Of a stretch of 64,000 nt of DNA, positions 1 through 64,000 are shown one piece after another. The notes under the pieces were generated by a model. That model was not told the origin of the DNA, made no database searches, and saw only the letters and a list, made by a program, of their open reading frames with translations. The translations under genes were made by a program, and so were the position numbers. This stretch comes from Chloroflexota bacterium. GTDB taxonomy: Bacteria; Chloroflexota; UBA11872; VXOZ01. How positions within the stretch are numbered: the first letter of the stretch is position 1; the number at the start of each line of letters is the position of its first letter. Location: NCBI GenBank assembly GCA_965216245.1, contig OZ244145.1, positions 1,804,097-1,868,096 on the forward strand, in the 5' to 3' direction.

Positions 1-28
1 GATTGAAGCAGATAACGTAGGAGCGGCT

Positions 29-445
29 ATGGCGTTGTGGTTTTGGATTGGCGTTGCCTTTGTTTCGTGGGGCCTGGCATCATTCTTCGGCAAGATGGTC
101 GCGCCCTACTTTGCACCCACGTACCTCCTTTGGATACGCAGCATTATAACGATTGTGCTGCTCTTGCCAATTGTCTGGGCCCAGCGTGCCAACTCGATCT
201 CGATTACGCCTACGTGGCAGACGTGGTTTCTTGTGTTGCTGGTGACGTCATTTACGGCCAGCGCTGTGATTGGCTTCTACAATGCATTGCGCCTGGGCGA
301 CGCCTCTCTGGTCACGCCCGCGAGCGGCACCTACCCCGTGCTGACGGCGATACTGGCAGTGCTCTTCCTCGGCGAACACATGTCGGTCACGCGGGGGCTG
401 GGCATCTTCTTTGCTGTGGTGGGTATTATCTTCCTGACCCGCTAG
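29..445 (+). CDS. small EamA/DMT-superfamily-like membrane protein (about 4 TM segments, half-size)
   Basis: ORF track; the translation is four hydrophobic helices with the glycine-rich pattern typical of EamA domains. The window begins 28 nt upstream, so the true N-terminus is uncertain. Confidence 0.5.
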   Translation: MALWFWIGVAFVSWGLASFFGKMVAPYFAPTYLLWIRSIITIVLLLPIVWAQRANSISITPTWQTWFLVLLVTSFTASAVIGFYNALRLGDASLVTPASGTYPVLTAILAVLFLGEHMSVTRGLGIFFAVVGIIFLTR

Positions 446-589
446 GCGCGTTAAGGACTGGCTGCTTGCTGCCGGATTGCATGATTTGGGCGGCGGGTAT
501 ACCCGCTGGTGCACCAACGAGTGGGGAACTTGACGAAGATTGTAATCGTGGTCGTGAATCTGAAGAATGTGTAAGGGGAACCGTGGGCT

Positions 590-1351
590 ATGAAGCTTGA
601 AGATAAAGTAGCGGTCATTACAGGCGCCGGGTCCGGCATCGGGTACGAAATGGCGACGCTCTTTGCGCAGGAGGGCGCGCGCATCATGGGCGCGGACGTG
701 GATGCGGACGGTCTCGCTACTACAGCGGCGGCTGTGGAAGCAATCGGCCGTCCGATACGGACGTTTGTGGCCGACGTTACCGATCCAACCGCCGTGGAAA
801 ACCTGATGGCGGAGACGGTAGAAGCCTTCGGCAGTATCGACATCCTCTGCAACAATGCCGGCATCGGACACGTGGGCAGCGTGCTGGATGTCACCCCCGA
901 AGAGTGGGACCGGGTGATGGCGGTGAACGTGCGCGGCGTCTACCTGGGGTGCAAATACGCGGTGCCGTACATGCTGGCGCAGGGCGGCGGCATCATCGTC
1001 AATACAGCGTCAGTAGCCGGTCAGGTCGGTCTGCCCAAGCGCGCCGTGTACAGCGCTTCCAAAGGCGCGGTGATCGCCCTCACAAAGCAAGTCGCTATCG
1101 AATACGTTGATAAGAATATCCGCGTGAACTGCGTCTGCCCCGGCACGGTGGAAACGCCCTGGGTGCAGCGGCTCCTTGCAGTCGAGGACGATCCGGTAGC
1201 AGCGCTCGAAAACCTCCGCCTGCGCCAGCCCATGGGCCGCCTCGGCCAACCCGACGAGGTCGCCAAAGCCGCCCTCTACCTAGCCTCCGACGCCGCCGAT
1301 TTCATCACCGGCATAGAACTGGTCTTAGACGGCGGCTTAACGGCAAGGTAG
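590..1351 (+). CDS. SDR-family NAD(P)-dependent oxidoreductase
   Basis: N-terminal TGAGSGIG Rossmann motif, NNAG motif, and catalytic Y-x3-K (YSASK) in the translation. Confidence 0.85.
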   Translation: MKLEDKVAVITGAGSGIGYEMATLFAQEGARIMGADVDADGLATTAAAVEAIGRPIRTFVADVTDPTAVENLMAETVEAFGSIDILCNNAGIGHVGSVLDVTPEEWDRVMAVNVRGVYLGCKYAVPYMLAQGGGIIVNTASVAGQVGLPKRAVYSASKGAVIALTKQVAIEYVDKNIRVNCVCPGTVETPWVQRLLAVEDDPVAALENLRLRQPMGRLGQPDEVAKAALYLASDAADFITGIELVLDGGLTAR

Positions 1352-1561
1352 TACGCGAAGTCTTGCTACCGCAGTTCCCTGCTTAAAAGGCACAGACCCC
1401 TTACCAGGGATTTTGGCGATCCAGGACTACGAATTCGAAGGACATCTTTGACGCACGGTCAGGAAACCACCGATGAGCTGGAACAAATGGTCGGTGTGCG
1501 GCTCGCCAAGGAAGGGATCATTTGGCACTGGCGCACCTCTTGAAATAGGTGATTAGTCGCA

Positions 1562-2395
1562 ATGCTGTATCCAGATTTTGATTTCCGGTCTACGTCTCAC
1601 GTTCGGCTCAGGCCAGATGAAAGGTGCCTAGATGATGGCATTATTTCGACAGCTTGGAACGCTGGGACGCTACACGTCCAATATGTCGGACTTCAACCGA
1701 TTGCCAAATCCACAAGCAACGCCATCGGCGAGACGATATGGCAGTTCGCTATTGAGTGTCAGCTCATGCTCATCATGTATGCTGGCGTACTACTCAATCA
1801 GAACATAATACAAGAACAGCTTGGTAGGGACAGCAACCGGGATGCCTCTTTCACCGTTTCCGAAAGAGGCAAGGATGGCACCGTGCAGGCCATATGGGCA
1901 CGAATTCCATTAGGTAAAGTGATTGACGCGTTCTCAGTGGGTGGAGAATTCGAAAAAACCTATGCAAAGGCCTTTGTGGTCTTTACCTATCAGCTGTGGG
2001 AAGAGTTCGCTCGACCTAGAATCGCACTGGCCTTGGGGGTTGAGCATGAAGATGTTGCATCCGATCTGATGGGTGAGTGGCGCCACTTGCGAAATCTGCT
2101 CGTACATCCAAGCAAAAACAATGAGCAAACCTATTTTAGGAACGCCAAGAAGCTGGCAAAAATACAAGGAGGCTTAAGGCCGGGGAATTTCGAAGTCAAG
2201 GCCTATATGGTGTTCCCCATGATGGGGTATCTGAATTCGTTGCATGTAATTGTGAATCCCAACAGTCTGTCGCCAGCCATTGAGATAGCCGAGCTAGATC
2301 CGAAAATAGCGGAGCAAGTAGCAATAGATGCATCGGGATCAGGTATGTCTGTAATGCCCGTGTGGCGAGGATTCAGACCTCCTGAAGGGACATAA
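1562..2395 (+). CDS. hypothetical protein, possible HEPN-like domain (WRHLRNLLVHP = RNxxxH)
   Basis: ORF in a visibly AT-richer patch directly upstream of the restriction-modification pair. It contains an R-N-x3-H motif reminiscent of Abi/HEPN families. There is no other recognisable domain. Confidence 0.4.
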   Translation: MLYPDFDFRSTSHVRLRPDERCLDDGIISTAWNAGTLHVQYVGLQPIAKSTSNAIGETIWQFAIECQLMLIMYAGVLLNQNIIQEQLGRDSNRDASFTVSERGKDGTVQAIWARIPLGKVIDAFSVGGEFEKTYAKAFVVFTYQLWEEFARPRIALALGVEHEDVASDLMGEWRHLRNLLVHPSKNNEQTYFRNAKKLAKIQGGLRPGNFEVKAYMVFPMMGYLNSLHVIVNPNSLSPAIEIAELDPKIAEQVAIDASGSGMSVMPVWRGFRPPEGT

Positions 2396-2655
2396 CTAGC
2401 AATGAGACAAATAGACACCTGGTGGCCAATCGGACAGACAGCGCGTCTGGATTGCTATTCTGAATCGCTCACAGTAATCGTTGGCCTCGTTCAGAGTAGT
2501 ATTGTGGCAACTTGATTGACCGACAGTTCACAAACAGCCTATGATGCGGCTAGGTCACATGAAAGCAAATTCCGAGGAGAGGACTCTCTGTATCTGGATA
2601 GAGGAGAGTACAAATGCAATTCAGATTGCCGATAGAGGATAGAGGAGGCAAAGCA

Positions 2656-3525
2656 ATGGATCGGGTGGTCCCGCAGGCCAATTCTACAGGCTCGGGCCGC
2701 AGGATCGCCGGTCGGCGAAAGAACGGCAAAGGCCGAATGATCGCCTTTGGGTGGTACGGTGGTAAGTTCAGCCACCTAGATTTCATACTGCCGAACATAC
2801 CGTCGGATGCGCAGCATTTCTGTGATGTGTTCGGCGGCTCAGCCGCAGTACTTATCAACCGCCTGCCCGCACCTGTAGAGACGTATAACGACATAGACTC
2901 GGAGCTGGTAAATTTTTTTAGGATGCTGCGGGATGATGGCCCAGAATTGACACGGGCGATTAGCCTGACTCCGTTTTCCAGGCAGGAGCTTGCTCGTGCC
3001 TGTGAATACGAGCCGGGACTCTCCGAACGGGAACGCGCTAGACGGTTCTTCGTAAGGGCGCGCCAGACGCGAACCGGCTTAGCGCAGCGGAGTAGCGAGG
3101 GAAGGTGGGCTCACTGTGTCCTCACTTCTAGGGCCGGCATGGCGGGGGCGGTCTCTAGGTGGCTAGGTTCCATGGACGGCCTCGCCGAGATCACGCTGCG
3201 GCTCCAACGGGTTCAAATTGAAAATGCCCCGGCTCTCGACGTGATCCGGCGTTATGACACTCCGAATACAGTCTTTTACTTGGATCCTCCCTATGTCCAC
3301 TCGTCGAGGGGAGACACCGCGGCATATATAAACGAGATGAATGATGACGAGCACGTTGAGCTCGCCGAAGTACTGTCGGCCATTCGTGGCCGAGCTGTCT
3401 TGTCCGGCTATAGAACATCGCTATATGACCGCATTTACAAGGATTGGAGGCGCATAGACGCACCCGTGCGAACCGCCAACTCCGTCCGTCAACCTCGACA
3501 AGAGTCTTTGTGGATTAATTTTTGA
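2656..3525 (+). CDS. D12-class (Dam-like) N6-adenine DNA methyltransferase
   Basis: FGWYGGK (Dam-family AdoMet/N-terminal motif), FGGSAAV, and a DPPY catalytic motif late in the protein (alpha-class order). AGGAGG RBS 7 nt before the ATG at 2656; the ORF track starts upstream at 2614. Confidence 0.8.
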   Translation: MDRVVPQANSTGSGRRIAGRRKNGKGRMIAFGWYGGKFSHLDFILPNIPSDAQHFCDVFGGSAAVLINRLPAPVETYNDIDSELVNFFRMLRDDGPELTRAISLTPFSRQELARACEYEPGLSERERARRFFVRARQTRTGLAQRSSEGRWAHCVLTSRAGMAGAVSRWLGSMDGLAEITLRLQRVQIENAPALDVIRRYDTPNTVFYLDPPYVHSSRGDTAAYINEMNDDEHVELAEVLSAIRGRAVLSGYRTSLYDRIYKDWRRIDAPVRTANSVRQPRQESLWINF

Positions 3526-3528
3526 ACC

Positions 3529-4599
3529 ATGAATGAACAGGAATTGACCTGCTGGTTGGAAAACCAATGGGAGCAGGTTCTATCGGCTTATGAAAGCGAT
3601 CCTGATCAGGAAATCGACCGTTTCATTGATTCATCCGTTGTTAGTATCCGGTATGCGATCTTGACCCAGCTACTTGGCAAACTTGCTGATCCAACTCGTG
3701 ACCTACTTTGTCTTCAAAGAGGTAAAAAGGATTCGGAGGTAGGGCTAGCTGGACGTTGGGACCCGAGAGGCTTCTGTACCCGCGTCGTGGTTCCTTGGAT
3801 TCAGAGACATCAAAGTGTGCTTGGAACAAGCGGTGACCCTTACGTAAGTAAGCCGCTCCGTCGCCCGCGGCTAGACCAGGGGATGGAGTCCCTTAATAAC
3901 CGCCAAGAGTGGAAAGCGATTGTCAGTTTCTTAGCTACATTGCAGGAGGATTCCGACCCGGCAATGGTCGAGAACGGAGTCCAAAGATGTCTAAAGAGCA
4001 TCGCACGTCGGCTAAGGGATCAGCAGGTAGACTATCCGATACCTATGCGTATCGGTTTGGACCGTCTCTGTGACATACTGGATCAATACCTAGCTTTAGC
4101 CAACGGTGGGTTGCGGCCTATGGTCGTGGCGACAGCACTGATGCAGACATTGGGACGGGCATACTCCCTCTTCCCAAGAGTCGAGAGCCAGGGCGTAAAC
4201 GAGGCAGATGCAGCAGCCGGGGTGCCCGGCGACGTATTGTGCTACGGAGAGGATGACGCACTTGCTCTAGCGGTCGAGGTGAAGGGACATGAGCTAACCC
4301 TCATTGAGGTTGAGTCCACGATAACGAAAGCGCGCTCCAGTCGTGTTACAAACACCCTCTTTGCGACCCCCGGCCTTGCCTCTGCTGACAGGGAAGCCAT
4401 AGAGGCGAGAATTACAGAGGAATTTGCACAGGGAAGCAACATCTATAAAAGTTCAATTCAATCGCTGGCTCGCAATTCATTCATGCTCCTCAAAGAAGAA
4501 TGGCGTGTGGAGTTTCTCTACGCAGTATGCTCAGAACTGGATGCCCGAAGCAGTCAACCCTCCGACCGACTTGCATTCGCTGAACTGCTAACCGCATGA
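3529..4599 (+). CDS. putative Type II restriction endonuclease partner of the Dam-like MTase
   Basis: Starts 3 nt after the MTase stop (operon-like). C-terminal segment GDVLCYGEDDALALAVEVKG fits a PD-x(n)-(D/E)-x-K nuclease core. No other recognisable domain. Confidence 0.5.
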   Translation: MNEQELTCWLENQWEQVLSAYESDPDQEIDRFIDSSVVSIRYAILTQLLGKLADPTRDLLCLQRGKKDSEVGLAGRWDPRGFCTRVVVPWIQRHQSVLGTSGDPYVSKPLRRPRLDQGMESLNNRQEWKAIVSFLATLQEDSDPAMVENGVQRCLKSIARRLRDQQVDYPIPMRIGLDRLCDILDQYLALANGGLRPMVVATALMQTLGRAYSLFPRVESQGVNEADAAAGVPGDVLCYGEDDALALAVEVKGHELTLIEVESTITKARSSRVTNTLFATPGLASADREAIEARITEEFAQGSNIYKSSIQSLARNSFMLLKEEWRVEFLYAVCSELDARSSQPSDRLAFAELLTA

Positions 4600-4724
4600 C
4601 TCTTTTCTGTTGTCGGCAGGTTTCACGACGCTGGTGATGGATTCTAGGTTGTCTGGCATTTCTACAGAGGCTGGATCCATCTCCGAACACTTTGCAGACT
4701 ACGTGCTGAGGGAGCCTCCGCAGA

Positions 4725-6773
4725 TCAAAGCAGTTCCCTTTTGAACGACTCCACCCATCTCCGTTGGTGGTGGGGGAGGCTGTTGAGGCGGACGTTTAGG
4801 TCAATGGAGACGTGGATGGCGTCGTGGGTGCTGCGGATGTTGGCGGAGGTGTCGATGTTGATAGCGCCGTCGGAGCGGGTGATGGTGCGGAAGTGTTGGC
4901 CGATGGCCGTAGTGTCCGCGGGGTTGCGGTTGTTAGCCCACACCTCCAGCTTGGACTCCATCTTGACGGTCATATCGGCGCTGGCCCGGCTCACGCCTAC
5001 GAGATGTAACCGCAGGCCGGTGCGGTCTCGCATCATGTCCTGAGTAATCTCCCAGGGAACGACGCGCGGCGATGCCTCCGGGTAGGTGCGTGGCGCGGCG
5101 GAAGACTCGTACGCCATCTCGTCGGGCGGCAGTTCTCCGGCGGGGGCGTCCCGCGTGGGTACAACCGGCAACTCCAGGTACGACTCACGTCCGCTGTCCC
5201 GGTACACTCGGTTCGTGCCGTTATAGGGAGTCGGCCACAGGTTGGGAAAGTCCGCGCTGCTTATAGAGAGCCGGATCCTGTGCCCTCGCTCGAACCGCCA
5301 CGCCGTAGCGTCCAGGTCGACGTGCAGTTCGTAGACCTCGCCCGGTTCCATAGGCTCCGGTTCAGTGAGCGAGTTGCGCCGCGTTCCGTTCAGCACGCCC
5401 ATTGTGACCTGCGCACTGGTACCGTCCGGCGCCACGTCTGAGAGCCGGGCTACAAACGCCATCACGGGCGCCGTGGAGCTGACGTGGAGCACGGCTTTGC
5501 CCATGCCGATGATCTCCAGCGGTTCGTCTAGTGGCGCGGAGGTGTAGTTCGTCGCGTAGACTTCGTCCACGCGCTGGTCGCTCGGTAGTCCAAAGGGCAC
5601 GCCTGCGCTCCACAGGCCGCTCGCAATACCCACGGACGGCCGGTATGCGTACTCCTCGTAGCCGCGGCGGGTCATGTCCGGGTTGTCCGGCGTAAGCTCG
5701 CCGCCGAGTTGGAGGCGGCGCGTACAACCGCCGGGGATGGGAAGCGTTGGCTCCGTACGCCAGTAGCCGGATGTATGGGTCCTGGAGGCGTCCGGCACGT
5801 CGAACGTTTGGACGTAGACGTTGACGGCCGGCTCGTCCATGATGCCGTTGTCTATCCCCTTCAGCCAGTAGTCGCACCACCGCACGGTGAGATGCTCCCG
5901 CGCCAAGGACGGACCGGGCGTTTCGCAGTCCGGGCCGGAGTGGTTCCAAGGGCCGATGAGCACCTTGCTCGGCGCGGTCAAGTGCTGCGCCGTCCTGAGC
6001 GGCGCGTTGCAGTAGCCGTCGCGCCAGCCGCCGATAAGCAGCGCCGAGGCCTTGATCTTGTGGTAGCGGTCCCGAATGCTGCCGGGCCGCCAATATTCCC
6101 CATCCGTCTGATTCGCGAGCCACGTGAGCAGATATGGATTGTTCTGCTCCAGGCGCTGCTCCCAAAGCTCGGCCCAACGGTCGCCGCTGTATTCGGGATA
6201 GGGCGGCATGGCGTTCATGCCTACCATGGAGCTGCCGTATGCGCCTATGTCGTAGTAACAGCGTAGGGCCCCGCCGCGGTAGTGACAGTCGTCCGTGTAC
6301 CTATCGTCGGTGAAATTCCAGGGGATGATGGTTTCCAGATGCGGCGGCGCCAAGGCAGCGACCTGCACACTGGTGAACCCGCCGTACGAGCCGCCGGTCA
6401 TTGCCACTTTGCCGTCGCACCAGTCCTGCGCGGCGATCCACTCGACCACGTCGTACCCGTCGCGAATTTCCACGGGGCGGTACTCGTCGTCGTTTGAGTC
6501 TTCGCTGGAGCCGGTGCCCCGGCAGTCGACGCGGGCGCCGACGTAGCCGTGCTGCGCCCAGTGGTGTTGCATCCCGGTGAGCGGCTCCTGGTCGTCCTTA
6601 CGGTACGGAATGTAGGTGAGGATCACGGGCCACGGGCCTTCCTCCGCCGGCACGTGAATGTCCAGCGCGAGCTTGGTACCGTCACGGGTGGGCGCCATGA
6701 TGTTCTTTACGAATCTGATGCCTGCCGCACTGACTGCCATTGGCCGGACGCCTGAGTAGGTCTGATCTGCCAT
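4725..6773 (-). CDS. CocE/NonD-family alpha/beta hydrolase (S15 X-Pro dipeptidyl-peptidase-like)
   Basis: GGSYGG nucleophile elbow and overall S15 architecture. The ORF track extends to 6962; start chosen at MADQ with a GGAG RBS. Confidence 0.8.
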   Translation of the reverse strand: MADQTYSGVRPMAVSAAGIRFVKNIMAPTRDGTKLALDIHVPAEEGPWPVILTYIPYRKDDQEPLTGMQHHWAQHGYVGARVDCRGTGSSEDSNDDEYRPVEIRDGYDVVEWIAAQDWCDGKVAMTGGSYGGFTSVQVAALAPPHLETIIPWNFTDDRYTDDCHYRGGALRCYYDIGAYGSSMVGMNAMPPYPEYSGDRWAELWEQRLEQNNPYLLTWLANQTDGEYWRPGSIRDRYHKIKASALLIGGWRDGYCNAPLRTAQHLTAPSKVLIGPWNHSGPDCETPGPSLAREHLTVRWCDYWLKGIDNGIMDEPAVNVYVQTFDVPDASRTHTSGYWRTEPTLPIPGGCTRRLQLGGELTPDNPDMTRRGYEEYAYRPSVGIASGLWSAGVPFGLPSDQRVDEVYATNYTSAPLDEPLEIIGMGKAVLHVSSTAPVMAFVARLSDVAPDGTSAQVTMGVLNGTRRNSLTEPEPMEPGEVYELHVDLDATAWRFERGHRIRLSISSADFPNLWPTPYNGTNRVYRDSGRESYLELPVVPTRDAPAGELPPDEMAYESSAAPRTYPEASPRVVPWEITQDMMRDRTGLRLHLVGVSRASADMTVKMESKLEVWANNRNPADTTAIGQHFRTITRSDGAINIDTSANIRSTHDAIHVSIDLNVRLNSLPHHQRRWVESFKRELL

Positions 6774-6886
6774 GCTAACTGCTCCCATCCAACTGAGTCC
6801 GTCTGGCGGAATACCGGCTTGAGGTCCCGGGTGACAAACTCGAGTATTCGTAACGCCCGCGCCACCGCGCTGTCTGCGAACCCGTC

Positions 6887-7459
6887 TTACTTTTCGCTTC
6901 CCTGACTCTCGTGCGCTTGGCAGAGCGGGCAGTGGCCGGGGGTGCTGACGTGGACGCCGCACAGAGTGCAGCGGTCCGACTCTTGCGCTTCTTCGCCAGA
7001 CAAACGAGCGAGGGCTTGCTGGCGAACGGCCGGATTCTCAATGAGGTTGATGGCTTGGCGCAGCCGTCTTTCGCGGTCGGCATCGTCGTCCGTGGCGGTC
7101 GCTTGGGGCGAAGCCTTCTGTGAGGGTGGGAGTTGTGTTCCAGTTGGAGAGCGGGGTGCGGGCCGCTGACCGCGGACGCGGAGTTCGAGTTTGGTGACGA
7201 GCGGACGCCCTAGTTTCGTATTTAGTTCACGTGTGAGTTGTGGCAGGCGCATGTGCAGTTCGTGTACGGCGGCGGAAGAGGGGGTCTGGATCGTCAATGT
7301 GCCCTGCTGGAAGCGGAGCGGACGAGCGTCTCGGGCATGGGCAGGGAGGCCCGCGGCGATGGTACGCCACGCGGCAAACACCGCCGACCGCATGAGCGGC
7401 TCGGAGATGCCAAGTTCGTCGATCATGCCCGGCAGCACGTCTTTAATCGCCTTGAACAT
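6887..7459 (-). CDS. dciA: DUF721/DciA-family protein with C-terminal Cys4 zinc ribbon
   Basis: N-terminal MFKAIKDVLPGMIDELGI...AAWRTIAG pattern typical of DUF721 proteins found beside recF/gyrB. C-terminal CTLCGVH...CPLC. Confidence 0.65.
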   Translation of the reverse strand: MFKAIKDVLPGMIDELGISEPLMRSAVFAAWRTIAAGLPAHARDARPLRFQQGTLTIQTPSSAAVHELHMRLPQLTRELNTKLGRPLVTKLELRVRGQRPAPRSPTGTQLPPSQKASPQATATDDDADRERRLRQAINLIENPAVRQQALARLSGEEAQESDRCTLCGVHVSTPGHCPLCQAHESQGSEK

Positions 7460-7929
7460 GCCGTATCCCTCCCTCCTCACAGCCTAGCACAGCCCGGCAA
7501 GAGTGCGCTCTATTGTGTTAATCCAATCAGGTTGAAAGTGATGCGCGGCATAGGGGATAGTGCACAAAACCACAATGGCGGCGAGAGAGACTTATGAGAG
7601 TGGCGATACGCATGCATTGTCCTTGCTCCCGGCAGAAGGTCAAATGTTCCGCCGAAGCTTCCTATGCCCTTGTAATTCGGGGCTAATAGGATTGGACTTA
7701 GATTGGGCAAGAGTGAGTTATCGGTCTCACCCATGCCTAGGCGGTCACTCAGGCTATCATTCTGAGGAGCCATTCAGCAGGCTTAGGATAATCTCCGCGA
7801 CGAAGAATCTAGAGTGGTAAGTTTTCTTGAATCCTCGCTTGGCTCGGAATTGTAGGTGTTGACTAATTCTTTGACAGAGTTTTCAATCCAGTTAGTGTCC
7901 TGGAGAGTTGAAGACGGTCAGTTCCGTCA

Positions 7930-7947
7930 TTCCGGCGAAAGCCGGAA
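7930..7947. repeat. REP-like GAAA-tetraloop hairpin (TTCCGGC-GAAA-GCCGGAA) within a ~60-bp repeat shared with 50551..50610
   Basis: Read directly from the sequence. The second copy, TTCCCGC-GAAA-GCGGGAA at 50555..50572, has a compensatory CG/GC swap. Confidence 0.6.
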
Positions 7948-8467
7948 TCCATCTTCAATGCACCCCCTAGACTCCGGCCCCTAATCAACCAGGGGGCAGG
8001 CTTTGCGCCGGAGTAGCGGATTTCGTGGCGCTTACCATGTTCGTCTTTGTTGCATGCGCTGTCACTGCTCGTTACAGAACCACCTACTAGGTAAGGCAGC
8101 CGATTGGTAGTTATTACTTCCTGCCGTTTCATGCTCCGACTTCGTCAACGAATTACCTGACACTTACAGGAATGACAAGAAGCGCATATTTATGAACGAT
8201 CAAGTCTAGGTCCACTAACTCCGTTGTAATTTAGACTTGCACTACGGACGAGGCATTGCGTATAATGGTTCGGGCCAAGGGTAATTATACCCATGGTCAT
8301 GTTTTTCATTTCTCTTGTCACGTTAAGTTCCCCGTTCTAAATTCCAGATTTCCGTTATACGAGCCGATTAATTCTACTACCTAAGGCCGGCTGTTCAGGT
8401 CGGTCTTGGAAATCAACTCTCTCTTCATCGCATCGTACTACTATCCGCTCTACAACGGAGACCCTTT

Positions 8468-9769
8468 GTGCGGCCTCTCCTCGCGTCTCTCTTTCTGCTG
8501 CTCCTTGTTGCTTTCTCTGCCACATCGGTACACGCCACAGACTGTCAGTTCGTGCTCGGCTTCGAGACTCTGCGCGACCTGATCGGTCACGACGTAGTTG
8601 GCGAGTGCCTGGAGAACGAGCACTACGAAGCCAACGGTGATGGACTGCAACAGACCACGGGCGGCTTACTGGTATGGCGCAAAGCAGATAACTGGACCGC
8701 TTTCACCGACGGCTACCGCACGTGGATTAACGGTCCCAACGGTCTTGAACAGCGACTAAACACCGAACGGTTCGAGTGGGAGTATGACTACGCGCCGGGC
8801 GGCGGCATCGCCACGCCGACGCCTACTCCCATGGAACTCAATCCCGAGCACATCCTCGTTCCCGTGCTAGAAGTGATGCGATCGACGCCAAGTGGTGAAG
8901 AGGCCTACCAGAACTTACTCCGATTGGGCGTCGGCATAACCTTTGGCGGCAATCCGCCGTGGGGAAAGTACATATTTGATGTGCCAAGCAATCGCATAGT
9001 GCTTTTCGGAAACTATGTACACGAGGCACCGGACACAATTGCCCATCTCGTTGCTGAGGCGACTGAGCTCGCAAAGTGGTTCCATGTACACGGCGAGCCA
9101 ACGACTCCCGAGGAATGCATCGAACGTAAGTATTTAGTCTTGACGTCACGGGAAATATGGTTGACAGAGTTCAACGGTCACTCTCCAGTGTCAGATGTGG
9201 AGAGGCGTTTGCGAGCGCAAGAATATGTGCATCACCGAATCCACCGCGATTCGGAATTCTGCCCTGCCGTGCCAAGAGCGTCTGCGCGAGATGCGGATAT
9301 TGCGCGAGCGCTTGAGACCATGAGCCAGACGGCGACCGGTAGGCGCGTACATGATTGGTTCGTAGAATCCGGTGTGAGTGCGTACTTTGATCAGATAGAA
9401 TACCGTGGCGGTGTCTACTCTCCAAGGAATAACTACATTGCAATCCACGAAGCCCACCGCAATAGCCCGGTGAACGCCGCCGCCTGGTTCGTGCACGAGA
9501 CCATTCATGCGATGACACACGACGAACCAGAGTCTCAGGAAGAGTGCTATAGGCAAGAAGAGCGTGCGTTTAGCTGGCAAGCCCAATGGTGGATGGAGTA
9601 CTTTGGCAATGGCGGGAGCGGGTTGCAGGATGAAGACTCTAAGTCACAGGACTCAATCTTGAGGGACTACCTCGGTGGAACGCTTCTCAACGCTATTCGG
9701 GGAACACGGGCCTACCAGGACTATTGTGGCGCTTACCACGCTGGCGACATACCCTTGCAAATGCATTGA
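8468..9769 (+). CDS. secreted modular protein: signal peptide, conserved Cys-containing N-domain, Pro/Thr linker, HExxH (putative zinc-metallopeptidase-like) C-domain
   Basis: GTG start with GGAG RBS and hydrophobic signal peptide. The N-domain is ~70% identical to that of ORF 17253. TPTPTP linker. HETIH motif plus downstream conserved E in the C-domain, which is homologous to ORF 21535. Confidence 0.65.
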   Translation: MRPLLASLFLLLLVAFSATSVHATDCQFVLGFETLRDLIGHDVVGECLENEHYEANGDGLQQTTGGLLVWRKADNWTAFTDGYRTWINGPNGLEQRLNTERFEWEYDYAPGGGIATPTPTPMELNPEHILVPVLEVMRSTPSGEEAYQNLLRLGVGITFGGNPPWGKYIFDVPSNRIVLFGNYVHEAPDTIAHLVAEATELAKWFHVHGEPTTPEECIERKYLVLTSREIWLTEFNGHSPVSDVERRLRAQEYVHHRIHRDSEFCPAVPRASARDADIARALETMSQTATGRRVHDWFVESGVSAYFDQIEYRGGVYSPRNNYIAIHEAHRNSPVNAAAWFVHETIHAMTHDEPESQEECYRQEERAFSWQAQWWMEYFGNGGSGLQDEDSKSQDSILRDYLGGTLLNAIRGTRAYQDYCGAYHAGDIPLQMH

Positions 9770-9939
9770 CTGCAGCGAAAGACACATTCTTAGTGGCTGT
9801 ACTGGACACTATTTCGCTGCAAGCTAGTTGTTTCGTGTAGCTTCTTACGGCGCACTTTTCCTGGGAGGGGGCCGCGGGAAAAGATGGTTGTATGACCTTG
9901 CTTCCGAGGGGAATTATATACGAAAGTAAACAGGGCTGC

Positions 9940-11529
9940 CTATAATGACCATACCGTTTGCGGCAATCCAGGCTGTGTCATAGGCTTGCCAGTGAATGGG
10001 TCTAACATAGGTGGCACATGCGGCCTACGCCGGTCAAAATAGTCTTGAATCGACCATAGTCCAACACGTGGGTATCGTTCTGCTCCCACCACAACATTGC
10101 CCATCCTAGCAACGTCGCTTTGTGCGCTTGGAGTAGAAACAGATTCTAGCGTGATAAACAGGCCAAGCGCGGCATCTTCCATACCTACCACGCCTATGAA
10201 GTCGCGTAATTGCGAGAGTGAGAAGTGTCCGCTTTTGACTTGCGCCAGCACTAGCCTTGACTTCGTATTGTCCGGCTCTACAAGCATCATGCCACGCCCG
10301 TCTATCCCGCCATCTCCAGTCTTTTTCTTGTTCGGCACAAGTCCAGGGACTAGATAAATGGCCCACGATTCGAAGTCAAAGCGGTTGAGTTCTGCAAGCC
10401 GTCTAGCTGAGGCAAGGTCTGCCGGAATGCCCTCAATATGCGCCGTCACACCTAATGGCTTCAAGCGATATTCCTGCACTAAGTCAATGGCAAATGACGA
10501 AATGTCTATTCCGGCCCATCGCCTACCTAATCGCTGCGCCGCGTCAACGGTAGTACCGCAACCTGCAAAAGGGTCAAGGACAAGATCACCAGGATTGCTG
10601 GATGCTTCGATGATGCGCTCTAGTAAGGCGCGTGGCTTTTGTGTGGGATAGCCTAGGCGCTCTTTGGCTTGTGAGTTCACTGGTGGAATGTCAATCCATA
10701 CATCGGTGGTTGGTTTCCCAGGTGTGTCTTCAAGGTAACGCTTATATCTAGGCATGTTGGTTCTTGTGAAGACTATCCGACCTTTGGCCATGAGATCGTC
10801 AATTCTGTCTTGATCCCATGCCCAATGACGCCCAGAAGGGGGATCAAGTAGCCTATTGCCAAACCTTCGAGCTGGTCCTGACCCAGACCCATGTGCGGCG
10901 ACAAGCTGATAACGTCTTCCATCTTCATCTACGAGTCTGTAGTGACTCTCAATGTAGCTCAGATCATGCGGTTGGTATTGAGGATTCCACTGCACCTTTC
11001 CGGTCTTAGAATAGTAAAGGATCGTATCGTGAACCGAATTGTAGTTGCTAGCTCCTCCGTGAGAAAGTGATCGCTGCCAAATGACCTCACGACGAAAGTT
11101 CCCATTTCCAAACACCGAGTCCATAACCGCTTTGAGGTAGTGTGAAGCGTAAGGATCGCAATGAAGATAGATACTGCCAGTAGGTTTCAAGAGACGCTGC
11201 ATTTCTGCAAGCCGTTCAGCCATATAGGTGAGGTAGGCAAGCATCCCCGACTCGCCAAGCATGAAATGTAAGCCGTGAATGACTTGGTGCGCAGGATGCG
11301 CTATGGCATTCAGGATTGCTTCGGTGCGCTCGGCGGCTTTGTCGTCCCAATGCCACGTATCGGTGAACGCCCGCATTTGTGCAGGCACGTTGTTCTCGGT
11401 GCCAAAGAGGATATTGTAGTCGGTGTTGGAGTTGAACGGGGGATCGAGATATATGAGGTCTACGCACTCGCTCGGCCACTTGCGCATCCAGTCAAGGCAA
11501 TCACCATAATAAAGTGTTTGCGGTGTCAT
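9940..11529 (-). CDS. beta-class (PF01555-like) DNA methyltransferase fused to a C-terminal Mrr-like restriction-endonuclease domain
   Basis: DPPF motif IV near the N-terminus, DPFAGCGTT motif I later (beta order). C-terminal GDGGIDG...AQVKS matches the Mrr catalytic-domain signature. Confidence 0.8.
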   Translation of the reverse strand: MTPQTLYYGDCLDWMRKWPSECVDLIYLDPPFNSNTDYNILFGTENNVPAQMRAFTDTWHWDDKAAERTEAILNAIAHPAHQVIHGLHFMLGESGMLAYLTYMAERLAEMQRLLKPTGSIYLHCDPYASHYLKAVMDSVFGNGNFRREVIWQRSLSHGGASNYNSVHDTILYYSKTGKVQWNPQYQPHDLSYIESHYRLVDEDGRRYQLVAAHGSGSGPARRFGNRLLDPPSGRHWAWDQDRIDDLMAKGRIVFTRTNMPRYKRYLEDTPGKPTTDVWIDIPPVNSQAKERLGYPTQKPRALLERIIEASSNPGDLVLDPFAGCGTTVDAAQRLGRRWAGIDISSFAIDLVQEYRLKPLGVTAHIEGIPADLASARRLAELNRFDFESWAIYLVPGLVPNKKKTGDGGIDGRGMMLVEPDNTKSRLVLAQVKSGHFSLSQLRDFIGVVGMEDAALGLFITLESVSTPSAQSDVARMGNVVVGAERYPRVGLWSIQDYFDRRRPHVPPMLDPFTGKPMTQPGLPQTVWSL

Positions 11530-11541
11530 GACTGTTCCCGC

Positions 11542-11694
11542 CTACTTTTTCTTCTTCGGCGGCGGACTCTTTAGCACAGCGCGGGCCACGTCCTTGACCG
11601 GCGCATCAATGCGCGGTGGCATTGTCTTAGTGACAGGTCTCCCCACCTTGCCTTTGCCTAATGCTCTAGTCGCTTTGGGCTTGGGATTATCCAT
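11542..11694 (-). CDS. conserved 50-aa basic micro-ORF (KGKVGRPVTK AT-hook-like), first gene of the MTase operon
   Basis: Found by hand-translation; it is below the ORF-track size cutoff. It is 80% identical to the micro-ORF at 19608..19739 in the same position of copy 2. Stop lies 12 nt before the MTase ATG. Confidence 0.45.
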   Translation of the reverse strand: MDNPKPKATRALGKGKVGRPVTKTMPPRIDAPVKDVARAVLKSPPPKKKK

Positions 11695-11710
11695 AGTGGC
11701 GGCCTTTCGC

Positions 11711-11723
11711 GGGGGGGGGGGGG
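11711..11723. repeat. G13 homopolymer tract in the leader of the micro-ORF/MTase operon (C13 on the coding strand)
   Basis: Read directly from the sequence; the orthologous position in copy 2 is C5 (GGTAACCCCCGGCG). Confidence 0.9.
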
Positions 11724-11742
11724 TTACCTATTTACACTGTAA

Positions 11743-11754
11743 ACAGTATACTGT
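11743..11754. promoter_or_regulatory. perfect 12-bp palindrome ACAGTATACTGT in the divergent promoter region of the cargo module
   Basis: Seen in the sequence. In copy 2 (19547..19559) the corresponding dyad ACAGTATACTGTT has two mismatches at this position, but a near-identical shifted perfect 12-bp palindrome is present. Candidate operator. Confidence 0.4.
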
Positions 11755-11865
11755 ATTTGTAAGCGTTCTTTTGAAGAGTAACACGGGAATGAGAAACACA
11801 AAGGAGAAAGGCAATGCGAACCAAAGAGGAGACCTACCTGACAGCCATGGTAGGAGTGAGGGGGT

Positions 11866-12417
11866 ATGGCTGAATGGCTAGACGATGGACGCGTAATAGT
11901 TGGCCTATTTAGCGCCGGAGCGATACTGGTTGTCGCTCTCGTTGGCGGAGTTATCAAGCTTTGCCTTTGGATTGGCAGCACTGGCACCGATGTGAACAAT
12001 CTAGAAAAGTCCGCCGGAGAAGATCGGTCTACCTTCAAGGACATTGCAGGGGAGATCAAGAAGGATATAGATATAATTAGTGCAGATATCAAAGGCATCC
12101 TTGGCAGACTCTCGCCTTTAGACCCTCTTGTCCAAAAGGCCAGCCCGCTTCAATTGACTGAAACTGGCAAGAAAACCTCCCAGGCACTAAAGGCTAGAGA
12201 ATGGGCAGAAGAACTAGCACCCGGACTGCATGACCAACTGAAAGACAAAGAGGACTTCGAAGTCGATGCATTTTGCCAGAAGTACGTTCTCCGAAAACTG
12301 GCTCCGGCAACGGAAACACGTGTGTTGCGACGCGCCTACGAAACTGGCACTGAAGAGGCAGATATCAGAAAAGTGCTAGCAGTCGTCCTTAGAGACGAAT
12401 TGCTATCGTACCGTTAG
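11866..12417 (+). CDS. small membrane-anchored coiled-coil protein of the cargo module (unknown function)
   Basis: N-terminal TM helix followed by a coiled-coil region. The C-terminal 60 aa (EDFEVD.FCQ...RKVL.VVLRDELLSYR) are conserved with ORF 18911..19444. Confidence 0.6.
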   Translation: MAEWLDDGRVIVGLFSAGAILVVALVGGVIKLCLWIGSTGTDVNNLEKSAGEDRSTFKDIAGEIKKDIDIISADIKGILGRLSPLDPLVQKASPLQLTETGKKTSQALKAREWAEELAPGLHDQLKDKEDFEVDAFCQKYVLRKLAPATETRVLRRAYETGTEEADIRKVLAVVLRDELLSYR

Positions 12418-12428
12418 GCGGATGTGTG

Positions 12429-12470
12429 AAAGACAGAAGCCCCCGCGTCATTGCGGGGGCTTCTGTCTTT
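12429..12470. terminator. 18-bp-stem hairpin between the convergent small-protein gene and the transposase
   Basis: AAAGACAGAAGCCCCCGC-GTCATT-GCGGGGGCTTCTGTCTTT. The copy-2 equivalent has compensatory A/T changes that preserve the stem. Confidence 0.6.
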
Positions 12471-13409
12471 CTACGCAATCAAGTCTTGGTACCGCAGGCG
12501 CTTGCCCTGCATGTTCTGCACCATGTGGCGCATTTGGTCTATCGTGTTCGCGGGCCGGTCATTGTGCCGTCCGGAAAACTCACTCACGTAGCGGTCTAGG
12601 TGCTTCACGCTCATGTGGTGGTAGGTTCCCACGTAGCCGCGCTTCAAGAGAGACCAGAACGATTCGATGCCGTTGGTGTGAATTTGCTCACGTACGTACT
12701 CGCGGGCGGTGTGCCTGACTGTCTCATGCTCTACGTTGCCCAATCCCCGATATCCGCCATGATCGTCGGTAATGACTTTGGAGCCAGCTTTCACCTTATC
12801 GTTGACAAAGCCCTCTAGCGTCTCGCTGTCCGTGGCGGGGATGGAGATTGCAGACACTTTGTTGGACTCTCGCTCTTTGGCACCGATCACTGGTGTCTTG
12901 CCTACCGGCCCGCGCCCCGCGTTCAGCTTCTTGGATGCGTGTTTGTTGCGTTCCTTGCCGCCCATATACGTCTCATCAATCTCAGTGGTTCCAGCAAACG
13001 GCTCAATCTCATTGTCCCACGCCCTGCGGATTCTGTGAGCCATGTGCCAAGCGGTCTTTTGTGTCACATTGATATCGCGGTGCAATTTCATGCTGGAAGT
13101 ACCCTTGACGCCTGTAGTCATGAGATACATCGCCATCGCCCACTTGCGGTAGCCGATCTTGCTGGACTGCATCACCGTGCCGGTCTTGACCGAAAAGAAC
13201 TTGCGGCAATCGGAGCAATGGTATGGCATGGTAGGATGGTTGCCTTTGGCTCCCACGCGCTCGCCATTGCAGTATGCGCAGCGCAAACCGTCCGGCCAAC
13301 GTTCGCTAACAAACCACTGTTCGGCAGTTTCGTCATTCGGGAACATCTCGTGCAATTCGAGCAAGGATATACCCTTGCGGTAGTGCTTGCCAGGTGCTTT
13401 ATTCGCCAT
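12471..13409 (-). CDS. IS1595-family (ISXO2-like) transposase
   Basis: N-terminal zinc ribbon (C-x2-C...C-x2-C) and DDE domain layout typical of IS1595. 97% identical to ORF 17907..18857. Confidence 0.9.
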   Translation of the reverse strand: MANKAPGKHYRKGISLLELHEMFPNDETAEQWFVSERWPDGLRCAYCNGERVGAKGNHPTMPYHCSDCRKFFSVKTGTVMQSSKIGYRKWAMAMYLMTTGVKGTSSMKLHRDINVTQKTAWHMAHRIRRAWDNEIEPFAGTTEIDETYMGGKERNKHASKKLNAGRGPVGKTPVIGAKERESNKVSAISIPATDSETLEGFVNDKVKAGSKVITDDHGGYRGLGNVEHETVRHTAREYVREQIHTNGIESFWSLLKRGYVGTYHHMSVKHLDRYVSEFSGRHNDRPANTIDQMRHMVQNMQGKRLRYQDLIA

Positions 13410-13515
13410 CGTTACCCTCGTTTGCTGCTCAATTCCTACTCTCTAATTATAGCAGCAAAGTAAACATATGGCAAGGGATTTCAGGTACTTTCGTTTACTT
13501 ACGTATATAATTCCC

Positions 13516-13797
13516 CTTCCGAGGGAGCCAGTTGACACGTTCAACAAGCTTTGGGAGGATGAAGCAGAGGTAGTATTGTATGGATGGCCTATCGGACTGG
13601 GTTCAAGTGATTGTCGCTATCGTGGCGCTCTTGGGTCTACTTTGGCGATTGAAACCCGCATCTCAGGATTAGAATCACGCTTAGGTGAGCGCATTGCCCA
13701 TCTTGAAGCAAGTTCCGCTGGCTTGTCGAGTCGGCTTTCGCGGATTGAAAACGTGCTGGACCAGTTCTTGATGCGGACTGGCAGGGGGGAGCAATGA
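13516..13797 (+). pseudogene. 5'-clipped small coiled-coil protein gene; its original start and first 5 codons remain at 9892..9908 on the other side of transposon copy 1
   Basis: Joining 9892..9908 to 13524.. with one TSD copy removed gives a continuous ORF MTLLPREPVD... The ORF-track entry 13468..13797 is a fusion that starts inside the transposon IR. Confidence 0.5.
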
Positions 13798-14129
13798 AAG
13801 TACCCAGTGGGGATAGCATGCTGGAAGAGGTCACCGGAAATATCATAGAGCTTTGCCAGCATAATGATGTTCCTCATACAACTGGTATCATTCACAGCGA
13901 TGGCAAGAACATTGACTTCGAGATATATGGGGTGCCTGAGAATCCTAAGCACCAGAATGCTCGTGATGCATACGCTGCGAAGCGTGTCGTTACCTTAGTA
14001 GGTTTATTGCTGAGTTATTTGAAAGAGTATGAATCTGTGCGCACATACGTAACAGCCGGGAGAATCATGGCTGAATGTTCCGGAGAGCCGACGACTTACC
14101 TGGATGTCTCAGAAGTGCGTGTACTGTAG
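13794..14129 (+). CDS. hypothetical protein (111 aa)
   Basis: ATGA start/stop overlap with the upstream small gene suggests translational coupling. No recognisable domain. Confidence 0.45.
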   Translation: MKVPSGDSMLEEVTGNIIELCQHNDVPHTTGIIHSDGKNIDFEIYGVPENPKHQNARDAYAAKRVVTLVGLLLSYLKEYESVRTYVTAGRIMAECSGEPTTYLDVSEVRVL

Positions 14130-14658
14130 TCCCTGCACAGACTCGTAGTCTGGGGTAGCATAGTGGGCGCAGGAAATCTGGATTTGGTTGTCCTTGCGGC
14201 AAGGCCGTCTTGGTGGTCGACATTGGCCGAGTTGTTGCTAGGCCGGTAACATTGTGGATCTCTGGCAGGAACAGGTTGTTTCTGTCGCAAGTCTTTGCGG
14301 TGCCATATTCTCCCTTTCCCTCTCATATTCAGGCTGTCTTCTCTTGGCTACTCTTAGGCGCATTGTTCCGCAGATAAGCTAACCGCTTTATTTGGTGGCT
14401 TTAGCCAGACCTACTCAGTCTTGAACTACTGATTGCGCGGAAGTTCTACGAAACTATGTGCTCTTTGCAAGATATTGCGGACGCAGTGCGCCCCGCTAAG
14501 AAGAAGAACTTTGGATGGTTTTCCACCCTAGGCGCCAGGAAATGTGTCGAATTGCATCATATCTTCTGGGTCCTGAACGCGTATTAGCGGCTCGCCTAGG
14601 CGTAGAATGCTTGGGCGGGTGCTCTTGAGAGTGTGGGGGCAGTCCCAGGTAGAGTTGC

Positions 14659-15846
14659 TCATTGAGGGAGAGTCACCGTATCGTCCGCGACACGCAGGAT
14701 TTGTGCCGAATCCAGGACGTTCTGCGAGAATTGCCGGAGGTCGGAGGTGGTGGCGAACACTTGGACGTTGGGAGCAAGGGACGCGAGGACGTGTTGGCGG
14801 CGCTGGGCATCCAGTTCGGAGAGAAAATCATCCAGGAGAATGACCGGCCACTCGCCGGACTCCGCGTGGAGCAGGGAGACCTCAGTGAGCTTGAGGGTGA
14901 GGGCTGCCAGCCGTTGTTCGCCGCGCGAGCCGAAGGTAGCCAGAGGGTGGTCGCTGCGTAGGAAGGTAAGATCGTCACGATGCGGGCCCACGACCGTGAC
15001 CGCTTGAGCGCGCTCGCGGGGCGCCTGCTCCTCAAGGGCGGCTGAAAACGCTGACTGAATCTCTGCCAGCCAGGCTTGCGGTAAAGCGCTGCTGCGAAGC
15101 TCGGCGGGGAGGGGCGGAGTCGCTGGGAGCGGCACGGTCGATTCGTAGCGGAGGCGCAGGTCGGTAGCAGATCCTATGAGCGTGTCGTAGCGGGTGGAGA
15201 GTGGTTCCGCTACGTGTTCAACGAAGACCACGCGGAGGGCAGTAATCGATGCCCCCAAAGTCGTAAGCTCTCGGTTCCATGCTGCGAGCTGGCGCTGGTC
15301 GCGGGTCGATCCGTCGCGCAGGGCGCGCAACAGTGCGTTTCGCTCCGCCATCACGTGCTCGTAGCTTTGCAGCATGCGTAAGTAGCGCGAATCAATGCGG
15401 CTGAGCAGGTAGTCGAGATAGCGCCGCCGGCTACTGGGTGGACCGTCCACCAACGCAATATCATGGGGCGTAAACAGGACAACGTGCAGGTGTTGCAGGA
15501 GGCTCGAGGCGCGACGGGGCACGCCGCCTATGCGGATGCGCTTGCTAAACGCGGAGTCTTGTTGTTCGGCGGCCCAGATCACCTCTAGCGAGGTTTCATG
15601 ATCCCCGGCCCCTACTTCTCCGGCCACCCGTGTGTAGGGGCGCTCCGGATCGGGCGCGAAGCTGCGCATTTCCATATCGGAACGGGCCCGGAAGGAACGG
15701 CCTGTGGCTAGGCAGTGAATGGCTTCAAGGATATTCGATTTCCCAGCGCCGTTAGGGCCCGTGAAGATCGTCAACCCCTGCGCGAGCGAGAGCGTGGCGG
15801 AGCGATAGTTACGGAAGTTGGTGAGGGAAAGCGCGCTGAGATACAC
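14659..15846 (-). CDS. recF: DNA replication and repair protein RecF
   Basis: Walker A GPNGAGKSN near the N-terminus and SMC-like architecture; matches RecF length and motifs. Confidence 0.9.
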   Translation of the reverse strand: MYLSALSLTNFRNYRSATLSLAQGLTIFTGPNGAGKSNILEAIHCLATGRSFRARSDMEMRSFAPDPERPYTRVAGEVGAGDHETSLEVIWAAEQQDSAFSKRIRIGGVPRRASSLLQHLHVVLFTPHDIALVDGPPSSRRRYLDYLLSRIDSRYLRMLQSYEHVMAERNALLRALRDGSTRDQRQLAAWNRELTTLGASITALRVVFVEHVAEPLSTRYDTLIGSATDLRLRYESTVPLPATPPLPAELRSSALPQAWLAEIQSAFSAALEEQAPRERAQAVTVVGPHRDDLTFLRSDHPLATFGSRGEQRLAALTLKLTEVSLLHAESGEWPVILLDDFLSELDAQRRQHVLASLAPNVQVFATTSDLRQFSQNVLDSAQILRVADDTVTLPQ

Positions 15847-15938
15847 GGTGCGTCCTTCTGACTGCTGCAGGGTGAATTGGGCAATGTTTCACGTGAAACA
15901 TACCGGGTTGCCGGTGCGGCAAAGCCGGCGCAGACCGG

Positions 15939-16868
15939 CTAACCCTCGCGCCAGGGCGGCACGTCCCAGGTATTCACCCACTCCCATTCCCACTCAATGC
16001 GCTTCTCCGGTAACTTGAGCGCATATTCGATGCCGGCCGTAAAGGGGAGCACCTGGGTCTGCGGGCCGACTTTCTCGCGGTAATACTCAATGAACGCACC
16101 GACGTCACTTGCGTTTGGCGGCCAGTGCCCCTCCGGTACCGGGTCCGACTTTCGGTCGGTGCGGTAGTGCACGGGGATCAAGGCATACGGCCGTATGTAG
16201 TCCACGAAATCCTCGAGTTCGGTCGATTGGTGTTCCGCACTCGTCGGCGAGAGGCCGAGCTTCATGTGAATGGCAAAGTCCACCCGCCCGCGCAACGCCT
16301 GCATCGCCGGATAGGCAGCCCACGCGTCGCCAATGTGTAGAAAAGAGAGATTCAAGGCTTTGTGGGTAACCAGGAATCCTAGGTTTGGCAGATCAGGGCG
16401 CTGGTTCTCGCCGCTCTCGATGGTTTCCACGTGAAGCGCGCCAAGATCAACCTCGGTTGAGCCGGGAAACTCCCGCACGTGAACCGTGCCCGCCCACGGC
16501 CTGCCCCGCTGCATTTCGTTCTGATGCTTTGGATACATCACCTGTATCTTCTCCGCCGGCACGTGCTTCGTAATCGGCAAGTCGCGTGAAAACGCGGCGT
16601 CGCCATACTTCTCGTCAATCGGCTCGTCCGGCCACAAAGCGCCCGGCGGCACGAAGAGCGTCTTAAAACGCTCGCCCTGGCACAGCTTGCGGAGAGTCTT
16701 CGGATGGCAGTGGTCGAAGTGCTCGTGACTGATGAAGATGTAATCGTAGATGGGCTGCGCGTTGTCGAGGTTTTCGCCAAAGAGATACGGGTCGAAGGCG
16801 ATGTTCACATCGCCAAAGCGCACGTCAAATGCCCCACACCCCCACCACCGCAGCCAAATTCGTTCCAT
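15939..16868 (-). CDS. MBL-fold metallo-hydrolase
   Basis: HEHFDH (HxHxDH) motif. Confidence 0.75.
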   Translation of the reverse strand: MERIWLRWWGCGAFDVRFGDVNIAFDPYLFGENLDNAQPIYDYIFISHEHFDHCHPKTLRKLCQGERFKTLFVPPGALWPDEPIDEKYGDAAFSRDLPITKHVPAEKIQVMYPKHQNEMQRGRPWAGTVHVREFPGSTEVDLGALHVETIESGENQRPDLPNLGFLVTHKALNLSFLHIGDAWAAYPAMQALRGRVDFAIHMKLGLSPTSAEHQSTELEDFVDYIRPYALIPVHYRTDRKSDPVPEGHWPPNASDVGAFIEYYREKVGPQTQVLPFTAGIEYALKLPEKRIEWEWEWVNTWDVPPWREG

Positions 16869-16974
16869 GTGTTTTCCTCTGTCCCACTGTGCTCGCTGCT
16901 TTACGAACGGACTTAGTAGTTCTCGGCTTGACTAACTAAACGTAGTTTAGCCAATATGTTTAGGAGGTAAAGCC

Positions 16975-17145
16975 ATGAACGTACTAACCATAGCAGACCG
17001 TTTTCCAAATGGGCAATCCTGTGTCGAGATTCTTGAGCGGGTCAAGTGGCAGGGCGTGCCAAGGTGCCCATTCTGTGATAGCGAGGACGTAGAGCGCAAG
17101 CATGAAAACGAGATCGTCGGCCGGTGGAACCGCTGCAATCATTAA
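16975..17145 (+). pseudogene. remnant of an IS1595-family transposase N-terminal zinc-ribbon domain (56 codons)
   Basis: Hand-translated: MNVLTIADRFPNGQSCVEILERVKWQGVPRCPFCDSEDVERKHENEIVGRWNRCNH. It parallels the FPNDETAEQWF..WPDGLRCAYC N-terminus of the intact transposases, then terminates. Confidence 0.45.
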
Positions 17146-17252
17146 TCTCCCCATCCAGTCCAGGAAAATCGGAGGATTAATGGCTTAATTTTGGCCCTTC
17201 GGACTCTGCTAAACTAGGCCTTGTCACACCTCAACCAATATGTGGGTGCCTT

Positions 17253-17812
17253 ATGTACCGCATACCTGTACTTTTCTTGTTCCTGTTCATCGCATTGTTT
17301 CCCACCACCGCATCCGCCGCCGACTGCGAGTTCGTGCACGGCTTTGCGACCCTGCGCAATCTCATCGGTCACGAGATTGTGGGCGAATGCCTGGAGAACG
17401 AGCACTACAACGCCATCGGCGATAGCAACCAACAAACCACGGGCGGCCTACTGGCCTGGCGCAAGGTAGATAACTGGACTGCCTTCACTGACGGCTATCG
17501 CACCTGGATCAACGGGCCGAACGGGCTGGAACAACGCCTAAACACCGAACGCTTCGAGTGGGAGCAAGACCCGCCTGCGCCAGCTCCTGAGCCGACACCG
17601 GTTCCAACGCCGGCACCCGTAGCTGTCGAGTGCCCGGATGGGGACACCGTGCGGGGACTAGTGTCTGAGTCTCTGCAAATTAGCGGCATGCGCGGAGACC
17701 TTTTGAAGAAGTGGATGTACCAGCTAAGCGTGGGGATCGACAGCGTCGAATGGGCTTGTGCGTGGTTCTACTACTTGGGTTATGGGCCGGATAACAAGTG
17801 GGTCTTTGTAAA
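17253..17812 (+). pseudogene. 5' portion of a secreted modular HExxH-protein gene interrupted by transposon copy 2
   Basis: Signal peptide plus N-domain paralogous to 8468..9769. The reading frame continues exactly into 21520.. once copy 2 and one TSD are removed. Confidence 0.65.
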
Positions 17813-17906
17813 GGGAATTATATACGAAAGTAAACGAAACTGCCAAGAATCCCTTGACCGCTGTTTACTTTACTGCTATAATTAGAGAGTAGGAATTGAG
17901 CAGCAA

Positions 17907-18857
17907 ATGAGGGCAACGATGGCAAAGAAGGCACCTGGCAAGCACTACCGCAAGGGCATATCCCTGATTGAATTGTACGAGATGTTCCCGAACGACGAAA
18001 CTGCCGAACAGTGGTTCGTTAGTGAGCGCTGGCCCGATGGACTGCGCTGTGCCTACTGCAATGGTGAGCGCGTGGGAGCTAAGGGTAATCACCCGACAAT
18101 GCCCTACCACTGTGGCGATTGCCGCAAGTTTTTCTCGGTCAAGACCGGCACGGTGATGCAGTCCAGCAAGATCGGCTACCGCAAGTGGGCGATGGCGATG
18201 TATCTCATGACTACAGGCGTCAAGGGTACTTCCAGCATGAAGCTACACCGTGATATCAACGTGACGCAAAAGACCGCTTGGCACATGGCACACAGAATCC
18301 GTAGAGCGTGGGACAATGAGATTGAGCCGTTTGCTGGAACCACAGAGATTGACGAAACCTATATGGGCGGCAAGGAACGCAACAAGCACGCATCCAAGAA
18401 GCTGAACGCGGGGCGCGGGCCGGTAGGCAAGACACCAGTGATCGGTGCCAAAGAGCGAGAGTCCAACAAAGTGTCTGCAATCCCCATCCCCGCCACGGAC
18501 AGCGAGACGCTAGAGGGCTTTGTCAACGATAAGGTGAAAGCTGGCTCCAAAGTCATTACCGACGATCATGGCGGATATCGGGGCTTGGGCAACGTAGAGC
18601 ATGAGACAGTCAGGCACTCCGCCCGCGAGTACGTACGTGAGCAAATTCACACCAACGGGATAGAGTCGTTCTGGTCTCTCTTGAAGCGCGGCTACGTGGG
18701 AACGTACCATCACATGAGCGTAAAGCACTTAGACCGCTACGTTAGCGAGTTTGCAGGACGGCACAACGACCGACCGTCAAACACGATAGACCAAATGCGC
18801 CACATGGTGCAGAACATGCAGGGCAAGCGACTGCGCTACCAGGACTTGATTGCGTAG
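17907..18857 (+). CDS. IS1595-family (ISXO2-like) transposase
   Basis: 97% identical to ORF 12471..13409. Preceded by a 9-bp-stem inverted repeat (TTTGCTGCT..AGCAGCAAA) with a TATAAT in the loop. Confidence 0.9.
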   Translation: MRATMAKKAPGKHYRKGISLIELYEMFPNDETAEQWFVSERWPDGLRCAYCNGERVGAKGNHPTMPYHCGDCRKFFSVKTGTVMQSSKIGYRKWAMAMYLMTTGVKGTSSMKLHRDINVTQKTAWHMAHRIRRAWDNEIEPFAGTTEIDETYMGGKERNKHASKKLNAGRGPVGKTPVIGAKERESNKVSAIPIPATDSETLEGFVNDKVKAGSKVITDDHGGYRGLGNVEHETVRHSAREYVREQIHTNGIESFWSLLKRGYVGTYHHMSVKHLDRYVSEFAGRHNDRPSNTIDQMRHMVQNMQGKRLRYQDLIA

Positions 18858-18899
18858 AATGACAGAAGCCCCCGCGTCATTGCGGGGGCTTCTGTCATT
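18858..18899. terminator. 18-bp-stem hairpin between transposase and small membrane-protein gene (copy 2)
   Basis: AATGACAGAAGCCCCCGC-GTCATT-GCGGGGGCTTCTGTCATT. Confidence 0.6.
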
Positions 18900-18910
18900 C
18901 ACACATCCGC

Positions 18911-19444
18911 TTAACGGTACGATAGCAATTCGTCTCTAAGAACCACGCCGAGCACCTTTCTAGTGTCTGTGTGGTCGACACCAGTCTCGTAAGCGCGTCG
19001 GCGCACACGTGCTTCCATTTCCGGGGAGAGTTGATCGAGCACAAAGGTTTGGCAAAACATATCCACCTCAAAATCCTCTTTGCCCTCAAGTTCCCCGCGC
19101 AGTGTGGGGGCTATTTTCTTCGCCCAATCCCAAGCTCCCATCGCTTTTGCCGATTCTTCGCCGTGCTCCGTCAAGCTCAGTGGGCTTTCAACCTTGAACT
19201 GTGCAGGCGGCATCACTTTGAAGATGCCGAGAATGTGGTCTCTGATTTTCTCAATGGCTTTCTCAACTTTGTCCATACTGCCATCGAGTTTATCTATCCT
19301 ACTGTCAACAGCATCAAGTCTAGTATCAACCTTCCCTGTCCAGCGAGCAAAGCCAAAATGCCAAGCGGCAAGAGCTATGATTCCAACGGTGCCAGCACCA
19401 ATGACCGCAGCAATGATTGTGCCTAAATCCAACCATTCAGGCAT
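18911..19444 (-). CDS. small membrane-anchored coiled-coil protein, paralogue of 11866..12417
   Basis: Same architecture and conserved C-terminus. Confidence 0.6.
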   Translation of the reverse strand: MPEWLDLGTIIAAVIGAGTVGIIALAAWHFGFARWTGKVDTRLDAVDSRIDKLDGSMDKVEKAIEKIRDHILGIFKVMPPAQFKVESPLSLTEHGEESAKAMGAWDWAKKIAPTLRGELEGKEDFEVDMFCQTFVLDQLSPEMEARVRRRAYETGVDHTDTRKVLGVVLRDELLSYR

Positions 19445-19607
19445 ATCCCCTCGCTCCTACCCTGGCTGTCAGGTAGGTCTCCTCTTTGATTCGCATTGCC
19501 TTTCTCCTTTGTTTTTCTCATGCCCGTGTTCCTCCTCACAAAACGCCTACAAATACAGTATACTGTTTACGGTGTAAAGAGGTAACCCCCGGCGAAAGGC
19601 GCGAGCA

Positions 19608-19739
19608 ATGGACAAGCCAAAAGCGACTAGCAAAGGCAAGGTGGGGAGACCAGTCACCAAGACCATGCCGCCGCGCATAGATGCGCCGGTCAAAGACGTG
19701 GCCCGCGTTGTGCTCAAGGCTCCGCCGCCGAAGAAGTAG
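19608..19739 (+). CDS. conserved 43-aa basic micro-ORF upstream of the MTase (copy 2)
   Basis: Hand-translated: MDKPKATSKGKVGRPVTKTMPPRIDAPVKDVARVVLKAPPPKK. The stop lies 7 nt before the MTase ATG. Confidence 0.45.
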   Translation: MDKPKATSKGKVGRPVTKTMPPRIDAPVKDVARVVLKAPPPKK

Positions 19740-19746
19740 CCAAGAA

Positions 19747-20988
19747 ATGGCTACTTCAAATTGGGCAAACCGCTCCATCTTCACCGGTGACAATCTCGAT
19801 ATCATGCGCGGCATGAATGCGGAGACGGTTGACCTTATCTATCTTGATCCACCATTCAACTCTAACAAGAACTACTCCGCTCCAGTAGGTTCTAAAGCCG
19901 CAGGCGCAGCGTTCAAGGACACCTGGACGCTATCCGACTTAGATGTTGCCTGGATGGGTCTCATTGCCGACCAAGAACCTGCTATCTACAAGCTACTAGA
20001 GACCGCCCGACTGACACATGGCAAGGGAATGCAGTCCTACTTGTGCATGATGGCAGTGCGATTGCTGGAGATGCGTCGGTTGCTAAAAGAGACGGGGAGC
20101 ATATATCTGCATTGCGATCCGTATGCTAGTCACTACTTGAAGCTGCTAATGGACGCGGTATTTGGGAGAGCGAACTTTAGGAATGAAGTTCACTGGTATT
20201 ACTACAACAAGATGCATGACTATAGAAAGAAGCTGTTTGCTGCAGCAACAGATACTATTCTGGTTTACGTAAAGGATGTCAGCGCAGACTTCTTTTTTCA
20301 GCAGCAGACCGAACCCCGTGATAAGCCAATGCGTCAACTGAAAAGAAGAAAAGTCGAAGGTCGAATGGTCAACGCCAGAGATGCAGACGGAAACCTCATG
20401 TATCAGGTCAAGACAGAACGAACTGTTGATAATGTTTGGCGTATCCCTGCACTTCAGCCCGCATCCAAAGAGCGAACGGGGTTTCCCACGCAGAAGCCCC
20501 TGGCTCTTCTCAAACGCATCATTAGAGCTAGTTCTAGTCATGACGATGTCGTGCTAGACCCATTTGCCGGATGCGCAACCACTTTAATTGCTGCCCAAGC
20601 TGAAGGAAGGCAATGGGTGGGAATGGACCTATCACCAAAGGCGGTCGATCTAGTAAAGCAGCGCATTGATGCGCTGTCTGCTGTACCCATTACAATCGTT
20701 GCACGGACAGATATACCACAGCGCACAGACATTGATGCACCTATCCATTATCGGCAGAACAAGCACGTGTTATACGGTCAACAAGAGGGATTGTGTAACG
20801 GCTGTAAGATGGACTTCCCGTTCAAGATATTCGATGTAGACCACAGAACACCGAAATCTAGGGGCGGTACCGATCACCTGGATAACCTGCAATTGCTATG
20901 CTCTTCGTGCAATCGCATCAAGGGCGATAGACCCATGGAATATCTGATGGCGCAACTGTCGAATCAAGGCACGGCAAGCGTCTATTAG
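19747..20988 (+). CDS. beta-class DNA methyltransferase fused to a C-terminal HNH endonuclease domain
   Basis: DPPF then DPFAGCATT motifs. The MTase domain is ~60% identical to 9940..11529. C-terminal CNGC...DHRTPKSRGG...NLQLLCSSCN is a canonical HNH. The ORF track starts at 19681; ATG 19747 chosen by alignment with the paralogue. Confidence 0.8.
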   Translation: MATSNWANRSIFTGDNLDIMRGMNAETVDLIYLDPPFNSNKNYSAPVGSKAAGAAFKDTWTLSDLDVAWMGLIADQEPAIYKLLETARLTHGKGMQSYLCMMAVRLLEMRRLLKETGSIYLHCDPYASHYLKLLMDAVFGRANFRNEVHWYYYNKMHDYRKKLFAAATDTILVYVKDVSADFFFQQQTEPRDKPMRQLKRRKVEGRMVNARDADGNLMYQVKTERTVDNVWRIPALQPASKERTGFPTQKPLALLKRIIRASSSHDDVVLDPFAGCATTLIAAQAEGRQWVGMDLSPKAVDLVKQRIDALSAVPITIVARTDIPQRTDIDAPIHYRQNKHVLYGQQEGLCNGCKMDFPFKIFDVDHRTPKSRGGTDHLDNLQLLCSSCNRIKGDRPMEYLMAQLSNQGTASVY

Positions 20989-21006
20989 ACGGGGCACAGC
21001 GTATAG

Positions 21007-21276
21007 TTTAGGCTATGGGAGTTGGGTAGGGCCGAGGGATGTTAAAGAGTTAACATTAGTCCTACTGGACTAGCACTTGCTGGGTTTTGACCTCCTGTGT
21101 GGTTTCACGGGGACGGTTTTTGGACCTGGTTTGTTGCCCTGGCGTACTTGCCGGGGTTTTGTAATGCACTTAGAGGCGTTACTTCTAGAAGTGCTTCTGG
21201 AGGTACTTCTAGATTTGGAAGTAGCCATTCTACTGGCTCCTTTCCCCACAGCCCTACCCAACTCTGATAGCCTAAA
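21007..21276. mobile_element. 270-bp MITE-like element nested in the tail of copy 2, with 25-bp terminal inverted repeats
   Basis: TTTAGGCTATGGGAGTTGGGTAGGG at 21007 versus the reverse complement of 21252..21276 (23/25 match). Interior has palindromes ATGTTAA-N4-TTAACAT and CTTCTAGAAG. This segment is absent from copy 1. Confidence 0.4.
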
Positions 21277-21519
21277 CCTTGCAGTCAGTTTTGTGGTCGC
21301 TTACAATAGAGAAAGCGGTAGCCCGCTCACATGGCTGAGGTGTCCGGGAAAGACATGGCCTCAGCCATTGGCTTTTAAATGACTCTACCATAATGCGCTA
21401 CGGAATCCCATACCCAAACGCGGGATATAGTCATTCCGCTTTCCGCTACTACAAGATATAGGCCGCCTGGTCTCTATAGGCCAGTATAGCACGTCTGTTT
21501 ACTTAGGTATATAATTCCC

Positions 21520-22254
21520 TTTGTAAACTCGTATGTGACAGACCAGGCTTACCGGACAGATGTCTGGTGCACCATCTATCCGCACTTGAGCAATCTCAAT
21601 CGACAGGAATTACACTCTTTTCTCCAGTCCTTTCAGTTAGCCACTGCCGCATCCTTTTCTTTTGATAGATGCCAGGTGACAGCAAGCGTTCAGCCGACGC
21701 CACGACCGCAGCCCACACCAACTCCAACACCACGGCCCACGCCGGCACCTACGCAGTACATCGATCCCGCGTTGGCCGGAGTCATACGTGCACTGCAAAA
21801 CACCGAGTACGGCAAGGTACTGCACCAAGCGCTGCGTGAGAGCAACGTGGTCCACGTGGGCTATAAAGACCTCGCCTATCTTGGTTATTCTATCGCGTCC
21901 TTCAAACCCACTCTTGAAGGCGACCAGATCTTCTTAGGCGATTCCGTGCGCAACGAGAGCGTGGATGCCAAAGCAGCCATGCTCGCACATGAGATCTACC
22001 ACGCCTGGTTTTGGGCCACCGGCCGCCACGTGCGCTCAGTTGAGGGGTGCTACGAAGAAGAAATACAAGCAACCCGCGCACACGCCAAGTGGTGGTACGA
22101 GCGGTTTGGAGAGAGCGGTAAGCCCAGGCCGTCAGGAGAGGAGCGTAAGTTCAACGCGGCCGTGGCGCGGTGGCTGGAAGGGGAAATAGGAGACTGGATA
22201 CGTGCCGAGGAACTGTACCAGACACAGTGTTCGCATGAATACTATACGAATTGA
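21520..22254 (+). pseudogene. 3' portion of the interrupted secreted HExxH-protein gene (PT linker plus HEIYH domain)
   Basis: The ORF-track 21535..22254 frame continues from 17812 across the insertion. HEIYH...E aligns with HETIH of the 8468 protein. Confidence 0.6.
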
Positions 22255-22385
22255 CTCTATATGTGGTTTTTGCCCTAGACAGAGCACCCGCCCAAAGGGG
22301 TCGTGATGCCAAGGGAATAGACAGCGAAGTGACCAGCATGACCATTGGGAACACGAAGTAGACGTCTAGACCTAATTGCCTGGGA

Positions 22386-22793
22386 TTAGAACAATCCACT
22401 GAGCGCCTCCTGAGGAGCCACTGCACGAATTGGGGAACGTGCGTAGTCCCTGCCGTTCCTGGTGACAATGTGTCTAGCTCCGCAGGCACGGGCGGCAGCC
22501 ACCTGCATGGCGTCCTCGAAGTCAGCCATTGGTAGCTCGGCGGCATAGCGGATGCTTTCGGTGTCGGTCGTAGCTACCGCCACGAAGCGCGTAAGCTCGA
22601 CAATGAAGTCGCGCGCGCTCACGCCTCCAAGCGCTGGAGACACGATGTAATAGAAGTTGGATATGGAGTGCCACGCGATGAATGCCGCCTCTGCGCCCTG
22701 CTCAATCCGGTCCAGAAGTTCCGACGCTGGTGCGGAATGCGGATGCCTGTCGAGTGCGACGTCTATGAGTACGTCGGTGTCGAGAAGTATCAT
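22386..22793 (-). CDS. vapC: PIN-domain ribonuclease toxin VapC
   Basis: MILLDTDVLID... start with conserved acidic residues of PIN domains. 4-nt overlap with the upstream antitoxin gene. Confidence 0.75.
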   Translation of the reverse strand: MILLDTDVLIDVALDRHPHSAPASELLDRIEQGAEAAFIAWHSISNFYYIVSPALGGVSARDFIVELTRFVAVATTDTESIRYAAELPMADFEDAMQVAAARACGARHIVTRNGRDYARSPIRAVAPQEALSGLF

Positions 22794-23017
22794 CGGAGGT
22801 ACTTATCGGCCAGTGCATCATAACGCGGATCATCATCGCGCTCCGCCGCCTGAAACTTGCCTCGCCACCGCTCGGAAAAGGAGGGCTCGTATTCCCCCGC
22901 CATTTCCCTGAGAGACTGCTCAACCAGTGACGAAAGGGACACGCCGCGAGATCGGGCGTAGCGTTTTGCCACCGGCAATAGGTCTGCGTCCACTGTGACT
23001 GTGAGCTTCTGTTTCAT
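22790..23017 (-). CDS. vapB: VapB-type antitoxin (small DNA-binding protein)
   Basis: 75-aa ORF immediately upstream of, and overlapping, vapC. Confidence 0.5.
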   Translation of the reverse strand: MKQKLTVTVDADLLPVAKRYARSRGVSLSSLVEQSLREMAGEYEPSFSERWRGKFQAAERDDDPRYDALADKYLR

Positions 23018-23569
23018 AGTGGCTTGGTGCCTCCCGAGTTAGTATACTGATGCCTTATATAAGTATACGTGCACTGGTAGCGGTGTTCAAGAGTTCCAGT
23101 CCCAAATACTGTCTGTATCGGCGTTGCTACGGTGATTCTAGGTTTCCCGGCACTTTTGCAGGCAAGAAGACACATGGAAATTGACTGGCGTAGAGTGAAA
23201 CTAATGGCTAGTTTCTCTGGTTGGTGCTGCGGTTTCGCCATAATTCGCGCTTGTTGTCTTTCTCATGCTTCAGTCACCTCTGCCGGAAGTGATCTCTTTC
23301 ATGGGAAAGTTCAGACGCAAGGACCGGCTGGTGGATGTCAGACCGATCTCTTGGGAACCCACCGAAAGAGCGAGTTCACCGAAACTGGTAGAAGAAGACT
23401 GTTCCTTTAGTTCCACCTTCCCACGACGGCTGGATGATCAAGAAGGAGCAGGCACGGTCAGGCGGAGGAGGATGGTGTTGTCCAACTTCAGGTCGCTGCC
23501 CCAAATCAGTTGGGCGGCTTCGTCCCATTGGATCGTGTTGTAGCCGTCCCTGGGGCGCACAGCGGCCTC

Positions 23570-24256
23570 CTACCACTCAGTGGCGGGGCTCCACGTGCCG
23601 GCGTCAAAGTCGGCGCCGGTCCAGCCTGGAGGGGCCTCCGTGCTCTCGAACCGGCAGGCGGTGTTTGGGTCTGCGGCCTTCTCGCACTCGGGATTCAGCG
23701 GTGCGCGATGGATCACCATCAGTTGCCAACTCCCGTTGGTGACGGCCACAACCTTCCCGGTGCCGACATCTGTGATTTGCGCGATGATGCCGCCGTCGCC
23801 CATCTGTTGGTTGCGCTCCCCGATGTACTCGAGTCCCGAGTTGGTTTCCTTGAAGTCTTTGGCCACGATGCCGATGGTCAGGGGGTAGGCGGCGGTAAAG
23901 ACGATGGTCTCGGAGTTGAATGAGCGCTCTGTTGTGATGGGAGTCGAATCTTCGCCGACTAACTCCCCATTGACGTAGAAGGCGAACCAATTGTCGGCCC
24001 ACACCTCAGCCACGAATTGAGACGTTGCGCCTTGGCCGGAAGATGGTTCATTGGCGGCAGTTGGCGGCTGGTCCCTGGTAGTTGAAGGCCGGTTGTATGG
24101 AAATAGCAGATCGGCCGGTAGCTGAAGAGGGGCCAGCCGGAAGAGGAGATAGGAATGAGTAACAGAGCCCAAAGGCGTCGTGTTCTGAAAAGGGAAAACC
24201 AAGTGTGCGGTCTTCACATGGGGGCTGCGGCAAGCCGATCGAGAAAGGGGAACCAT
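23570..24256 (-). CDS. hypothetical protein
   Basis: ORF track only; start uncertain because it overlaps the divergent HNH-like ORF start. Confidence 0.3.
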   Translation of the reverse strand: MVPLSRSACRSPHVKTAHLVFPFQNTTPLGSVTHSYLLFRLAPLQLPADLLFPYNRPSTTRDQPPTAANEPSSGQGATSQFVAEVWADNWFAFYVNGELVGEDSTPITTERSFNSETIVFTAAYPLTIGIVAKDFKETNSGLEYIGERNQQMGDGGIIAQITDVGTGKVVAVTNGSWQLMVIHRAPLNPECEKAADPNTACRFESTEAPPGWTGADFDAGTWSPATEW

Positions 24257-24591
24257 GCAACGTTGATCACATATTTCCCAGGGATCTCTTTTCCAAAGTG
24301 GCGGAAGGGCGCATTGCTGAATTCAACGAGGACTGGAACTGCCAACCCACCCATGTGGCCTGCAACGATTCAAAGGACTTTCGGTTGAACGAGTGGCCTC
24401 GCTTCACCTGCAAGTGCCATTACTTACAGGTGTGTGAACGCGACCTTTACGTTTACACCAGGGGTGTCATTGGTGAGGGAAAGCACAAGCTCATTGAGGA
24501 AATCGTTTCGGTCCGAAACGATAAGGTGGACGCCAAAATTGTAATCGGCACCGGTAAAGGCAAAGAGGGCGCCAATATCGTGGGCTATTGA
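24205..24591 (+). CDS. HNH-nuclease-like small protein
   Basis: CGKPIEKGEPCNVDHIFPRD...CQPTHVACNDSKD fits C-x(n)-C...DH..P...N...H..CN. Confidence 0.4.
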   Translation: MRSSHGGCGKPIEKGEPCNVDHIFPRDLFSKVAEGRIAEFNEDWNCQPTHVACNDSKDFRLNEWPRFTCKCHYLQVCERDLYVYTRGVIGEGKHKLIEEIVSVRNDKVDAKIVIGTGKGKEGANIVGY

Positions 24592-24813
24592 TAGAATAGA
24601 TTTGGATACCTGCTGCCCGGATTCGCCGCATCAGGTGTTGAAGAGTTCAACCTAACGGAACGTGGCTGCGTCGGGCCTCCGGTGCCAAGATTCATATAAA
24701 AGGACGAGGTAGGGCGCATTGTCGCTAAGCGGGGATCTACGGGAGGGTCGTTTAGATAGTCATGGCGCGCCGGCCAGAGGCATTGTGCACATCTGGCCGT
24801 CCGTACCTTGATG

Positions 24814-24888
24814 GCGGGGCTGTGGATGGGTGATGATAGCGGGGCTGTGGATGGTTGATGATAGCGGGGCTGTGGATGGTTGATGAAA
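24814..24888. repeat. 3 x 25-bp tandem repeat GCGGGGCTGTGGATGGKTGATGATA
   Basis: Read directly from the sequence, about 100 bp upstream of the lipoprotein gene. Confidence 0.85.
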
Positions 24889-24990
24889 AGAGTAAGACAG
24901 CGTGATGCTAAGACAGACAAAAGGAGAGAACATGCCCACCAAGCCTAGGAAGACCGACACCATCACCTTCTCCCCCCAAGTGAGGTTGAC

Positions 24991-25437
24991 ATGCCGCGGA
25001 ACGTGAAATTTTGGGTCGGCGGTCTGCTCGGCGTGCTCCTGGTCGCGGCGTGCGGTGGGGGGCAAAGTGTCATCTCGCTGGAGGTCGGAGACTGCTTTGA
25101 CGACCCGGCCAGCCAGACCGCCGAGGTGTCGTACGTCGACGAAGTCTCATGCTCGGAGGCCCACGACAACGAGGTCTACGCGGTCGCCGACCATCCTGCG
25201 AGCGACGGCGCGCCGTTTCCCGGCGATGAAGTGCTTGACATCTACAGCAGTGGCTACTGCCTCAGTGAATTCGAGACCTACGTCGGCATCTCCTACGAGG
25301 AGTCCCGTCTCGACTTAGGTTACTTTTACCCCTTACGGGATGGATGGGAGCAGGACGGCGACCGTGAGGTCAACTGCTACCTCTACGACCTGGAATTCGC
25401 CAAACTCACGGGGTCAATGAAGGGCAGTGGTGAGTAG
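24991..25437 (+). CDS. lipoprotein (lipobox LVAAC), unknown function
   Basis: Signal peptide with LVAACGG lipobox; Cys/Asp-rich mature domain. Confidence 0.6.
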   Translation: MPRNVKFWVGGLLGVLLVAACGGGQSVISLEVGDCFDDPASQTAEVSYVDEVSCSEAHDNEVYAVADHPASDGAPFPGDEVLDIYSSGYCLSEFETYVGISYEESRLDLGYFYPLRDGWEQDGDREVNCYLYDLEFAKLTGSMKGSGE

Positions 25438-25551
25438 CCCTCACCGCGTGATCCAGCCTCGTGGACAAAATCCCGCATAGGCCCCTTTGTTTTGGTCTGC
25501 GCCGCTATCCCGACCGCTCCGCCCTCCGACGGTTTCCAAAACAGGGGGACT

Positions 25552-25562
25552 CCCCCCCCCCC
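25552..25562. repeat. C11 homopolymer inside an AACAGGG...CCCTGTT inverted repeat, followed by GGTTACA-containing direct repeats
   Basis: Read directly from the sequence. Confidence 0.85.
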
Positions 25563-26080
25563 TTTACCCTGTTGTACAGATTGGGGACATAGGTTACATA
25601 TGTTCGGGCACATGGGTTACACATTTTGCTCCTTGAGATATAGGGATGTTATGGGTTGGCCCGAGAAGAAAACGTTCAAGACGACACAATGCGCTCGTGT
25701 TCAACCCGTTAGCTTGTGCCAGGGCCACAAACTCTTTCCACAACGACATTGACTGTATCCATCTTCCATGGCATGGTCATTCTCTTCTACAGAAACCCGA
25801 TGTCTCATGGTGTAACCTAATGTACCCGGTCTATACGACCCCCGGCGGGAGGTGCGCCCCTGCACCCCGATCGACGAGACGATAGCCCCATCCCCCATCC
25901 TTGACGGCGTAGTCGTATTTGTCGTTGTACAATCCTCTATTGACAACGCAATTCGGTGTTCTTGCGCTTAAGCAACTACGGCATTCAGTCCTGCATCCCA
26001 AGAATCGCGTTCATCTCAATTCGCGCTGGGAAAAGATTGATGATGCAACACATTTGAAATTTGGCGGTGACCACGTCGGA

Positions 26081-26416
26081 ATGGTAATCACGGTCTCCTT
26101 GTCCCCAGAGATGGCCCAACAGTTGCGGCAGGTGGTGAAAAAGGAGGATCGCACCGTTGAGCGAGCTGCCCGGGAAGCCATCCGCCTCTACATTGAGGAA
26201 CGGGAGTGGAGACGCCTTCAGCGGTACGGAAGGCTGCGGACAAGCGAGCAGGGCATCGCCCCCGAAGACGTTGAGCGGCTGGTGGACGAGCACCGGGATG
26301 AAATGTTGGGCCAAAGGAGTATCGAACGAGGATTCTCTGTCTGTAGTAATGCTGGCGTTTTTCGCAGCATCCTGGTTCCAAGCTGCAGTTTGCCAGGGCC
26401 TGCCCGTGCCTCTTAG
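26081..26416 (+). CDS. ribbon-helix-helix (CopG-like) DNA-binding protein
   Basis: MVITVSLSPEMAQQLRQVVKKEDRTVERAAREAIRLYIEE is typical of an RHH N-terminus. The ORF track starts at 25919. Confidence 0.4.
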   Translation: MVITVSLSPEMAQQLRQVVKKEDRTVERAAREAIRLYIEEREWRRLQRYGRLRTSEQGIAPEDVERLVDEHRDEMLGQRSIERGFSVCSNAGVFRSILVPSCSLPGPARAS

Positions 26417-26752
26417 GATACGGACTAGAGTACAATAGTGTGTGAAACCTGCTCTGGTGTTAAAGTACGGTAATTGGCGCCGCAAGCTCCTGCGGTGTTA
26501 GGTGTGCTGAGCTTCGAGTGCGGTTTGGGAGAGTTCGCAAACGTGTGTCCAGAATTCTCAACCACCCGTTGCTGATCAGGGCACGAATGTGTCGCTAAAA
26601 GGCTCTTGCCACTTGAATTGGCGGAGGGCCCGTGGGGAGAGTAGACCGGCGCCTTGCCGGCACTGAATTCTGCGTAATCCTGCCCATGAGGCGGGATGGG
26701 ACTGGATAGATCTCGGTTCGCCCGACGCCTTGGCCCTGTTCTCCTGGGAAAA

Positions 26753-26812
26753 GGGGAATTGGCTGCTAGGCAGAGGGGTAATTGCTACCAGGGCGAAGGA
26801 ATTGCTGCTACC
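26753..26812. repeat. three direct repeats GG(G)AATTG(G)CTRCYA spaced about 22 bp apart
   Basis: Read directly from the sequence, about 400 bp upstream of the M16 peptidase gene. Confidence 0.6.
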
Positions 26813-27193
26813 AATAAAGGTTACTTTGAGCCTCTTTGAGAAAGAGCGGCTTTCTTGGTTCGCTGCCAAGGCTAACTGCAGTGCCGCGCTAACTATCGGT
26901 ACGGAAGACGTAGGTTTGCGCTTGTTCTTTCGACGTGCGCATTTTCCAGCGAGACTGCGCTCGCCTCAGTGCATGCTTTAAATGTGCTTAGGTCATGGAA
27001 GATGCTCACTCGAGCAGATTTATAGCTGAGCACGTGATGCGCCTATTCTGACGGCGCGCGAGTACGCAGCTTGGCGTTATGTACTCAGTTGTAAGTTAAC
27101 GCAAATCCCCAAGCAACTACTCTCCTAATCGTTATGTATCATCACAGATAGTCGTATCGCACGTAAGTAAAGAATGCAAGAGGTAGCACATCT

Positions 27194-28459
27194 ATGTTCG
27201 AGAAGACCGCACTGGCAAACGGAATGCGCGTGGTCACCTCCACACTGCCGCATACGCGCTCGGTATCGGTGATTATATTGGTTCGTGCCGGTTCACGCTA
27301 CGAAAACGAGCCCGAGGCCGGCATTGCCCATGTCTTTGAACACATGCTCTTCAAAGGCAGTAAGAATTGGCCGACGGCGCAGATCGTGAGTGAGTCCATC
27401 GAGGGCGTTGGCGGGTCGATGAACGCCAGCACCGACAAGGAAGTGGTGGACTACTGGTGCCGGGTTGCCCAGCCGCACTATACGCTGGCGATGGAATTGC
27501 TCGCCGACATTTTTCTCCATCCGCTGCTCGAAGATGAAGAGCTAAAGCGTGAGCAGGGCGTGATCTTGGAAGAGTTGCGGATGTATCATGACGATCCACG
27601 TAGCTGGGTGAGTATCTTAAGCGACGAAATCTGCTGGCCGGGACACCCGCTGGGCCGAGACATCGGCGGCAGCCCCGAGACTGTGCTGGGTATTACATCG
27701 GACATGATCCATGATTACCGGGGCCGCATGTACAGTCCGCAGAACACCGTACTGTCGGTGGCAGGCAACGTCACACACGAGCAAGTTGTGGCTGATGCCG
27801 AACGGCTCTACGGCGCTTGGACGAACGGAGCGCCGGCGGATTTCCTACCCTGGGAGGGTAACGGACAGGAGCCGGCCGCAATCGGCGAAGGGCGAGAATC
27901 GGTGGAACAGATGACTATGCTGCTTTCGTTCCCGGGCCTTTCGTTGTTCGATGAAGACCGCTATGCTCTGGGCCTCCTGAATACCGTGCTTGGCGAGGGC
28001 ATGAGTTCTCGGCTCTTCTTGGAAGTCCGCGAAAAGCGCGGTTTGGCATACAGCGTTGGCTCGTATCCGCGTCACCAGCTCGACACCGGTATCTTCACAG
28101 TGTATGGCGGCGTTGATCCGGACAATGCGGCGGATGCTCTGCACTGCATCATGGACGAAATCAGAGGCCTGCAAAATCCGGTGCCGGAGACGGAACTGCG
28201 CAAGGCGAAGGAGTTTACCAAGGGACACCTTCTGCTTGGCTTGGAGAGTACGCAAAGCGTGGGCGGTTGGGGCGGCGTGCGCGAGCTCATTCACGGGGAA
28301 CTCATCACGGCTGATGAGGCAGTGGCCCGCGTCGAGGCGGTGACCGCGGACGATATTCAGCGAGTTGCCGCGCGCCTCTTTACTTCAAATGCCGTCAAGC
28401 TCGCCGTTATGGGCCCGCGCGATCTCAGCCAAGAACTACTGCCGATTGTGACACAGTGA
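27194..28459 (+). CDS. M16-family (pitrilysin-like) zinc peptidase
   Basis: Inverted zinc-binding motif HVFEHMLFKGS (HxxEH). Confidence 0.85.
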   Translation: MFEKTALANGMRVVTSTLPHTRSVSVIILVRAGSRYENEPEAGIAHVFEHMLFKGSKNWPTAQIVSESIEGVGGSMNASTDKEVVDYWCRVAQPHYTLAMELLADIFLHPLLEDEELKREQGVILEELRMYHDDPRSWVSILSDEICWPGHPLGRDIGGSPETVLGITSDMIHDYRGRMYSPQNTVLSVAGNVTHEQVVADAERLYGAWTNGAPADFLPWEGNGQEPAAIGEGRESVEQMTMLLSFPGLSLFDEDRYALGLLNTVLGEGMSSRLFLEVREKRGLAYSVGSYPRHQLDTGIFTVYGGVDPDNAADALHCIMDEIRGLQNPVPETELRKAKEFTKGHLLLGLESTQSVGGWGGVRELIHGELITADEAVARVEAVTADDIQRVAARLFTSNAVKLAVMGPRDLSQELLPIVTQ

Positions 28460-28492
28460 TCTGTTGACACCAGGTGCGGCGCCACAAGAATT

Positions 28493-29005
28493 ATGTACTT
28501 CGACGGAAAGGCACATCCATTTCGCCAAGGGCACTGCTTCAAGGTCTCGGCTGCCTTGCTGGGTATCTTCGCGCTCGCGTGCCTGCTCTTGGCGGGATGT
28601 TCGCTTGGTGGCGATGAGGGCCCACGCTTGGAATTCGGGAGCAGCGTGCGTCTTAACAGCGGCGGCAATACGGCGATTACAGTTGTGGTGCGGAACGTCA
28701 GTGATCGGCTCTATACTCATGAGGAGGACATTGACGGGCGCGGCGAAGTGTTCAATGGCTCGGAACAGTTACTGGCGCGGTTTGCGCAAGTACCGGTCGA
28801 ACGGCTCGCGGCGGGCGAGGAGACTACAATCGCCACATGGCAGGGCGTCCTCGAAGAGGGCACTTATCTCATGCGCTGGACAACACCCCGCCACGGCGGC
28901 GTGGAACTGGAATTCACTTTGCTGAAGCGCTTTGGGGTTCTGGAAGTCGGCACCTATCGTGAACGGCAGATCGCCCCTGATGTTGCTGCTTCGTCTGCGC
29001 CGTGA
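28493..29005 (+). CDS. lipoprotein, unknown function
   Basis: LLAGCSLGG lipobox. Confidence 0.45.
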   Translation: MYFDGKAHPFRQGHCFKVSAALLGIFALACLLLAGCSLGGDEGPRLEFGSSVRLNSGGNTAITVVVRNVSDRLYTHEEDIDGRGEVFNGSEQLLARFAQVPVERLAAGEETTIATWQGVLEEGTYLMRWTTPRHGGVELEFTLLKRFGVLEVGTYRERQIAPDVAASSAP

Positions 29006-29123
29006 TTCTAGGCGAGGTCGCACTCTTCTACACTGCTCGCTTTGGAGGATAGTCACAGAGCGCGCGTCACTCTAGTAGGAGCAGCCAAGATTGCGCTGAG
29101 TCATCAGTCTACGCAATGGGCGG

Positions 29124-29981
29124 TCAATCCTGAGCTATTTTGGCGGCGCATTCTTGCTTACGGGCTTTGAGGACGATACCCACCGAGGAAGTTTCGTCGG
29201 TACGCGCGTTTGGCGGGTCGTCAAATGCATACAGCAGACTTCGTGCCCACCGAAGCAAGCGAGAGTTGCCTTGCTCCTGATCAAACCGGTTGCATGAGGG
29301 CAAGAATCCTCGTTCGATGATGTTCTTGCCGATCCCATAGAGCAAGAAGTGGGCGAACGGCAGGCAGCGCGGCGTAGTTAACCACAGGTTTTCGAGCGCA
29401 AATCCGGCAGCGCGCACACGGCCGGTTAGCTCTGGCGCTGTATAGAGGCGCACGTGATCCGCCCAGATGCCGGCAAGCCACCAGATGTGTGCCGGCACGT
29501 GCGTACCGAAAACATGCTCTAACACCCAATTGAGCGGGTCCCACATGAATGGGTACTGCCGGTTGGGGACTGATATGAGAAGCGACCCTCCTTCGCGGAG
29601 CACGCGACTCAGTTCCATAAGCACAGTACCGTCTTCCACGATATGCTCCAGGACTTCGGAGCATACAATCGCGTCGAATTCGCCTGACGCAAAGGGGAGC
29701 GATCGAGCGTCTGCACGCGCAAACTGCACGGCCATGCCGCGTGTGTGCTCTACGGCTGCGGTGAGGTAGTCACGGCTAAAGTCCACGCCGACCACGGCTG
29801 CCTGGGGATAGAGTGCGGCAATTGCTCTGGCGTAGTAACCGCGACCGCAGCCCACGTCGAGAATTCGGCCGGCGCCGGCAGGCTGAACGTGGCGCAGGAT
29901 CAGCGCAGCTCTTGCGGCAAACGCCGGATCGAGTTCATGTGCCAAGAGAGCGGCTATGTTGCTGTCAAATGTAGTATTCAA
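29124..29981 (-). CDS. class I SAM-dependent methyltransferase
   Basis: ILDVGCGRGYY motif I. Confidence 0.75.
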   Translation of the reverse strand: MNTTFDSNIAALLAHELDPAFAARAALILRHVQPAGAGRILDVGCGRGYYARAIAALYPQAAVVGVDFSRDYLTAAVEHTRGMAVQFARADARSLPFASGEFDAIVCSEVLEHIVEDGTVLMELSRVLREGGSLLISVPNRQYPFMWDPLNWVLEHVFGTHVPAHIWWLAGIWADHVRLYTAPELTGRVRAAGFALENLWLTTPRCLPFAHFLLYGIGKNIIERGFLPSCNRFDQEQGNSRLLRWARSLLYAFDDPPNARTDETSSVGIVLKARKQECAAKIAQD

Positions 29982-30333
29982 GATTTGCTAGCTTCAGATG
30001 CTGGCTTGCAAGTGACTGCTTTGGCATGAGCTATGCATTGAGTGAGCGATTGTCTGCAGCGAACGCGCTGAGCTCAAGCATAGAGTAGGTATTCGTCTTG
30101 CGGCATCCCTCGCTCCGGCTGGTTTACAGCGTAGCGTCGCGCCTACAATAGTAGTAGCATACGTGCAGTCTGCCGGTAATAGTCTATCCTATGTCGTTCA
30201 TGATCTCTCCCTAGGTTGCCGAACGCCAGACGAGCACGCGCACCCTGGGGTCGATTGACAACTATTCATGCCGTGAGTTGGCGACTTTCCCTCTAGAACA
30301 CATTCTGGAGGGTACGCACGTAGACAGAACACC

Positions 30334-31515
30334 ATGCGAATACTTTATCTCACAACCTACTATCTTCCGCACAGCAGCGGGATTACCGCTTACATGCACC
30401 GCGTCGCGCGGGGGCTGGTTCAGCGCGGCCATGCGGTCACGGTGCTGACGTCCCGCCACAATCCCGCATTGAGTGAGGAAGAGTGGCTGGAGGGAGTTCA
30501 CGTCATCCGTTTGCCGGTGCTTTTTACCGTTAGCAAAGGGCCGGTGATGCCCGCGTTCTTCAGGGTGCTGCGCCGGTACCTCGAGGCACACGACGTTGTG
30601 CACGTCCACCTCCCCTTCTTTGAGGCAGCCTATGCGGCCATGATGAATCGGGGCCGCAGACCGCTGATTCTCACAGTGCATACTGATCTCCATCTGCCCG
30701 CGGGTATCATGAATCGACTCGCAGGCACAGCAGTCAACGTGATGCAGCGTTTCGCGGCGGGCCGTGCGGATTGGCTGTGTTCCTATACCTGGGACTTTGC
30801 CCAACACTCCTACCTCCTGTCCGGATTCCTCGAAAGAGCGGTAGTCATTCACCCGCCGGTGGAAGTTGCCGCAGCGTCGCCCTCTGATGTGGCCGCCTTC
30901 CGTCGGGAGCATGGCTTCGAGGGCGCGCTCATCGGGTTTGCGGGACGATTCGCCGAGCAGAAGGGGCTCCACGTGCTATTCGATGCTTTGGATGCCATAC
31001 AGCGCCGCATGCCTCACGTGCGCTTGGCGCTTGCGGGAGAATACCGCAACGTTGTTGGCGAGAACTACTATGCGCGGCTGCGTCCGCGACTTGACGCATT
31101 TGGGAATCGCGTCGTGCTTTTGGGGCATCTGGAAGGGAAAGCACTTGCCAGCTTCTATGCGGCGTGCGACGTCCTTGCGTTGCCGAGCATCAATCCAATG
31201 GAGTCGTTCGGCATCGTGCAAGTCGAATCCATGCTCTGCGGCACTCCCGTCGTCGCTTCTGACATCCCCGGCTGTCGTCAAGCGGTGCGCCTCACAGGCA
31301 TGGGCCGTATTGTGCCGCCTGGTGATGGCGCTCTGCTGGCGGAGTCTCTACTTTCAGTGCTGGAAGATCCCACCCGGCATGCAAAGTCGCGCGAAGAGAT
31401 AACCCGGGTTTTCAACTACGAGCGCACCGTAGACTTGCACGAGGAGCTCTATCGCACGAACCGGATCGTCCAAGATGACCGTGCTTTCGAGCTGGACGCC
31501 GCAGCCCCGTCGTAA
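30334..31515 (+). CDS. GT4-family glycosyltransferase
   Basis: GT-B fold with C-terminal E-x7-E-like motif (ESFGIVQVESM). Confidence 0.8.
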   Translation: MRILYLTTYYLPHSSGITAYMHRVARGLVQRGHAVTVLTSRHNPALSEEEWLEGVHVIRLPVLFTVSKGPVMPAFFRVLRRYLEAHDVVHVHLPFFEAAYAAMMNRGRRPLILTVHTDLHLPAGIMNRLAGTAVNVMQRFAAGRADWLCSYTWDFAQHSYLLSGFLERAVVIHPPVEVAAASPSDVAAFRREHGFEGALIGFAGRFAEQKGLHVLFDALDAIQRRMPHVRLALAGEYRNVVGENYYARLRPRLDAFGNRVVLLGHLEGKALASFYAACDVLALPSINPMESFGIVQVESMLCGTPVVASDIPGCRQAVRLTGMGRIVPPGDGALLAESLLSVLEDPTRHAKSREEITRVFNYERTVDLHEELYRTNRIVQDDRAFELDAAAPS

Positions 31516-31535
31516 CGCCGAGAGCCAATAGTGGA

Positions 31536-34500
31536 ATGATTCGCACGGAAACTTCAGAAGCAACGCCCAGGCGCGAGCGCCCTTCAATTCGCAAGCTGGC
31601 TCAATACGCATTTGCGTTGGGACTATACGTGGTCTGGCAGCACGGCGCGTGGCTGCTTCTCGCCTTGGCGTTGCTAGTGGGGGCGTGGTTTCGGTTCACC
31701 GGCCTGGACTGGGATGCCGGCACGCACCTACACCCGGATGAACGCCACATCACCATCACGACGGCGCAAATCCAGTGGCCGGAATCCATCGCGCAGTACT
31801 TCGACACGGAGACCTCACCGCTCAATCCCTACAACCAGGGCATCGGTTCATTCGTCTACGGCACGCTGCCAATGTTCGTCACGAAGGCCGCAGCCGGCAT
31901 TGTGGACAAGGAAGCCTACGACGGGATTCACCTCGTCGGCCGCTTCGTAACGGCCCTGCTGGACACGCTTACTATCCTGCTTGTCTTTCTCATAGCGCGC
32001 CGGCTCGGCGGGCTTTGGGCCGGTGCATTGGCCGCCGTACTCTATGCGTGCGCGGTGCAAGCGATCCAGCAGGCGCACTTCTACACCATGGATGCCTGGG
32101 TTACGTTTTTTGCTACGTTTGCGCTCTGGTGGGCGCTCCGATGGCAGGAAGAAGGCCGCTGGTACAATCTCGTCGGCGTTGGCGTCATTGCCGGCATGGC
32201 CCTGGCAAGCAAGCTCGGCGTGGCGACGCTGGCAGTGGCCGTCGGCGTTGCATTCTTGCTGCGCGCCTGGCGGGAGACGCGACCGCCGGCCCTGGCGATC
32301 ACCTTCCGCCTGCTCGTGCGTTTTGGCAGCCGCGTGCTTCTCGGAGGAGCGATTGTATATGTCGCCCTGCGCCTCTTCTTGCCGTATGTCTTTGCATCCG
32401 GGTCCCTATGGGATCCACGGCTCAATCCCCGTTATACCCAGGACATCGAAACCCTGCGCTATCTGGCCGGGGGCACTGCGGACTTTCCGCCGTCGTATAG
32501 CTGGTCTGCCACCAATTACGCGTTGTTTCCTATCGAACAGATGTTTCGCTGGGAGATGGGGTGGGCGCTAGCGATAATCGCGTGGCTGGGGCTGCTCTGG
32601 GGCATCTGGCGCATCGTGCGGCACGGCAACCTGGTTTTCGCGCCTGTCGTGGTGTGGGTGGTTGTGCATTTCGGATACCAAGCGGCCCAATTCGCCAGAC
32701 CCGGTCGCTACTTCCTGCCAATCTACCCGGCTTTTGCCGTACTAGGCGGGGTGTTTCTGTGTTGGTTCGTTTACCAACTTTCCCAGGGGAATGTCCACGC
32801 CTGGCTGCGGCGCATTGGACGACAGTCACGTTATTTTCGTGGCGTGCTTGCTCCGCACTTGATACCGGGCGGGCATAGACCTCGCCCACGCTGGCTGCCC
32901 TATGCCGGACTGGGCTTTGCAGCCGTCGTCCTGCTAGGCACGTTTGCATGGGCCTTGGCGTATTCGCGCATCTACGCCGAGCCGGTGGCGCGGGTGCGGG
33001 CTAGTGAATGGATATACCAGGAGGTACCGGCGGGCGCGGTGCTCGCGGAGGAACACTGGGATGATGCGCTTCCGCTGCGGCTTCCCGATCAAGACCGCGC
33101 TCCGGAGCGCTTCCAATACGTCCAACTCCCCGTTTTCGCCCCGGATACGCGCGAGAAACTGGAGCAGATGATACAGGGGCTGATTCAGGCCGACTACATC
33201 GTCGTTAGCAGTAACCGTACCCACGGCGTTATTCGGCAGCTTCCCGCGCGCTATCCCATGACAGCGGAGTACTATCGTCACCTCTTTGCGGGCACACTCG
33301 GCTTCTCCCCCGTAAGGACGTTCACCCACTTCCCTCGCCTGTTCGGTTGGGAGATCGACGATAGCGCGGCGGAGGAGCAATTCATCGTATTCGACCACCC
33401 CACGGTCCACTTGTTCGTAAAGACCGACAGCTTTGATCCGGCACGTGTGCGCACAATGCTTGCGCCGCACCTCACGACGCTGCCCCAAGCGCTCACACCG
33501 GGGCAACTGACCTATAACGGACTCCTGCTTACTGCAGCGCAGCGCGAGGGTCTTAGAGAGGCCGGCACGTGGTCGGACTACTTCAACCGCAACAGCATCG
33601 TGAACGCCGTGCCGTGGCTTGTGTGGTGGCTGGCTACTCTGCTCCTGGGCTGGATAACGTGGCCGTTGCTGTGGCGCATTCTGCCCATGACTCCCGACCG
33701 CGGCTATCTGCTGGCGAAGAGTATCGGGCTACTTTTGCTCGCGTATATACCTTGGCTGTTGGGTAGCAGCGGCGTGCTCACGGCCGGCCGCGCCAGCACC
33801 TGGCTTGCTATCGCCCTGCTAGCAGCGGTCAGTGCCTGGATTCTAAGCCGCACGTGGCAGCGATTCGTGCATTTCTTGAAACAGCAGCGAGCGGAAGTCG
33901 TCATCAGCGAAGTAGTCTTCACCGGCGCCTTTGTATTCTTCCTCTGGGTGCGCCTGACAAATCCCGATCTCTGGCATCAATGGTATGGCGGCGAGAAGCC
34001 CATGGACTTCGCCAACATGAACGCCCTCATCAAAGCCGGCGGGTACCCGCCCTATGACCCCTGGTTTGCGGGCGGTTACATCAACTACTACTACATGGGG
34101 CATCAGGTGTTCAGCACGCTGATCCGGTGGCTCGGCATCGTGCCGTCGGTGGCCTACAACCTGGTGGTGCCGCTGGTAGCCGCCTTGCTCGCGGCGAATG
34201 TCTATACATTTGGGAGTACGGTGTGGCGAAAAGCAAACCGCAATATGCGGCTACTCGCGGGGCTTGGCGGTGTCGTCTTCGTTACGCTCCTCGGCAACTT
34301 GGATGCCGCGATGCAATGGTTCTTGCGGCTAACGGCGAATGCGGCACCCGATCGCTTGCCCGCCGGCGGCGCGTGGCTCGGGGAAACTTTGGGCAACATC
34401 CTGCGCGGGGAGCCGCCGCCCGGCTTCGACTACTGGCATAGCACGCGCCTGATCGAGGGCGCCATTCATGAATTCCCCTTCTTCAGCTTCTTGTACGGCG

Positions 34501-35921
34501 ATCTGCACCCCCACGTGCTGGCGCTGCCGTTCACCATGGTATTGCCGGTGCTTGCCTTAACGTTTGTCTTGAGCTACCGCAATAACGACGCTGACGAAGC
34601 GCAAGCATCCGGAGCCGCCGTGCTCGTGTGGCTGCGTCCGCTCCTGCGGTTTCCCACGTTGCCGCTCTTGCTTCTTGCCGGTTTTGTGCTGGGTTTTCTG
34701 CGCACCGCCAACACGTGGGACTACCCTACCTACGCCTTGCTCCTCGGCGGCGCGGTGGTGCTGGTCGAGCGCCGCGGCCTTTTCCGCCTGGAGATTCCGG
34801 CGGGGGTGCGCGTCGGCACGGCGGCTATCGGGCTCTTTCTTATCGGACGCATAGCCTTTGCCCCATACCTCGACCATTACCAGTCGTTCTTCCTCGGCGT
34901 GCACACTACCGATTTCCAAACTCCGCTCTGGCAGTACCTCGTAATTCACGGCGTGCTGCTCTTCTTTGTCGCGCTGTTCCTGCTGCGCGAGCTGTTCCGC
35001 TGGCGCACCGCGTTCGATATCCGGCTTGTGGGCATTTTGATCGTGCTGCAGATTGCGGTAGCCAGTGTACTGTGGCAGCGGCCCATCGTGCTCTTGCTTC
35101 AGATCAGCCTCGTGCTGGCGCTGCTGGTGGCGCTGCTTCCCCAAGCGAAGCGTCCCACCCGCTTGCTGGCCGGTATGGTCGCGTTGGCGGCGCTTCTGGG
35201 AATCTTTCCAGAGTTCTTCGCCATAGATGGAGACGTGGGACGCATGAATACCGTCTTTAAGTTCTATCTGCAGTCTTGGAACCTGCTGGCGTTAGTAGCC
35301 GCCGCGACCTTACCGTTTCTTTGGCAGCAGGTAAGCTTGCGGCGTTTCATCCTGCCTCTCGGCGGGCTGCTCGTTCTGTTGGCGCTTATCTACCCGCTTT
35401 CGGCCATACCCAGCCGTGCCCAGCACCGGTTGGCGCCGGACCTCGTGACGTTGGATGGCGCGGCGTTCATGGAACAGGCCGTGATTGTCGATCAGGACCG
35501 CGAAATCCCGCTGAAGTGGGACCTGGAGGCGATTTACTGGCTGCAAGACAATGTTGAAGGCACGCCCACGATGCTGGAAGCGACTATCCCGTATTTCCGC
35601 TGGGGCGCGCGCGTATCCATCCACACCGGCCTGCCCACGGTGCTGGGTTGGGATTCTCACCAGTGGCTCCAGCGCTGGGAGTACCGCCCCATGATCGAAC
35701 AACGCAGGCTGGACGTCCAAACCATATATGAGACCGCGGACTTTGACCTGGCGCTGAAGCTCCTACGGCAGTACGGCGTGGACTACATCTATCTGGGGGA
35801 CTTGGAACGCGCCTATTACACGGGCCCCGGCCTGGGGAAATTCGAGCTGTTGGGCGAATTTGGGATCACGCCCGTCTACCGCAACGACCGGGTAACGATC
35901 TACCGCCTGGAACGAGATTAG
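31536..35921 (+). CDS. very large polytopic membrane protein (DUF2298-like, 1461 aa)
   Basis: Dozens of TM helices with a YYYMGHQ motif; immediately downstream of the GT4 gene. Confidence 0.6.
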   Translation: MIRTETSEATPRRERPSIRKLAQYAFALGLYVVWQHGAWLLLALALLVGAWFRFTGLDWDAGTHLHPDERHITITTAQIQWPESIAQYFDTETSPLNPYNQGIGSFVYGTLPMFVTKAAAGIVDKEAYDGIHLVGRFVTALLDTLTILLVFLIARRLGGLWAGALAAVLYACAVQAIQQAHFYTMDAWVTFFATFALWWALRWQEEGRWYNLVGVGVIAGMALASKLGVATLAVAVGVAFLLRAWRETRPPALAITFRLLVRFGSRVLLGGAIVYVALRLFLPYVFASGSLWDPRLNPRYTQDIETLRYLAGGTADFPPSYSWSATNYALFPIEQMFRWEMGWALAIIAWLGLLWGIWRIVRHGNLVFAPVVVWVVVHFGYQAAQFARPGRYFLPIYPAFAVLGGVFLCWFVYQLSQGNVHAWLRRIGRQSRYFRGVLAPHLIPGGHRPRPRWLPYAGLGFAAVVLLGTFAWALAYSRIYAEPVARVRASEWIYQEVPAGAVLAEEHWDDALPLRLPDQDRAPERFQYVQLPVFAPDTREKLEQMIQGLIQADYIVVSSNRTHGVIRQLPARYPMTAEYYRHLFAGTLGFSPVRTFTHFPRLFGWEIDDSAAEEQFIVFDHPTVHLFVKTDSFDPARVRTMLAPHLTTLPQALTPGQLTYNGLLLTAAQREGLREAGTWSDYFNRNSIVNAVPWLVWWLATLLLGWITWPLLWRILPMTPDRGYLLAKSIGLLLLAYIPWLLGSSGVLTAGRASTWLAIALLAAVSAWILSRTWQRFVHFLKQQRAEVVISEVVFTGAFVFFLWVRLTNPDLWHQWYGGEKPMDFANMNALIKAGGYPPYDPWFAGGYINYYYMGHQVFSTLIRWLGIVPSVAYNLVVPLVAALLAANVYTFGSTVWRKANRNMRLLAGLGGVVFVTLLGNLDAAMQWFLRLTANAAPDRLPAGGAWLGETLGNILRGEPPPGFDYWHSTRLIEGAIHEFPFFSFLYGDLHPHVLALPFTMVLPVLALTFVLSYRNNDADEAQASGAAVLVWLRPLLRFPTLPLLLLAGFVLGFLRTANTWDYPTYALLLGGAVVLVERRGLFRLEIPAGVRVGTAAIGLFLIGRIAFAPYLDHYQSFFLGVHTTDFQTPLWQYLVIHGVLLFFVALFLLRELFRWRTAFDIRLVGILIVLQIAVASVLWQRPIVLLLQISLVLALLVALLPQAKRPTRLLAGMVALAALLGIFPEFFAIDGDVGRMNTVFKFYLQSWNLLALVAAATLPFLWQQVSLRRFILPLGGLLVLLALIYPLSAIPSRAQHRLAPDLVTLDGAAFMEQAVIVDQDREIPLKWDLEAIYWLQDNVEGTPTMLEATIPYFRWGARVSIHTGLPTVLGWDSHQWLQRWEYRPMIEQRRLDVQTIYETADFDLALKLLRQYGVDYIYLGDLERAYYTGPGLGKFELLGEFGITPVYRNDRVTIYRLERD

Positions 35922-37516
35922 CGCTTGAGTTTGCGTCGTATGGCAAGCAGGCTTAGGGTGATGAGAATTGGGCTAAGCACCAGTTGTAGTATGGCCATAA
36001 GCTGCTGCGTCCAGTGCGAAAGGTCAAGTATAGACACTCGCAAGAGCGTTAGCACGCTAAGACTATGTAGGAGAGATAGCCCAAGCACATTAAGACTGGG
36101 CGGCCAGCTTGCGTATACAAGGGTGGTTATCCCCAATAGGAGCGAGAGGAATACAAGGGGCTTCCACCAGTTTTCTCCGTAGTTAGATAGGTGAAAATAG
36201 AGAGCCTCCAGAGAGAGAATCTCCCGTTTGCCTCTTGGCTTAGGAAGGCGTCGCATTTCCATTTCGCCAACATAGAACTCGCTAGCTCCGGCATAGTCTC
36301 TACGGTCCTCAAAGTTTCTCCTTAAATCCCGGTAAGTGTTCTCTAATCGTTCCCACTCGTCTTCTCTTGGAACTCCACCGCTAACTGCCGATTGGCCATC
36401 CGTTGAAACGTTACTTCCCGCGATCACTTCTGACTCTGCGTCAATTCCCTCTGTACCCCAATTTGGCTTGCATCCGCGCAACGCCAATTCATCATAGAGC
36501 ACACGTTGTCGGTTGAATGCTTTGTTCCAAAGACAGGCAATGAGTTCAACTTTGTCCAAGCTGTAACAATAATAGAAAGAGACATTTCTGAGGTCTGCAT
36601 TGCGAAACGAAACGCGTTCCATGTTTGTTTCCCAAAAGCAGACATTCAGACTTATTCTTTTACTTTCTCTTGTGGGGGAACCGCCAAAACGTGCCAAGCG
36701 CGCAAAGTTTGCCCGAATGAACCTCGTTGCACCCAGAAGGGTGGCGTTGCGAAAGTCCGCCTCTTCACTAAACAGACATTCTGTAAATGTAATCGTGGAG
36801 CTGCTTTCAACTTCAACAAAGTAACAGTTGTGACTAAATGTCGTGCCTGAAAACTCGGCACTAGAATGCTCGCAGAACTCTACTCTTCTAAAGCTGACAG
36901 GACCCTTGAAATGCGCATTTGAAAACCTGGATGTAACTTCGAAAGTTGAGTCCCTAAAATTTGCGTGGCTTTCAAACTGAGCGCCGAAGAAGCTGATTGC
37001 TCCAATCACAGAGTCCCACAGTTCGTCAAGATTTTCCTCAATTCGTTCACTTCTGATAAAGGACGCTTCCCTGAAATCTACACCTCCACCAAACTTAGCC
37101 TTAATGAAACTGACGTTTCCGCGAAACTCAGTTCCTTTGAAGATCGCACTTCTGTCAAACTCAATCTCGTCGAAATACGTCGGGCCTTCGAATTCTAAGT
37201 CTGAGAAGTCAACATCGCCCGAGAAGTGCGCACCCGTAAAGTCCGCATTCTCCAACCGCAAGTTGCGAGCAGAAATCCCTTTAGGGAACACAAAGCCTCT
37301 GTAGTTTGCGTCGCGCTTACGTTCGAGTGCTTCGGTGAATGCTTCAATTTCCTTTTCACTTGAAGCGGGATCTTGGACGTGGAATAGGCAATAGGGCCCA
37401 CCTTTGTAATGCCAACCATCGATGCGAGGCTCATGACAGCCCAACTCTTGTCCTTCTAGGCGATCATCATGTAAGTGCTCTGGCAATTGGTAGTTACAGG
37501 GTTCATCGGAACTCAT
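35918..37516 (-). CDS. pentapeptide-repeat protein with Cys/His-rich N-terminus and C-terminal TM helices
   Basis: Long runs of A(D/N)(L/F)xx pentapeptides and two C-terminal hydrophobic helices. The gene region looks AT-richer than its flanks. Confidence 0.6.
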   Translation of the reverse strand: MSSDEPCNYQLPEHLHDDRLEGQELGCHEPRIDGWHYKGGPYCLFHVQDPASSEKEIEAFTEALERKRDANYRGFVFPKGISARNLRLENADFTGAHFSGDVDFSDLEFEGPTYFDEIEFDRSAIFKGTEFRGNVSFIKAKFGGGVDFREASFIRSERIEENLDELWDSVIGAISFFGAQFESHANFRDSTFEVTSRFSNAHFKGPVSFRRVEFCEHSSAEFSGTTFSHNCYFVEVESSSTITFTECLFSEEADFRNATLLGATRFIRANFARLARFGGSPTRESKRISLNVCFWETNMERVSFRNADLRNVSFYYCYSLDKVELIACLWNKAFNRQRVLYDELALRGCKPNWGTEGIDAESEVIAGSNVSTDGQSAVSGGVPREDEWERLENTYRDLRRNFEDRRDYAGASEFYVGEMEMRRLPKPRGKREILSLEALYFHLSNYGENWWKPLVFLSLLLGITTLVYASWPPSLNVLGLSLLHSLSVLTLLRVSILDLSHWTQQLMAILQLVLSPILITLSLLAIRRKLKR

Positions 37517-37618
37517 TGCGAAGTCTCTCGAGAAAACCTAAGTGGTATAAGAATGCCGACTGCATGTTTCCGGTTACAGCAGCCGGCATACTATTGATAG
37601 ATACATGGAGAATCTTAC

Positions 37619-38536
37619 TTATGCGCTGACCATCTCCCGCAGCCCGATCTGGGCTACTGCCGCGTGCACTGCGGCTTTGTCCTCGGGCGCCAGCTCGGCG
37701 AGCGGCGGGCGGACGGGGCCGCCGGCCAGGCCGATGGCCATCATCACCTCTTTCATCACGGTGACCTCGTAGCCGCGCACCTTATAGCGGATGTTGTAGA
37801 TCGGCAGGGTCTCGCGCTCGATTTTCGCCTGGAGCTCGCTGAACCGGCCCGCGCGCGCCAGATCGAGCGCCTCAATTGCGGATTTTGGATTATAGTTGGC
37901 GTTGCTGGAGGTGTAGCCCTCCGCGCCGGCCGCAAAGTAGGCGTGCAGCAGGTCGTCGCCTACGCCCGCCAGCCAGAGCAGCCTATCGCCCACGTGGGAG
38001 CGGATGCGCTGGAACATGCGCACGTCGCCCTGGCCGTCCTTGAAGGCCACGATATTGGGAATATCCGCGAGACGGTCGACCAAGTCCGGGCTGAGTTTGG
38101 CGTGGTCGCGCGCGTAGGGGAAGACGCCCAGGCTGGTGGCGTCCGCGATTGCCTTGTAATACTCGTAGAAGCCGTCGTCGCTCGCCTGCCCGTAGTAGGG
38201 CGGCATAATGAGGAGGCCGTCCACGCCGGCGCTCTCGGCGAACTGCGCCATCTCCGCGCCCACCGCCGGACTGACGCCCACACCCGCCAGCATGAGACAG
38301 CGGCCGTCTGCCGCCTCGACGGTCGCGGCGACCACGTCCTGCCACTCGGTAAACGTCAGCGAGAAGAACTCACCGGTGCCGCCCGCCGCCAACACGGCCG
38401 GAGAACCTTCACGCGCCAGGAAGTCTATGTTGCGGCGCAGGCCGTCGAGATCTAGGGAATAATCATCATTAAACGGGGTTACGGGAAACGGGATCACGGT
38501 GCGCAGACGTTCGCGCAGTTCCACTGGACTCATCAC
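37619..38536 (-). CDS. DapA/KdgD-family class I aldolase-type lyase (probable 5-dehydro-4-deoxyglucarate dehydratase-like)
   Basis: FPVTPF...AAGGTGEFFSL resembles the KdgD branch of the DapA family. Confidence 0.65.
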   Translation of the reverse strand: MMSPVELRERLRTVIPFPVTPFNDDYSLDLDGLRRNIDFLAREGSPAVLAAGGTGEFFSLTFTEWQDVVAATVEAADGRCLMLAGVGVSPAVGAEMAQFAESAGVDGLLIMPPYYGQASDDGFYEYYKAIADATSLGVFPYARDHAKLSPDLVDRLADIPNIVAFKDGQGDVRMFQRIRSHVGDRLLWLAGVGDDLLHAYFAAGAEGYTSSNANYNPKSAIEALDLARAGRFSELQAKIERETLPIYNIRYKVRGYEVTVMKEVMMAIGLAGGPVRPPLAELAPEDKAAVHAAVAQIGLREMVSA

Positions 38537-38779
38537 TGGCCAATGCTCCTTCTTTAGCTATGTGACCGCTTTAATGCCATTACTATCACAAGAATGCTAC
38601 GTCATATCGTACCAATGCGCGCCGGCAAATACCACCTGTACCGAGCGCTTTCCTGCTTTTGCAAAGCGATGCAGATAGACATGCACATCGGACGATTTCT
38701 CAGGCAGTCCTAAGTCTGAGCGCTTATAATTGAGGGGGATCATGACATCAGGTAATGAGAGAAGCATAAGGAGTCAGGC

Positions 38780-39499
38780 ATGCGGAGATTCTTTGTACTC
38801 GTATTCGTAATTGCTCTAATTCTCGGCTTGACGGCGTGCGGCGGGGACGAGCCGGAGGTGGAATCCACTGTAGCGCCAGCGGCGACCGAAGCCCCGGCGG
38901 CGACGGCGGAGCCAGCGGCAACTCAAGCACCAGAGCAAAAAGATAGCAGCACTCCAGCCAATATTGTCTTTACCATCGATCCGGCGCGCTCCACTGCCCG
39001 CTACCTGATTCGCGAGCAACTCGCGAGTGTGACCTCGCCCAGTGACGCCATCGGCGAGACCATGGACGTTACCGGCACAATCGTGCTGGATGCAGAGGGT
39101 AACGTGGTGAGCGAGGATTCGCAGATAGTTGTAGGACTGGCCGGTCTGTCCAGCGACTCGTCCCGGCGCGACAGCTATGTCAAGCGCAACACCCTGCAGA
39201 CGGACCAGTATCCCAATGCTACGTTCGTGTTGAAAGAGATTCAGGGACTGCCCTGGCCGCTGCCGACGTCCGGCGAAGTGACGGTGCAGATGGTGGGCGA
39301 CTTCACTATCCAAGAGCAGACCAGCGAGGTGACCTGGGAGACGGTCATTCAGGTCGGAGCCGGCGAGTCAACTGGCACCGCCAAGACGACTATCACCTTC
39401 GAGCAATTCGGCTTGACCAAACCGCGCGTGGCCGTGGTGTTGAGCGTGACCGATGAGATTCGCCTGGAGATTGACTTCACCATCGTGCGAGAGAAGTAA
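38780..39499 (+). CDS. YceI-like family lipoprotein
   Basis: LTACGG lipobox; RSTARYLIREQL...YPNATF pattern typical of YceI-like domains. Confidence 0.7.
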   Translation: MRRFFVLVFVIALILGLTACGGDEPEVESTVAPAATEAPAATAEPAATQAPEQKDSSTPANIVFTIDPARSTARYLIREQLASVTSPSDAIGETMDVTGTIVLDAEGNVVSEDSQIVVGLAGLSSDSSRRDSYVKRNTLQTDQYPNATFVLKEIQGLPWPLPTSGEVTVQMVGDFTIQEQTSEVTWETVIQVGAGESTGTAKTTITFEQFGLTKPRVAVVLSVTDEIRLEIDFTIVREK

Positions 39500-39717
39500 C
39501 AGGCTCCGGGAAAATTAGCGTAGACAGCCACATTGCCCTTCGAAATCCTTTTGATCGTTCGGCTGGTGCATTACCAGCGTTGTTGAAGTTGAGTTGGGCG
39601 TATATGTGTAGGAAAGACCCGTTCGTGCTGACCCTGTCGAGGTACGGTCGGGTCTATCTTATCTGTGGAATTCGTATTCGTCTCCCAGGACACTTATGAG
39701 GATTCAGAAAAGACAAA

Positions 39718-40173
39718 ATGCGGTTTTTCTATCCCGCACTCCTGCAACGTGTAAGCGAGGACGAGGTCGTCGTCTCTTTCCGTGATTTACCGGAATGTCG
39801 GACAGCCGGTAGTGACGAAGCCGAGGCGTTCGTTGAGGCCCAAGATGCGCTTGCTGAAGCGATCGCCGGACGGATTGATGATGACGAAGTGATTCCAGAA
39901 CCTAGCGCACAGGTTGGCGACGAGCACTACGTCGCTGTTCCTGCCAAAGTTGCTGCAAAGGCTGCGCTCACAATCGCGTGCCGGCAAAGCGGACTCCCCC
40001 TAGATTCGCTCACGGGAGTCCTTGGTGTGGATCAGGAAGCGGTTTGCCGATTGCTCGACCCGCGACAGAGCACAGACACAGACAGCATAAACCGGGCACT
40101 GCGAATCCTTGGCAGCGAACTCGTGCTCGAAGTGCGCGCACTCGCCCAGCTTTCCGGCGAGCGGAGCGCATAG
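39718..40173 (+). CDS. HicB-like antitoxin-family protein with C-terminal HTH region
   Basis: N-terminus MRFFYPALLQRVSEDEVVVSFRDLPECRTAGSDEAEAF... fits the HicB/UPF0150 pattern. No convincing hicA partner seen. Confidence 0.5.
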   Translation: MRFFYPALLQRVSEDEVVVSFRDLPECRTAGSDEAEAFVEAQDALAEAIAGRIDDDEVIPEPSAQVGDEHYVAVPAKVAAKAALTIACRQSGLPLDSLTGVLGVDQEAVCRLLDPRQSTDTDSINRALRILGSELVLEVRALAQLSGERSA

Positions 40174-40222
40174 CAGCACAGAAGCATCGACCAGCCTACG
40201 CGACAGACCCAATTCTCATTGC

Positions 40223-41119
40223 CTAGAGTCCCAGCACGCGCTCGGCGTTGCCTTGCGTGATCGCGTGGTATTTCTCTTCCGAGTCGCAATACTCTTTGAG
40301 TAAGGGCAGGGTTTGCGAAGCAAAGCATGGACGCGGCCTCACGCCTTCCCAGTTGCCTTTGCCGTCCAGGCAGTGGCAGTCGGTGGCCCAGAGGAGCTGA
40401 TTCCAGTGGCGATTCACGAACTCTGCGCCGAACTCCGGGTCGCGGGAAATCGCATTGAGACCGGAACCGGCTGACATGTCCCCATAGAGGTTAGGATACT
40501 TTGACAGCCATTGGTCGCTAAGGCCGCCGCGCACCACCGGACCCGGCGGGTAGCTCGTGTAGCCCTCGGCGCGCCAATCACGGGGCACCTCGGCGCTCAC
40601 GTTCGCCCACCACGCCTGCGCGTGCGCCACGAAGATAGTGTCCGGAAAGGCTTCCAGCACCTGGTCGAACTGCTCGAAGTTGTAGTTGTAATTGCGGTAC
40701 TCGAAGTGGAGGAGCACCACCCATCCCAGCTTGCCGCAAAGCTCGTAGATATCCATGCTGTCCGGGTGGTCTACCGGTAGCCGCACCTTATGTTCGCCGA
40801 AACCCATGCAGCCCGCTTCGTGGTAACGGTGAATTTCGTTCAAAACGTCAGGGTGCAAAGGGTCTACGTGGCAGAATGGGATCACGACATCCGGAAAGCG
40901 GGCATAGGCCTGCAGCGCGTAGTCCGTGCGCATGGCCGACTGACGCTTACCCCAGTTCTCTTTCGACATAGCGGTGCTGTTGCCCTCATCGATGGGCAGC
41001 ACCACTGCCTTGCCGCCGCCGTGCGCATTAATGTGCGCAACGATGTGCTCGCCAGTGCGCGGATTGCCGGCGTCGTATTCCGTCGGCACCATGATGTGTT
41101 GATGAAAGTCAATCGGCAT
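40223..41119 (-). CDS. amidohydrolase-2 (TIM-barrel metal-dependent hydrolase) family protein
   Basis: N-terminal IDFHQH metal-binding start and TIM-barrel hydrolase length. Confidence 0.7.
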   Translation of the reverse strand: MPIDFHQHIMVPTEYDAGNPRTGEHIVAHINAHGGGKAVVLPIDEGNSTAMSKENWGKRQSAMRTDYALQAYARFPDVVIPFCHVDPLHPDVLNEIHRYHEAGCMGFGEHKVRLPVDHPDSMDIYELCGKLGWVVLLHFEYRNYNYNFEQFDQVLEAFPDTIFVAHAQAWWANVSAEVPRDWRAEGYTSYPPGPVVRGGLSDQWLSKYPNLYGDMSAGSGLNAISRDPEFGAEFVNRHWNQLLWATDCHCLDGKGNWEGVRPRPCFASQTLPLLKEYCDSEEKYHAITQGNAERVLGL

Positions 41120-41289
41120 AAACTTCTTACCTTTCTGCCCTATGCTACATCTGCATCACTAAACGCTCTTTGTTCTTGTCGCCAGCTATGGCTTTCACTT
41201 CTAGCCGCTTCCGGCCCTCGCTTCCTTTCCCGTATGGAAACGCTCTACACTGTGGCGGTATCAATGCTTTCAGGATCGGTATGCAACGA

Positions 41290-42279
41290 CTACAGCGCAA
41301 GTTCCTGCGGCCGTCCGGTCTCTATGGACTTGAAGAAGGCGTGCGCCAGGGCGGTGGCGCGGCGTCCGGCGTGGTGGTCGGCGCCAATGCGCCAGGGCGC
41401 GCCGGTCTGCAAGCAGTCGGCGAACTCAGCAAGCTCCTGGTGGAGTCCTTCCGGGTCTTCGTTGTCCGGCGCCTGGAGCGCCTCGATGCCGCCGGACTGC
41501 GGACCGGAGACCGTCGCGCGGTGGAGGCGGTCGTAGAGTTGCACGCTGATGCCGTCGGCCAAGACCTGGAAGAAGAACTTGGAAACCAGGCTCGTATCCG
41601 CCGCGTCGCCCTGGGTGACATTGGCCGCAGCACCGTTCGCAAAGCGTATTACGCCGGCCATATTGTCAGGATAGGTCTTGTCCGCGTGGGTATAGTTGCC
41701 TCCAACGGCGAAGACCTCCACCGGTTCCGCGCCGGCCAGGTAGCAAATGAGGTCGAAGGTATGGCAACCCTGAGAGAGGATATTGCCGCCGCCCTTAATC
41801 GGATCGACCGCCCAAAGCGTATCGGGCCAGCGGTTACACATCATCTGCCCCACGAGTAGAAACGGCTCCGGCACCAGCCGCCTGGCCTCCTGGACGAGGG
41901 GCGCAAAGCGCAGCTTGAAGCCCGTCATCAGGCGCACCCCGGCCTTTTCCACGGCTTCCACCACCGCGTCGCACTGGGGTACCGTCATGGACATGGGCTT
42001 TTCCATGAGGATGTGCTTGCCTGCCTGTGCCGCCGCCACACCGAAAGTGACGTGGGTATCGTGATTCGTGGCAATGAGCACGGCGTCGATGGCGTCGTCG
42101 TGCAGCACCCGGTTTGGGTCCGTCGTGGCGTAGGCCCCGCCGAATTCGTTGAGAAACGCGGTAGCGGCATCCACGCGAACGTCAGCAAAGCCGTGCAAAC
42201 GAATGCCGTCTAGTGCCACCGCATTATGCATGTGGCTCCGCGCCATATTGCCGCACCCAATCACACCCAGCGTAATCAT
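41290..42279 (-). CDS. Gfo/Idh/MocA-family NAD(P)-dependent oxidoreductase
   Basis: ITLGVIGCGNMA Rossmann start; the ORF track extends to 42309. Confidence 0.8.
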   Translation of the reverse strand: MITLGVIGCGNMARSHMHNAVALDGIRLHGFADVRVDAATAFLNEFGGAYATTDPNRVLHDDAIDAVLIATNHDTHVTFGVAAAQAGKHILMEKPMSMTVPQCDAVVEAVEKAGVRLMTGFKLRFAPLVQEARRLVPEPFLLVGQMMCNRWPDTLWAVDPIKGGGNILSQGCHTFDLICYLAGAEPVEVFAVGGNYTHADKTYPDNMAGVIRFANGAAANVTQGDAADTSLVSKFFFQVLADGISVQLYDRLHRATVSGPQSGGIEALQAPDNEDPEGLHQELAEFADCLQTGAPWRIGADHHAGRRATALAHAFFKSIETGRPQELAL

Positions 42280-42597
42280 GGCCTTACTGCACTCCTCTAG
42301 GGTTCGCACCCCAATAAACGCCCCGGCATCGGACCAGGCGTGATATGCATTGCTTGTGCGCTGCTACTGTTCAGTGTGAGCATATCATAGCCGCGGCACT
42401 GGCAGTTAGGACAAGAGAAGGATAGTTTTCGGTGTAGGGTGGGGCAAATAGTGATATCTGCATTGTAGATTGTGTGAGTGACAACAGCCGTATTCATGAA
42501 TGTGCTGGTTACGGCCCAACCGCTAGGCAGGATGACTGATAGACACAGGTTTTCGCTCTCTTGAGAAAGGGCTCGTTAAAAAGATGGAATTAACATC

Positions 42598-42633
42598 TTG
42601 ACATTCCCAATTCCATACATTGTATGGTATACT
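42598..42633 (+). promoter_or_regulatory. sigma-70-like promoter elements with embedded palindromes upstream of dnaG
   Basis: TTGACA at 42598, TATACT at 42628, palindrome CATACAtTGTATG between them, and GGAATT..AATTCC flanking the -35. The spacing between these elements is not canonical, so the exact -10 is unclear. Confidence 0.3.
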
Positions 42634-42784
42634 GGACGCAGTATGCCTCCCGCGCGTGACTTTCAGCCTAGGCGTTTGCAGGCGCGAACAAAGGGTGGTT
42701 CTAGAAACGCCGTTAGGCTGGCGGGCTTCCGCAATACTAGGATTTGCGCAACACGCGGACGGCAATGCAAGAGGTCCAGAATTC

Positions 42785-42822
42785 TCAGGATCGGGGTGGT
42801 GTTGCCCATGGTTCGATCCTGA
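42785..42822 (+). other. 9-bp-stem hairpin (TCAGGATCG...CGATCCTGA) upstream of dnaG
   Basis: Read directly from the sequence. It contains a GGTTCGATCC tRNA-T-loop-like segment, but no cloverleaf could be built. Confidence 0.5.
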
Positions 42823-42862
42823 GCCCCCGCATAGGGAATGTGAGGAAGGTAACCACACTCGT

Positions 42863-44728
42863 ATGGCGTTGCCTGTCGAGGATGTAAAAGCGCAAGTTCC
42901 CTTGGTGGACGTGGTGAGCGCGGCGGTGCGGCTGCAGCCCAGCGGCCGCTACCTTAAGGGACTATGCCCTTTTCACGAGGAAAAGACGCCCTCGTTCTTC
43001 GTTTTCCCCGAGCGCGGCACGTGGCGTTGCTTTGGCTGCGGCCGGGGCGGCGACGTGATCTCATTCGTCATGGAGCGCGAGAAAGCCACTTTCGTCCAGG
43101 CAGTGGAATCGCTTGCGCGTGAGGCCGGCATAGCCCTTTCGCGCCAAGATGAAGTCAAGCGGAGCCGCAATCAGGTACTCGCGCAGATCAACGTGGAAGC
43201 AGCGGAGCTCTTTCAACGCCTGCTCAACGAGTCGCCGGAAGCGGCGCGAGCGCGAGAATACCTGGCAGCGCGCGGCCTAGACAGAGATACTATCGCACGC
43301 TTCATGTTGGGGTATGCTCCTAACCGCTTCGATACCGTGCGCTCGCACTTGGGCCAGCTTGGCTATTCACCTGAGGACCTAATGCAAGCCGGACTGCTCA
43401 CTCAGGGCAATCGCGGGCCGTACGACCGGTTTCGCGGGCGGATCATGTTTCCCATTCGGGACGCGCGCGGCCGATTTTGTGGCTTTGGCGCGCGCACGCT
43501 GAGTGCCGAGATTCAGCCGAAGTACCTGAATACGGCCCAGACGCCGATCTTCGATAAGAGCGGTCTACTCTACGGTCTGGACCTCGCACAGCAGTCCATC
43601 CGCGAACGGAAGCAGTGCATCATTGTGGAGGGCTACACGGACGTTATGATGGCGCATCAGCACGGCGAGACGAACGTCGTCGCGAGCATGGGTACCGCCC
43701 TGACGGAGAAGCACGTGCAAGCCGTCAAGAGCCTTACCACGAACCTCGTCTTGGCGCTCGATCCCGACGCTGCCGGTAGTGCCGCCACCATGCGGGGACT
43801 AGAGGTAGCGCGCCGGACCTTCGATCGGGTGGACACACGAGTTTCTGTCGGCGACGTCATGCGCCTTGAAAGCACGCTGGAAGCGGATATTCGCATTGCC
43901 GTGTTGCCGGAGGGAAGAGACCCGGACGATTTGCTGCGCGAGGATAGTGCCGCGTGGCAGAAATGTGTCAACAATGCGGTGCCTTTCGTGGACTATGCGT
44001 TTCGGCTCATCGCGCAAGAGCATGACCTCAGCAGCACGCAGGGCAAGCGCGCGGCCGTGCAAGCTTTGGCCCCGCTCATCAACGATATTGGCGATCCTGT
44101 GGCACGGCAGCAGTATCTCAAGCGCCTGACGCAGGTGCTCGACTTGGGCATTCAGAGCGAAGTCTTGATGAACCTCATGCACACGCGCCGTCCGACGCGA
44201 CGTTCGCCGGCGCCTACGCGGCAAAATGGCGAGGACCGGACTGCCACCAATGGGCAAGAGCCGCCGGCAGACAGATTCGAGCAGTACCTGCTAGGATTGC
44301 TGTTTATGCATCCCGAGGCACACCATCTGGCGGCAGAGGTGATAGACGCTGAGGACTTTCGCCATTCACTCCATAGGCAAGTATACGAGCACATGGAAGC
44401 AGGGCAAGGAAGTGGCTCTGCCTCTCTAGAGGAGTTGGGGGATGAGACTATGCTCCGGCTGCTCGACGGACTGCGCCGGGACCGGAGCAATGAGCCGCAT
44501 ATCGATGAAGAGTATTTGCGTCCAACCGTGGTGGCGGCCGCCTTGCGGCTGAAGCGACGCAACGTACAGGAGGGGTATGAAGACCTGCAGCTTCTTCTAG
44601 CGAATGAACACGCCGACGAAAATAAGGCGCTTGGATCGCAGATTCGGCAGGAGATTCGCCGGATCGGCGAACAACTGCGCCAAATCAACCGCGCGCTAAA
44701 GCAAACGAGCTTCATCCGAACATCGTAG
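42863..44728 (+). CDS. dnaG: DNA primase DnaG
   Basis: CHC2 zinc finger CPFHEEKTPSF and TOPRIM EGYTDV motif. Start chosen at MALPVEDV; the ORF track starts at 42620. Confidence 0.85.
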   Translation: MALPVEDVKAQVPLVDVVSAAVRLQPSGRYLKGLCPFHEEKTPSFFVFPERGTWRCFGCGRGGDVISFVMEREKATFVQAVESLAREAGIALSRQDEVKRSRNQVLAQINVEAAELFQRLLNESPEAARAREYLAARGLDRDTIARFMLGYAPNRFDTVRSHLGQLGYSPEDLMQAGLLTQGNRGPYDRFRGRIMFPIRDARGRFCGFGARTLSAEIQPKYLNTAQTPIFDKSGLLYGLDLAQQSIRERKQCIIVEGYTDVMMAHQHGETNVVASMGTALTEKHVQAVKSLTTNLVLALDPDAAGSAATMRGLEVARRTFDRVDTRVSVGDVMRLESTLEADIRIAVLPEGRDPDDLLREDSAAWQKCVNNAVPFVDYAFRLIAQEHDLSSTQGKRAAVQALAPLINDIGDPVARQQYLKRLTQVLDLGIQSEVLMNLMHTRRPTRRSPAPTRQNGEDRTATNGQEPPADRFEQYLLGLLFMHPEAHHLAAEVIDAEDFRHSLHRQVYEHMEAGQGSGSASLEELGDETMLRLLDGLRRDRSNEPHIDEEYLRPTVVAAALRLKRRNVQEGYEDLQLLLANEHADENKALGSQIRQEIRRIGEQLRQINRALKQTSFIRTS

Positions 44729-44803
44729 ACGTCATGCTTTAGCAAAGACTCAGAGAATAGAAGCCGGCACACTTTGCACAGGGAGACCTGTGAAGGAGGA
44801 AAG

Positions 44804-46123
44804 ATGGCAGCGAATACAACTCAAACCGTTGTCCGGAACAAGACCGCCGTCAAGGGCAAAGTAAAGAAGGTTACGGCCAAGGCCGTGGTAACACCGGCTG
44901 AGGCTGCCGAGCCGATCGAGCTGGAAATCACCGAGGAAGACATCCGCAAACTCGTGAATCGCGGCAAGCGGCGCGGTCACCTGACGCAGGAAGAGCTGCT
45001 GGAGGCGTTCCCGGATATCGAGGCGGGCAGTGAGGAAGCTGAAGAACTCTTTTCGCAGTTTTCCGACCTCGGACTGAAAATACTTCCAGCCAATGAGGTT
45101 GACGATGACGACGATGAGGAGGATGATCGTTCTTCACCGAGCATGCCTGAGATCGTGGCCTTAGAGCGGGCGGCGCTCAAGGCAGCAAAAGGCACAGATG
45201 ATGAAGCCGGAACGCTCGATGATCCGGTGCGGACCTATTTGCGTGAGATTGGGCGCGTCCCGCTACTCAACGCTGCGCAGGAAGTAATGTTGGCCAAGCA
45301 GATGGAGAAGCGACTCTTCGCCGATGAGAGGCTGGAAAACCGCGACGGCATGCCCCTGGAGACAATTCGGCGTCTTGAGCGCGAGGTTGTTGTCGGCATA
45401 GAGGCGCGCAAACGCTTGACTGAAGCGAACCTGCGTCTCGTGGTGAGCATGGCCAAGAAATATGTGGGTCGCGGCATGTCGCTGCTGGACTTGATCCAGG
45501 AAGGCAACATCGGCCTCATTCGCGCAGTGGAGAAATTCGACTTCCGCAAGGGCTTTAAGTTCAGCACCTATGCGACCTGGTGGATTCGGCAAGCGATCAC
45601 ACGCTCCATCGCCGACCAGGCGCGCACAATTCGCATTCCCGTGCATATGGTGGAGACGATCAACAAATTGGTGCGCATCTCCCGACGCCTCGTCCAAGAG
45701 AAGGGCCGCGAGCCGACCTCGGAGGAGATTGGCGGAGAGATGGGTATTCCGTCGACTAAGGTGCGCGAGATCATCAAGGTGTCCCAGGAGCCGGTGAGTT
45801 TGGAAACACCCATCGGTGAGGAAGAAGACAGCCACTTGGGCGAATTCATCCCCGATGAGGCGACGATGTCTCCGGCGGATGCGGCGTCATACCAGATGTT
45901 GCGGGAACAAGTGGAAGCAGTCCTCAACTCGCTCTCCGATCGCGAGCGCAAGGTGCTGCGGCTGCGGTTCGGTCTGGAAGACGGCCGCACCCGTACCCTG
46001 GAAGAAGTGGGTCGCGAATTCAGCGTCACTCGCGAGCGCATCCGCCAGATCGAAGCCAAGGCCCTGCGCAAACTGCGCCACCCGGCCCGCAGCCAAAAAC
46101 TCAAGGACTACCTGGACCTGTAG
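44804..46123 (+). CDS. rpoD: primary sigma-70 factor RpoD
   Basis: Regions 1.2-4 present, including the [12 protein letters not shown] region-2.4 signature. GGAGGA RBS before the ATG at 44804. Confidence 0.9.
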
Positions 46124-46139
46124 AAAAGGGACAAACGAA

Positions 46140-47363
46140 GTGCCCTTAACCAATCAGGACCGGGTTAGCAAAGCACTGGAGGCGCTGAAGGCTGGTCTTG
46201 CTCCGTTTGTGGAACGTGAGTTCAGGGCGCACTACAAGGGACAAAGCCAGCAGATACTGCAGCAAATGCCGGGCGTGAAGGTGGTCAATTGGCAACAGCC
46301 ATTTGGCCATCTGGATTCCTTGGCTCTCTTCAATGTCATGGAGAAATGTTGGAACGAGGTGTTTCGTAACGCACTTGGTCGCTCCGAACGCAGCTTGGTG
46401 GTTGAGTTACGTGAAGTCCGCAACCAGTGGGCGCATCAAGAGCCTTTCACGAGCGAAGACACCCTCAGGGCGCTAGATTCGTCGTATCGGCTATTGATTG
46501 CGGTCTCGGCAGAACTGCAAGCTGAAGAGATTCGCAAATCTAGAAACGAAGTCTTGAATATGCTCGCCCGCAGGCAGTCCCATTCCCTAGAGCAGAATGA
46601 GGCTATTACTAACGAGGGATTTCCAAGTCTCGGTTTGAAAAGCAATGACAAGGAGCGCTCTGTGAACATTGCTGGCAGACTGGACAAGTCCGTGATAGTC
46701 GTCATCGTGTGCGCTGCCAGCAAGAGGAGCGACGCCGGTTCCATGAGGCTTGCCAACGGCAAACTGGTTAGGTTCCTAGCCAATCCTGGGGCAATGCCAG
46801 TCGACGCCATGGATGCGAATTACGTCTATGCGCGCCCTGACGATATATCCGATTCCGGGGCTTCGTGGAGAGACCTATTGCAGGAATACAACCGGGAGTA
46901 CGAGAGAACAGGGGCCAATCCTAACCGCCTCTTGCCTGCATACAAGCTTTATAGCAATTCAATTTATCGTGAGTTGGTGAATTGGTGCGGCTTAGACCGC
47001 GTATTCATCCTCTCCGCTGGATGGGGATTGATTTCTGCCGCATTTCTAACGCCTCAATACGATATCACGTTTTCTCCGAACGCCGAGAAGTGGAAAAGGA
47101 GGGGAAAGCGTGACCGCTATAGCGACGCATGCCACCTTCCTGAAGAATTCGGAGGAACTATAGAGTTCTTTGGCGGCAAAAAGTACGCAGGTTTCTTTGC
47201 CGACCTTACCCGATCCCTCGATTGCCGAAAAATCGTGAGATACAATTCGGCATCTCCGCCATCTGCCCCAGGATGTGAGCTAATGAGGTACAGGTCCAGG
47301 GCCATGACAAACTGGTACTACCAGTGCGCGAGAAAACTCATTGACGGAGAACTGGACAACTAG
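46140..47363 (+). CDS. HEPN-like (Swt1/LS-HEPN type, RNQWAH) N-domain protein with uncharacterised C-terminal domain
   Basis: ELREVRNQWAHQEPFTSEDTLRALDSSYRLL matches the R-N-x3-H HEPN motif. Candidate GTG start 17 nt after the rpoD stop; the gene looks AT-richer than rpoD. Confidence 0.5.
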   Translation: MPLTNQDRVSKALEALKAGLAPFVEREFRAHYKGQSQQILQQMPGVKVVNWQQPFGHLDSLALFNVMEKCWNEVFRNALGRSERSLVVELREVRNQWAHQEPFTSEDTLRALDSSYRLLIAVSAELQAEEIRKSRNEVLNMLARRQSHSLEQNEAITNEGFPSLGLKSNDKERSVNIAGRLDKSVIVVIVCAASKRSDAGSMRLANGKLVRFLANPGAMPVDAMDANYVYARPDDISDSGASWRDLLQEYNREYERTGANPNRLLPAYKLYSNSIYRELVNWCGLDRVFILSAGWGLISAAFLTPQYDITFSPNAEKWKRRGKRDRYSDACHLPEEFGGTIEFFGGKKYAGFFADLTRSLDCRKIVRYNSASPPSAPGCELMRYRSRAMTNWYYQCARKLIDGELDN

Positions 47364-47465
47364 CCGGTCCTGGCGTTTTCACTAAAGTCAAGCCCAAACT
47401 GGTAAGTGTCGCAGACACTTACCACACAAAGCGCCTTCCGCTCATTCGGCGTTGACGTGGGATGC

Positions 47466-48533
47466 TTACTCGGCGTGACCTGCTAAGAAGCCGGCGATCT
47501 GGGACTCATCATCTACTGAAATACCCTCAAGGCGGGCACCTTGGACGGGACGCATTTCGAGGATGCGGGAGGCTCCGGCATTTCTGAGTAGAGTACCGAG
47601 CTGCTCCGGCTCCGGGTGCAGCGCGATGATCGTGCCGCCGTCGCCGGCTCCGGCCAGTTTTGCTCCCAGCGCGCCGTTATCCAAAGCGGCATTGATGAGT
47701 CGCTCGTTTTCTTCGCCGGAGCCGCCAAGATCACGCTGAATTGCGTGATTCTCATTCATTAGTTTGCCCAGGCGCACCCAGTCCTTTTCCAGCAGAGCTT
47801 TCTTGCCCTCGCGCGCCAGGCCTGCAATGGCGTCATACGCTCTTACCACCTCGCGCTCGCCCTCCAGCCAACGTTCACGAATGGGTCTATGGACAACGTC
47901 GGCATGGTGCTCAATTCCGGTGTGAGCTAACACAAAAGGCAACTCGGGTACGTGTGACACGAGTGACTCCACGGAAGCATAGGGTTCGCTGTGCACTTCC
48001 CGGTAGAATTCTTTGTCGCGGAAGTCCATGTAGTTTAGTCCGCCAAACGCCGGCATATAGAAATCGTGGTAGCCGCAGATGACGCCCATCTCGTTGAGCT
48101 CGATACCGCGGGCGGTCTCCGCAAAGAGATACTCGTTCATCGTGCGGCCTTGATAGCGCATGAGCGCGTATAACGCAGCAACGACCAACGATGAGGAGCT
48201 TGAGAGGCCGGAGCCGATGGGCACGTCGCTCCAGCACCTGAAGTGGGCTTTCATGCCGAGACACTGCTGCTGGGCAACCACTGCGCGGAGGATGTCGAAG
48301 TGATCCCCCCGCTGCTGCAAATCGTCACGCGTGCGGACGGTCACCACACCTTGGTCGGATTCAAGTGTAAGCCGGTCTGCGGGATGAATTGAGACGTAAC
48401 CGCGCTGGGGAATCGTGCAAGACAGCACACTGCCGCCGTACATATCCGTAGGGTTGCCGATAATGCCGCAGCGTCCGGGAGCAGAGGCGACAACGGTTGC
48501 CTGCTCGGTGTCCCTATTTTCAGCCGGTGTCAT
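47466..48533 (-). CDS. GHMP-family sugar kinase
   Basis: PIGSGLSSSSS GHMP ATP-binding motif. Confidence 0.75.
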   Translation of the reverse strand: MTPAENRDTEQATVVASAPGRCGIIGNPTDMYGGSVLSCTIPQRGYVSIHPADRLTLESDQGVVTVRTRDDLQQRGDHFDILRAVVAQQQCLGMKAHFRCWSDVPIGSGLSSSSSLVVAALYALMRYQGRTMNEYLFAETARGIELNEMGVICGYHDFYMPAFGGLNYMDFRDKEFYREVHSEPYASVESLVSHVPELPFVLAHTGIEHHADVVHRPIRERWLEGEREVVRAYDAIAGLAREGKKALLEKDWVRLGKLMNENHAIQRDLGGSGEENERLINAALDNGALGAKLAGAGDGGTIIALHPEPEQLGTLLRNAGASRILEMRPVQGARLEGISVDDESQIAGFLAGHAE

Positions 48534-49426
48534 AACGTAGCCGCTTTGCGCAGCAGGTGCTGCCGCACGAGGTAGCCGTACTTTTCATCGGAGAGCGCGA
48601 AGTCTATGAACGCCTTGAAGTAGGTTTCGAAGTTGCCAATGTCGTACCGCACCTCTTCGGGTGCAAGCGCGACGCAGCGCACCAGTTGTTGCTGCTTGAT
48701 GAGCACCTCGATGGAGTCTGCGAGCCAGAGTTCGTTGCCTTTGCCGGGCAACGTGAGCCGGATCGCTTCGAATAGCTCACGATTCATCACGTAGCGGGGC
48801 ACCACGGCATAGTTGCTCGGCTCGGTGCCGCGCGGCGGCTTCTCCACAATGCCCTCGATGGCAAACTCGCGTCCGATGGTGTCTTTGGGCATCACGACGC
48901 CGTAGCGATGGGTATCCTCCGGCGCCACTTGCTCCACAGCGACCGTGCAAACGGCGCCGCTCTGCTCGTGGCTCTCGATCATGCGGCGCAAGAGATTGCC
49001 CCCCTGAATGATCGTGTCGCCAAAGGCCACAACGAAAGGCTCATCGCCGACAAACTCTTGGGCGAGACGCACGGCATCTGCTTGTCCCGTCTGCTGGCTC
49101 TGGCGCGTATAGAAGATATGGAGCAAGGTGTCGAAATTCGGCAGCCTGTCGCTCAATTCCAGGTCATCGCTGCCGAGCCGTTCTTCCAAATCGGGATCGC
49201 GATCGAAGTGGTCTTCGATAGAGCTTTTCTTGCGGCCGGTAACGAGAAGCACCTGGTTGATGCCGGCCTGCTCCATCTCCTCCACCACATACTGCACCAC
49301 CGGCTTGCGTCCGACCGGCAGCATTTCTTTGGGCTGAGACTTGGTGGCAGGGAGCAATCGGGTGCCCAAACCGGCAACCAAGATTACGGCTTTAGAGACT
49401 TTGGAGCGCTGGGCCATGGGAGTCAA
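48530..49426 (-). CDS. GalU-like UTP-glucose-1-phosphate uridylyltransferase family nucleotidyltransferase
   Basis: KAVILVAGLGTRLLPATKSQPKEMLPV N-terminal signature. 4-nt overlap with the kinase gene. Confidence 0.75.
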   Translation of the reverse strand: MTPMAQRSKVSKAVILVAGLGTRLLPATKSQPKEMLPVGRKPVVQYVVEEMEQAGINQVLLVTGRKKSSIEDHFDRDPDLEERLGSDDLELSDRLPNFDTLLHIFYTRQSQQTGQADAVRLAQEFVGDEPFVVAFGDTIIQGGNLLRRMIESHEQSGAVCTVAVEQVAPEDTHRYGVVMPKDTIGREFAIEGIVEKPPRGTEPSNYAVVPRYVMNRELFEAIRLTLPGKGNELWLADSIEVLIKQQQLVRCVALAPEEVRYDIGNFETYFKAFIDFALSDEKYGYLVRQHLLRKAATL

Positions 49427-49520
49427 TGCTCAATTGAGAATGCCTACGTTACCTTAAACAAGGTAGCGTGGATTTCACAAGGTTGTCAACAGTCAATGTT
49501 CGGTCTCGATGTTTTTTTGG

Positions 49521-50297
49521 CTACTCCTGCTCGTGCTGGCGGCGCATTTCGTCCAGCTTTTCAATAGTTTCTATGATGTATTCGGCTTGGCGTTGCACGC
49601 CTTGCTTTGTGCGCTCTTCGCCGGCGTCCCGGTTGGCCTTGGTGGGGAAACCCCAGACGCCGCTCGGTGTGTAGTACTCGGTCGGGATCATATCCACGAA
49701 TTCGGAGCCCAGGTCGGGCGAAGAGTCGACCACCTTCTCGGTCCGCATCAATTCAGGGTAGGCGTACATGAGCCGTGAGGTCTCGCTCTCGCCGGAGTGC
49801 CGGTCCTTGCCCGGACCCGAACCGCCCGCGCCGACGGGCGCGCCCCACATCACCATGAAATCCGGGTCCCACATATTGAGCTCGCGAATAGTCGGCTTGA
49901 GAATCCAGTTCCCGCCGTGGGAACTGGTAACGATCATGCGCTTGAAGCCCTGGCGCTTGAGGCAGGCCGCAATGTCTTGCAGAATTGACGCTACGGTATT
50001 GGGCTTCAGGCTCAGGGTGCCCTTGTAGTTGAGGAACTCGCTGGAGGTTCCGATAGGTATCGGCGGCAAGAGATAGACCTTCAGTCCGCGCTTTGCGAGC
50101 TCTCGCGCCAGCAGGCGGCTGCCGGAAAGGCCGAGCAGCCAGTCCGTGCCGAGGGGCATGTGGTAGGAGTGCTGCTCAATTGCGCCAATGCAGAAGAGCG
50201 CCGTGTCGCATCCGCTCTCCTCCAACTCCTCGAACGTGGACGCCCAACTTAAGAAATCCTCATCCTGCAAGTCATCGAACCAGTGATTTTCGCTCAT
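49521..50297 (-). CDS. creatininase-family amidohydrolase
   Basis: Length, conserved His/Asp/Glu pattern and an EQHSYHMPLGTD-like segment. Confidence 0.7.
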   Translation of the reverse strand: MSENHWFDDLQDEDFLSWASTFEELEESGCDTALFCIGAIEQHSYHMPLGTDWLLGLSGSRLLARELAKRGLKVYLLPPIPIGTSSEFLNYKGTLSLKPNTVASILQDIAACLKRQGFKRMIVTSSHGGNWILKPTIRELNMWDPDFMVMWGAPVGAGGSGPGKDRHSGESETSRLMYAYPELMRTEKVVDSSPDLGSEFVDMIPTEYYTPSGVWGFPTKANRDAGEERTKQGVQRQAEYIIETIEKLDEMRRQHEQE

Positions 50298-50695
50298 CGT
50301 CGCCTCTTTCATTTGTGGCATTTTCTCGACACACGCGGCGGAATCGGAAACTCTTCGCTGCCGCCGCTCCTGTGAACTCTACCAGCATGACTGCAAACAG
50401 TGCCGTCATGCCTGACAAAACCCTCGCTATCCCGGCGAGATCGTTCGTCCTTCTCGCGAACACGCTCGCCATCCCCGCGAACTCTCACGTGATCCCCGCG
50501 CACTCTCCGTCCTACCCGTTAACTCACTCGTGATTTGCGCGCACTCACTCGTCATTCCCGCGAAAGCGGGAATCTATCCACCTCCCTCAAGACCGCGGGC
50601 GCAGGTTGCAAACCTGCACTACCGGCGGATCGGCCAGTTGCGCGCCCGAGTCTTCATCCGGCATTTCCTAGCCCGTGAAAGCAAGAACGAACCGG

Positions 50696-51745
50696 CTATG
50701 AACCGCCAAACTGCACCGGAATCGTCACGCCTTTGAATGACCCATCCTGTGCGTCAAAGTCGCCGACGAGCAAAGTCCCCGTACCCGTGCGCGCCGGAAC
50801 CGTTAGTTGTGAAGAGAAATGTCCCCACGTCTCGATATAGTCGGTGGCAGTGGCTATGGCACGGGCCAATTCATTGCCCTCGCTATCCTGCAAGATAATG
50901 ACGTTATTCGCCTCGAAGTGCCGTGAGTACCCGCTGACCGTCAGCGTGCCTTGAACGGTTGCGCCGGGTCGCGGCGCGATGAGCACCGTGTCCTTGGCTG
51001 TAGCAGGGAGTATGTAGATTTCCGTGCCGCCGGGAACCACGTCAATCACCAGCCGCAGCGGGTCGCGAAGCTCTTGTACGCGGAACTGGTAAGCAGCCGG
51101 TATGAATACATCCACGAACAAACTGCGGTCCGGCGCACGGACGACGTAAACCTGCGTGAACCACATGTATTCTCCCGCCAGTTGAGCGTCGGTGAACGCA
51201 GTCTCGGTCGCAGTAGGGAGATGAATCCGCAGCACGCCCTCCCCCGCTGCCTTCTCGATTCGCCAATGCGGCACAGCGCTTGCCGACTCTTGGTCGGTAG
51301 CGAAATCGATCACCAGGCGCTCGAAGTCGGGATGTTGCCCAAACCGGATGTCCGCAATACGCGCGTCCGGCCTTGCTTCCCCACCTGTCAACGTTGGCGC
51401 TGCCGTAGGCGTGGCCTGCGCCGCCGGTGCCGGAGTTGCCGACGCAGTGGCGCTCATTTCGTCGGACTGCAACGATTCACTTCCCTCCTCAAAAACGCAC
51501 GCACTCAGCAAAAGAGCAAGCGTAAGTGCCATAAGTCCGGCGATCCAACGCAGACGGGAGATAGTCTTAGAAGGCGCGTTATTTCCGACGATTTGAGAAA
51601 GCTCGGCATCGTCATTCCGGTGCAAAGCCTGCCCCGTAACTGGTACGGTGCGGGAACCGAACTTCTCGATCATTTCTGGATTCCGGCCTCCCTCGGAGTG
51701 ACCAAGCAGTGCAAGTAGCGCCCTATTCGTTAGCCTGATGCCCAT
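50696..51745 (-). CDS. membrane-anchored protein with C-terminal Gmad2 immunoglobulin-like domain
   Basis: TM helix followed by Ala/Thr-rich linker. C-terminal GTLTVSGYSRHFEANNVIILQD...TLLVGDFDAQDG is typical of Gmad2. Start uncertain. Confidence 0.5.
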   Translation of the reverse strand: MGIRLTNRALLALLGHSEGGRNPEMIEKFGSRTVPVTGQALHRNDDAELSQIVGNNAPSKTISRLRWIAGLMALTLALLLSACVFEEGSESLQSDEMSATASATPAPAAQATPTAAPTLTGGEARPDARIADIRFGQHPDFERLVIDFATDQESASAVPHWRIEKAAGEGVLRIHLPTATETAFTDAQLAGEYMWFTQVYVVRAPDRSLFVDVFIPAAYQFRVQELRDPLRLVIDVVPGGTEIYILPATAKDTVLIAPRPGATVQGTLTVSGYSRHFEANNVIILQDSEGNELARAIATATDYIETWGHFSSQLTVPARTGTGTLLVGDFDAQDGSFKGVTIPVQFGGS

Positions 51746-51746
51746 G

Positions 51747-52928
51747 TTATCCCTCCTCGGGACGCGGCCCGTACCAACGGCGTGCCGGCCGGCCGGCCTG
51801 GTTGTACACGTCACCGGCACGTAGCGTATAGGTTGCCGCGAGGCGCCGGTCGCCGGTGAACTCACTATTCTCGGCATCCCGCATGGGGTACGGCCCGGAT
51901 TCAAGGCGCAGCACCGTAATATCAGCGCCGCCGCCAACGCGCAGGTGCCCCAACGAATCGGCGCGGCCGATGGCAGCAGCGGCGTTCTGTGTCGTGCGCG
52001 CCACCACGTCGGGAACGTCCCGGCCGAGGAAGAGGAATTTCGACATCACGTCAGGCAGGCTCTGCGCTGTGAAGTGGGACGAATAGGCGTGGAGATCGGT
52101 ACTAAGCGTATCCGGCAGGAAGCCATCCGCCAACGCCGCGCGCGCTACCGCGAAAGAGAAACTCCCTTGCCCATGGCCAACGTCGAAGGTGATGCCGTTC
52201 TGCTGTGCGGCTCGCACGTCCGGCAGCACCGTGCCCCGCTGCTGGTCCAAGATCAGTTTTCCTCGCCCCGTGAAGCAGTGGGTGATGATGTCGCCCGGTT
52301 TCAGGTAGCCCAGAATCTCCTGCACCGGTTGTTCGCAATCGGAAATGTGCACCATCATGCGCGTGTTGGTTGCATCGCGTACTTCTGCCGCGCGGCGCAA
52401 TGGTTCCAAGCCATTGGGACCGCAGATTTTCTCTGCAACGCGCACCTTCACGCCGAGAGCCACGTCGCGATGTGCTTCGACGGCCTTGATTGCGTCTTCA
52501 ACGCCGCAGTAGGCAAGGTTGAGGTTTTCACCCACGCGCATATCAGTAATGCCAATGCTCGAAATGTTGACGAAAGCGAAGGCCCGCGTGCGGGACTGCC
52601 CAATGACGAAGTGACGGAAGCCGGGAAAGTTCGCCCAGCCCGCGCTCCCCGCGTCTACTGCCGTGGTGACGCCGCTGGGCAGGCACGCCTGGTCGGGCAA
52701 CACGCCAAGATTGGTGCCGCCCCAGTAGATGTGCGTATGCAAGTCAATGAGGCCCGGCGTTACGAAATGATCGGCGACGTCGAGCACGAGCCCAGCGTCG
52801 TCGGCTGGGAGGTACTCTTCCAAGGCGGCAATGCGGCCGTGCTTCGTGCCGATATCCAGCGTGGCGTCAATACCCTGCGCGGGGTCGAGAACCCGCCCTC
52901 CCTTTAGCACCACGTCAAATGTTGCCAT
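51747..52928 (-). CDS. amidohydrolase-family (cyclic amidase/deacylase-like) protein
   Basis: MATFDVVLKGGRVLDP...LIDLHTHIYWGG metal-binding start. The ORF track extends to 53330. Confidence 0.7.
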   Translation of the reverse strand: MATFDVVLKGGRVLDPAQGIDATLDIGTKHGRIAALEEYLPADDAGLVLDVADHFVTPGLIDLHTHIYWGGTNLGVLPDQACLPSGVTTAVDAGSAGWANFPGFRHFVIGQSRTRAFAFVNISSIGITDMRVGENLNLAYCGVEDAIKAVEAHRDVALGVKVRVAEKICGPNGLEPLRRAAEVRDATNTRMMVHISDCEQPVQEILGYLKPGDIITHCFTGRGKLILDQQRGTVLPDVRAAQQNGITFDVGHGQGSFSFAVARAALADGFLPDTLSTDLHAYSSHFTAQSLPDVMSKFLFLGRDVPDVVARTTQNAAAAIGRADSLGHLRVGGGADITVLRLESGPYPMRDAENSEFTGDRRLAATYTLRAGDVYNQAGRPARRWYGPRPEEG

Positions 52929-53333
52929 TGCGATTGCTTCTTTCTGTTTTGGCTGCGCCATCACGTCAACAAGTCGATGGGAATCATGGTAGGCTGTGCG
53001 GGGATACTCGTCAATGTACGCCAAAGGCTCCGGACTACGCAGTTCGACGCGGAGAATCGTGCTTCGACCCTGCGACGGGCTCAGGGCAGGCAGGCTCGGC
53101 ACGACCGGGACGGGTGGCCCTCTGTACGAACGGCAAGGGTCATTTTCCGCACTAGGTGAAGTCGAACGTCGCGGCTGGTTTCCCTTTGCCGTGAGCCGGT
53201 CGCCGTCATCCGTTCGCCCCCGTATCGCGGTGCGGGGCAGGCTCTGAGCCTGTCGAAGGGCAAGTCCGCGGAATCCAATCCGTTCGACCAATTGGTTCTC
53301 GCCCAGTAGCCTAAATTCAGAGAATGACACACG

Positions 53334-54494
53334 ATGAAGATAACCGATATCAAGACTACCGCCGTCCGCGTGCCGCTCAGCGAACCCGTGAAGTGGTCGG
53401 GAGGCACCCGGGGCACGGCGCCGGCGCTCATTGTAGAGATTGAGACCGACTCAGGCATTGTAGGTCTGGGAGAGTGCGCCGGACCGCACATTCCTGTCAT
53501 CCGTACTGCCGTCGATGCCGAGCTCCGGCCCCTGCTCATCGGCCAGGACCCGCTGCGCACCGAATTCCTGCTGCACCGCATGGATGAGCACGTCATCCAC
53601 TGGTTTCGCACCGGCAATCACGCTATCGCCGGTATCGAAATGGCGTTGCTGGACATCAAAGCGAAACATTGGGGCGCCAGCGTTTCCGACCTGCTGGGCG
53701 GCCGCTACCGAGACGCCGTGGAGTATATGGGCTATCTCTTCATTGACACGCCGGAACGGAATGCCGCCAAGGCCAAGGCGTACGTGGAGCGGGGCTTCCG
53801 CACATTGAAAGTGAAGGTCGGGCGCAGCATAGACCAGGACGCGGCGAGCATTGCCGCCATACGCGAAACCGTGGGGCCCGACGTACGCATTCGCATCGAT
53901 GCCAACCAGGGGTGGAGTGTGCCTACGGCGATTAAGGCCATCCGCGCCATGGAGCCGTATGACTTAGAGTACGTGGAGCAGCCGGTAACGGAGCGCGACT
54001 TCGACGGTATGGCGCAGGTCGCCCGCGCCGTGGAAACACCGGTTGCCGCCGACGAGAGTTGCAAGACCGTTCTTGACGCGCTGCAACTGGCGCAAAAGCA
54101 GGCGTGCAGCGTGTTCGTCATCTATGTATCGGAGGCCGGCGGACTGCTAAAGTCCCGTCAAATCGCTGATATTGCCTATCAGTCGGGCATCACCTGTGCG
54201 CTGGGCACGTGGGCGGAGCTCGGCATCGGCACACTTGCGGGGGCGCACCTCATTGCCAGCCATCGCAGCTTCGCCCTGGCAAACGACACGCACTATCCGA
54301 TCCAGGAAGATGACGTGATCACGCCCCTGTTGCAGATCGATACGGGAATGCTGCGCTTACCGGACGGGCCCGGCCTTGGCGCGACTCTCGATCGGGAGAA
54401 ACTCGCACACTTTGCCAATTATCCGGCACGTGAGACGGTGTTTGGCGACCCCGAAAGCCCGGAGACAATCCTGCGCCGCGGGCAAATCCTCTGA
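53334..54494 (+). CDS. enolase-superfamily mandelate racemase/muconate lactonizing enzyme-like protein
   Basis: N-terminal capping domain plus barrel with KVKVG and DANQGW motifs. Confidence 0.85.
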   Translation: MKITDIKTTAVRVPLSEPVKWSGGTRGTAPALIVEIETDSGIVGLGECAGPHIPVIRTAVDAELRPLLIGQDPLRTEFLLHRMDEHVIHWFRTGNHAIAGIEMALLDIKAKHWGASVSDLLGGRYRDAVEYMGYLFIDTPERNAAKAKAYVERGFRTLKVKVGRSIDQDAASIAAIRETVGPDVRIRIDANQGWSVPTAIKAIRAMEPYDLEYVEQPVTERDFDGMAQVARAVETPVAADESCKTVLDALQLAQKQACSVFVIYVSEAGGLLKSRQIADIAYQSGITCALGTWAELGIGTLAGAHLIASHRSFALANDTHYPIQEDDVITPLLQIDTGMLRLPDGPGLGATLDREKLAHFANYPARETVFGDPESPETILRRGQIL

Positions 54495-54569
54495 TTGGTG
54501 CCATGCCGTGAAGCGAAGACCGCCGAGCACATCACGAACAGAGCTCGGCAAGAACTCTGCCTACCGCGT

Positions 54570-55547
54570 TCACGATCCTTCCGCGGGCTCCGTCTCTTCT
54601 CGGATAAGCTGGTCCGGTCCCGCACCGTACCAGTTGAGCTGGTGCTCTACGCTTGTCCACGGTTCCCAGGCTTCCACTCGGATGCGGCGCAAGGCATAGG
54701 GCGTTTCCGCCGACTGGTGCACACCGGGGCCGATGATGACGGCGGCCTCGTACCCGGCATCCTGCACCAACTGTTGTATCTCCTCATCCTGTCGGCCTAG
54801 AGGATAGTCGAAGTAGCGCAAGAACCGGCCTAATCGTTCTTCCAGGATTTGCTTTGAAATCACTACTTCCGCTAACACCGCGCCCCAGTCAGTCCGTGCC
54901 AGCCGTGGCAGATCAGCGTGATTGATAGTGTGTGATTCCACTTCCATGCCGAAGTCAGCAATTTCAGTGAGCTGGTCCCAGTTCATGTAGCCCTCTTGCA
55001 GTTCATGGAACCCAGGCATCACGAAGAAGGTGGCCGGCACTTTGTATTGCTTCAGCACGGGAAACACCGCGTCGTACTGAATCTCCCAGCCGTCGTCAAA
55101 AGTGAGCACGATCGGCATCTGGGGAAGCTCCGCTTCCCCAAGGAGTCCCTTCACCGCGTTGTGCAGAGAGAGCGGGCTGTAGCCCGCCGTAAGCATGCCT
55201 ACCAGTTGCGCCTCGAAGACTGCGGGCACTGTGGCCCGATGGTACATCAGGATCGGCAATATTTTCGAGTTTTCAGGTGGGGGAGGTTCGTACCGGTAGG
55301 GTGGCTGCCACGGTATCGGCGCTGCTGGAGGTGGGCTAGGGCTCTCTACCGGCGCCTCGGGCGCATCCTGATACCCCGTCGACAAGCCGAATACGGAGCC
55401 GGTTTCATCGGATTCAGTAATCGCGAGTGCGGAGATGGATGGCAGTAGAGGCATTGCTACTGCTCCACTGCATAGCCGTCGGAGCACCTCGCGGCGCGTG
55501 CTTGTGCCCTTTTCCTGCCGCACTTGCTCTTTGCTGTTGCGCGCCAT
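54570..55547 (-). CDS. secreted (Tat-like RR signal) polysaccharide deacetylase (NodB-homology) protein
   Basis: TRREVLRRL...ALA signal peptide; LTFDDGW NodB motif. Confidence 0.7.
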   Translation of the reverse strand: MARNSKEQVRQEKGTSTRREVLRRLCSGAVAMPLLPSISALAITESDETGSVFGLSTGYQDAPEAPVESPSPPPAAPIPWQPPYRYEPPPPENSKILPILMYHRATVPAVFEAQLVGMLTAGYSPLSLHNAVKGLLGEAELPQMPIVLTFDDGWEIQYDAVFPVLKQYKVPATFFVMPGFHELQEGYMNWDQLTEIADFGMEVESHTINHADLPRLARTDWGAVLAEVVISKQILEERLGRFLRYFDYPLGRQDEEIQQLVQDAGYEAAVIIGPGVHQSAETPYALRRIRVEAWEPWTSVEHQLNWYGAGPDQLIREETEPAEGS

Positions 55548-55809
55548 TTCGTAGAAAGCCCTCTGCTGATTTTCCAGCGCCTTACTCAACATTAAGCATA
55601 CTACGCCCGATTGTAGCTTGCACGACGTAAAGCCGCCTGCTTGTGCCGCCATGAGAGCAATGAAATCGGGTTGTAGAATTCCCTCCTGTAAATCCTTGGT
55701 ACTGCCTTGTTTGGGTAACGGATGCGCAGTTCTGCTTGATTTCACAGGTAATTCAGCCCGCTCTCATGTAAGATTGACACAATATGCCTTAAGTTGGCGG
55801 TCTCTGGGG

Positions 55810-58446
55810 ATGGGCCGCTACTCTCTCGTGACCTTGTCGAGATTCGGAGATGGCTTCATGCTCAGGATGTTTCGACAGTTCACCTTGGCACGAGGCAAAC
55901 AAGCAGGCATGCGATGGCGCGGGCTATTCGGCCTAATCCTTGCCGCGGGCACCTTAGCAACTGCCTGTGGCGCGGGAGCGGCGCCGGGTAGCAACATTGT
56001 GACCGACGCAGACTATGCTGCTTGTCTCGACAAGATCCGGAATCAGGCGCTGCCGGAAGTTAGCTACATCTACGACCGCCACGGCACTCTGCTTGCGACC
56101 ATTACCAATCCGGACGAGGGCCTGCGGATCGTCCTAACTTCTGACGAAATTCCGCCCGTCGTCAAGCAGGCCACCGTTGCGGCCGAGGACCGATTCTTCT
56201 ATACGCATCCCGGGTACGACATGCGGGCGATTTCGCGCGCTTTCGTGCAGAATCAGCAAGCCGGAGAGGTCGTTTCCGGCGGGAGCACGATTACCCAGCA
56301 ACTCGTCAAGAATATCTGCCTTACTTCTGAACAGACCTACGAGCGCAAGCTGAGAGAGATAAACCTCGCCGCGCGATTGACGGCAGAATTCAGCCGAGAT
56401 TCCATCCTCACCTTCTATCTCAACAAAGTCTACTATGGCAGCCAGGCCTATGGCATCGAGGCCGCGGCCATAGTGTTCTTCGGCAAGAACGCGCAAGAAC
56501 TCACCCTCGCTGAAGTGGCGATGCTCGCCGGCTTAACCGCGTCGCCATCGCGCGACAACCCCTACACCAATGCCGATCGCGCCAAAGCCCGCCAGCGGTA
56601 TGTGCTTGAACAGATGGTGGTCGCCGGCTATATCACGCAATCAGAATTAGAGGAGGTCTACGACAAACCGTTGAAATACGCGCGTTTGGTGGAAGCGGCT
56701 GCCGCCGCAGGGGTTGAAGCACCGCCGGAGAATCCGACGTTGGCGCCGCACTTCGTGCAGTACGTGCGTGAAGAATTGGCTGCACAATACGGGGCTGAGC
56801 GGGTACGTCAGGGCGGCTTGCACGTTTACACCACGCTTGACTTGAATCTACAGACCCTTGCCGAGGAGATCGCGCGGCAACACATTGCCTCGCTGGAAGG
56901 CTTCGGTGTCTCCAATGCTTCCCTCGTAGCCATACGGCCCAAGAGCGGCGAGATTCTCACCATGGTCGGCAGCCTAGACTTTCACGATGAAGACATCGAC
57001 GGCCAGGTGAACGTGGCGTTGGCGCCGCGCCAGCCGGGCTCTTCGATGAAGCCGCTCTTCTACGCTGCCGCGTTTGCCAAAGGCTGGACACCTGCCACTA
57101 CCATCTGGGATATTCCCACGACCATCGAGATTGAAGATGAACCTGACTATGAGCCGCGAAATTTCACCGGACAATTCAGGGGCCCGGTCACCGTGCGCCA
57201 CGCCCTTGTCAACTCCTTCAACGTGGCTGCGGTGCGTATGGTCACGTTTCTCGGTCTGGAAACGGCCATCGACACCATGCAGAGCTTGGGCATGACCACG
57301 TTTGAGGACCGCAGCCGCTTTGGCCCCAGCATTGTGCTCGGCGGCGGGGAGGTGAAGCTGCTCGAGTTGACGAACGCCTACTCCGTCCTGGCACGTGGCG
57401 GCACCTACATTCCGGTTTCTTCGATCCTACGCGTGGTCGATAGTCGCGGCAACGTCCTGCAGCGCTATGAGTTGCCAACCGCGGAAGAGATATTCGATCC
57501 TCGTATTGCGTACCAAATTACGAGCATCATCTCCGACAGCAAGACTCGGGCAGCGGAATTCGGGCCGAACACGCCACTGGAACTCTCCCGTCCCGCAGCG
57601 GCGAAAACGGGCACCACCGACGACAACCGCGACGGCTGGACGATTGGCTTTACGCCACAGCTCGTAACCGGCGTTTGGGTGGGGAATTCCGACGGTTCTC
57701 CCACCCTGAATTTGAGCGGCATGCGCGGCGCGACGCCCATTTGGAATGCCTTCATGGAGGCGGCGCTCGCGGATGAGCAGGTGCTTGAATTCGAGAGGCC
57801 GCGAGACATGGTGGAGGTAGAAGTTTGCACACGCACCGGCATGCTACCGACACCCTACTGCGGCGAAACCCATGAAGAGGTATTTCTCCGAGAGAATTCA
57901 CCCAAAGTGGTGGATAACATCTTCCTGCCGTTCCGGGTGCACAAGCAGTCCGGCTTGCGCGCCGGTCCCAACGTGCCGGCATCGCAATCGGAGGTGAGAG
58001 TGTTCATGGTCGTACCGGAAGAGGCGAAAGAGTGGGCCGAGGCGGAAGATATGGATAGTGCGCCTACCGAAGTGTACAATCCCCCGCCGCTCGACCCTGT
58101 CCTCATCGTCTATCCGCGTCAAGGCGACACGGTGCGCAGTATTTTGGAGATTCGGGGCAACGCGTTCTTCCCCGGCTTTCAATCCTATGAGGTCTCCTAT
58201 GCCGGACAGGCTAATCCGGATATGTGGGTGCGCATAACGCACTCCACCGTGCCAAAGGCAAACGCTGTGCTTGCCGCCTGGGACACGGCCCAGAACCCCG
58301 ACGGAGTGTATACGGTGCGTCTAACGGCGCAGGACACCGCAGGTCGGCAGCGAACGCGGACGGTACTGTTCGCAATTGAGAACAACCAAGATTCGCAAAA
58401 CAGCGAAGATGCGCAGAGCGACGTCGCGGCGGAAAGCCCGCCCTAG
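55810..58446 (+). CDS. class A penicillin-binding protein (transglycosylase plus transpeptidase, PBP1A-like)
   Basis: GT51 motifs (GGSTITQQLVKN), SxxK (SSMK), KTGTT. Start chosen at MGRYSL after the TM region. Confidence 0.85.
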   Translation: MGRYSLVTLSRFGDGFMLRMFRQFTLARGKQAGMRWRGLFGLILAAGTLATACGAGAAPGSNIVTDADYAACLDKIRNQALPEVSYIYDRHGTLLATITNPDEGLRIVLTSDEIPPVVKQATVAAEDRFFYTHPGYDMRAISRAFVQNQQAGEVVSGGSTITQQLVKNICLTSEQTYERKLREINLAARLTAEFSRDSILTFYLNKVYYGSQAYGIEAAAIVFFGKNAQELTLAEVAMLAGLTASPSRDNPYTNADRAKARQRYVLEQMVVAGYITQSELEEVYDKPLKYARLVEAAAAAGVEAPPENPTLAPHFVQYVREELAAQYGAERVRQGGLHVYTTLDLNLQTLAEEIARQHIASLEGFGVSNASLVAIRPKSGEILTMVGSLDFHDEDIDGQVNVALAPRQPGSSMKPLFYAAAFAKGWTPATTIWDIPTTIEIEDEPDYEPRNFTGQFRGPVTVRHALVNSFNVAAVRMVTFLGLETAIDTMQSLGMTTFEDRSRFGPSIVLGGGEVKLLELTNAYSVLARGGTYIPVSSILRVVDSRGNVLQRYELPTAEEIFDPRIAYQITSIISDSKTRAAEFGPNTPLELSRPAAAKTGTTDDNRDGWTIGFTPQLVTGVWVGNSDGSPTLNLSGMRGATPIWNAFMEAALADEQVLEFERPRDMVEVEVCTRTGMLPTPYCGETHEEVFLRENSPKVVDNIFLPFRVHKQSGLRAGPNVPASQSEVRVFMVVPEEAKEWAEAEDMDSAPTEVYNPPPLDPVLIVYPRQGDTVRSILEIRGNAFFPGFQSYEVSYAGQANPDMWVRITHSTVPKANAVLAAWDTAQNPDGVYTVRLTAQDTAGRQRTRTVLFAIENNQDSQNSEDAQSDVAAESPP

Positions 58447-58677
58447 GCAGAAGTTTCCCTTTCATCTTGCTATACTATGGATGGTCATCCGCCAGACCGG
58501 ATGGCTGCATCATAGTGTTGAAATTGCCTCAATCGGAAAAGTGTGAGCCTCCATAACAACGGGAGCACGTACGTGCTTAGGCAGGCAGGCGAAAGCGCTC
58601 CAGTCAGCCGGAAATGGAGGGTGTTCGAGGGGTGGCGGCGATGTCACCCGTTAGAGTGAAGGGAGAGCGGCCTTGCC

Positions 58678-59826
58678 ATGGCTACAAAAGTAATTCCCGG
58701 CCTCGAAGGTGTTGCTGCTGCAGAGACGCGGCTAAGCTACGTTGACGGTCTCGCCGGCCAGCTAACCATCGGTGGGCACCCGCTCATGGAACTTGCTCCC
58801 AACGCGACCTTTGAAGAGGCCGCGTTTCTCTTGTGGCACGACCGCCTGCCGAATGAGAATGAACTTGCGGCGTTAACGGCTCGGTTTCGTGTCGGCCAGC
58901 AACTGCCCGACACGACCCAGCACGTACTAGAGGCCGCCGCCGCACGGCATGCGCCGGTTATCGACGCGCTCCGTATGGCCTGCGCGACTCTCTCCCTCGG
59001 CGATCCGGATCCCGATGACATTACCCCGGACGGGCAACTCCGCCGCGCGGAGAGAATCTGCGCGGCATTCCCCGTAATCGTGGCGCACTACGTCCGTGTT
59101 AGAGCGGGACAGAGCGTTGTCGCGCCGCGGGATGATTTCGGCCAAGCCGCAAATTATCTTTACATGTTGACCGGCGAAGAGCCCCATGCCGATTTCGTAC
59201 GGGCCATGGACACCTATCTCGTTACGGCCATGGATCACGGCATGAACGCTTCTACTTTTACGGGTAGGGTCATAGTTTCAACCGAATCAGACCTCTACTC
59301 CGCGATTACGGGTTCCATCGGCGCTCTTAAGGGGCCTGCCCACGGCGGCGCTCCCGGCCCGGCGCTCGACATGGTGTTTGAGATTGGCACGGCGGACCGC
59401 GCCGAAGCGAACATACGCAATCGTCTCAACCGGGGCGAGCGCTTGATGGGGTTCGGCCACCGCGTCTACAAGGTGCGCGATCCGCGCGCCGACGTGCTCT
59501 CGCAAGCGGCGGAACGGCTTTACGACCAAGCCGGCGACCGCACTCTCTATGACCTTGCCCGTGCGGTTGAGGAGACGGCGCTGGGCCTCCTGGAAGAATA
59601 CAAGCCGGGACGAAACCTGCAGACGAACTTGGAGTACTATACGGCTCTGGTGTTGCACGGCGTCGGTCTATCCGCCGAACTCTTTACGCCCACGTTTGCC
59701 GTGGGTCGGGTCGGCGGGTGGTCAGCCCACTGCCTGGAGCAACTCTCGCACAACCGGCTTATCCGTCCCTCATCGGTCTACACGGGACCCACAGACCGTC
59801 GCTGGATGCCGCTGGAGAGCCGCTAG
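58678..59826 (+). CDS. citrate synthase (type II/2-methylcitrate synthase family)
   Basis: GFGHRVYK motif and catalytic His/Asp positions. Confidence 0.85.
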   Translation: MATKVIPGLEGVAAAETRLSYVDGLAGQLTIGGHPLMELAPNATFEEAAFLLWHDRLPNENELAALTARFRVGQQLPDTTQHVLEAAAARHAPVIDALRMACATLSLGDPDPDDITPDGQLRRAERICAAFPVIVAHYVRVRAGQSVVAPRDDFGQAANYLYMLTGEEPHADFVRAMDTYLVTAMDHGMNASTFTGRVIVSTESDLYSAITGSIGALKGPAHGGAPGPALDMVFEIGTADRAEANIRNRLNRGERLMGFGHRVYKVRDPRADVLSQAAERLYDQAGDRTLYDLARAVEETALGLLEEYKPGRNLQTNLEYYTALVLHGVGLSAELFTPTFAVGRVGGWSAHCLEQLSHNRLIRPSSVYTGPTDRRWMPLESR

Positions 59827-60048
59827 CACGCTCACTTTCTCCATGCCAGGGTGGCACAGTAGCAGGCGCTGCTCCTAGTATTTGCATCCCTGCAACAGCA
59901 GCCACTAAGGTCACTTGACACAAGCCGCACTTCTTTGCAAGCTATAAGGCAGCATCTAAGAGGTGTGTGTTGGGTGCGAACTGGCTACTGGAAATTCAGA
60001 TTCGCGACGCATGCCCAAGTGAAACAACGAAGGAGAGGAGCAACTCTC

Positions 60049-61419
60049 ATGTTAGCTAAGCGTTATTCACGACGAGCCTTTATTGGCTCTGCCACGGTGG
60101 TAGGCGGTGCGGCGTTCCTGGCCGCCTGTGGTGGTACTCCGGCCGCAATGACTGAAGAAGCGGCGCCCGCGAAGGAAGCAGAAGCGCCAAAGGCGGAAGC
60201 AGCCCCGGATGCTGAGCCGGTGCAGCTCATCTACCTCTCGCGCGATTCAGCCTCAACCACGGAGAAGGTGCGCGCGTACTTTGACACCTACGAGGCCGAA
60301 ACTCCCAACGTCAAGATCGAGCTCCAGAACTTGCCCAGTGTTAATGAGGCGGAGACGAAGCTCAGGGTAGCCGCGGCGGCCGGCGTGCCCATCGACTTTC
60401 TGCGCTGCAGTTGGGGCTCCTATCTCGACCTGGCAGAAGCCGAAGTGCTTTCACCACTGAATGACTACTTCAAGCGCGACGGCTTGTCTGCCACGGAAAT
60501 CTTCTTGCCCGCCACGTTGACGCAATGGCTCGACAAGGGCGTGCTGTGGGGCATGCCGGCTTCCGGCAACTGCGACGCTCTGCTCATGAACAAGCAATTG
60601 CTGGATACTGCCGGACTGGAAGCACCATCCGTTGACCCGTCGGACGCTTCCTGGACGATGGACAAGTTCCTCGACTACGCCCAGGCGATGACGCAGGGCG
60701 ACGAACAGTTCGGTCACACGGGTGGGGTTTCCGCGTTCAATGTTTCCGGTATTGCTACCGGCACCTACTTCGGCCAGTTCTGCTGGAATGAAGAAGAGAA
60801 GCGCGGGAACATGGATCACCCGGTATTCATCGACGCGCTGCAGTACTGGTACGATATGCGCGAGAAGCACCACGTGGTGCCCACCGCTGACGAGTCTGCC
60901 TCGCTCAGAGGCGAGCAGCACATCTGGCAGACTGGCAAGGTCGGCTTCCACATTACCAACGGCTACAAGCCGGCGGTCGAATTCGAGGTGATCGGCGCTG
61001 CCCTGCCGTACACGGGCGAAGCGCCAAACACGTCAGGACGTGCCTGGTACCCCGCCATTCTCATGGGCGTCGGCGACAAAGTGGACCACGCTTGGAACGT
61101 GATGAAGTGGATGATGTCGGGCGAGAACAGCGTTGGCTACACGTTGGCCGTAAACCACACGATCAGCCCCGTCGCGGCAGTTTCCACGCTGCCCGCAGAG
61201 AGGTTGAAGGCAGAGACGGGCTACGACTCGGTTGCCCACGCCAATCAGTCGGCGTACAGCGGCCCGGCCGGCTGGGGCTTGCTGCGCTACACAACGTGGG
61301 GTGAATGGCGCGCCGCCATCGATCCGATCTACAAGGAGTTCAACGCGGGCAACATGACCACCGAGGAATATGGACGCACCGCCACCGATCTGCTGAATGC
61401 GCTTATTATTCCAGGATAG
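60049..61419 (+). CDS. ABC transporter extracellular solute-binding protein (family 1, sugar-type) with Tat/lipoprotein-like signal
   Basis: RRAFIGS...LAACGG signal. AAGGAGAGGAG RBS before the ATG at 60049. Confidence 0.8.
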   Translation: MLAKRYSRRAFIGSATVVGGAAFLAACGGTPAAMTEEAAPAKEAEAPKAEAAPDAEPVQLIYLSRDSASTTEKVRAYFDTYEAETPNVKIELQNLPSVNEAETKLRVAAAAGVPIDFLRCSWGSYLDLAEAEVLSPLNDYFKRDGLSATEIFLPATLTQWLDKGVLWGMPASGNCDALLMNKQLLDTAGLEAPSVDPSDASWTMDKFLDYAQAMTQGDEQFGHTGGVSAFNVSGIATGTYFGQFCWNEEEKRGNMDHPVFIDALQYWYDMREKHHVVPTADESASLRGEQHIWQTGKVGFHITNGYKPAVEFEVIGAALPYTGEAPNTSGRAWYPAILMGVGDKVDHAWNVMKWMMSGENSVGYTLAVNHTISPVAAVSTLPAERLKAETGYDSVAHANQSAYSGPAGWGLLRYTTWGEWRAAIDPIYKEFNAGNMTTEEYGRTATDLLNALIIPG

Positions 61420-61749
61420 GGACGGCAGGACGGTCTGCTCGCTTGCCGAGCAGGGCGTGCAGCCAAAGTAAGCTGGCAATGACAGTGAGAGGAAGACTAG
61501 CGCTTCGTCTCACTGTCTCGTTTTGTGCGCACTGTGTGTATTCGCCCTGGCCCTCTATCGGAAATGGCAAGAAGGGCGGCCATTGGTGCCGGCGTTGCTT
61601 GCCGGTCTAGCAGCTCAATTGCTTCTATATTTCTGAAGAGGCAGCGAAATTCCTAGCTTTACCTCGCACTCTCTATAATGGGTGCAGTACGACCATCCCC
61701 TTGCCAATAGCGATTTGCGCGCAACCACGAGGAAGAAAGGGCGCCCACT

Positions 61750-63054
61750 GTGGATTCACCGCTGTGGCAAAAAGAGATTACTGTCTCCTGGGCCGGCACT
61801 GACCGCGTCGTGCCGCTCACGAACTGGGCGGGGCGCTGCTATCCTTCCTTTCCGGGCGGCGACGAGTTTCTCGCGCGTGTATTGGGTCTATCGCCGCAAG
61901 ACCTCGTGTTGGACGTGGGCGGTGGGGCGGAGCCGTTCCACTATGCATCCGTGGTTTGCGAGAGAGACCTGCGGGGCACGGACCAACGGGCCGGTCGCAG
62001 CGCGAAACTAGACCGGCGCTTCGTTGCCGGTGATGCGCAGGCACTGCCTTTCCCGAGCGCGAGCTTCAATTTTGCGTTCTCGCGGCACGTGCTCGAGCAC
62101 GTGGCCGATCCCAAAGCGGCGTGCACCGAGATGATGCGCGTGGCGGCGCGGGGCTATATCGAAACTCCCTGTGCCCTGAGCGAATACCTGGTCGGCGATC
62201 CGACGCACCGCTGGCTGGTGCGTGCGGAAGACCGCACCCTCATATTCACGCCTCGCCCCTTTGTCGAGCATCCCTTTGGCAATGTGTTGCGCTGGCTGCT
62301 CCACGCAGACAGCGAACTCTTCTTCCAGTGGGAGATGGCGTATCGCAACGTGACGAACACACAGTTCTACTGGGAAAAACCCTTCGACGTCGTCGTCGAA
62401 CAAGCGGCGACCTCCGACTATCGGCTTGCAGATCCGGGCCAACTCCTGCGGTCGTACGTCGACTTTGCGCGTAATGGCGTTGCCCACGACTCTACAAACA
62501 CCGCGGACGTTATTGCCGCCATCAAGTCCGCTCTGGAGTTAGCGCCCGACCATCCGGACGTACAACCACTGGCGGGATTCGCCTACCCACTGCGTTACGC
62601 CGGGGATATCCTTCACGCTGAACGGGTTACACAGAATACGCTCGTCATGGGCACGAACGAAGCGTCCCAGCTTGGCGGTGGGTGGTTTGGCGTCGAGCAA
62701 TGGCCGCCGGCGGTGCGCTGGACCGGCCCTGAAGCGGTCGCCTACATGCGGCGGCAGAAGGAGCGGCAGCTTTCGGTGCGCCTCTTCACCGGGCCGGAAG
62801 CGTTGCGCCGCACCGTTACCGGCACTCTCTATGTGAATGAAGCCGCGCACCCGGTGGCACTCGAGGCCGGAACGTGGGTAGACCTCTCGTTTCCATTGCC
62901 TGCCGGCGCCGGTGATATTGTTACTGTGGGAATGCGCTGGGACCTGCCGTGGACGCCGCAAGAGGTGCACGGCTCTCCCGATACGCGCCTACTCGGCGTG
63001 GCCGTGCACGAAATACGCTTGCATGATGCGAAGCGCTTCATGTTTAGGCGCTGA
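61750..63054 (+). CDS. SAM-dependent methyltransferase-domain protein with extra C-terminal domain
   Basis: LDVGGGAEP motif I and FNFAFSRHVLEHV motif. Confidence 0.55.
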   Translation: MDSPLWQKEITVSWAGTDRVVPLTNWAGRCYPSFPGGDEFLARVLGLSPQDLVLDVGGGAEPFHYASVVCERDLRGTDQRAGRSAKLDRRFVAGDAQALPFPSASFNFAFSRHVLEHVADPKAACTEMMRVAARGYIETPCALSEYLVGDPTHRWLVRAEDRTLIFTPRPFVEHPFGNVLRWLLHADSELFFQWEMAYRNVTNTQFYWEKPFDVVVEQAATSDYRLADPGQLLRSYVDFARNGVAHDSTNTADVIAAIKSALELAPDHPDVQPLAGFAYPLRYAGDILHAERVTQNTLVMGTNEASQLGGGWFGVEQWPPAVRWTGPEAVAYMRRQKERQLSVRLFTGPEALRRTVTGTLYVNEAAHPVALEAGTWVDLSFPLPAGAGDIVTVGMRWDLPWTPQEVHGSPDTRLLGVAVHEIRLHDAKRFMFRR

Positions 63055-63883
63055 TCTGACGAAGCCATGCCACAAACGACTCCGCACACCAGCGCGCCGG
63101 TTCAGCCTCGGCGAGTTCCAGCCACGCGTCGACCATGGGCCGCGCGCGGGTACAACGGACGGTAGCTGCGCCAATCGTTCCATAGCGCAGGAGACCCCTC
63201 TCCGCGAGCATTGACTCGATCGCTTCGCGCGCCGCTAGACCGATGCTCGGCCACACGCCCGGTTTCTGCCACCCCGTGATTTGCTCTGCCAGCTCGTCGC
63301 GCTGCTCCGGCGCGGCTCTCTGCAAAGCACGCTCTATCAAACGGCTTTCCACGAAATGCACCATCGTGTTGAAGTGGAAGTTCACGCCCAGGAAGCAATA
63401 GGCTACATTCCAGTCATAGAACTTCTGCCAGGGGCTTTCCCGCGCAAAGGCGCGCGGGCCCCACGGCCCGGCGCGCGGGCCCGAGGCGCCGTGATCCGCC
63501 GTCAGTTCCTGTGCTCGTGGGCCGATAGCCGACACGGAATGAGTCCCATGGTCGCTGCGCACGGCGTCGGGCCGGTGGCGAAGGACCTCGGTGATATGGC
63601 CCACGCAGGAAGGCGACGTTGCAATGTTCCAGCGCGCAAAGGTTAGATGCCGCTCGCCGTCCGGCATGCGGCAGAGGGTCGGTACGACAACGGTGCCGTT
63701 AGTATCAACCGCAGCCAGGAAACCCTCAATCACCGTGTTTGCGCCGCCCACGACCCAGCCCATGCTGCTCAGCGAGCTGTGGAACATTACGGTGTCGCCA
63801 CATTGCACGCCAATTTCCTTCAGTGCGGCGGCGATCTCCTCACGGGTAACGTGAATTCCCGTTTCGCCAGCGTCTGACTTCAT
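63044..63883 (-). CDS. AAC(3)-family aminoglycoside N3-acetyltransferase-like protein
   Basis: TREEIAAALKEIGVQCGDTVMFHSSLSSMGWVVGGANTVIEGFL is the characteristic AAC(3) N-terminal block. Confidence 0.7.
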   Translation of the reverse strand: MKSDAGETGIHVTREEIAAALKEIGVQCGDTVMFHSSLSSMGWVVGGANTVIEGFLAAVDTNGTVVVPTLCRMPDGERHLTFARWNIATSPSCVGHITEVLRHRPDAVRSDHGTHSVSAIGPRAQELTADHGASGPRAGPWGPRAFARESPWQKFYDWNVAYCFLGVNFHFNTMVHFVESRLIERALQRAAPEQRDELAEQITGWQKPGVWPSIGLAAREAIESMLAERGLLRYGTIGAATVRCTRARPMVDAWLELAEAEPARWCAESFVAWLRQISA

Positions 63884-64000
63884 GTGCGCACTCCCTCCAC
63901 ATTCTCCCAGTCTCGTACGCGCCTATTCTACTAGGGACATGGCAATGCTACTATAGTGATAGTCACGTGCGGGAAACAGTCACCGCGAGCAAATCAGCCA

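Follow-up and report, generated by a model that had tools for sequence, protein, structure and literature searches.

Passenger-carrying IS1595 elements, as well as transposon-like restriction-modification units with 8-bp duplications, have already been described. In the IS1595 family, one described class goes by the name of "transporter IS" (tIS), and such tIS are said to occur only among the IS1595 and IS66 families (Siguier, Gagnevin and Chandler 2009), while the transposon-like restriction-modification units present imperfect inverted repeats, 8-bp direct repeats and empty sites in related genomes, and one of them, from Neisseria gonorrhoeae, combines a Type IIG gene with another that has a transposase motif (COG3677) (PMC2853133). 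With few exceptions, the combined restriction-modification enzymes known so far belong to the gamma class and have the nuclease at the N-terminus, which in most Type IIC enzymes is a PD-(D/E)XK domain joined to a gamma-class (NPPY) methyltransferase; BtgZI is alpha-class, its methyltransferase lying at the N-terminus and its PD...QxK nuclease at the C-terminus. Within the IS1595 family, the ISNwi1 type is a passenger-carrying subgroup.

The window analyzed here, the whole stretch of 64,000 nucleotides of a Chloroflexota contig (OZ244145.1), contains two mutually inverted elements with recF between them (Table 1), which are most likely two distinct and structurally intact members of one Chloroflexota IS1595 tIS lineage, independently inserted around recF. 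Comparison of the window with itself gives an inverted pair of 1326 nt (88%), and a search within the window finds one copy of each element. They share with the IS1595 tIS short inverted repeats at the ends, 8-bp target duplications, passenger genes inside the repeats and one transposase, a DDE enzyme that has a zinc ribbon at its N-terminus, and differ from them in the phylum of the host and in a backbone with two recurrent accessory genes, for a GRP-motif peptide and for a protein of 170-183 aa, neither of which, to our knowledge, has been described for this family. The ends start with GGGAATTAT, which we take to fit the ISNwi1 end GGnnatTAT. With the units of Furuta, Abe and Kobayashi (2010) they have in common the (putative) restriction-modification genes, the inverted repeats, the 8-bp direct repeats and the empty sites; unlike those units, they have an intact transposase gene clearly of the IS1595 family, carry neither a Type IIP pair nor a Type IIG enzyme but a methyltransferase of the beta class that has a nuclease at its C-terminus, and belong to a series of sister elements with exchange of cargo.

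Table 1. Features of the two elements and of their target sites (positions in the window; TSD, target-site duplication; TIR, terminal inverted repeat)
Feature	Position	Strand	Basis or remark
Element 1 TSD, left copy, CTTCCGAG	9901-9908		direct sequence reading; single copy at the L009 empty site
Element 1	9909..13515		3607 bp; flanked by CTTCCGAG
Element 1 TIR, cargo end	9909..9931	+	0 mismatches to GGGAATTATATACGAAAGTAAAC
Element 1 cargo, 529-aa beta-class DNA methyltransferase with C-terminal Mrr-type nuclease domain	9940..11529	-	Pfam and motifs
Element 1 small gene, 50-aa basic peptide with GRP (AT-hook-like) motif	11542..11694	-	ORF directly upstream of the methyltransferase gene
Element 1 divergent control region, small gene to 183-aa gene	11695..11865		palindromes ACAGTATACTGT (11743-11754) and TTTACAGTGTAAA
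Element 1 gene, 183-aa protein	11866..12417	+	hydrophobic predicted-helical N-terminus, C-terminal helical domain
Element 1 perfect 19-bp hairpin	12428..12471		between two convergent genes (183-aa protein, transposase)
Element 1 transposase, 312 aa, IS1595 family	12471..13409	-	Pfam/NCBIfam matches and conserved motifs
Element 1 promoter-like site of transposase gene	13446..13474	-	TTGCCA-17-TATAAT with TG; 11/12, consensus match only
Element 1 TIR, transposase end	13493..13515	-	1 mismatch
Element 1 TSD, right copy, CTTCCGAG	13516-13523		direct sequence reading
Interrupted 428-aa gene, 5' part with left TTTGTAAA	17253..17812	+	ORF restored when element 2 is deleted
Element 2 TSD copies, TTTGTAAA	17805-17812 and 21520-21527		direct sequence reading
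Element 2	17813..21519		3707 bp; flanked by TTTGTAAA
Element 2 TIR, transposase end	17813..17835	+	0 mismatches
Element 2 promoter-like site of transposase gene	17854..17882	+	TTGACC-17-TATAAT with TG; 11/12, consensus match only
Element 2 transposase, 312 aa from MAKKAPG	17919..18857	+	family matches
Element 2 hairpin, same as in element 1	18857-18900		
Element 2 gene, 177-aa protein	18911..19444	-	homologue of the 183-aa protein
Element 2 control region	19445..19607		palindrome ACAGTATACTGT at 19555-19566
Element 2 small gene, 43-aa peptide with GRP motif	19608..19739	+	ORF, third-position variation
Element 2 cargo, 413-aa beta-class DNA methyltransferase with C-terminal HNH nuclease, start MATSNW	19747..20988	+	Pfam and motifs
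272-bp segment in element 2 3' non-coding tail	21006..21277		33-nt inverted repeats at its bounds
Element 2 TIR, cargo end	21497..21519	-	2 mismatches
Interrupted 428-aa gene, right TTTGTAAA and 3' part	21520..22254	+	ORF restored when element 2 is deleted

At up to two mismatches, GGGAATTATATACGAAAGTAAAC is found at four sites in the window, where chance would give none; these are the four ends of the elements, and relaxing the search of the window to five mismatches adds no further site. The terminal inverted repeats delimit both elements and enclose the passenger genes, just as the preliminary description had proposed, although their length is 23 bp and not the 25 bp that it gave; the perfect 8-bp direct repeats that it saw around each element are likewise there on direct reading, each pair matching 8/8 (about 1 in 65,000 by chance). 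Both elements are clean insertions. The empty target sites to be sought in related sequences were found for element 1, in the related contig L009, which has the site uninterrupted and with one CTTCCGAG: it is 94.8% identical to the left flank of the element and 98.8% to the right, and the two alignments overlap by exactly those 8 bp. For element 2, its removal in silico together with one copy of the duplication gives a continuous ORF of 428 aa, which aligns across the junction with its own paralogue at 8468..9769.

The membership of the transposases in the IS1595 family, also suggested beforehand, is borne out by scores far over the cut-offs (132-135 bits for Pfam DDE_Tnp_IS1595, cut-off 27; 192 bits for NCBIfam transpos_IS1595, cut-off 75), and the motifs C44xxC, C65xxC, IDETY144, TDDH214 and HTNGIESFWSLLKR244 are kept in eight elements; in the plasmid collection, the best transposase match stays below 46% identity. 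In element 2 an alternative upstream ATG at 17907 would lengthen the protein to 316 aa, and the protein collection holds the 312-aa form. The DDE transposase, with its N-terminal zinc ribbon, would bind the 23-bp ends (GGGAATTATATAC...), and the whole unit of 3.6-3.7 kb would have been inserted via an 8-bp staggered cut. The common backbone consists, in order, of a repeat, the promoter-like site, the transposase gene, the hairpin, an optional opposite-strand gene for the 177-183-aa protein, the palindromic control region, the gene for a GRP-motif peptide of 43-54 aa, a variable cargo slot and the other repeat.

Five more insertions, each independent of the others, lie in other Chloroflexota contigs, with the same ends, perfect duplications of 8 bp (CTTAGATT in L003 and L006, which hold one and the same insertion; CTTAAGAG in L007; CAAAGTTA in L008; TTGCGATG in L009; TTTGCATA in L015) and different cargo: a Bro-N protein replaces the methyltransferase in L008, L003 and L007 have an additional HARE-HTH or SocA_Panacea gene, and in L015 no gene follows that of the small peptide. 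On this comparison, module exchange among the elements is real, since the ends are the same and the cargo is not. The module shuffling that the preliminary description had considered is supported by the different affinities of the modules: L003 is the closest relative for the cargo of element 1, L008 for the transposase-plus-177-aa unit of element 2, and L009 and L004 for the methyltransferase of element 2. The two "copies" of that description do belong to one element family, but are two different members of it, independently inserted.

It could be supposed that they are recent copies of one transposon, in which gene conversion keeps the transposases alike while the cargo diverged or was replaced, and the same description had indeed invoked a recent homogenization of the transposases. 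Their identity is the 97% that it reported (304/312), the pair is among the closest in the data set (dS = 0.39, against 0.38-1.1 between elements from different genomes), and a central block of 300 bp is 96-99% identical between the two elements. However, this dS and a DNA identity of 92.5% are far from those of a recent copy, element 2 is just as near to the L009 transposase gene of another genome (dS 0.375), and the untranslated ends and the cargo show different relationships. Since the dS is in the same regime as that across genomes (where dN/dS is 0.03-0.07) and the dN/dS of the pair is 0.03, which suffices for 97% protein identity, the substitution rates indicate that purifying selection, and not homogenization, explains it, and recent copying is very unlikely. 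The outermost repeats (9909-9931 and 21497-21519) are mutually inverted and could in principle be used by the transposase, so that 9909..21519, with recF, would be a composite transposon between two inverted copies. As the origin of the arrangement, one such 11.6-kb composite is refuted, because the outer flanks differ (CTTCCGAG vs TTTGTAAA) and each element has its own matching duplication; L009, moreover, lacks element 1, yet its recF region is the same and is oriented alike, and recF and its neighbors are syntenic housekeeping genes, all of which leaves this reading a negligible probability. It is also improbable that the elements are fixed, immobile relics whose frames are kept intact by host selection on the cargo, in spite of the single copy of each in the window, of the position of all close relatives near recF, and of the decayed copies at conserved sites elsewhere (L002, L004 and L005, beside parB, and L001). 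Against it stand the perfect 8-bp duplications at seven different insertion sites, the strong purifying selection on the transposase genes, repeats with at most two mismatches, and the lack of element 1 in a genome with 95-99% identity in the flanks, from which it follows that its insertion is recent.

With regard to the cargo, the 529-aa protein of element 1 matches Pfam N6_N4_Mtase with 164.7 bits (residues 23-352) and Mrr_cat with 26.5 bits (cut-off 21; residues 399-479), has the motifs DPPF29, DPFAGCGT319, DGGIDG406 and QVK430, and has CcrM, M.RsrI and M.MboIIA as nearest solved structures. The 413-aa protein of element 2, the form held by the protein collection, matches N6_N4_Mtase with 160.8 bits and HNH with 46.7 bits, with the motifs DPPF34, DPFAGCAT271, CNGC350, DVDH363 and CSSC385. 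Both methyltransferases are probably of the N6-adenine type; in PADLOC the top matches cover the methyltransferase part only. The two proteins are 39% identical, and this in the methyltransferase domain only, the C-terminal nuclease domains being unrelated; together with the 42% of the 183/177-aa proteins, this lowers the 45-60% previously given for the passengers. Both domains have intact catalytic motifs, conserved down to 55% overall identity. In the decayed copies of L002, L004 and L005 most of the transposase gene is lost and the methyltransferase-HNH gene is intact; in L001 the methyltransferase gene has decayed beside an intact transposase gene, so the cargo is dispensable.

We would suggest, tentatively and with a confidence just short of even, that the fused protein could be a single-chain restriction-modification enzyme. 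The methyltransferase-HNH proteins of element 2, L002 and L009 have a hypervariable middle, wholly different among the three, between near-identical ends, and this middle could be one recognition domain steering both methylation and cutting, in which case the element would be a portable defense or addiction module, whose specificity would change by a swap of the middle segment. The arrangement appears to resemble the Type IIC/IIG enzymes (e.g., MmeI) in joining methyltransferase and nuclease in one chain with a single exchangeable recognition module, and BtgZI, in the case of the element 1 protein, in the domain order and the QVK motif; it departs from the Type IIC enzymes in being beta-class (DPPF first, FxGxG last), with an HNH domain in one case. 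This architecture is atypical among the known combined enzymes, which speaks against the restriction-modification reading, as do the PADLOC matches and the dispensable cargo; the intact catalytic motifs, the methyltransferase-HNH gene that outlasts the transposase gene in decayed copies and the existence of BtgZI speak for it. Rather unlikely, though with appreciable weight, is that the protein is a solitary methyltransferase (for protection from restriction systems, epigenetic marks or regulation of the element) whose nuclease serves otherwise, for example in nicking during the spread of the element or in acting on modified DNA. Solitary methyltransferase genes associated with insertion sequences have been reported, Mrr-type domains (Pfam Mrr_cat) typically occur in modification-dependent enzymes, and the elements have no separate restriction gene and an architecture unlike that of most combined enzymes. 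Nevertheless, conserved catalytic ends around a recognition segment that can be swapped are what would be expected under arms-race pressure on specificity, the catalytic residues of the nuclease are kept in all homologues, and the filling of the nuclease slot, at the same position, by two unrelated folds (Mrr-type in element 1, HNH in element 2) would indicate that DNA cutting itself has been selected.

The passenger module does have three genes, as had been described, but the third is the ORF of 43-50 aa and not the opposite-strand ORFs of 117 and 92 aa. This small gene is real, because it is present in every related element and its variation is mainly at third codon positions (in seven elements, 23 variable columns against 9 and 9 at the other positions). 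The peptide has 81 unnamed homologues, and the canonical RGRP is found in the L015 relative only; judging by the GRP motif, its target may be AT-rich DNA, for example the AATTATATA tract at the element ends or the palindromic control region, through which it may regulate transposition or the expression of the cargo. The 183-aa protein, which shares with its 177-aa homologue the C-terminal motif RKVLxVVLRDELLSYR, is without a match in Pfam, NCBIfam and PADLOC, although its family comprises 1240 cluster representatives; its model has five C-terminal helices (pLDDT about 90) and no fold match in the PDB. The 272-bp segment of element 2 is found neither in element 1 nor in any related locus. The control regions of the two elements are 84-91% identical, in contrast to only about 40% for the flanking genes; the palindrome ACAGTATACTGT is exact in both, and the symmetry of TTTACAGTGTAAA is preserved through paired changes in L003 and L008. 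The hairpin that both elements have is likely a two-way terminator.

A 23-mer, GGGAATTATATACGAAAGTAAAC, occurs at four sites in the window with 0-2 mismatches, one at each end of the two elements; no extra site appears in the window when up to five mismatches are allowed, and shuffled sequence gave none. The junctions read cttg CTTCCGAG / GGGAATTATATACG ... CGTATATAATTCCC / CTTCCGAG ggagcc for element 1 and gggtc TTTGTAAA / GGGAATTATATACG ... GGTATATAATTCCC / TTTGTAAA ctcg for element 2, which therefore span 3607 bp and 3707 bp, respectively; they lie in mutually inverted orientation, each of them between perfect direct repeats of 8 bp. The element coordinates of the preliminary description are those found at the junctions, and the terminal repeat, for which it gave 25 bp, is 23 bp long. 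A nine-base AT-only tract, AATTATATA, lies within the element ends, and the terminal repeat sequence was not found in the viral contig collection. Within the repeat there is also an outward-facing TATAAT, five bases from the tip, with a -35-like hexamer 18 nt inside; transcription of neighbouring genes could therefore start from the ends, as far as consensus matches go.

Insertion can be followed at both places. In a related metagenome-assembled genome (locus L009, a 2.18-Mb contig, ENA ERZ28763718) the 500 bp to the left of element 1 are found at 1029-1528 (94.8% match) and the 500 bp to the right at 1521-2021 (98.8%), and both matches overlap by exactly 8 bp, that is, by one CTTCCGAG. L009 thus holds the true empty site of element 1, a kind of site that the preliminary description had proposed to seek in public genomes. 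When element 2 is removed together with one TTTGTAAA, the remnants on either side join into an uninterrupted 428-aa ORF, which aligns to the intact paralogue lying upstream of element 1 straight across the junction. A composite (compound) transposon was considered and rejected, because the outer flanks differ (CTTCCGAG and TTTGTAAA), each element has its own duplication, and L009 lacks only element 1 and has the recF region in the same orientation; these are therefore two separate insertions, and the intervening DNA has not been inverted by the pair. In terms of annotation, the elements account for the disrupted gene and for the variable region beside recF.

The transposase, of 312 aa in both elements, matches the Pfam model DDE_Tnp_IS1595 with 132.4 and 135.2 bits (cut-off 27) and the NCBIfam model transpos_IS1595 with 192.3 bits (cut-off 75), and the IS1595-type assignment made at the outset stands. 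The acidic motifs IDETY144, TDDH214 and HTNGIESFWSLLKR (HTNGIESFWSLLKR244; E249, K256) are invariant in 8/8 transposases and, by analogy, IDETY144, TDDH214 and E249 would form the catalytic triad, with K256 seven residues further on. The cysteines C44xxC and C65xxC are likewise invariant across eight related transposases; Pfam Zn_ribbon_IS1595 reaches 19.4 bits, under its cut-off of 25.4, so that the call of an N-terminal zinc ribbon rests on the cysteine pattern and a weak profile match. As is usual in IS1595, the terminal repeats are short and imperfect (0-2 mismatches at all four ends), and the identical 23-bp repeat bounds the elements in loci L003, L006, L007, L008, L009 and L015 from other genomes. 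The 8-bp duplications, already likened to those of the family, are perfect in seven independent insertions, one of them confirmed against the empty site. The window elements thus show all the IS1595-family features tested. The ISNwi1 subgroup of IS1595 has GGnnatTAT ends and passenger-carrying members, and the element ends, beginning GGGAATTAT, would, as far as the ends go, be in line with that consensus. In the plasmid collection the closest transposase is less than 46% identical and is annotated only as an IS1595 family transposase. The interval from the repeat to the transposase start contains, in both elements, a promoter-like site close to the consensus, its -10 extended (consensus matches only). 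Between the transposase gene and the convergent gene of the 183-aa (element 1) or 177-aa (element 2) protein there is a perfect 19-bp hairpin.

The methyltransferase-nuclease, 177-183-aa and small peptide genes all lie inside the repeats, and sister elements carry other cargo, as in insertion sequences with passenger genes (tIS). Of the three-gene passenger module described previously, the number three is right; it is the small peptide gene, and not the long opposite-strand ORFs, that makes up the third. The tIS form an established class, reportedly limited to the IS1595 and IS66 families, which was introduced when the IS1595 family was described in 2009. Furuta and colleagues (PMC2853133) reported units in which inverted repeats and 8-bp duplications enclose restriction-modification genes and for which empty sites exist, one Neisseria unit holding a gene with a transposase motif; they also cite solitary methyltransferase genes flanked by IS elements. 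The window elements are real and were well described at the start, and their kind, an IS1595 tIS, is already known. The novelty lies in the host phylum, in a set of well-resolved sister elements with cargo exchange, in the beta-class methyltransferase-nuclease fusions as cargo, and in two recurrent unannotated accessory genes. For a phylum that has been little studied, the elements offer a clean reference case of IS1595-family tIS, in which an empty site, seven independent insertions and module exchange can all be seen.

Coordinates and properties of the two elements, their sister elements and the features around them (positions refer to the window unless a locus is named)
Feature	Position	Strand	Size or identity	Remarks
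Element 1	9909..13515			
Terminal repeats, element 1	9909-9931; 13493-13515	+; -		
Element 2	17813..21519			
Terminal repeats, element 2	17813-17835; 21497-21519	+; -		
Outward-facing promoter-like sites	9913-9942; 17817-17846	-; -		consensus matches only
Small peptide gene, element 1	11542..11694	cargo strand	50 aa	inside ~300-bp conserved stretch
Small peptide gene, element 2	19608..19739	cargo strand	43 aa	inside ~300-bp conserved stretch
Second palindrome	11755-11770; 19567-19582			
Leader	11790-11865; 19445-19520		~75 nt	upstream of 183/177-aa gene
Segment with inverted repeats	21006-21277		272 bp	3' non-coding tail of element 2
Paralogue, intact	8468..9769		~430 aa	just upstream of element 1
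Paralogue, split	17253..17812; 21528..22254		~430 aa	interrupted by element 2
PIN-domain gene and 75-aa gene	22386-23017	-		just downstream of interrupted gene
recF	14659..15846	-		TIGR00611, 299.8 bits
recF-side regions	window 13524-17804; L001 6110-8243; L003 3238-8381; L007 5209-6885; L008 3019-7895; L009 2664-7895			
Decayed copies	L002 10001-13351; L004 8790-12021; L005 5240-8471			adjoin parB
183-aa homologues with IS1595-type transposase genes	L010 4243-6510; L012 5174-6525			
Small peptide homologue with IS1595-type transposase gene	L015 2032-5232			
Defence-type genes with insertions	L009 5506-7929; L008 5756-7915		807 aa; 719 aa	MmeI-like; Mrr_cat-nSTAND1
Sister element L003 (= L006, same insertion)			4386 bp	duplication CTTAGATT; extra HARE-HTH gene; 171-aa gene; small peptide; methyltransferase-Mrr
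Sister element L007			4578 bp	duplication CTTAAGAG; SocA_Panacea gene; small peptide; methyltransferase-HNH, 488 aa
Sister element L008			3008 bp	duplication CAAAGTTA; 170-aa gene; small peptide; Bro-N protein; methyltransferase absent
Sister element L009			3168 bp	duplication TTGCGATG; two small genes; small peptide; methyltransferase-HNH, 404 aa
Sister element L015			3201 bp	duplication TTTGCATA; transposase 71% identical; small peptide gene last, 45 bp from repeat
Transposase protein			97.4% (304/312)	elements 1 vs 2
Methyltransferase domain			39%	elements 1 vs 2; nuclease domains unrelated
183/177-aa protein			42%	elements 1 vs 2
Small peptide			77%	elements 1 vs 2

Related loci were reached through the transposase cluster and the cargo proteins, and all the named assemblies are Chloroflexota; the proteins of the window itself are recorded from a contig of 3,695,105 bp. 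Exact-sequence look-up of the window transposase and 183-aa protein returned no contig, and the contexts were taken from cluster relatives; scanning with the transposase gave two loci in genomes and one in metagenomes, so that the survey of relatives is small. The elements in L003/L006, L007, L008, L009 and L015 are complete: they share the 23-bp ends and have perfect duplications of 8 bp, making seven independent insertions with those of the window. The transposase module is 85-91% identical across all pairs compared; the cargo of element 1 matches L003 (87% over 2 kb), and element 2 matches L008 from the transposase to the control region (84% over 1.9 kb) and L009 in its methyltransferase (75-83%). 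These mosaic pairwise matches demonstrate module exchange, as the shuffling proposed in the preliminary description had anticipated. The transposase identity of about 97% reported there also holds (304 of 312 residues), and recent transposase homogenisation, one of the readings offered there, has to be abandoned, as has recent copying: the two genes are 92.5% identical in DNA, with dS = 0.39, dN = 0.012 and dN/dS = 0.03, transposases from other genomes stand at dS 0.38-1.1 and dN/dS 0.03-0.07 from those of the window, and element 2 is as near to the L009 element (dS 0.375) as to element 1. What keeps the proteins so alike is therefore strong purifying selection, acting in an old family.

The main cargo of element 1 is a protein of 529 aa with N6_N4_Mtase (residues 23-352) and Mrr_cat (residues 399-479) domains, and that of element 2 one of 413 aa with N6_N4_Mtase and HNH domains. 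The order of the methyltransferase motifs, DPPF N-terminal and DPFAGCxT C-terminal, is that of a beta-class amino-methyltransferase, and among solved structures the N6-adenine beta-class enzymes CcrM, M.RsrI and M.MboIIA come closest. Both nucleases retain intact motifs (DGGIDG...QVK in element 1; CNGC, DVDH, N and CSSC in element 2). As in Type IIC/IIG enzymes, both proteins hold methyltransferase and endonuclease in one polypeptide, with catalytic motifs present; in contrast to the usual combined enzymes of these types, which have an N-terminal PD-(D/E)XK nuclease and a gamma-class methyltransferase, the cargo is beta-class and the nuclease C-terminal. An exception is BtgZI, whose N-terminal methyltransferase and C-terminal PD...QxK nuclease follow the same order as the element 1 protein and with which it has the Q-for-E nuclease variant in common (QVK430). 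Reviews were found to contain no restriction enzyme of the beta-class methyltransferase-HNH kind.

In beta-class methyltransferases the target-recognition domain lies in the middle segment, according to the permutation classes. When seven fused proteins are aligned, the N-terminal part (DPPF-region motifs) and the C-terminal part (PTQKP, DPFAGC, nuclease) are near-identical, and the middle segment cannot be aligned even where identity elsewhere is ~90% (element 2, L002, L009). These swapped recognition segments, together with the conserved nuclease residues and two unrelated nuclease folds at one position, favour a single-chain restriction-modification enzyme, which would constitute a portable defence or addiction module for the element; we hold this reading tentatively, with a probability a little short of even. 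One recognition module would then steer both methylation and cleavage. A serious rival, which we regard as somewhat less probable, is a solitary methyltransferase whose nuclease domain serves another purpose; the departure from the usual domain order and class would be compatible with it, and the same swapped segments and preserved nuclease residues argue for the single-chain restriction-modification enzyme. If the fused protein is indeed such a self-contained enzyme, it would be a new architecture among the combined enzymes, and a minimal transposon would be seen to spread and diversify defence or addiction functions.

Beyond the gene of the 183/177-aa protein there is a stretch of ~300 bp that is 84-91% identical between elements, while the genes on both sides are only ~40% identical. 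It contains an exact palindrome, ACAGTATACTGT. A second palindrome, TTTACAGTGTAAA, appears in the sister elements L003 and L008 as TTGACAGTGTCAA or TTGACCGTGTCAA, that is, TTGAC(A/C)GTGTCAA, with L002 intermediate; the T/G and A/C changes are paired, so that the symmetry is kept, as would be expected of the operator of a dimeric DNA-binding protein. The leader upstream of the 183/177-aa gene is ~90% conserved in five elements (the two of the window, L002, L003 and L008), better than the surrounding coding sequences, and has a CCTACC...GGTAGG hairpin immediately before the ribosome-binding site; it could act as a regulatory RNA structure or be bound by a protein.

The small peptide, ...KGKVGRPVTKTMPPRIDAPVKDVARAVLKxPPPKKK, is found in every related element. 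Its gene has 9, 9 and 23 variable columns at codon positions 1, 2 and 3 in seven elements, CGT/AGA arginine codons included, and this third-position bias therefore marks a real coding gene. There are 81 unnamed homologues of 43-83 aa; the GRP core stands in a lysine-rich context and becomes a canonical RGRP in L015, and it is a reasonable guess that the peptide may bind the element ends or the palindromic control region. A fusion of peptide and methyltransferase by read-through or frameshift was discarded, the ORFs being in frame in element 1 and 7 nt out of register in element 2.

The 183-aa protein matched nothing in Pfam, NCBIfam or PADLOC, and word-indexed searches gave almost no relatives; an exhaustive profile (HMM) search was needed, and this reached 1240 cluster representatives (708 at E <= 1e-10), mostly of 160-230 aa. 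The family has in common a hydrophobic N-terminal segment, a variable segment for which the model gives a long helix of low confidence, and a C-terminal domain with the conserved pattern SPL.LT..G...WA...AP...FE..EFC..Y...AYE.G...VL.VVLRDELL; in the model of the 183-aa protein, five C-terminal helices are confident (pLDDT about 90) and the N-terminal half is of low confidence. Compared with PDB folds, the C-terminal domain found no match (best E = 1.4). Homologues adjoin IS1595-type transposase genes in two distant loci (L010; L012/L013), with no clear repeats around these genes in L010 and L012, where the homologues have 170 aa, and one stands alone in L014; a small peptide homologue has such a gene alongside in L015. 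Judging from five distant contexts, the genes of both proteins may belong to part of the IS1595 family as general accessories and not as cargo. Two unannotated families, the GRP-motif peptide and the 170-183-aa protein, thereby gain a genomic context, and their repeated linkage with IS1595-family transposases can guide their study.

The layout suggests that the cargo slot is located between the small peptide gene and the repeat. Decayed copies adjoining parB (L002, L004, L005) have a truncated transposase gene and have lost one repeat, and their methyltransferase-HNH gene is intact, the L004 protein being 95% identical to that of element 2; this suggests that the cargo is retained once the element is immobilised. 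L001 is the reverse case, with transposase intact and methyltransferase decayed. The small-peptide frame persists, divergent, in L004 and L005, with no ATG seen in L004. On a broader and more doubtful reading, the Chloroflexota lineage would serve as a purpose-built vehicle for cargo, in which a conserved backbone of transposase, GRP-motif peptide, palindromic control region and often the 170-183-aa protein would express whatever gene occupies a slot near one end. The usual load would be a single-chain restriction-modification enzyme of a class not characterised before, in which a beta-class methyltransferase is followed at the C-terminus by an HNH or Mrr-type nuclease; such an enzyme would alter its specificity by swaps of the middle segment and its cutting chemistry by swaps of the nuclease domain; the two accessory proteins would be new regulators of transposition or cargo, common to many IS1595-family elements. 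The significance would rise if the fused proteins proved to be a new combined architecture, or the accessory proteins general regulators of the family.

Elements of the family that differ in duplication and cargo are found in six related Chloroflexota genomes, in every case within 0.4-4 kb of recF and an adjacent MBL-fold hydrolase gene, and the neighbourhood looks like an insertion hotspot or a variable region; the decayed copies L002, L004 and L005 adjoin parAB. The ATPase between the window elements, which PADLOC matched as 'mad3', is RecF by NCBIfam (cut-off 172), and a defence gene pair was accordingly dropped. In L009 and L008 the elements are inserted in the 3′ ends of defence-type genes, and the genes as called extend 20-35 bp into the terminal repeat. 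The insertions do not involve any known RNA or tRNA as a target: Rfam gave only a chance-level Leu_leader match in 9000-23000 at a permissive threshold and none in the whole window at the gathering threshold, and no tRNA genes were found there.

The 272-bp segment in the tail of element 2 is bounded by 33-nt inverted repeats (88% complementary); it is present neither in element 1 nor in any of 17 related loci, has no obvious target duplication, and may represent either a small mobile element nested in the transposon or a structured region. The two ~430-aa paralogues, for which neither Pfam nor NCBIfam gave a match, are highly similar in their N-terminal 100 aa (300 nt, 78% DNA identity), with a hydrophobic N-terminal stretch that looks like a putative signal peptide and an HExxH near the C-terminus (HETIH, HEIYH). 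The PIN-domain gene just downstream of the interrupted gene (PIN_3, 63.5 bits) is followed by a 75-aa gene and, as its partner is called DUF6364 in the syntenic L003, L007 and L009, they are likely a toxin-antitoxin pair.

Follow-up and report, generated by a model that had tools for sequence, protein, structure and literature searches.

What is carried by the two copies of a small mobile element in this window, the whole stretch of 64,000 nucleotides of Chloroflexota contig OZ244145.1 that was analysed? Each copy joins a DNA methyltransferase (MTase) to a nuclease domain in one polypeptide, together with a basic micro-ORF and a divergently transcribed membrane protein, and the question is whether this set represents a mobile restriction-modification (R-M) unit, a defence system of several components, a solitary methylase or an aid to transposition.

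Structure of the elements

The copies are inverted relative to each other (copy 1, W1, 9909-13515; copy 2, W2, 17813-21519) and belong to the IS1595 family, with the features of a "transporter IS" (tIS). Each contains four genes, encoding a DDE transposase, a membrane-anchored coiled-coil (TM) protein, the micro-ORF and the MTase-nuclease fusion; the trio of micro-ORF, fusion and divergent TM protein, which the sequence-only reading had described for both copies, was recovered with the same layout in each. The ends, transposase genes and associated sites are:

9901..9908, no strand: target duplication of copy 1, CTTCCGAG, read from the flanks (partner 13516-13523)
9909..9931, +: terminal inverted repeat (TIR) of copy 1, cargo end, GGGAATTATATACGAAAGTAAAC, matching 13493-13515 at 22 of 23 positions
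12428..12471, no strand: perfect 44-nt palindrome lying between the TM gene and the transposase gene, which converge (copy 2 equivalent, 18857-18900)
12471..13409, -: IS1595-family DDE transposase of copy 1, 312 aa, N-terminal zinc ribbon (PF12762, NF033547)
13446..13474, -: promoter-like site upstream of the copy 1 transposase, TTGCCA-17-TATAAT with TG, 11 of 12 matches (consensus match only)
13493..13515, -: TIR of copy 1, transposase end
17813..17835, +: TIR of copy 2, transposase end (target duplication TTTGTAAA at 17805-17812 and 21520-21527)
17907..18857, +: IS1595 transposase of copy 2, 316-aa ORF
21497..21519, -: TIR of copy 2, cargo end

The TIRs are 23 nt long, GGGAATTATATAC(G/C)(A/T)AAGTAAAC (also given as AATTATATA), and are present at both ends of both copies; their 12-nt core occurs four times in the window versus 0.04 expected. 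Direct 8-bp target duplications accompany the TIRs at both copies and at a related locus, L034, and an 8-bp duplication is what IS1595-family insertion produces. The halves of the host gene split by copy 2 rejoin in frame. The transposase, which has a zinc ribbon at its N-terminus, is of IS1595/ISXO2 type (copy 1: PF12762, E 1.7e-38; NF033547, 192 bits where the cutoff is 75; PF12760, weak), and the transposase genes of the two copies are 89% identical at the DNA level. The fusion, the micro-ORF and the TM protein all lie inside the TIRs, and the earlier claim of a mobile unit, bounded by TIRs and target duplications, is supported. The 44-nt palindrome is probably a bidirectional terminator. 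No RNA family from Rfam was found in 9000-22500.

The methyltransferase-nuclease fusion

9940..11529, -: fusion of copy 1, 529 aa, beta-class MTase (aa 1-~355, with the target recognition domain, TRD, at ~aa 142-290) and C-terminal Mrr_cat PD-QxK nuclease; from Pfam, 117 homologs and the TRD gap against L027
19747..20988, +: fusion of copy 2, beta-class MTase (TRD ~aa 140-246) and C-terminal HNH nuclease; from Pfam, 118 homologs and the TRD gap against L031

In copy 1, PF01555 (N6_N4_Mtase, E 4e-48, residues 23-352) is followed by PF04471 (Mrr_cat, residues 399-479, 26.5 bits against a cutoff of 21), with E387, D406/D410 and Q430-x-K432 as the predicted nuclease residues. The protein of copy 2 combines PF01555 with PF01844 (HNH, E 3e-12), and its HNH head carries CxxC, D365-H366, N380 and CxxCN. 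All these matches lie above the Pfam cutoffs. The beta-class assignment and the two different C-termini proposed earlier were confirmed, and the profile search that had been suggested as a check on the C-terminal domains returned nuclease families with the catalytic residues kept. The MTase is placed in the beta class because of the order of its motifs (DPPF, TRD, FxGxG): an N-terminal DPPF (motif IV) precedes the central variable region, and FAGCGTT (motif I) comes after it. Judging by DPPF, it is probably an N6-adenine MTase, and the central TRD is predicted to set the sequence that it recognises. Endonuclease and MTase domains are thus encoded by one ORF in each copy, as in Type IIC enzymes, and no separate MTase or nuclease gene is found inside the element.

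The MTase cores of the two copies are only 39% identical, whereas the DNA flanking the MTase genes is 84-89% identical, indicating that the whole MTase-nuclease gene, and not just its nuclease head, differs between the copies. The Mrr and HNH versions constitute two distinct full-length families with a core identity of 39-45%. The idea of exchangeable nuclease heads on a common MTase was not supported as it stood; on the conserved backbone it is the TRD or the whole gene that is exchanged.

A word-indexed search gave at least 8000 matches at E <= 1e-10, and the best 120 of each version were inspected. All of these were near-full-length; PF01555 was present in all of the best 120 Mrr-type relatives, about a third of which also had Mrr_cat on record, and PF01555 with HNH was present in all of the best 120 HNH-type relatives. 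No full-length copy of the HNH version turned up among the plasmids of cultured bacteria, a point against the R-M explanation given below.

The database name of both families is just "DNA methyltransferase" in every source, and PADLOC assigned the MTases only to its generic MTase_II, MTase_III and orphan-MTase models. Such annotation, and the lack of a partner nuclease or a second MTase, would fit a solitary MTase, the nuclease-fold domain of which serves only for DNA binding or regulation, for example in epigenetic control or in shielding mobile DNA from host restriction; plasmid-borne relatives could then be anti-restriction methylases. This explanation is regarded as unlikely. Among 117 Mrr-type and 118 HNH-type full-length relatives, the MTase motifs and the nuclease catalytic residues (E...D...QxK in the former, DH...N plus Cys4 in the latter) are at least 90% conserved, which would not be expected of a mere binding module, while the TRD block is hypervariable (mean column identity 0.36-0.5 over the same relatives), a diversification typical of restriction specificity and unlike that of housekeeping methylation.

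The micro-ORF and the putative divergent control region

11542..11694, -: micro-ORF of copy 1, 50 aa, basic, KGKVGRPVTK...DVARAVLK...PPPKKKK, conserved in related copies
11711..11723, -: tract of 13 C located 2 nt before the ribosome-binding site of the micro-ORF (4-6 C in other copies)
11719..11767, no strand: putative control region separating the divergent micro-ORF and TM gene, in which the palindromes ACAGTATACTGT and TTTACAgTGTAAA lie next to each other, conserved in copies 1 and 2, L001 and L031
19608..19739, +: micro-ORF of copy 2, 43 aa, with the stop codon 7 nt ahead of the MTase ATG

In copy 1 the stop codon of the micro-ORF lies 12 nt ahead of the MTase ATG, and its own ATG is preceded by GAAAGG. 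The micro-ORF is kept in both copies and in L001, L027, L031 and L034, and its pN/pS, calculated for five of these six, is 0.21. ORFs with a PRGRPP core in L035 and L038 are probably homologous to it. Two conserved accessory proteins had been claimed for the module, and for this one the claim held: the micro-ORF tracks MTase-bearing elements. It is absent upstream of the unrelated MTase-nuclease genes in L028, L029 and L030. The possibility that it is fused to the MTase in longer HNH homologs was considered and rejected, as their extra length is TRD without any N-terminal extension.

The micro-ORF matches no HTH or other family in Pfam, NCBIfam, PADLOC or PHROGs, and its likeness to the C proteins that control some R-M systems is one of position only. 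The region at 11719..11767 may have a control function.

The membrane-anchored coiled-coil protein

11866..12417, +: TM protein of copy 1, 183 aa, with an N-terminal TM helix, a variable coiled coil and a conserved C-terminal domain
18911..19444, -: TM protein of copy 2, 177 aa, 42% identical to that of copy 1

The conserved C-terminal domain of the TM protein comprises ~95 aa, is all-alpha and ends in ...VVLRDELLSYR. Between the copies, TM gene DNA is conserved only at its two ends, over a few codons at the start and over the 3' ~170 nt, which hold the last ~57 codons. Structure prediction, proposed earlier as a check, gave a confident C-domain model (AF2 pLDDT 94.7) with no fold match. The protein belongs to no Pfam, NCBIfam, PADLOC or PHROG family, and nothing matching it was found in plasmids, phages or IMG/VR. 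A word-indexed search returned the query alone; an exhaustive profile search gave a family of 1301 clusters at 50% identity.

It might be supposed that the three passengers act together as a mobile defence system, with the membrane protein as sensor or executor, the micro-protein as regulator and the MTase-nuclease as effector. The divergent arrangement of TM gene, micro-ORF and MTase-nuclease gene does recur in copies 1 and 2, L031 and L034, with a common, palindrome-bearing, putative control region, and the conserved backbone carries hypervariable versions of both the TM gene and the TRD, as expected of genes in conflict. This scheme is nevertheless quite improbable, for the TM gene and the MTase-nuclease gene are each found without the other. 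The TM gene is present in IS1595 elements that lack any MTase (L006, L008 and L026) and is a lone gene amid housekeeping genes in most of 25 genome loci, while L027, L035, L037 and L038 are MTase-nuclease elements without a TM gene. Furthermore, the MTase-Mrr protein of L034 is 94-95% identical to that of copy 1 while its TM allele is only 39% identical, which shows that the two do not co-vary, and neither the TM protein nor the micro-ORF matches any anti-phage system in PADLOC-DB v2. The TM protein is therefore not an obligate partner of the MTase but an independent passenger, contrary to its earlier description as a conserved accessory.

A conserved partner of the TM protein was sought by all-against-all clustering of the neighbours in 27 loci. 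Only two neighbours recurred, the IS1595 transposase in 8 loci and an unannotated protein in 5, the immediate neighbours being mostly housekeeping enzymes, and no such partner was accepted. No TIRs flank the stand-alone TM genes.

Related elements and the mosaic backbone

Related elements form a mosaic, the backbone of which is 84-91% identical and on which the TRD, the TM gene or the whole MTase-nuclease gene, but not the nuclease head alone, has been exchanged. Replacement of the TRD only is seen between copy 1 and L027 and between copy 2 and L031, where the rest of the genes is 84-89% identical in DNA. L034, L027, L035, L037, L038 and L004 are complete copies as well, each with a target duplication or a pair of TIRs of its own. 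Fusion relatives without a transposase occur on plasmids and chromosomes (L029, L036, L032 and L033), and the plasmid-borne ones stand alone beside toxin-antitoxin genes. A metagenome scan with the transposase as query gave a single locus.

The IS1595 transposase adjoins the MTase-nuclease gene in 11 of 13 sampled metagenomic loci, an association biased to this transposon lineage because the sampled loci are its closest relatives, and in L035 and L038 the stop codon of the transposase overlaps the start codon of the MTase. A link of this operonic tightness could mean a role in transposition rather than in R-M, with the MTase timing or limiting transposition, or the nuclease aiding excision, second-strand cleavage or spread-promoting breaks in a TnsA-like or homing-like manner; TnsA of Tn7 is a restriction-fold nuclease that assists a DDE transposase. 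Such a role is very unlikely, given that hypervariable TRDs, which direct where the enzyme binds, contrast with conserved element ends, that two unrelated nuclease folds replace each other, that IS1595 elements transpose without such genes and that fusion relatives exist without any transposase.

Comparison with known systems

The tIS class has been described for IS1595 (Siguier, Gagnevin and Chandler 2009, as cited in PMC11891212 and bioRxiv 10.1101/2021.05.26.445724). The elements resemble it in having a single zinc-ribbon DDE transposase, short TIRs, an 8-bp target duplication and passengers inside IS-like ends. They differ in their cargo: in the two citing sources, transcription regulators are the example given of IS1595-family passengers, and methyltransferase passengers are cited for another family, IS1380. 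The fusion, the micro-ORF and the TM protein were not found as IS1595 cargo in the literature searched.

In domain layout, the fusion mirrors BtgZI, a Type IIC enzyme that lacks a helicase or translocase and in which one polypeptide begins with the MTase and ends with a PD-(D/E)xK variant, Q replacing E to give PD-QxK, an Mrr-type site (PMC4081073). Copy 1 has this layout, while copy 2 has HNH instead, and the MTase of BtgZI is alpha-class, whereas those here are beta-class (PF01555) with a central TRD. Enzymes of Types IIG/IIC/IIL such as MmeI, Eco57I and BpuSI also combine restriction and modification in a single chain with one specificity module, evolve specificity by recognition-domain exchange and in some cases need no separate methylase, but in these the PD-(D/E)xK nuclease is N-terminal, the MTase belongs to the gamma class (NPPY) and the TRD lies at the C-terminus (PMC4081073). 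The fusions depart from the typical Type IIG form in the beta-class motif order, the internal TRD and the nuclease placed after the MTase, and the mechanistic analogy crosses MTase classes, a point against the R-M explanation, as those Type IIC/IIG enzymes that have been characterised belong to the gamma class and have the nuclease at the N-terminus.

Type III Mod subunits (EcoP15I Mod, 4zcf) share with the fusions a beta-class MTase in which the variable TRD is central, and both EcoP15I Mod and the PADLOC MTase_III models match the fusion MTase, while an Mrr-family nuclease motif in a single-polypeptide R-M enzyme is known from LlaGI, of Type ISP (PMC2790908). Unlike both, the elements encode neither a Res subunit nor a helicase or translocase domain, and no Res or helicase ORF was found within or beside either copy. 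Type IV nucleases (EcoKMrr, TagI, VcaMI) join an Mrr_cat PD-QxK or HNH domain to a DNA-recognition module, and HNH replaces PD-(D/E)xK in related proteins, but their module reads modified DNA (wH, SRA, EVE) (PMC12707154); in the fusions the partner of Mrr_cat is not a winged helix Mrr_N but, from its intact catalytic motifs, a putatively active MTase. Beta-class MTase-Mrr or MTase-HNH fusions were not found described in the literature searched. The module had been thought to belong to no named system, and indeed no passenger matches a named multi-gene system, while in kind it fits what is known: the tIS as carrier, and Type IIC with a BtgZI-like layout.

Proposed function and significance

The best explanation, given a probability of about 0.58, is that each copy is an autonomous, self-mobile IS1595-family tIS that carries a Type IIC-like single-chain R-M unit. 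The fusion itself is, as its domains and motifs suggest, most likely a one-protein R-M enzyme that travels with its own transposase. The zinc-ribbon DDE transposase works on the 23-nt AT-rich ends and gives 8-bp target duplications. The fusion would methylate the sites of the host as a monomer, and where DNA has several unmodified sites, cutting might follow from transient pairing between the single-site nuclease heads of adjacent molecules; regulation in which the monomer modifies and the dimer restricts has a precedent (PMC12707154), as have R-M units bearing inverted repeats and 8-bp duplications (PMC2853133). Restriction might defend the host and penalise loss of the element, favouring persistence of the transposon, which in turn would spread the enzyme. 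Against this, a fusion that loses both activities together is a poor post-segregational killer. Recombination between copies could swap TRDs or whole MTase-nuclease genes on the same backbone, yielding new specificities. The small, basic, AT-hook-like micro-protein may be a DNA-binding or expression-control partner of the fusion gene, and the membrane-anchored coiled-coil protein would be a separate, independently varying passenger.

A wider version of this explanation would make the IS1595 backbone a dedicated vehicle and diversification platform for one-protein R-M enzymes, in which transposase, micro-protein and MTase-nuclease are functionally integrated and the hypervariable membrane-tethered protein is a new exclusion or defence factor on the same vehicle. 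The micro-protein might, for instance, attach to the AT-rich ends or to the operator and so set when the nuclease is expressed following a jump, or transposition could be gated by methylation that the element itself encodes. So much integration is doubtful.

If the fusions are active, as the R-M explanation supposes, these elements of 2.9-3.7 kb would be among the smallest autonomous mobile R-M units, consisting of a transposase and a one-gene R-M enzyme, and would show directly that R-M systems are self-mobile, as has long been argued. The TM protein defines a sizeable unannotated family, the fold of which is confidently predicted and appears to be without a known match. Finally, as the large beta-class MTase-Mrr and MTase-HNH families carry swappable TRDs, they could offer a wealth of new specificities that has yet to be exploited.

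Structure of the elements and of the insertion sites

Copy 1 (9909-13515) and copy 2 (17813-21519) carry the same set of genes, inverted in copy 2, and all open reading frames proposed in the sequence-only reading were recovered with identical coordinates. The genes, terminal inverted repeats (TIRs) and flanking repeats are as follows.

Features of the two elements
9940..11529 (-), methyltransferase (MTase)-Mrr fusion of copy 1, 529 aa; Pfam PF01555 N6_N4_Mtase, E 4e-48, and PF04471 Mrr_cat, 26.5 bits, cutoff 21
11542..11694 (-), micro-ORF of copy 1, 50 aa
11866..12417 (+), transmembrane (TM) protein of copy 1, 183 aa
12471..13409 (-), transposase of copy 1, 312 aa; Pfam PF12762 DDE_Tnp_IS1595
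17907..18857 (+), transposase of copy 2
18911..19444 (-), TM protein of copy 2
19608..19739 (+), micro-ORF of copy 2
19747..20988 (+), MTase-HNH fusion of copy 2; Pfam PF01555, E 5e-47, and PF01844 HNH, E 3e-12
9909-9931 and 13493-13515, TIRs of copy 1
17813-17835 and 21497-21519, TIRs of copy 2
9901-9908 and 13516-13523, 8-bp direct repeat CTTCCGAG flanking copy 1
17805-17812 and 21520-21527, 8-bp direct repeat TTTGTAAA flanking copy 2

NCBIfam, like Pfam, assigns the 312-aa protein to the IS1595 transposases (transpos_IS1595, 192 bits, cutoff 75). The copies are 84-89% identical in DNA sequence across the transposase, the 3' end of the TM gene and a third stretch made up of the micro-ORF and the region upstream of it. 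Short matches also occur at the outer ends, from which the 23-nt TIRs GGGAATTATATAC(G/C)(A/T)AAGTAAAC were read; the window contains four occurrences of their 12-mer core, where 0.04 would be expected. Copy 2 splits a gene of the host, a 3.695-Mb Chloroflexota MAG, and its two parts (17253..17812 and 21528..22254), once joined, restore a single reading frame of ca. 428 aa whose product is paralogous to that of the undisrupted 433-aa gene at 8468..9769. Both copies are bona fide transposons with the structure of a transporter IS (tIS), i.e. IS-like with passenger genes inside, which is described for the IS1595 and IS66 families (bioRxiv 10.1101/2021.05.26.445724; PMC11891212, citing Siguier et al. 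2009).

The split gene and the paralog adjoining copy 1 both encode a hydrophobic, signal-peptide-like N-terminus and an HExxH motif (HETIH and HEIYH), and their N-terminal regions (8489-8788 and 17271-17570) share 78-82% DNA identity. Neither product matched a Pfam or NCBIfam family; PHROG gave a faint metalloprotease hint. The ca. 4.3 kb of host DNA between the inverted copies (13516-17812) contains recF (14659-15846) and, at 15939-16868, a gene for an MBL-fold hydrolase; formally, the layout resembles a composite transposon or a segment prone to inversion. A 56-aa ORF (16975-17145, +) resembling the N-terminal zinc-ribbon part of IS1595 transposases (pairwise E 1e-5 to that of copy 1) is probably what remains of a further IS1595 element. 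In the sister genome (L030), the corresponding position is occupied by another IS1595 transposase (33% identity), with a different MTase-HNH allele, the MBL-fold gene and recF next to it.

MTase-nuclease fusions

The motif order of the fusions, DPPF, a variable middle and then FAGCGTT, assigns their MTases to the beta class, as had been claimed, and profile searches placed Mrr_cat at the C-terminus of copy 1 and HNH at its counterpart in copy 2, in agreement with the nuclease domains first proposed. The DPPF motif points to a probable N6-adenine specificity. Both architectures are common: the Mrr-type query gave at least 8000 matches at E <= 1e-10 in a word-indexed search, the best 120 of them nearly all full-length (ca. 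460-640 aa) and ca. 50-72% identical, and the outcome for the HNH type was similar, with PF01555 and HNH in all of the best 120 matches. Where relatives have any database name, it is only 'DNA methyltransferase'.

In alignments of 117 Mrr-type and 118 HNH-type sequences both MTase lobes are strongly conserved, as are, in at least 90% of the respective sequences, the nuclease signatures F-E387, D406, D410 and Q430-V-K432 (Mrr) and C350, C353, D365-H366, H377, N380, C385 and C388-N389 (HNH). The conservation of both signatures counts against the rival reading of these proteins as orphan methyltransferases. Mean column identity is only 0.36-0.5 in a central block (ca. aa 150-285 in the Mrr type, 150-240 in the HNH type), where length variation also falls; this block is a target-recognition domain (TRD) undergoing exchange. 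Since the two types share only 39-45% identity across the MTase, they are distinct lineages, and the idea of exchangeable nuclease heads on one MTase is not supported.

Mosaic of related elements

Related elements differ in their cargo.

Gene content of related elements
L001, micro-ORF, TM gene and transposase intact; MTase missing
L027, transposase, micro-ORF and MTase-Mrr; without TM gene
L031, truncated transposase, TM gene, micro-ORF and MTase-HNH
L034, complete 4.4-kb element with target duplication CTTAGATT

Copy 1 and L027 are 84-87% identical across the micro-ORF, the MTase N-lobe, the motif I lobe, the Mrr head and the TIR, with no match from ca. aa 142 to 290, the TRD; the identity of their proteins (96% in the Mrr head, 61% in the MTase part) is consistent with a gap confined to the TRD. 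An equivalent gap (ca. aa 140-246) separates copy 2 from L031. The L034 MTase-Mrr is 94-95% identical to that of copy 1, and its TM protein only ca. 40% identical to either window copy. Between the window copies, only the first few and the last ca. 57 codons of the TM gene are conserved. In each case, homology ends precisely at the stop codon of the micro-ORF (11551 = 19736), with the breakpoint of L001 at the same place; thus, the promoter and micro-ORF region acts as a constant platform before a variable cargo slot.

An IS1595 transposase lies in the same TIR-bounded unit as the fusion or adjacent to it in 11 of 13 inspected metagenomic or genomic MTase-nuclease loci (both window copies, L004, L027, L028, L030, L031, L034, L035, L037 and L038), a fraction that is no population estimate because the sample is skewed to close relatives. 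In L035 and L038, the stop codon of the transposase and the start of the MTase-HNH gene overlap, and in L037 the transposase stop precedes the MTase-Mrr start by 2 nt; each of these three elements (2.9-3.9 kb) has its own TIR pair. The fusion gene stands alone, without transposase, in L029 and L036, as well as in two cultured bacteria, on Mesorhizobium pMLa and on a Microbacterium plasmid, where it adjoins zeta and Fic/VbhA toxin-antitoxin genes. These lone genes count against another rival reading, a role as a transposition helper. L028 has a TIR-like pair (GGGCTTATATAC / GTATATAAGCCC) 8.5 kb apart (1144-9666), between which lie an MTase-Mrr gene and an IS1595 transposase, along with a DDE_Tnp_1 transposase and pieces of transposases; the pair may bound a larger, nested or decayed relative.

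Micro-ORF

The micro-ORF, preceded by GAAAGG and ending 7-12 nt before the MTase ATG, is kept in six elements, and its substitutions are mainly synonymous (pS 0.295, pN 0.063, ratio 0.21 in five automatically alignable copies); on this sequence evidence it is a real gene. It matched no family in Pfam, NCBIfam, PADLOC or PHROGs. In more remote elements (transposase 62% identical), the MTase gene is followed by one for a small basic protein of similar sequence, KKPRGRPPLPMPEQIPDTPENVARLL...KPKK in L035/L038, with the canonical AT-hook core P-R-G-R-P, compared with KGKVGRPVTKTMPPRIDAPVKDVARAVLK..PPKKK in the window; a relationship is suggestive, the 32% identity over ca. 40 residues being not statistically secure. 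The product could be a DNA-binding regulator of an AT-rich operator or of the ends, or else the ORF could be a coupling leader ending in PPPKKK.

In copy 1, 13 consecutive C (11711-11723, - strand) end 2 nt short of the ribosome-binding site of the micro-ORF on its upstream side, compared with 4-6 at this position in copy 2, L001 and L031. The tract may allow phase variation of the MTase-nuclease operon through strand slippage, or its length may be an artefact of homopolymer calling in long reads. L004, a distant AT-rich element (transposase 42% identical), has a 42-aa ORF (6504-6632, +) ending in ...KPVVKNPKKK between the TM gene and MTase-HNH, resembling the window micro-ORF in position and lysine-rich tail only.

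Membrane protein

An exhaustive profile search retrieved 1301 cluster representatives of the TM protein at E <= 1e-3, 744 of these at E <= 1e-10. The family has an N-terminal TM helix followed by positive residues, so that the bulk of the protein is probably cytoplasmic, a coiled coil of variable length, often with tandem repeats, and a conserved domain of ca. 95 aa (SPLxLT..G...WA..LAP...FE[VI]D.FC..YV...AYE.G...VL.VVLRDELL). The 25 genome loci belong to Chloroflexota, Acidobacteriota, Latescibacterota, Gemmatimonadota, Acidimicrobiia and Arenicellales; searches of plasmid, phage and IMG/VR collections gave no match to the protein. The gene lies within IS1595 TIR-bounded elements in L004, L006, L008 and L026, the last three without an MTase, and nearly all other loci have it as a lone gene amid housekeeping genes, with no TIRs. 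Therefore, the TM protein is a recurrent hypervariable IS1595 passenger, independent of the MTase-nuclease and not its demonstrated partner, and these loci count against the rival reading of a three-part defence system. The micro-ORF was not found in TM-only elements and thus tracks the MTase-nuclease cargo; of the two conserved accessories first proposed, the TM protein is not supported as one.

In L022 and L024 (one genome, OZ242374.1) and L025, from Acidobacteriota and Aminicenantes MAGs, a TM-family gene forms part of a repeated block, together with two small ORFs and one of ca. 850 aa that has no annotation; these ORFs come from naive calling in high-GC DNA and may be wrong. Homologs of the ca. 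850-aa ORF also flank the TM gene in L007 and L018. The block may be another mobile context or encode a TM partner. One MAG contig (L013) carries divergent side-by-side TM-family paralogs (4439-5071, -, and 5977-6471, +).

Relation to known restriction-modification systems

The best-supported reading is that the elements would be self-mobile one-protein restriction-modification units of the Type IIC kind. Type IIC enzymes have both activities in one chain, and most have one nuclease site and dimerise transiently to cut when several sites are present (PMC4081073); their regulation has been proposed to be built in, with modification by monomers and restriction by oligomers (PMC12707154). Among characterised enzymes, BtgZI comes closest in layout, with an N-terminal MTase and a C-terminal PD-QxK nuclease, although its MTase is alpha-class (PMC4081073), unlike the beta-class MTases here. 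Membership in Type IIG fails because enzymes typical of that type join a gamma-class MTase to a nuclease at the N-terminus, in contrast to the fusions. Type III identity was rejected, there being no Res, and Type IV identity because an intact MTase makes up the reader module.

An Mrr-type nuclease motif in a single-chain enzyme is known from LlaGI (PMC2790908), substitution of HNH for PD-(D/E)xK is a known theme (PMC12707154), and there is a report of restriction-modification genes carried by transposon-like units that have 8-bp duplications (PMC2853133). With a precedent for each theme, the finding is a variation on known kinds and no new category. The observation behind the sequence-only reading is confirmed and its interpretation supported in part: the mobile single-chain MTase-nuclease unit stands, its restriction-modification activity is a prediction, and the TM protein is no demonstrated partner. 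Of interest are the compact union of transposase and restriction-modification unit, the clear exchange of TRD cassettes, a large uncharacterised enzyme family and an unannotated family of membrane proteins.

Follow-up and report, generated by a model that had tools for sequence, protein, structure and literature searches.

A copy-specific poly-C tract between the divergent genes of an IS1595-family transposon: an unproven contingency repeat at the boundary of exchangeable methylase-nuclease cargo

Given the long homopolymer next to a methylase gene in this Chloroflexota genome, we wondered whether the tract switches expression of the methylase, or whether it is a slippage-prone repeat of little or no consequence for expression. 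The tract occupies positions 11711-11723 of the window (the whole 64,000-nucleotide stretch that was analysed) and reads as G13 on the plus strand and as C13 on the minus strand, which is the sense strand of an operon formed by a micro-ORF and a methylase-nuclease gene. In classical methylase switching, the repeat either is part of the reading frame or forms the spacer of the −35 and −10 hexamers; in phasevarions (Type III mod, Type I hsdS/hsdM, and Type IIG enzymes such as Campylobacter cj0031), an in-frame repeat frameshifts the protein ON/OFF. That the tract exists, and that it is a statistical outlier in the window, could be read directly in the sequence. Specifically, a first-order Markov model predicts 0.002 G/C runs of at least 13 bases in 64,000 nucleotides, and the G9 match count of the window was equalled in 0 of 100 shuffles. 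A census of the whole window revealed a geometric fall-off of G and C run lengths with a maximum of 6, the exceptions being this G13 and a C11 on the plus strand at 25552-25562; within the methylase ORF itself (11529..9940), the longest G/C run does not exceed 6. With 13 bases, the tract also exceeds the length of about 8-9 from which poly-G/C is expected to slip. Its predicted propensity for slippage is therefore in line with established knowledge and with Neisseria, where G/C tracts of 9-20 are treated as phase-variable (PMC5953494).

The tract is part of the first of two related elements in the window (copies 1 and 2), and both are complete IS1595-family transposons, each encoding a DDE transposase, bounded by terminal inverted repeats and flanked by an 8-bp target duplication of its own. 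Copy 1 (3607 bp, 9909-13515, minus strand) ends in the inverted repeats GGGAATTATATACG(A/T)AAGTAAAC(A/G) at 9909-9932 and 13515..13492 and is flanked by the duplication CTTCCGAG at 9901-9908 and 13516-13523; copy 2 (3707 bp, 17813-21519, plus strand) has the same inverted repeats and the 8-bp duplication TTTGTAAA at 17805-17812 and 21520-21527. The four occurrences of the 24-nt end repeat thus form two inverted pairs (9909/13515 and 17813/21519). Profile matches (PF12762, 1.7e-38; NF033547, 192 bits against a cut-off of 75) place the transposases, located at 12471..13409 on the minus strand in copy 1 (312 aa) and at 17907-18857 on the plus strand in copy 2, in the IS1595-family DDE type. Both copies share the same gene set, consisting of the transposase, a 183/177-aa gene, a micro-ORF of 43-50 aa and a methylase-nuclease fusion. 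In copy 1, the fusion (529 aa, 9940..11529, minus strand) joins an N6/N4 DNA methyltransferase to an Mrr-like (PD-(D/E)XK) domain, Mrr_cat, while in copy 2 (19747-20988, plus strand) an N6/N4 methyltransferase is joined to an HNH nuclease domain, the two methylase domains being 39% identical. In their DDE_Tnp_IS1595 transposase, terminal inverted repeats and 8-bp duplications, the two copies resemble known IS1595-family elements with passenger genes, from which the sub-family described here differs by its conserved micro-protein gene and its exchangeable methylase-nuclease cargo.

The 183-aa gene of copy 1 (11866..12417, plus strand) encodes an N-terminal membrane segment, matches no family and belongs to a protein cluster with a single member among 15 billion proteins, so that no second strain with copy 1 came to light; its 177-aa counterpart in copy 2 (19444..18911, minus strand) likewise has a membrane segment and matches no family. 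Ahead of the 183-aa gene lies a 19-codon upstream ORF (11814-11873) with an AGGAG ribosome-binding site, whose stop overlaps the 183-aa ATG (ATGGCTGA); the DNA of this ORF is highly conserved in copy 2 and in two related elements (L004 and L001) and contains the inverted repeat CCTACC...GGTAGG. Between the convergent 183-aa and transposase genes, a perfect 44-nt hairpin with a 19-bp stem (12428-12471), found again in copy 2 at 18857-18900, is probably a bidirectional terminator. The DNA separating the two copies is ordinary chromosome, holding recF and a metallo-hydrolase gene. A composite transposon with defence cargo between the copies was rejected, as each copy has its own target duplication and the housekeeping gene recF lies in between. 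The target of copy 2 was apparently a gene paralogous to the 433-aa one at 8468-9769 (flanks 17253-17812 and 21535-22254): the DNA of the upstream fragment is 78% identical to 8489-8788, and a 239-aa ORF downstream shows a 27% match to residues 275-421 of the 433-aa gene. Elsewhere in the window, a separate restriction-modification pair is formed by a D12-class adenine methyltransferase (2614-3525) and a SacI-like endonuclease (3529-4599).

Relatives of these transposons were reached via protein clusters and micro-ORF homologues, which yielded 11 loci representing 8 further distinct elements and, together with copies 1 and 2, a comparison set of ten. The same inverted repeats were seen on both sides in five of the 8 further elements (L001, L010, L011, L013 and L014), and one end was seen in all but one of the others; the 13-nt ends, GGGAATTATATAC, are identical in these five and in copies 1 and 2. 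Every related element carries the transposase, and what differs is the cargo past the micro-ORF, which can be a methylase-Mrr fusion, a methylase-HNH fusion, a methylase alone, a Type IIG enzyme, or nothing. The relatives found here come from Chloroflexota MAGs and unclassified metagenome contigs, one of them from an Aplysina aerophoba sponge metagenome. Two of the transposons have other restriction enzymes as immediate neighbours (L010 1-2252 and L014 1-2562): L010 adjoins an MmeI-like gene, the 3′ end of which overlaps the end repeat of the transposon by about 35 nt, and L014 adjoins a 1045-aa Type IIG gene. This arrangement is a hint that such elements enter defence islands or add to them. 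Beyond this set, a variable-gap pattern of the control region found nothing in genome contigs, and a 20-mer of the conserved leader gave a single chance match in genome contigs (a Phycisphaerae MAG) and three chance matches in metagenome contigs. Aligning the micro-protein to viral contigs and running megablast against plasmids and phages gave no match, exact look-ups of the window proteins returned none on record, and a non-exhaustive literature search found no earlier description of this IS1595 sub-family.

Comparing the tract site across the ten elements, we found a C run in only three of them, namely C13 in copy 1, C5 in copy 2 (19586-19590) and A3C6 in L004, and the run is limited to the architecture with the inverted 177/183-aa gene. 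Two elements whose 529-aa methylase is orthologous to that of copy 1 and whose divergent region is related (L001 and L002) have no run at this site, nor do six other element types, and 85 kb of related loci contained no G/C run of at least 7. Both flanks of the C5 in copy 2 align with copy 1, so that the length difference represents an expansion in place, and the C13 appears, from this alignment, to be real and to have grown by slippage from a short C run in this copy alone. The idea that the tract had expanded only in this copy is thereby upheld, the two closest homologues having C5 and C6 and all other relatives none. A different explanation would be that the organism itself has a shorter run or none, and that homopolymer error or polishing lengthened it in the assembly. 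Long-read errors fall mainly in homopolymers, and sibling assemblies carry long-read style contig names (ctg..._52x_c). Against this stand the flanks, which are collinear with copy 2 exactly at the C5, the position of the tract inside a 3.7-Mb contig, and the size of the difference, since consensus errors of +7-8 bases are not expected. We therefore consider an artefact very improbable, and the exact count of 13 may be off by 1-2 if the assembly was built from long reads.

The comparison also revealed that copy 1 becomes similar to the micro-ORF cassettes of L008, L010 and L013 only 0-3 nt past the tract, which indicates that the tract marks the upstream edge of an exchangeable micro-ORF cassette. 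In L010, a strong terminator-like hairpin (3950-3995; GAGCACCCCGTGACTTCACGGGGTGCTC followed by TTTCTTT) immediately precedes the ribosome-binding site of the micro-ORF and occupies the cassette boundary at which copy 1 carries its C-tract, i.e., a different element in the same place.

The gene that opens this cassette is the micro-ORF, found at 11542..11694 on the minus strand in copy 1 (50 aa) and at 19608-19739 on the plus strand in copy 2, and retained in all related elements together with its GAAAGG ribosome-binding site. Its variable columns number 7, 4 and 19 at the three codon positions, and its codon differences are 317 synonymous vs 92 non-synonymous, a substitution pattern that marks it as a real gene under purifying selection. 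Since it is kept where no methylase follows and is under purifying selection, the micro-ORF is a core transposon gene, and the same two observations rule out a leader peptide of the methylase. The micro-protein family comprises 16 representatives among 1.84 billion proteins, all of 45-73 aa and without annotation, which share the motif (K/R)GRP..K.MP.RIDA.PE.IA.AVL; no match was found in Pfam, NCBIfam or PADLOC. In copy 1, the protein consists of an AT-hook-like RGRP motif followed by one helix, and its structure model is a single helix of modest confidence (pLDDT 69). A C-protein controller, i.e., a small helix-turn-helix protein acting on a C-box, was rejected in view of the missing family match, the single helix and the presence of the gene in methylase-free elements. 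Given the AT-hook-like RGRP motif on the one hand and the AT-rich transposon ends and operator on the other, it is a reasonable inference that the micro-protein binds DNA, with the AT-rich ends or the operator as candidate targets.

With respect to the position of the tract, the layout given in the original prediction is correct: on the minus strand, palindromes at 11731-11754 are followed by the tract, by GAAAGG (11708..11703, separated from the tract by 2 nt and from the start codon by 8 nt) and by the ATG at 11694. The methylase starts 10 nt past the micro-ORF stop (7-10 nt across both copies). The palindromes, three overlapping ones (TTTACACTGTAAA, ACTGTAAACAGT and ACAGTATACTGT) that are conserved in copy 2 and L004, presumably form a shared operator with divergent promoters; a LexA box was discarded on reading the sequence, as they lack the CTGT-N8-ACAG spacing. 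The only good −10-like hexamer of the control region, TATACT, lies within ACAGTATACTGT and, owing to this palindrome, occurs on both strands (11747-11752 on the plus strand, 11750..11745 on the minus strand). Promoter scans returned CTCACA-18-TATACT toward the micro-ORF in copy 2, which puts the C5 in the leader, the equivalent pair TCGACA-17-TACACT in L001, and TTTACC-18-TATACT toward the 177-aa gene in L004, with the C run just upstream of the −35; in copy 1 the −10 is the same, and the −35 elements of both promoters fall below the scan threshold. Transcription starts were placed from consensus alone, and Chloroflexota promoters are poorly characterised. If the operon of copy 1 uses the palindromic TATACT as its −10, the tract would span roughly +16 to +28 of its transcript, ending 2 nt before the ribosome-binding site. 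The term “methyltransferase-operon leader” is only partly apt: the tract does lie in the putative leader of the micro-ORF/methylase transcript, while the operon belongs to the cargo of an IS1595 transposon and its first gene to the transposon core.

Under closer inspection, this position does not support the classic mechanism of methylase switching. The tract lies in no reading frame, the antisense 124-aa ORF ending before it (TAA 11726-11724) and the micro-ORF frame having an in-frame TAG upstream of it, and these two stops rule out a frameshift or a fusion. Scans of copy 1 and its homologues found no promoter-like −35/−10 pair spanning the tract on either strand, and a role as promoter spacer was dismissed because none of four homologues has a usable −10 within 16-18 nt downstream of TTTACA. 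Since the tract is thus outside all ORFs and all −35/−10 spacers, the gain or loss of a base can neither frameshift a protein nor re-space a core promoter. With the phasevarions, it shares a long homopolymer adjoining a DNA methyltransferase/restriction gene and presumed slipped-strand mispairing, but there the repeat sits inside the methyltransferase or specificity ORF, whereas here it is non-coding and a frameshift is impossible. Another parallel is with Neisseria opc, porA and fetA, where the regulated gene is preceded by a poly-C/G tract of 10-14 outside coding sequence (fetA, with C10-14, is classed as intergenic; PMC5953494), yet those tracts set the −35/−10 spacing. Of 248 phase-variable Neisseria restriction-modification calls, 57 are intergenic and 191 genic, and PhasomeIt labels a repeat within 200 bp of an ATG “transcriptional” (PMC5953494).

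A tract in a leader could also act through RNA, as in Helicobacter pylori, where a G-repeat in the tlpB leader is targeted by the small RNA RepG and its length translates into graded expression (PMC8295292). The likeness is a homopolymer in the 5′ leader near the ribosome-binding site, the placement in the leader being conjectural in our case. We computed the folding of the leader RNA for C0 to C18, and the predicted unpaired probability of the ribosome-binding site (0.82) and of the AUG (0.44) was constant from C3 up to C18. Tract length thus has no predicted effect on cis folding from C3 upward, and length-dependent leader folding was ruled out in silico. The tlpB mechanism further requires a complementary small RNA; no Rfam family was found in the window, and its only complementary run is the minus-strand G11 (25562..25552) of the second outlier, in a terminator-like hairpin at 25562..25545. 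There, the minus strand reads G11-AGT-C5-TGTTTTGG, with one over-long arm, in a 1.75-kb gene-poor stretch, and this hairpin has nothing to do with restriction-modification genes. A C11 away from methylases means that methylase genes are not the only place where this genome has long G:C runs, which weakens the argument from association. It is tempting to speculate that a hypermutable poly-C leader makes the IS1595 restriction-modification cargo phase-variable in sponge-associated Chloroflexota, perhaps by base-pairing to some G-rich RNA, of which the G11 transcript end at 25562..25545 would be an example, although we would give this scenario only a small chance of being right.

Alternatively, the tract may act in the opposite direction. 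For the 183-aa gene, it would abut the upstream side of the −35 of a candidate plus-strand promoter (TTACCT-17-TATACT), which lies directly downstream of it, and changes in its length could shift the UP-element zone in phase or alter its composition, as with a rheostat. There is precedent for such a mechanism in the T-tract of Helicobacter pylori sabA, which is located directly upstream of the −35 and shifts the alignment of UP-like elements (PMC4081817), and in L004 the corresponding hexamers were recognised as a promoter by the scan. The sabA tract is, however, A/T-rich, whereas the tract here is G:C. Moreover, the copy 1 hexamers are under the scan threshold, there is no sign of an A/T-rich UP-like element or an activator site upstream, where the region consists of the ribosome-binding site and start of the micro-ORF, and the 183-aa protein has no known family to suggest a function. 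We consider tuning of the opposite promoter improbable.

What remains is to weigh whether the micro-protein and the methylase-nuclease are switched, or stepped in their expression, by slippage of the C-tract in their leader, which would silence and reactivate the cargo in the population. Screens for phase variation would pick out such a 13-mer just ahead of a restriction-modification gene: it is well above slippage thresholds and all but adjoins the ribosome-binding site of the operon. It has expanded in one copy on a conserved background, and the step from 5-6 to 13 could reflect selection. The lineage is host-associated (sponge) Chloroflexota rich in defence genes, and, the micro-ORF promoter of copy 1 being below the scan threshold, the true promoter could be elsewhere. 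Nonetheless, with the tract outside ORFs and core-promoter spacers, no length-dependent cis RNA structure predicted and the orthologous methylase of L001 and L002 doing without a tract in both assemblies, we regard a true contingency switch as rather unlikely. With frameshift and re-spacing excluded and the cis RNA route unsupported, a graded effect or no effect remains. We thus lean, with moderate confidence, towards a slippage-prone repeat that leaves expression unchanged or alters it in a graded manner at most. In this scenario, a short C run, which is C5-C6 in the two closest homologues, would have expanded by slippage in copy 1 only, within the control region that the divergent genes of the transposon share, and its length would be expected to change often. 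Taken together, the tract is best described as an unproven contingency repeat rather than a demonstrated ON/OFF switch.

If the tract does modulate expression, repeat-driven restriction-modification contingency would extend to Chloroflexota and to insertion-sequence cargo, and the switch would travel together with the defence gene. Should a hypermutable leader indeed make the cargo phase-variable, the transposon would represent a mobile, self-contained contingency locus beyond the classical host-adapted pathogens. The firmer result is the context, i.e., IS1595-type transposons in which one methylase-nuclease cargo replaces another at a constant cassette edge, with a homopolymer at that edge, and this transposon family offers a tractable case of defence-gene mobilisation and shuffling.
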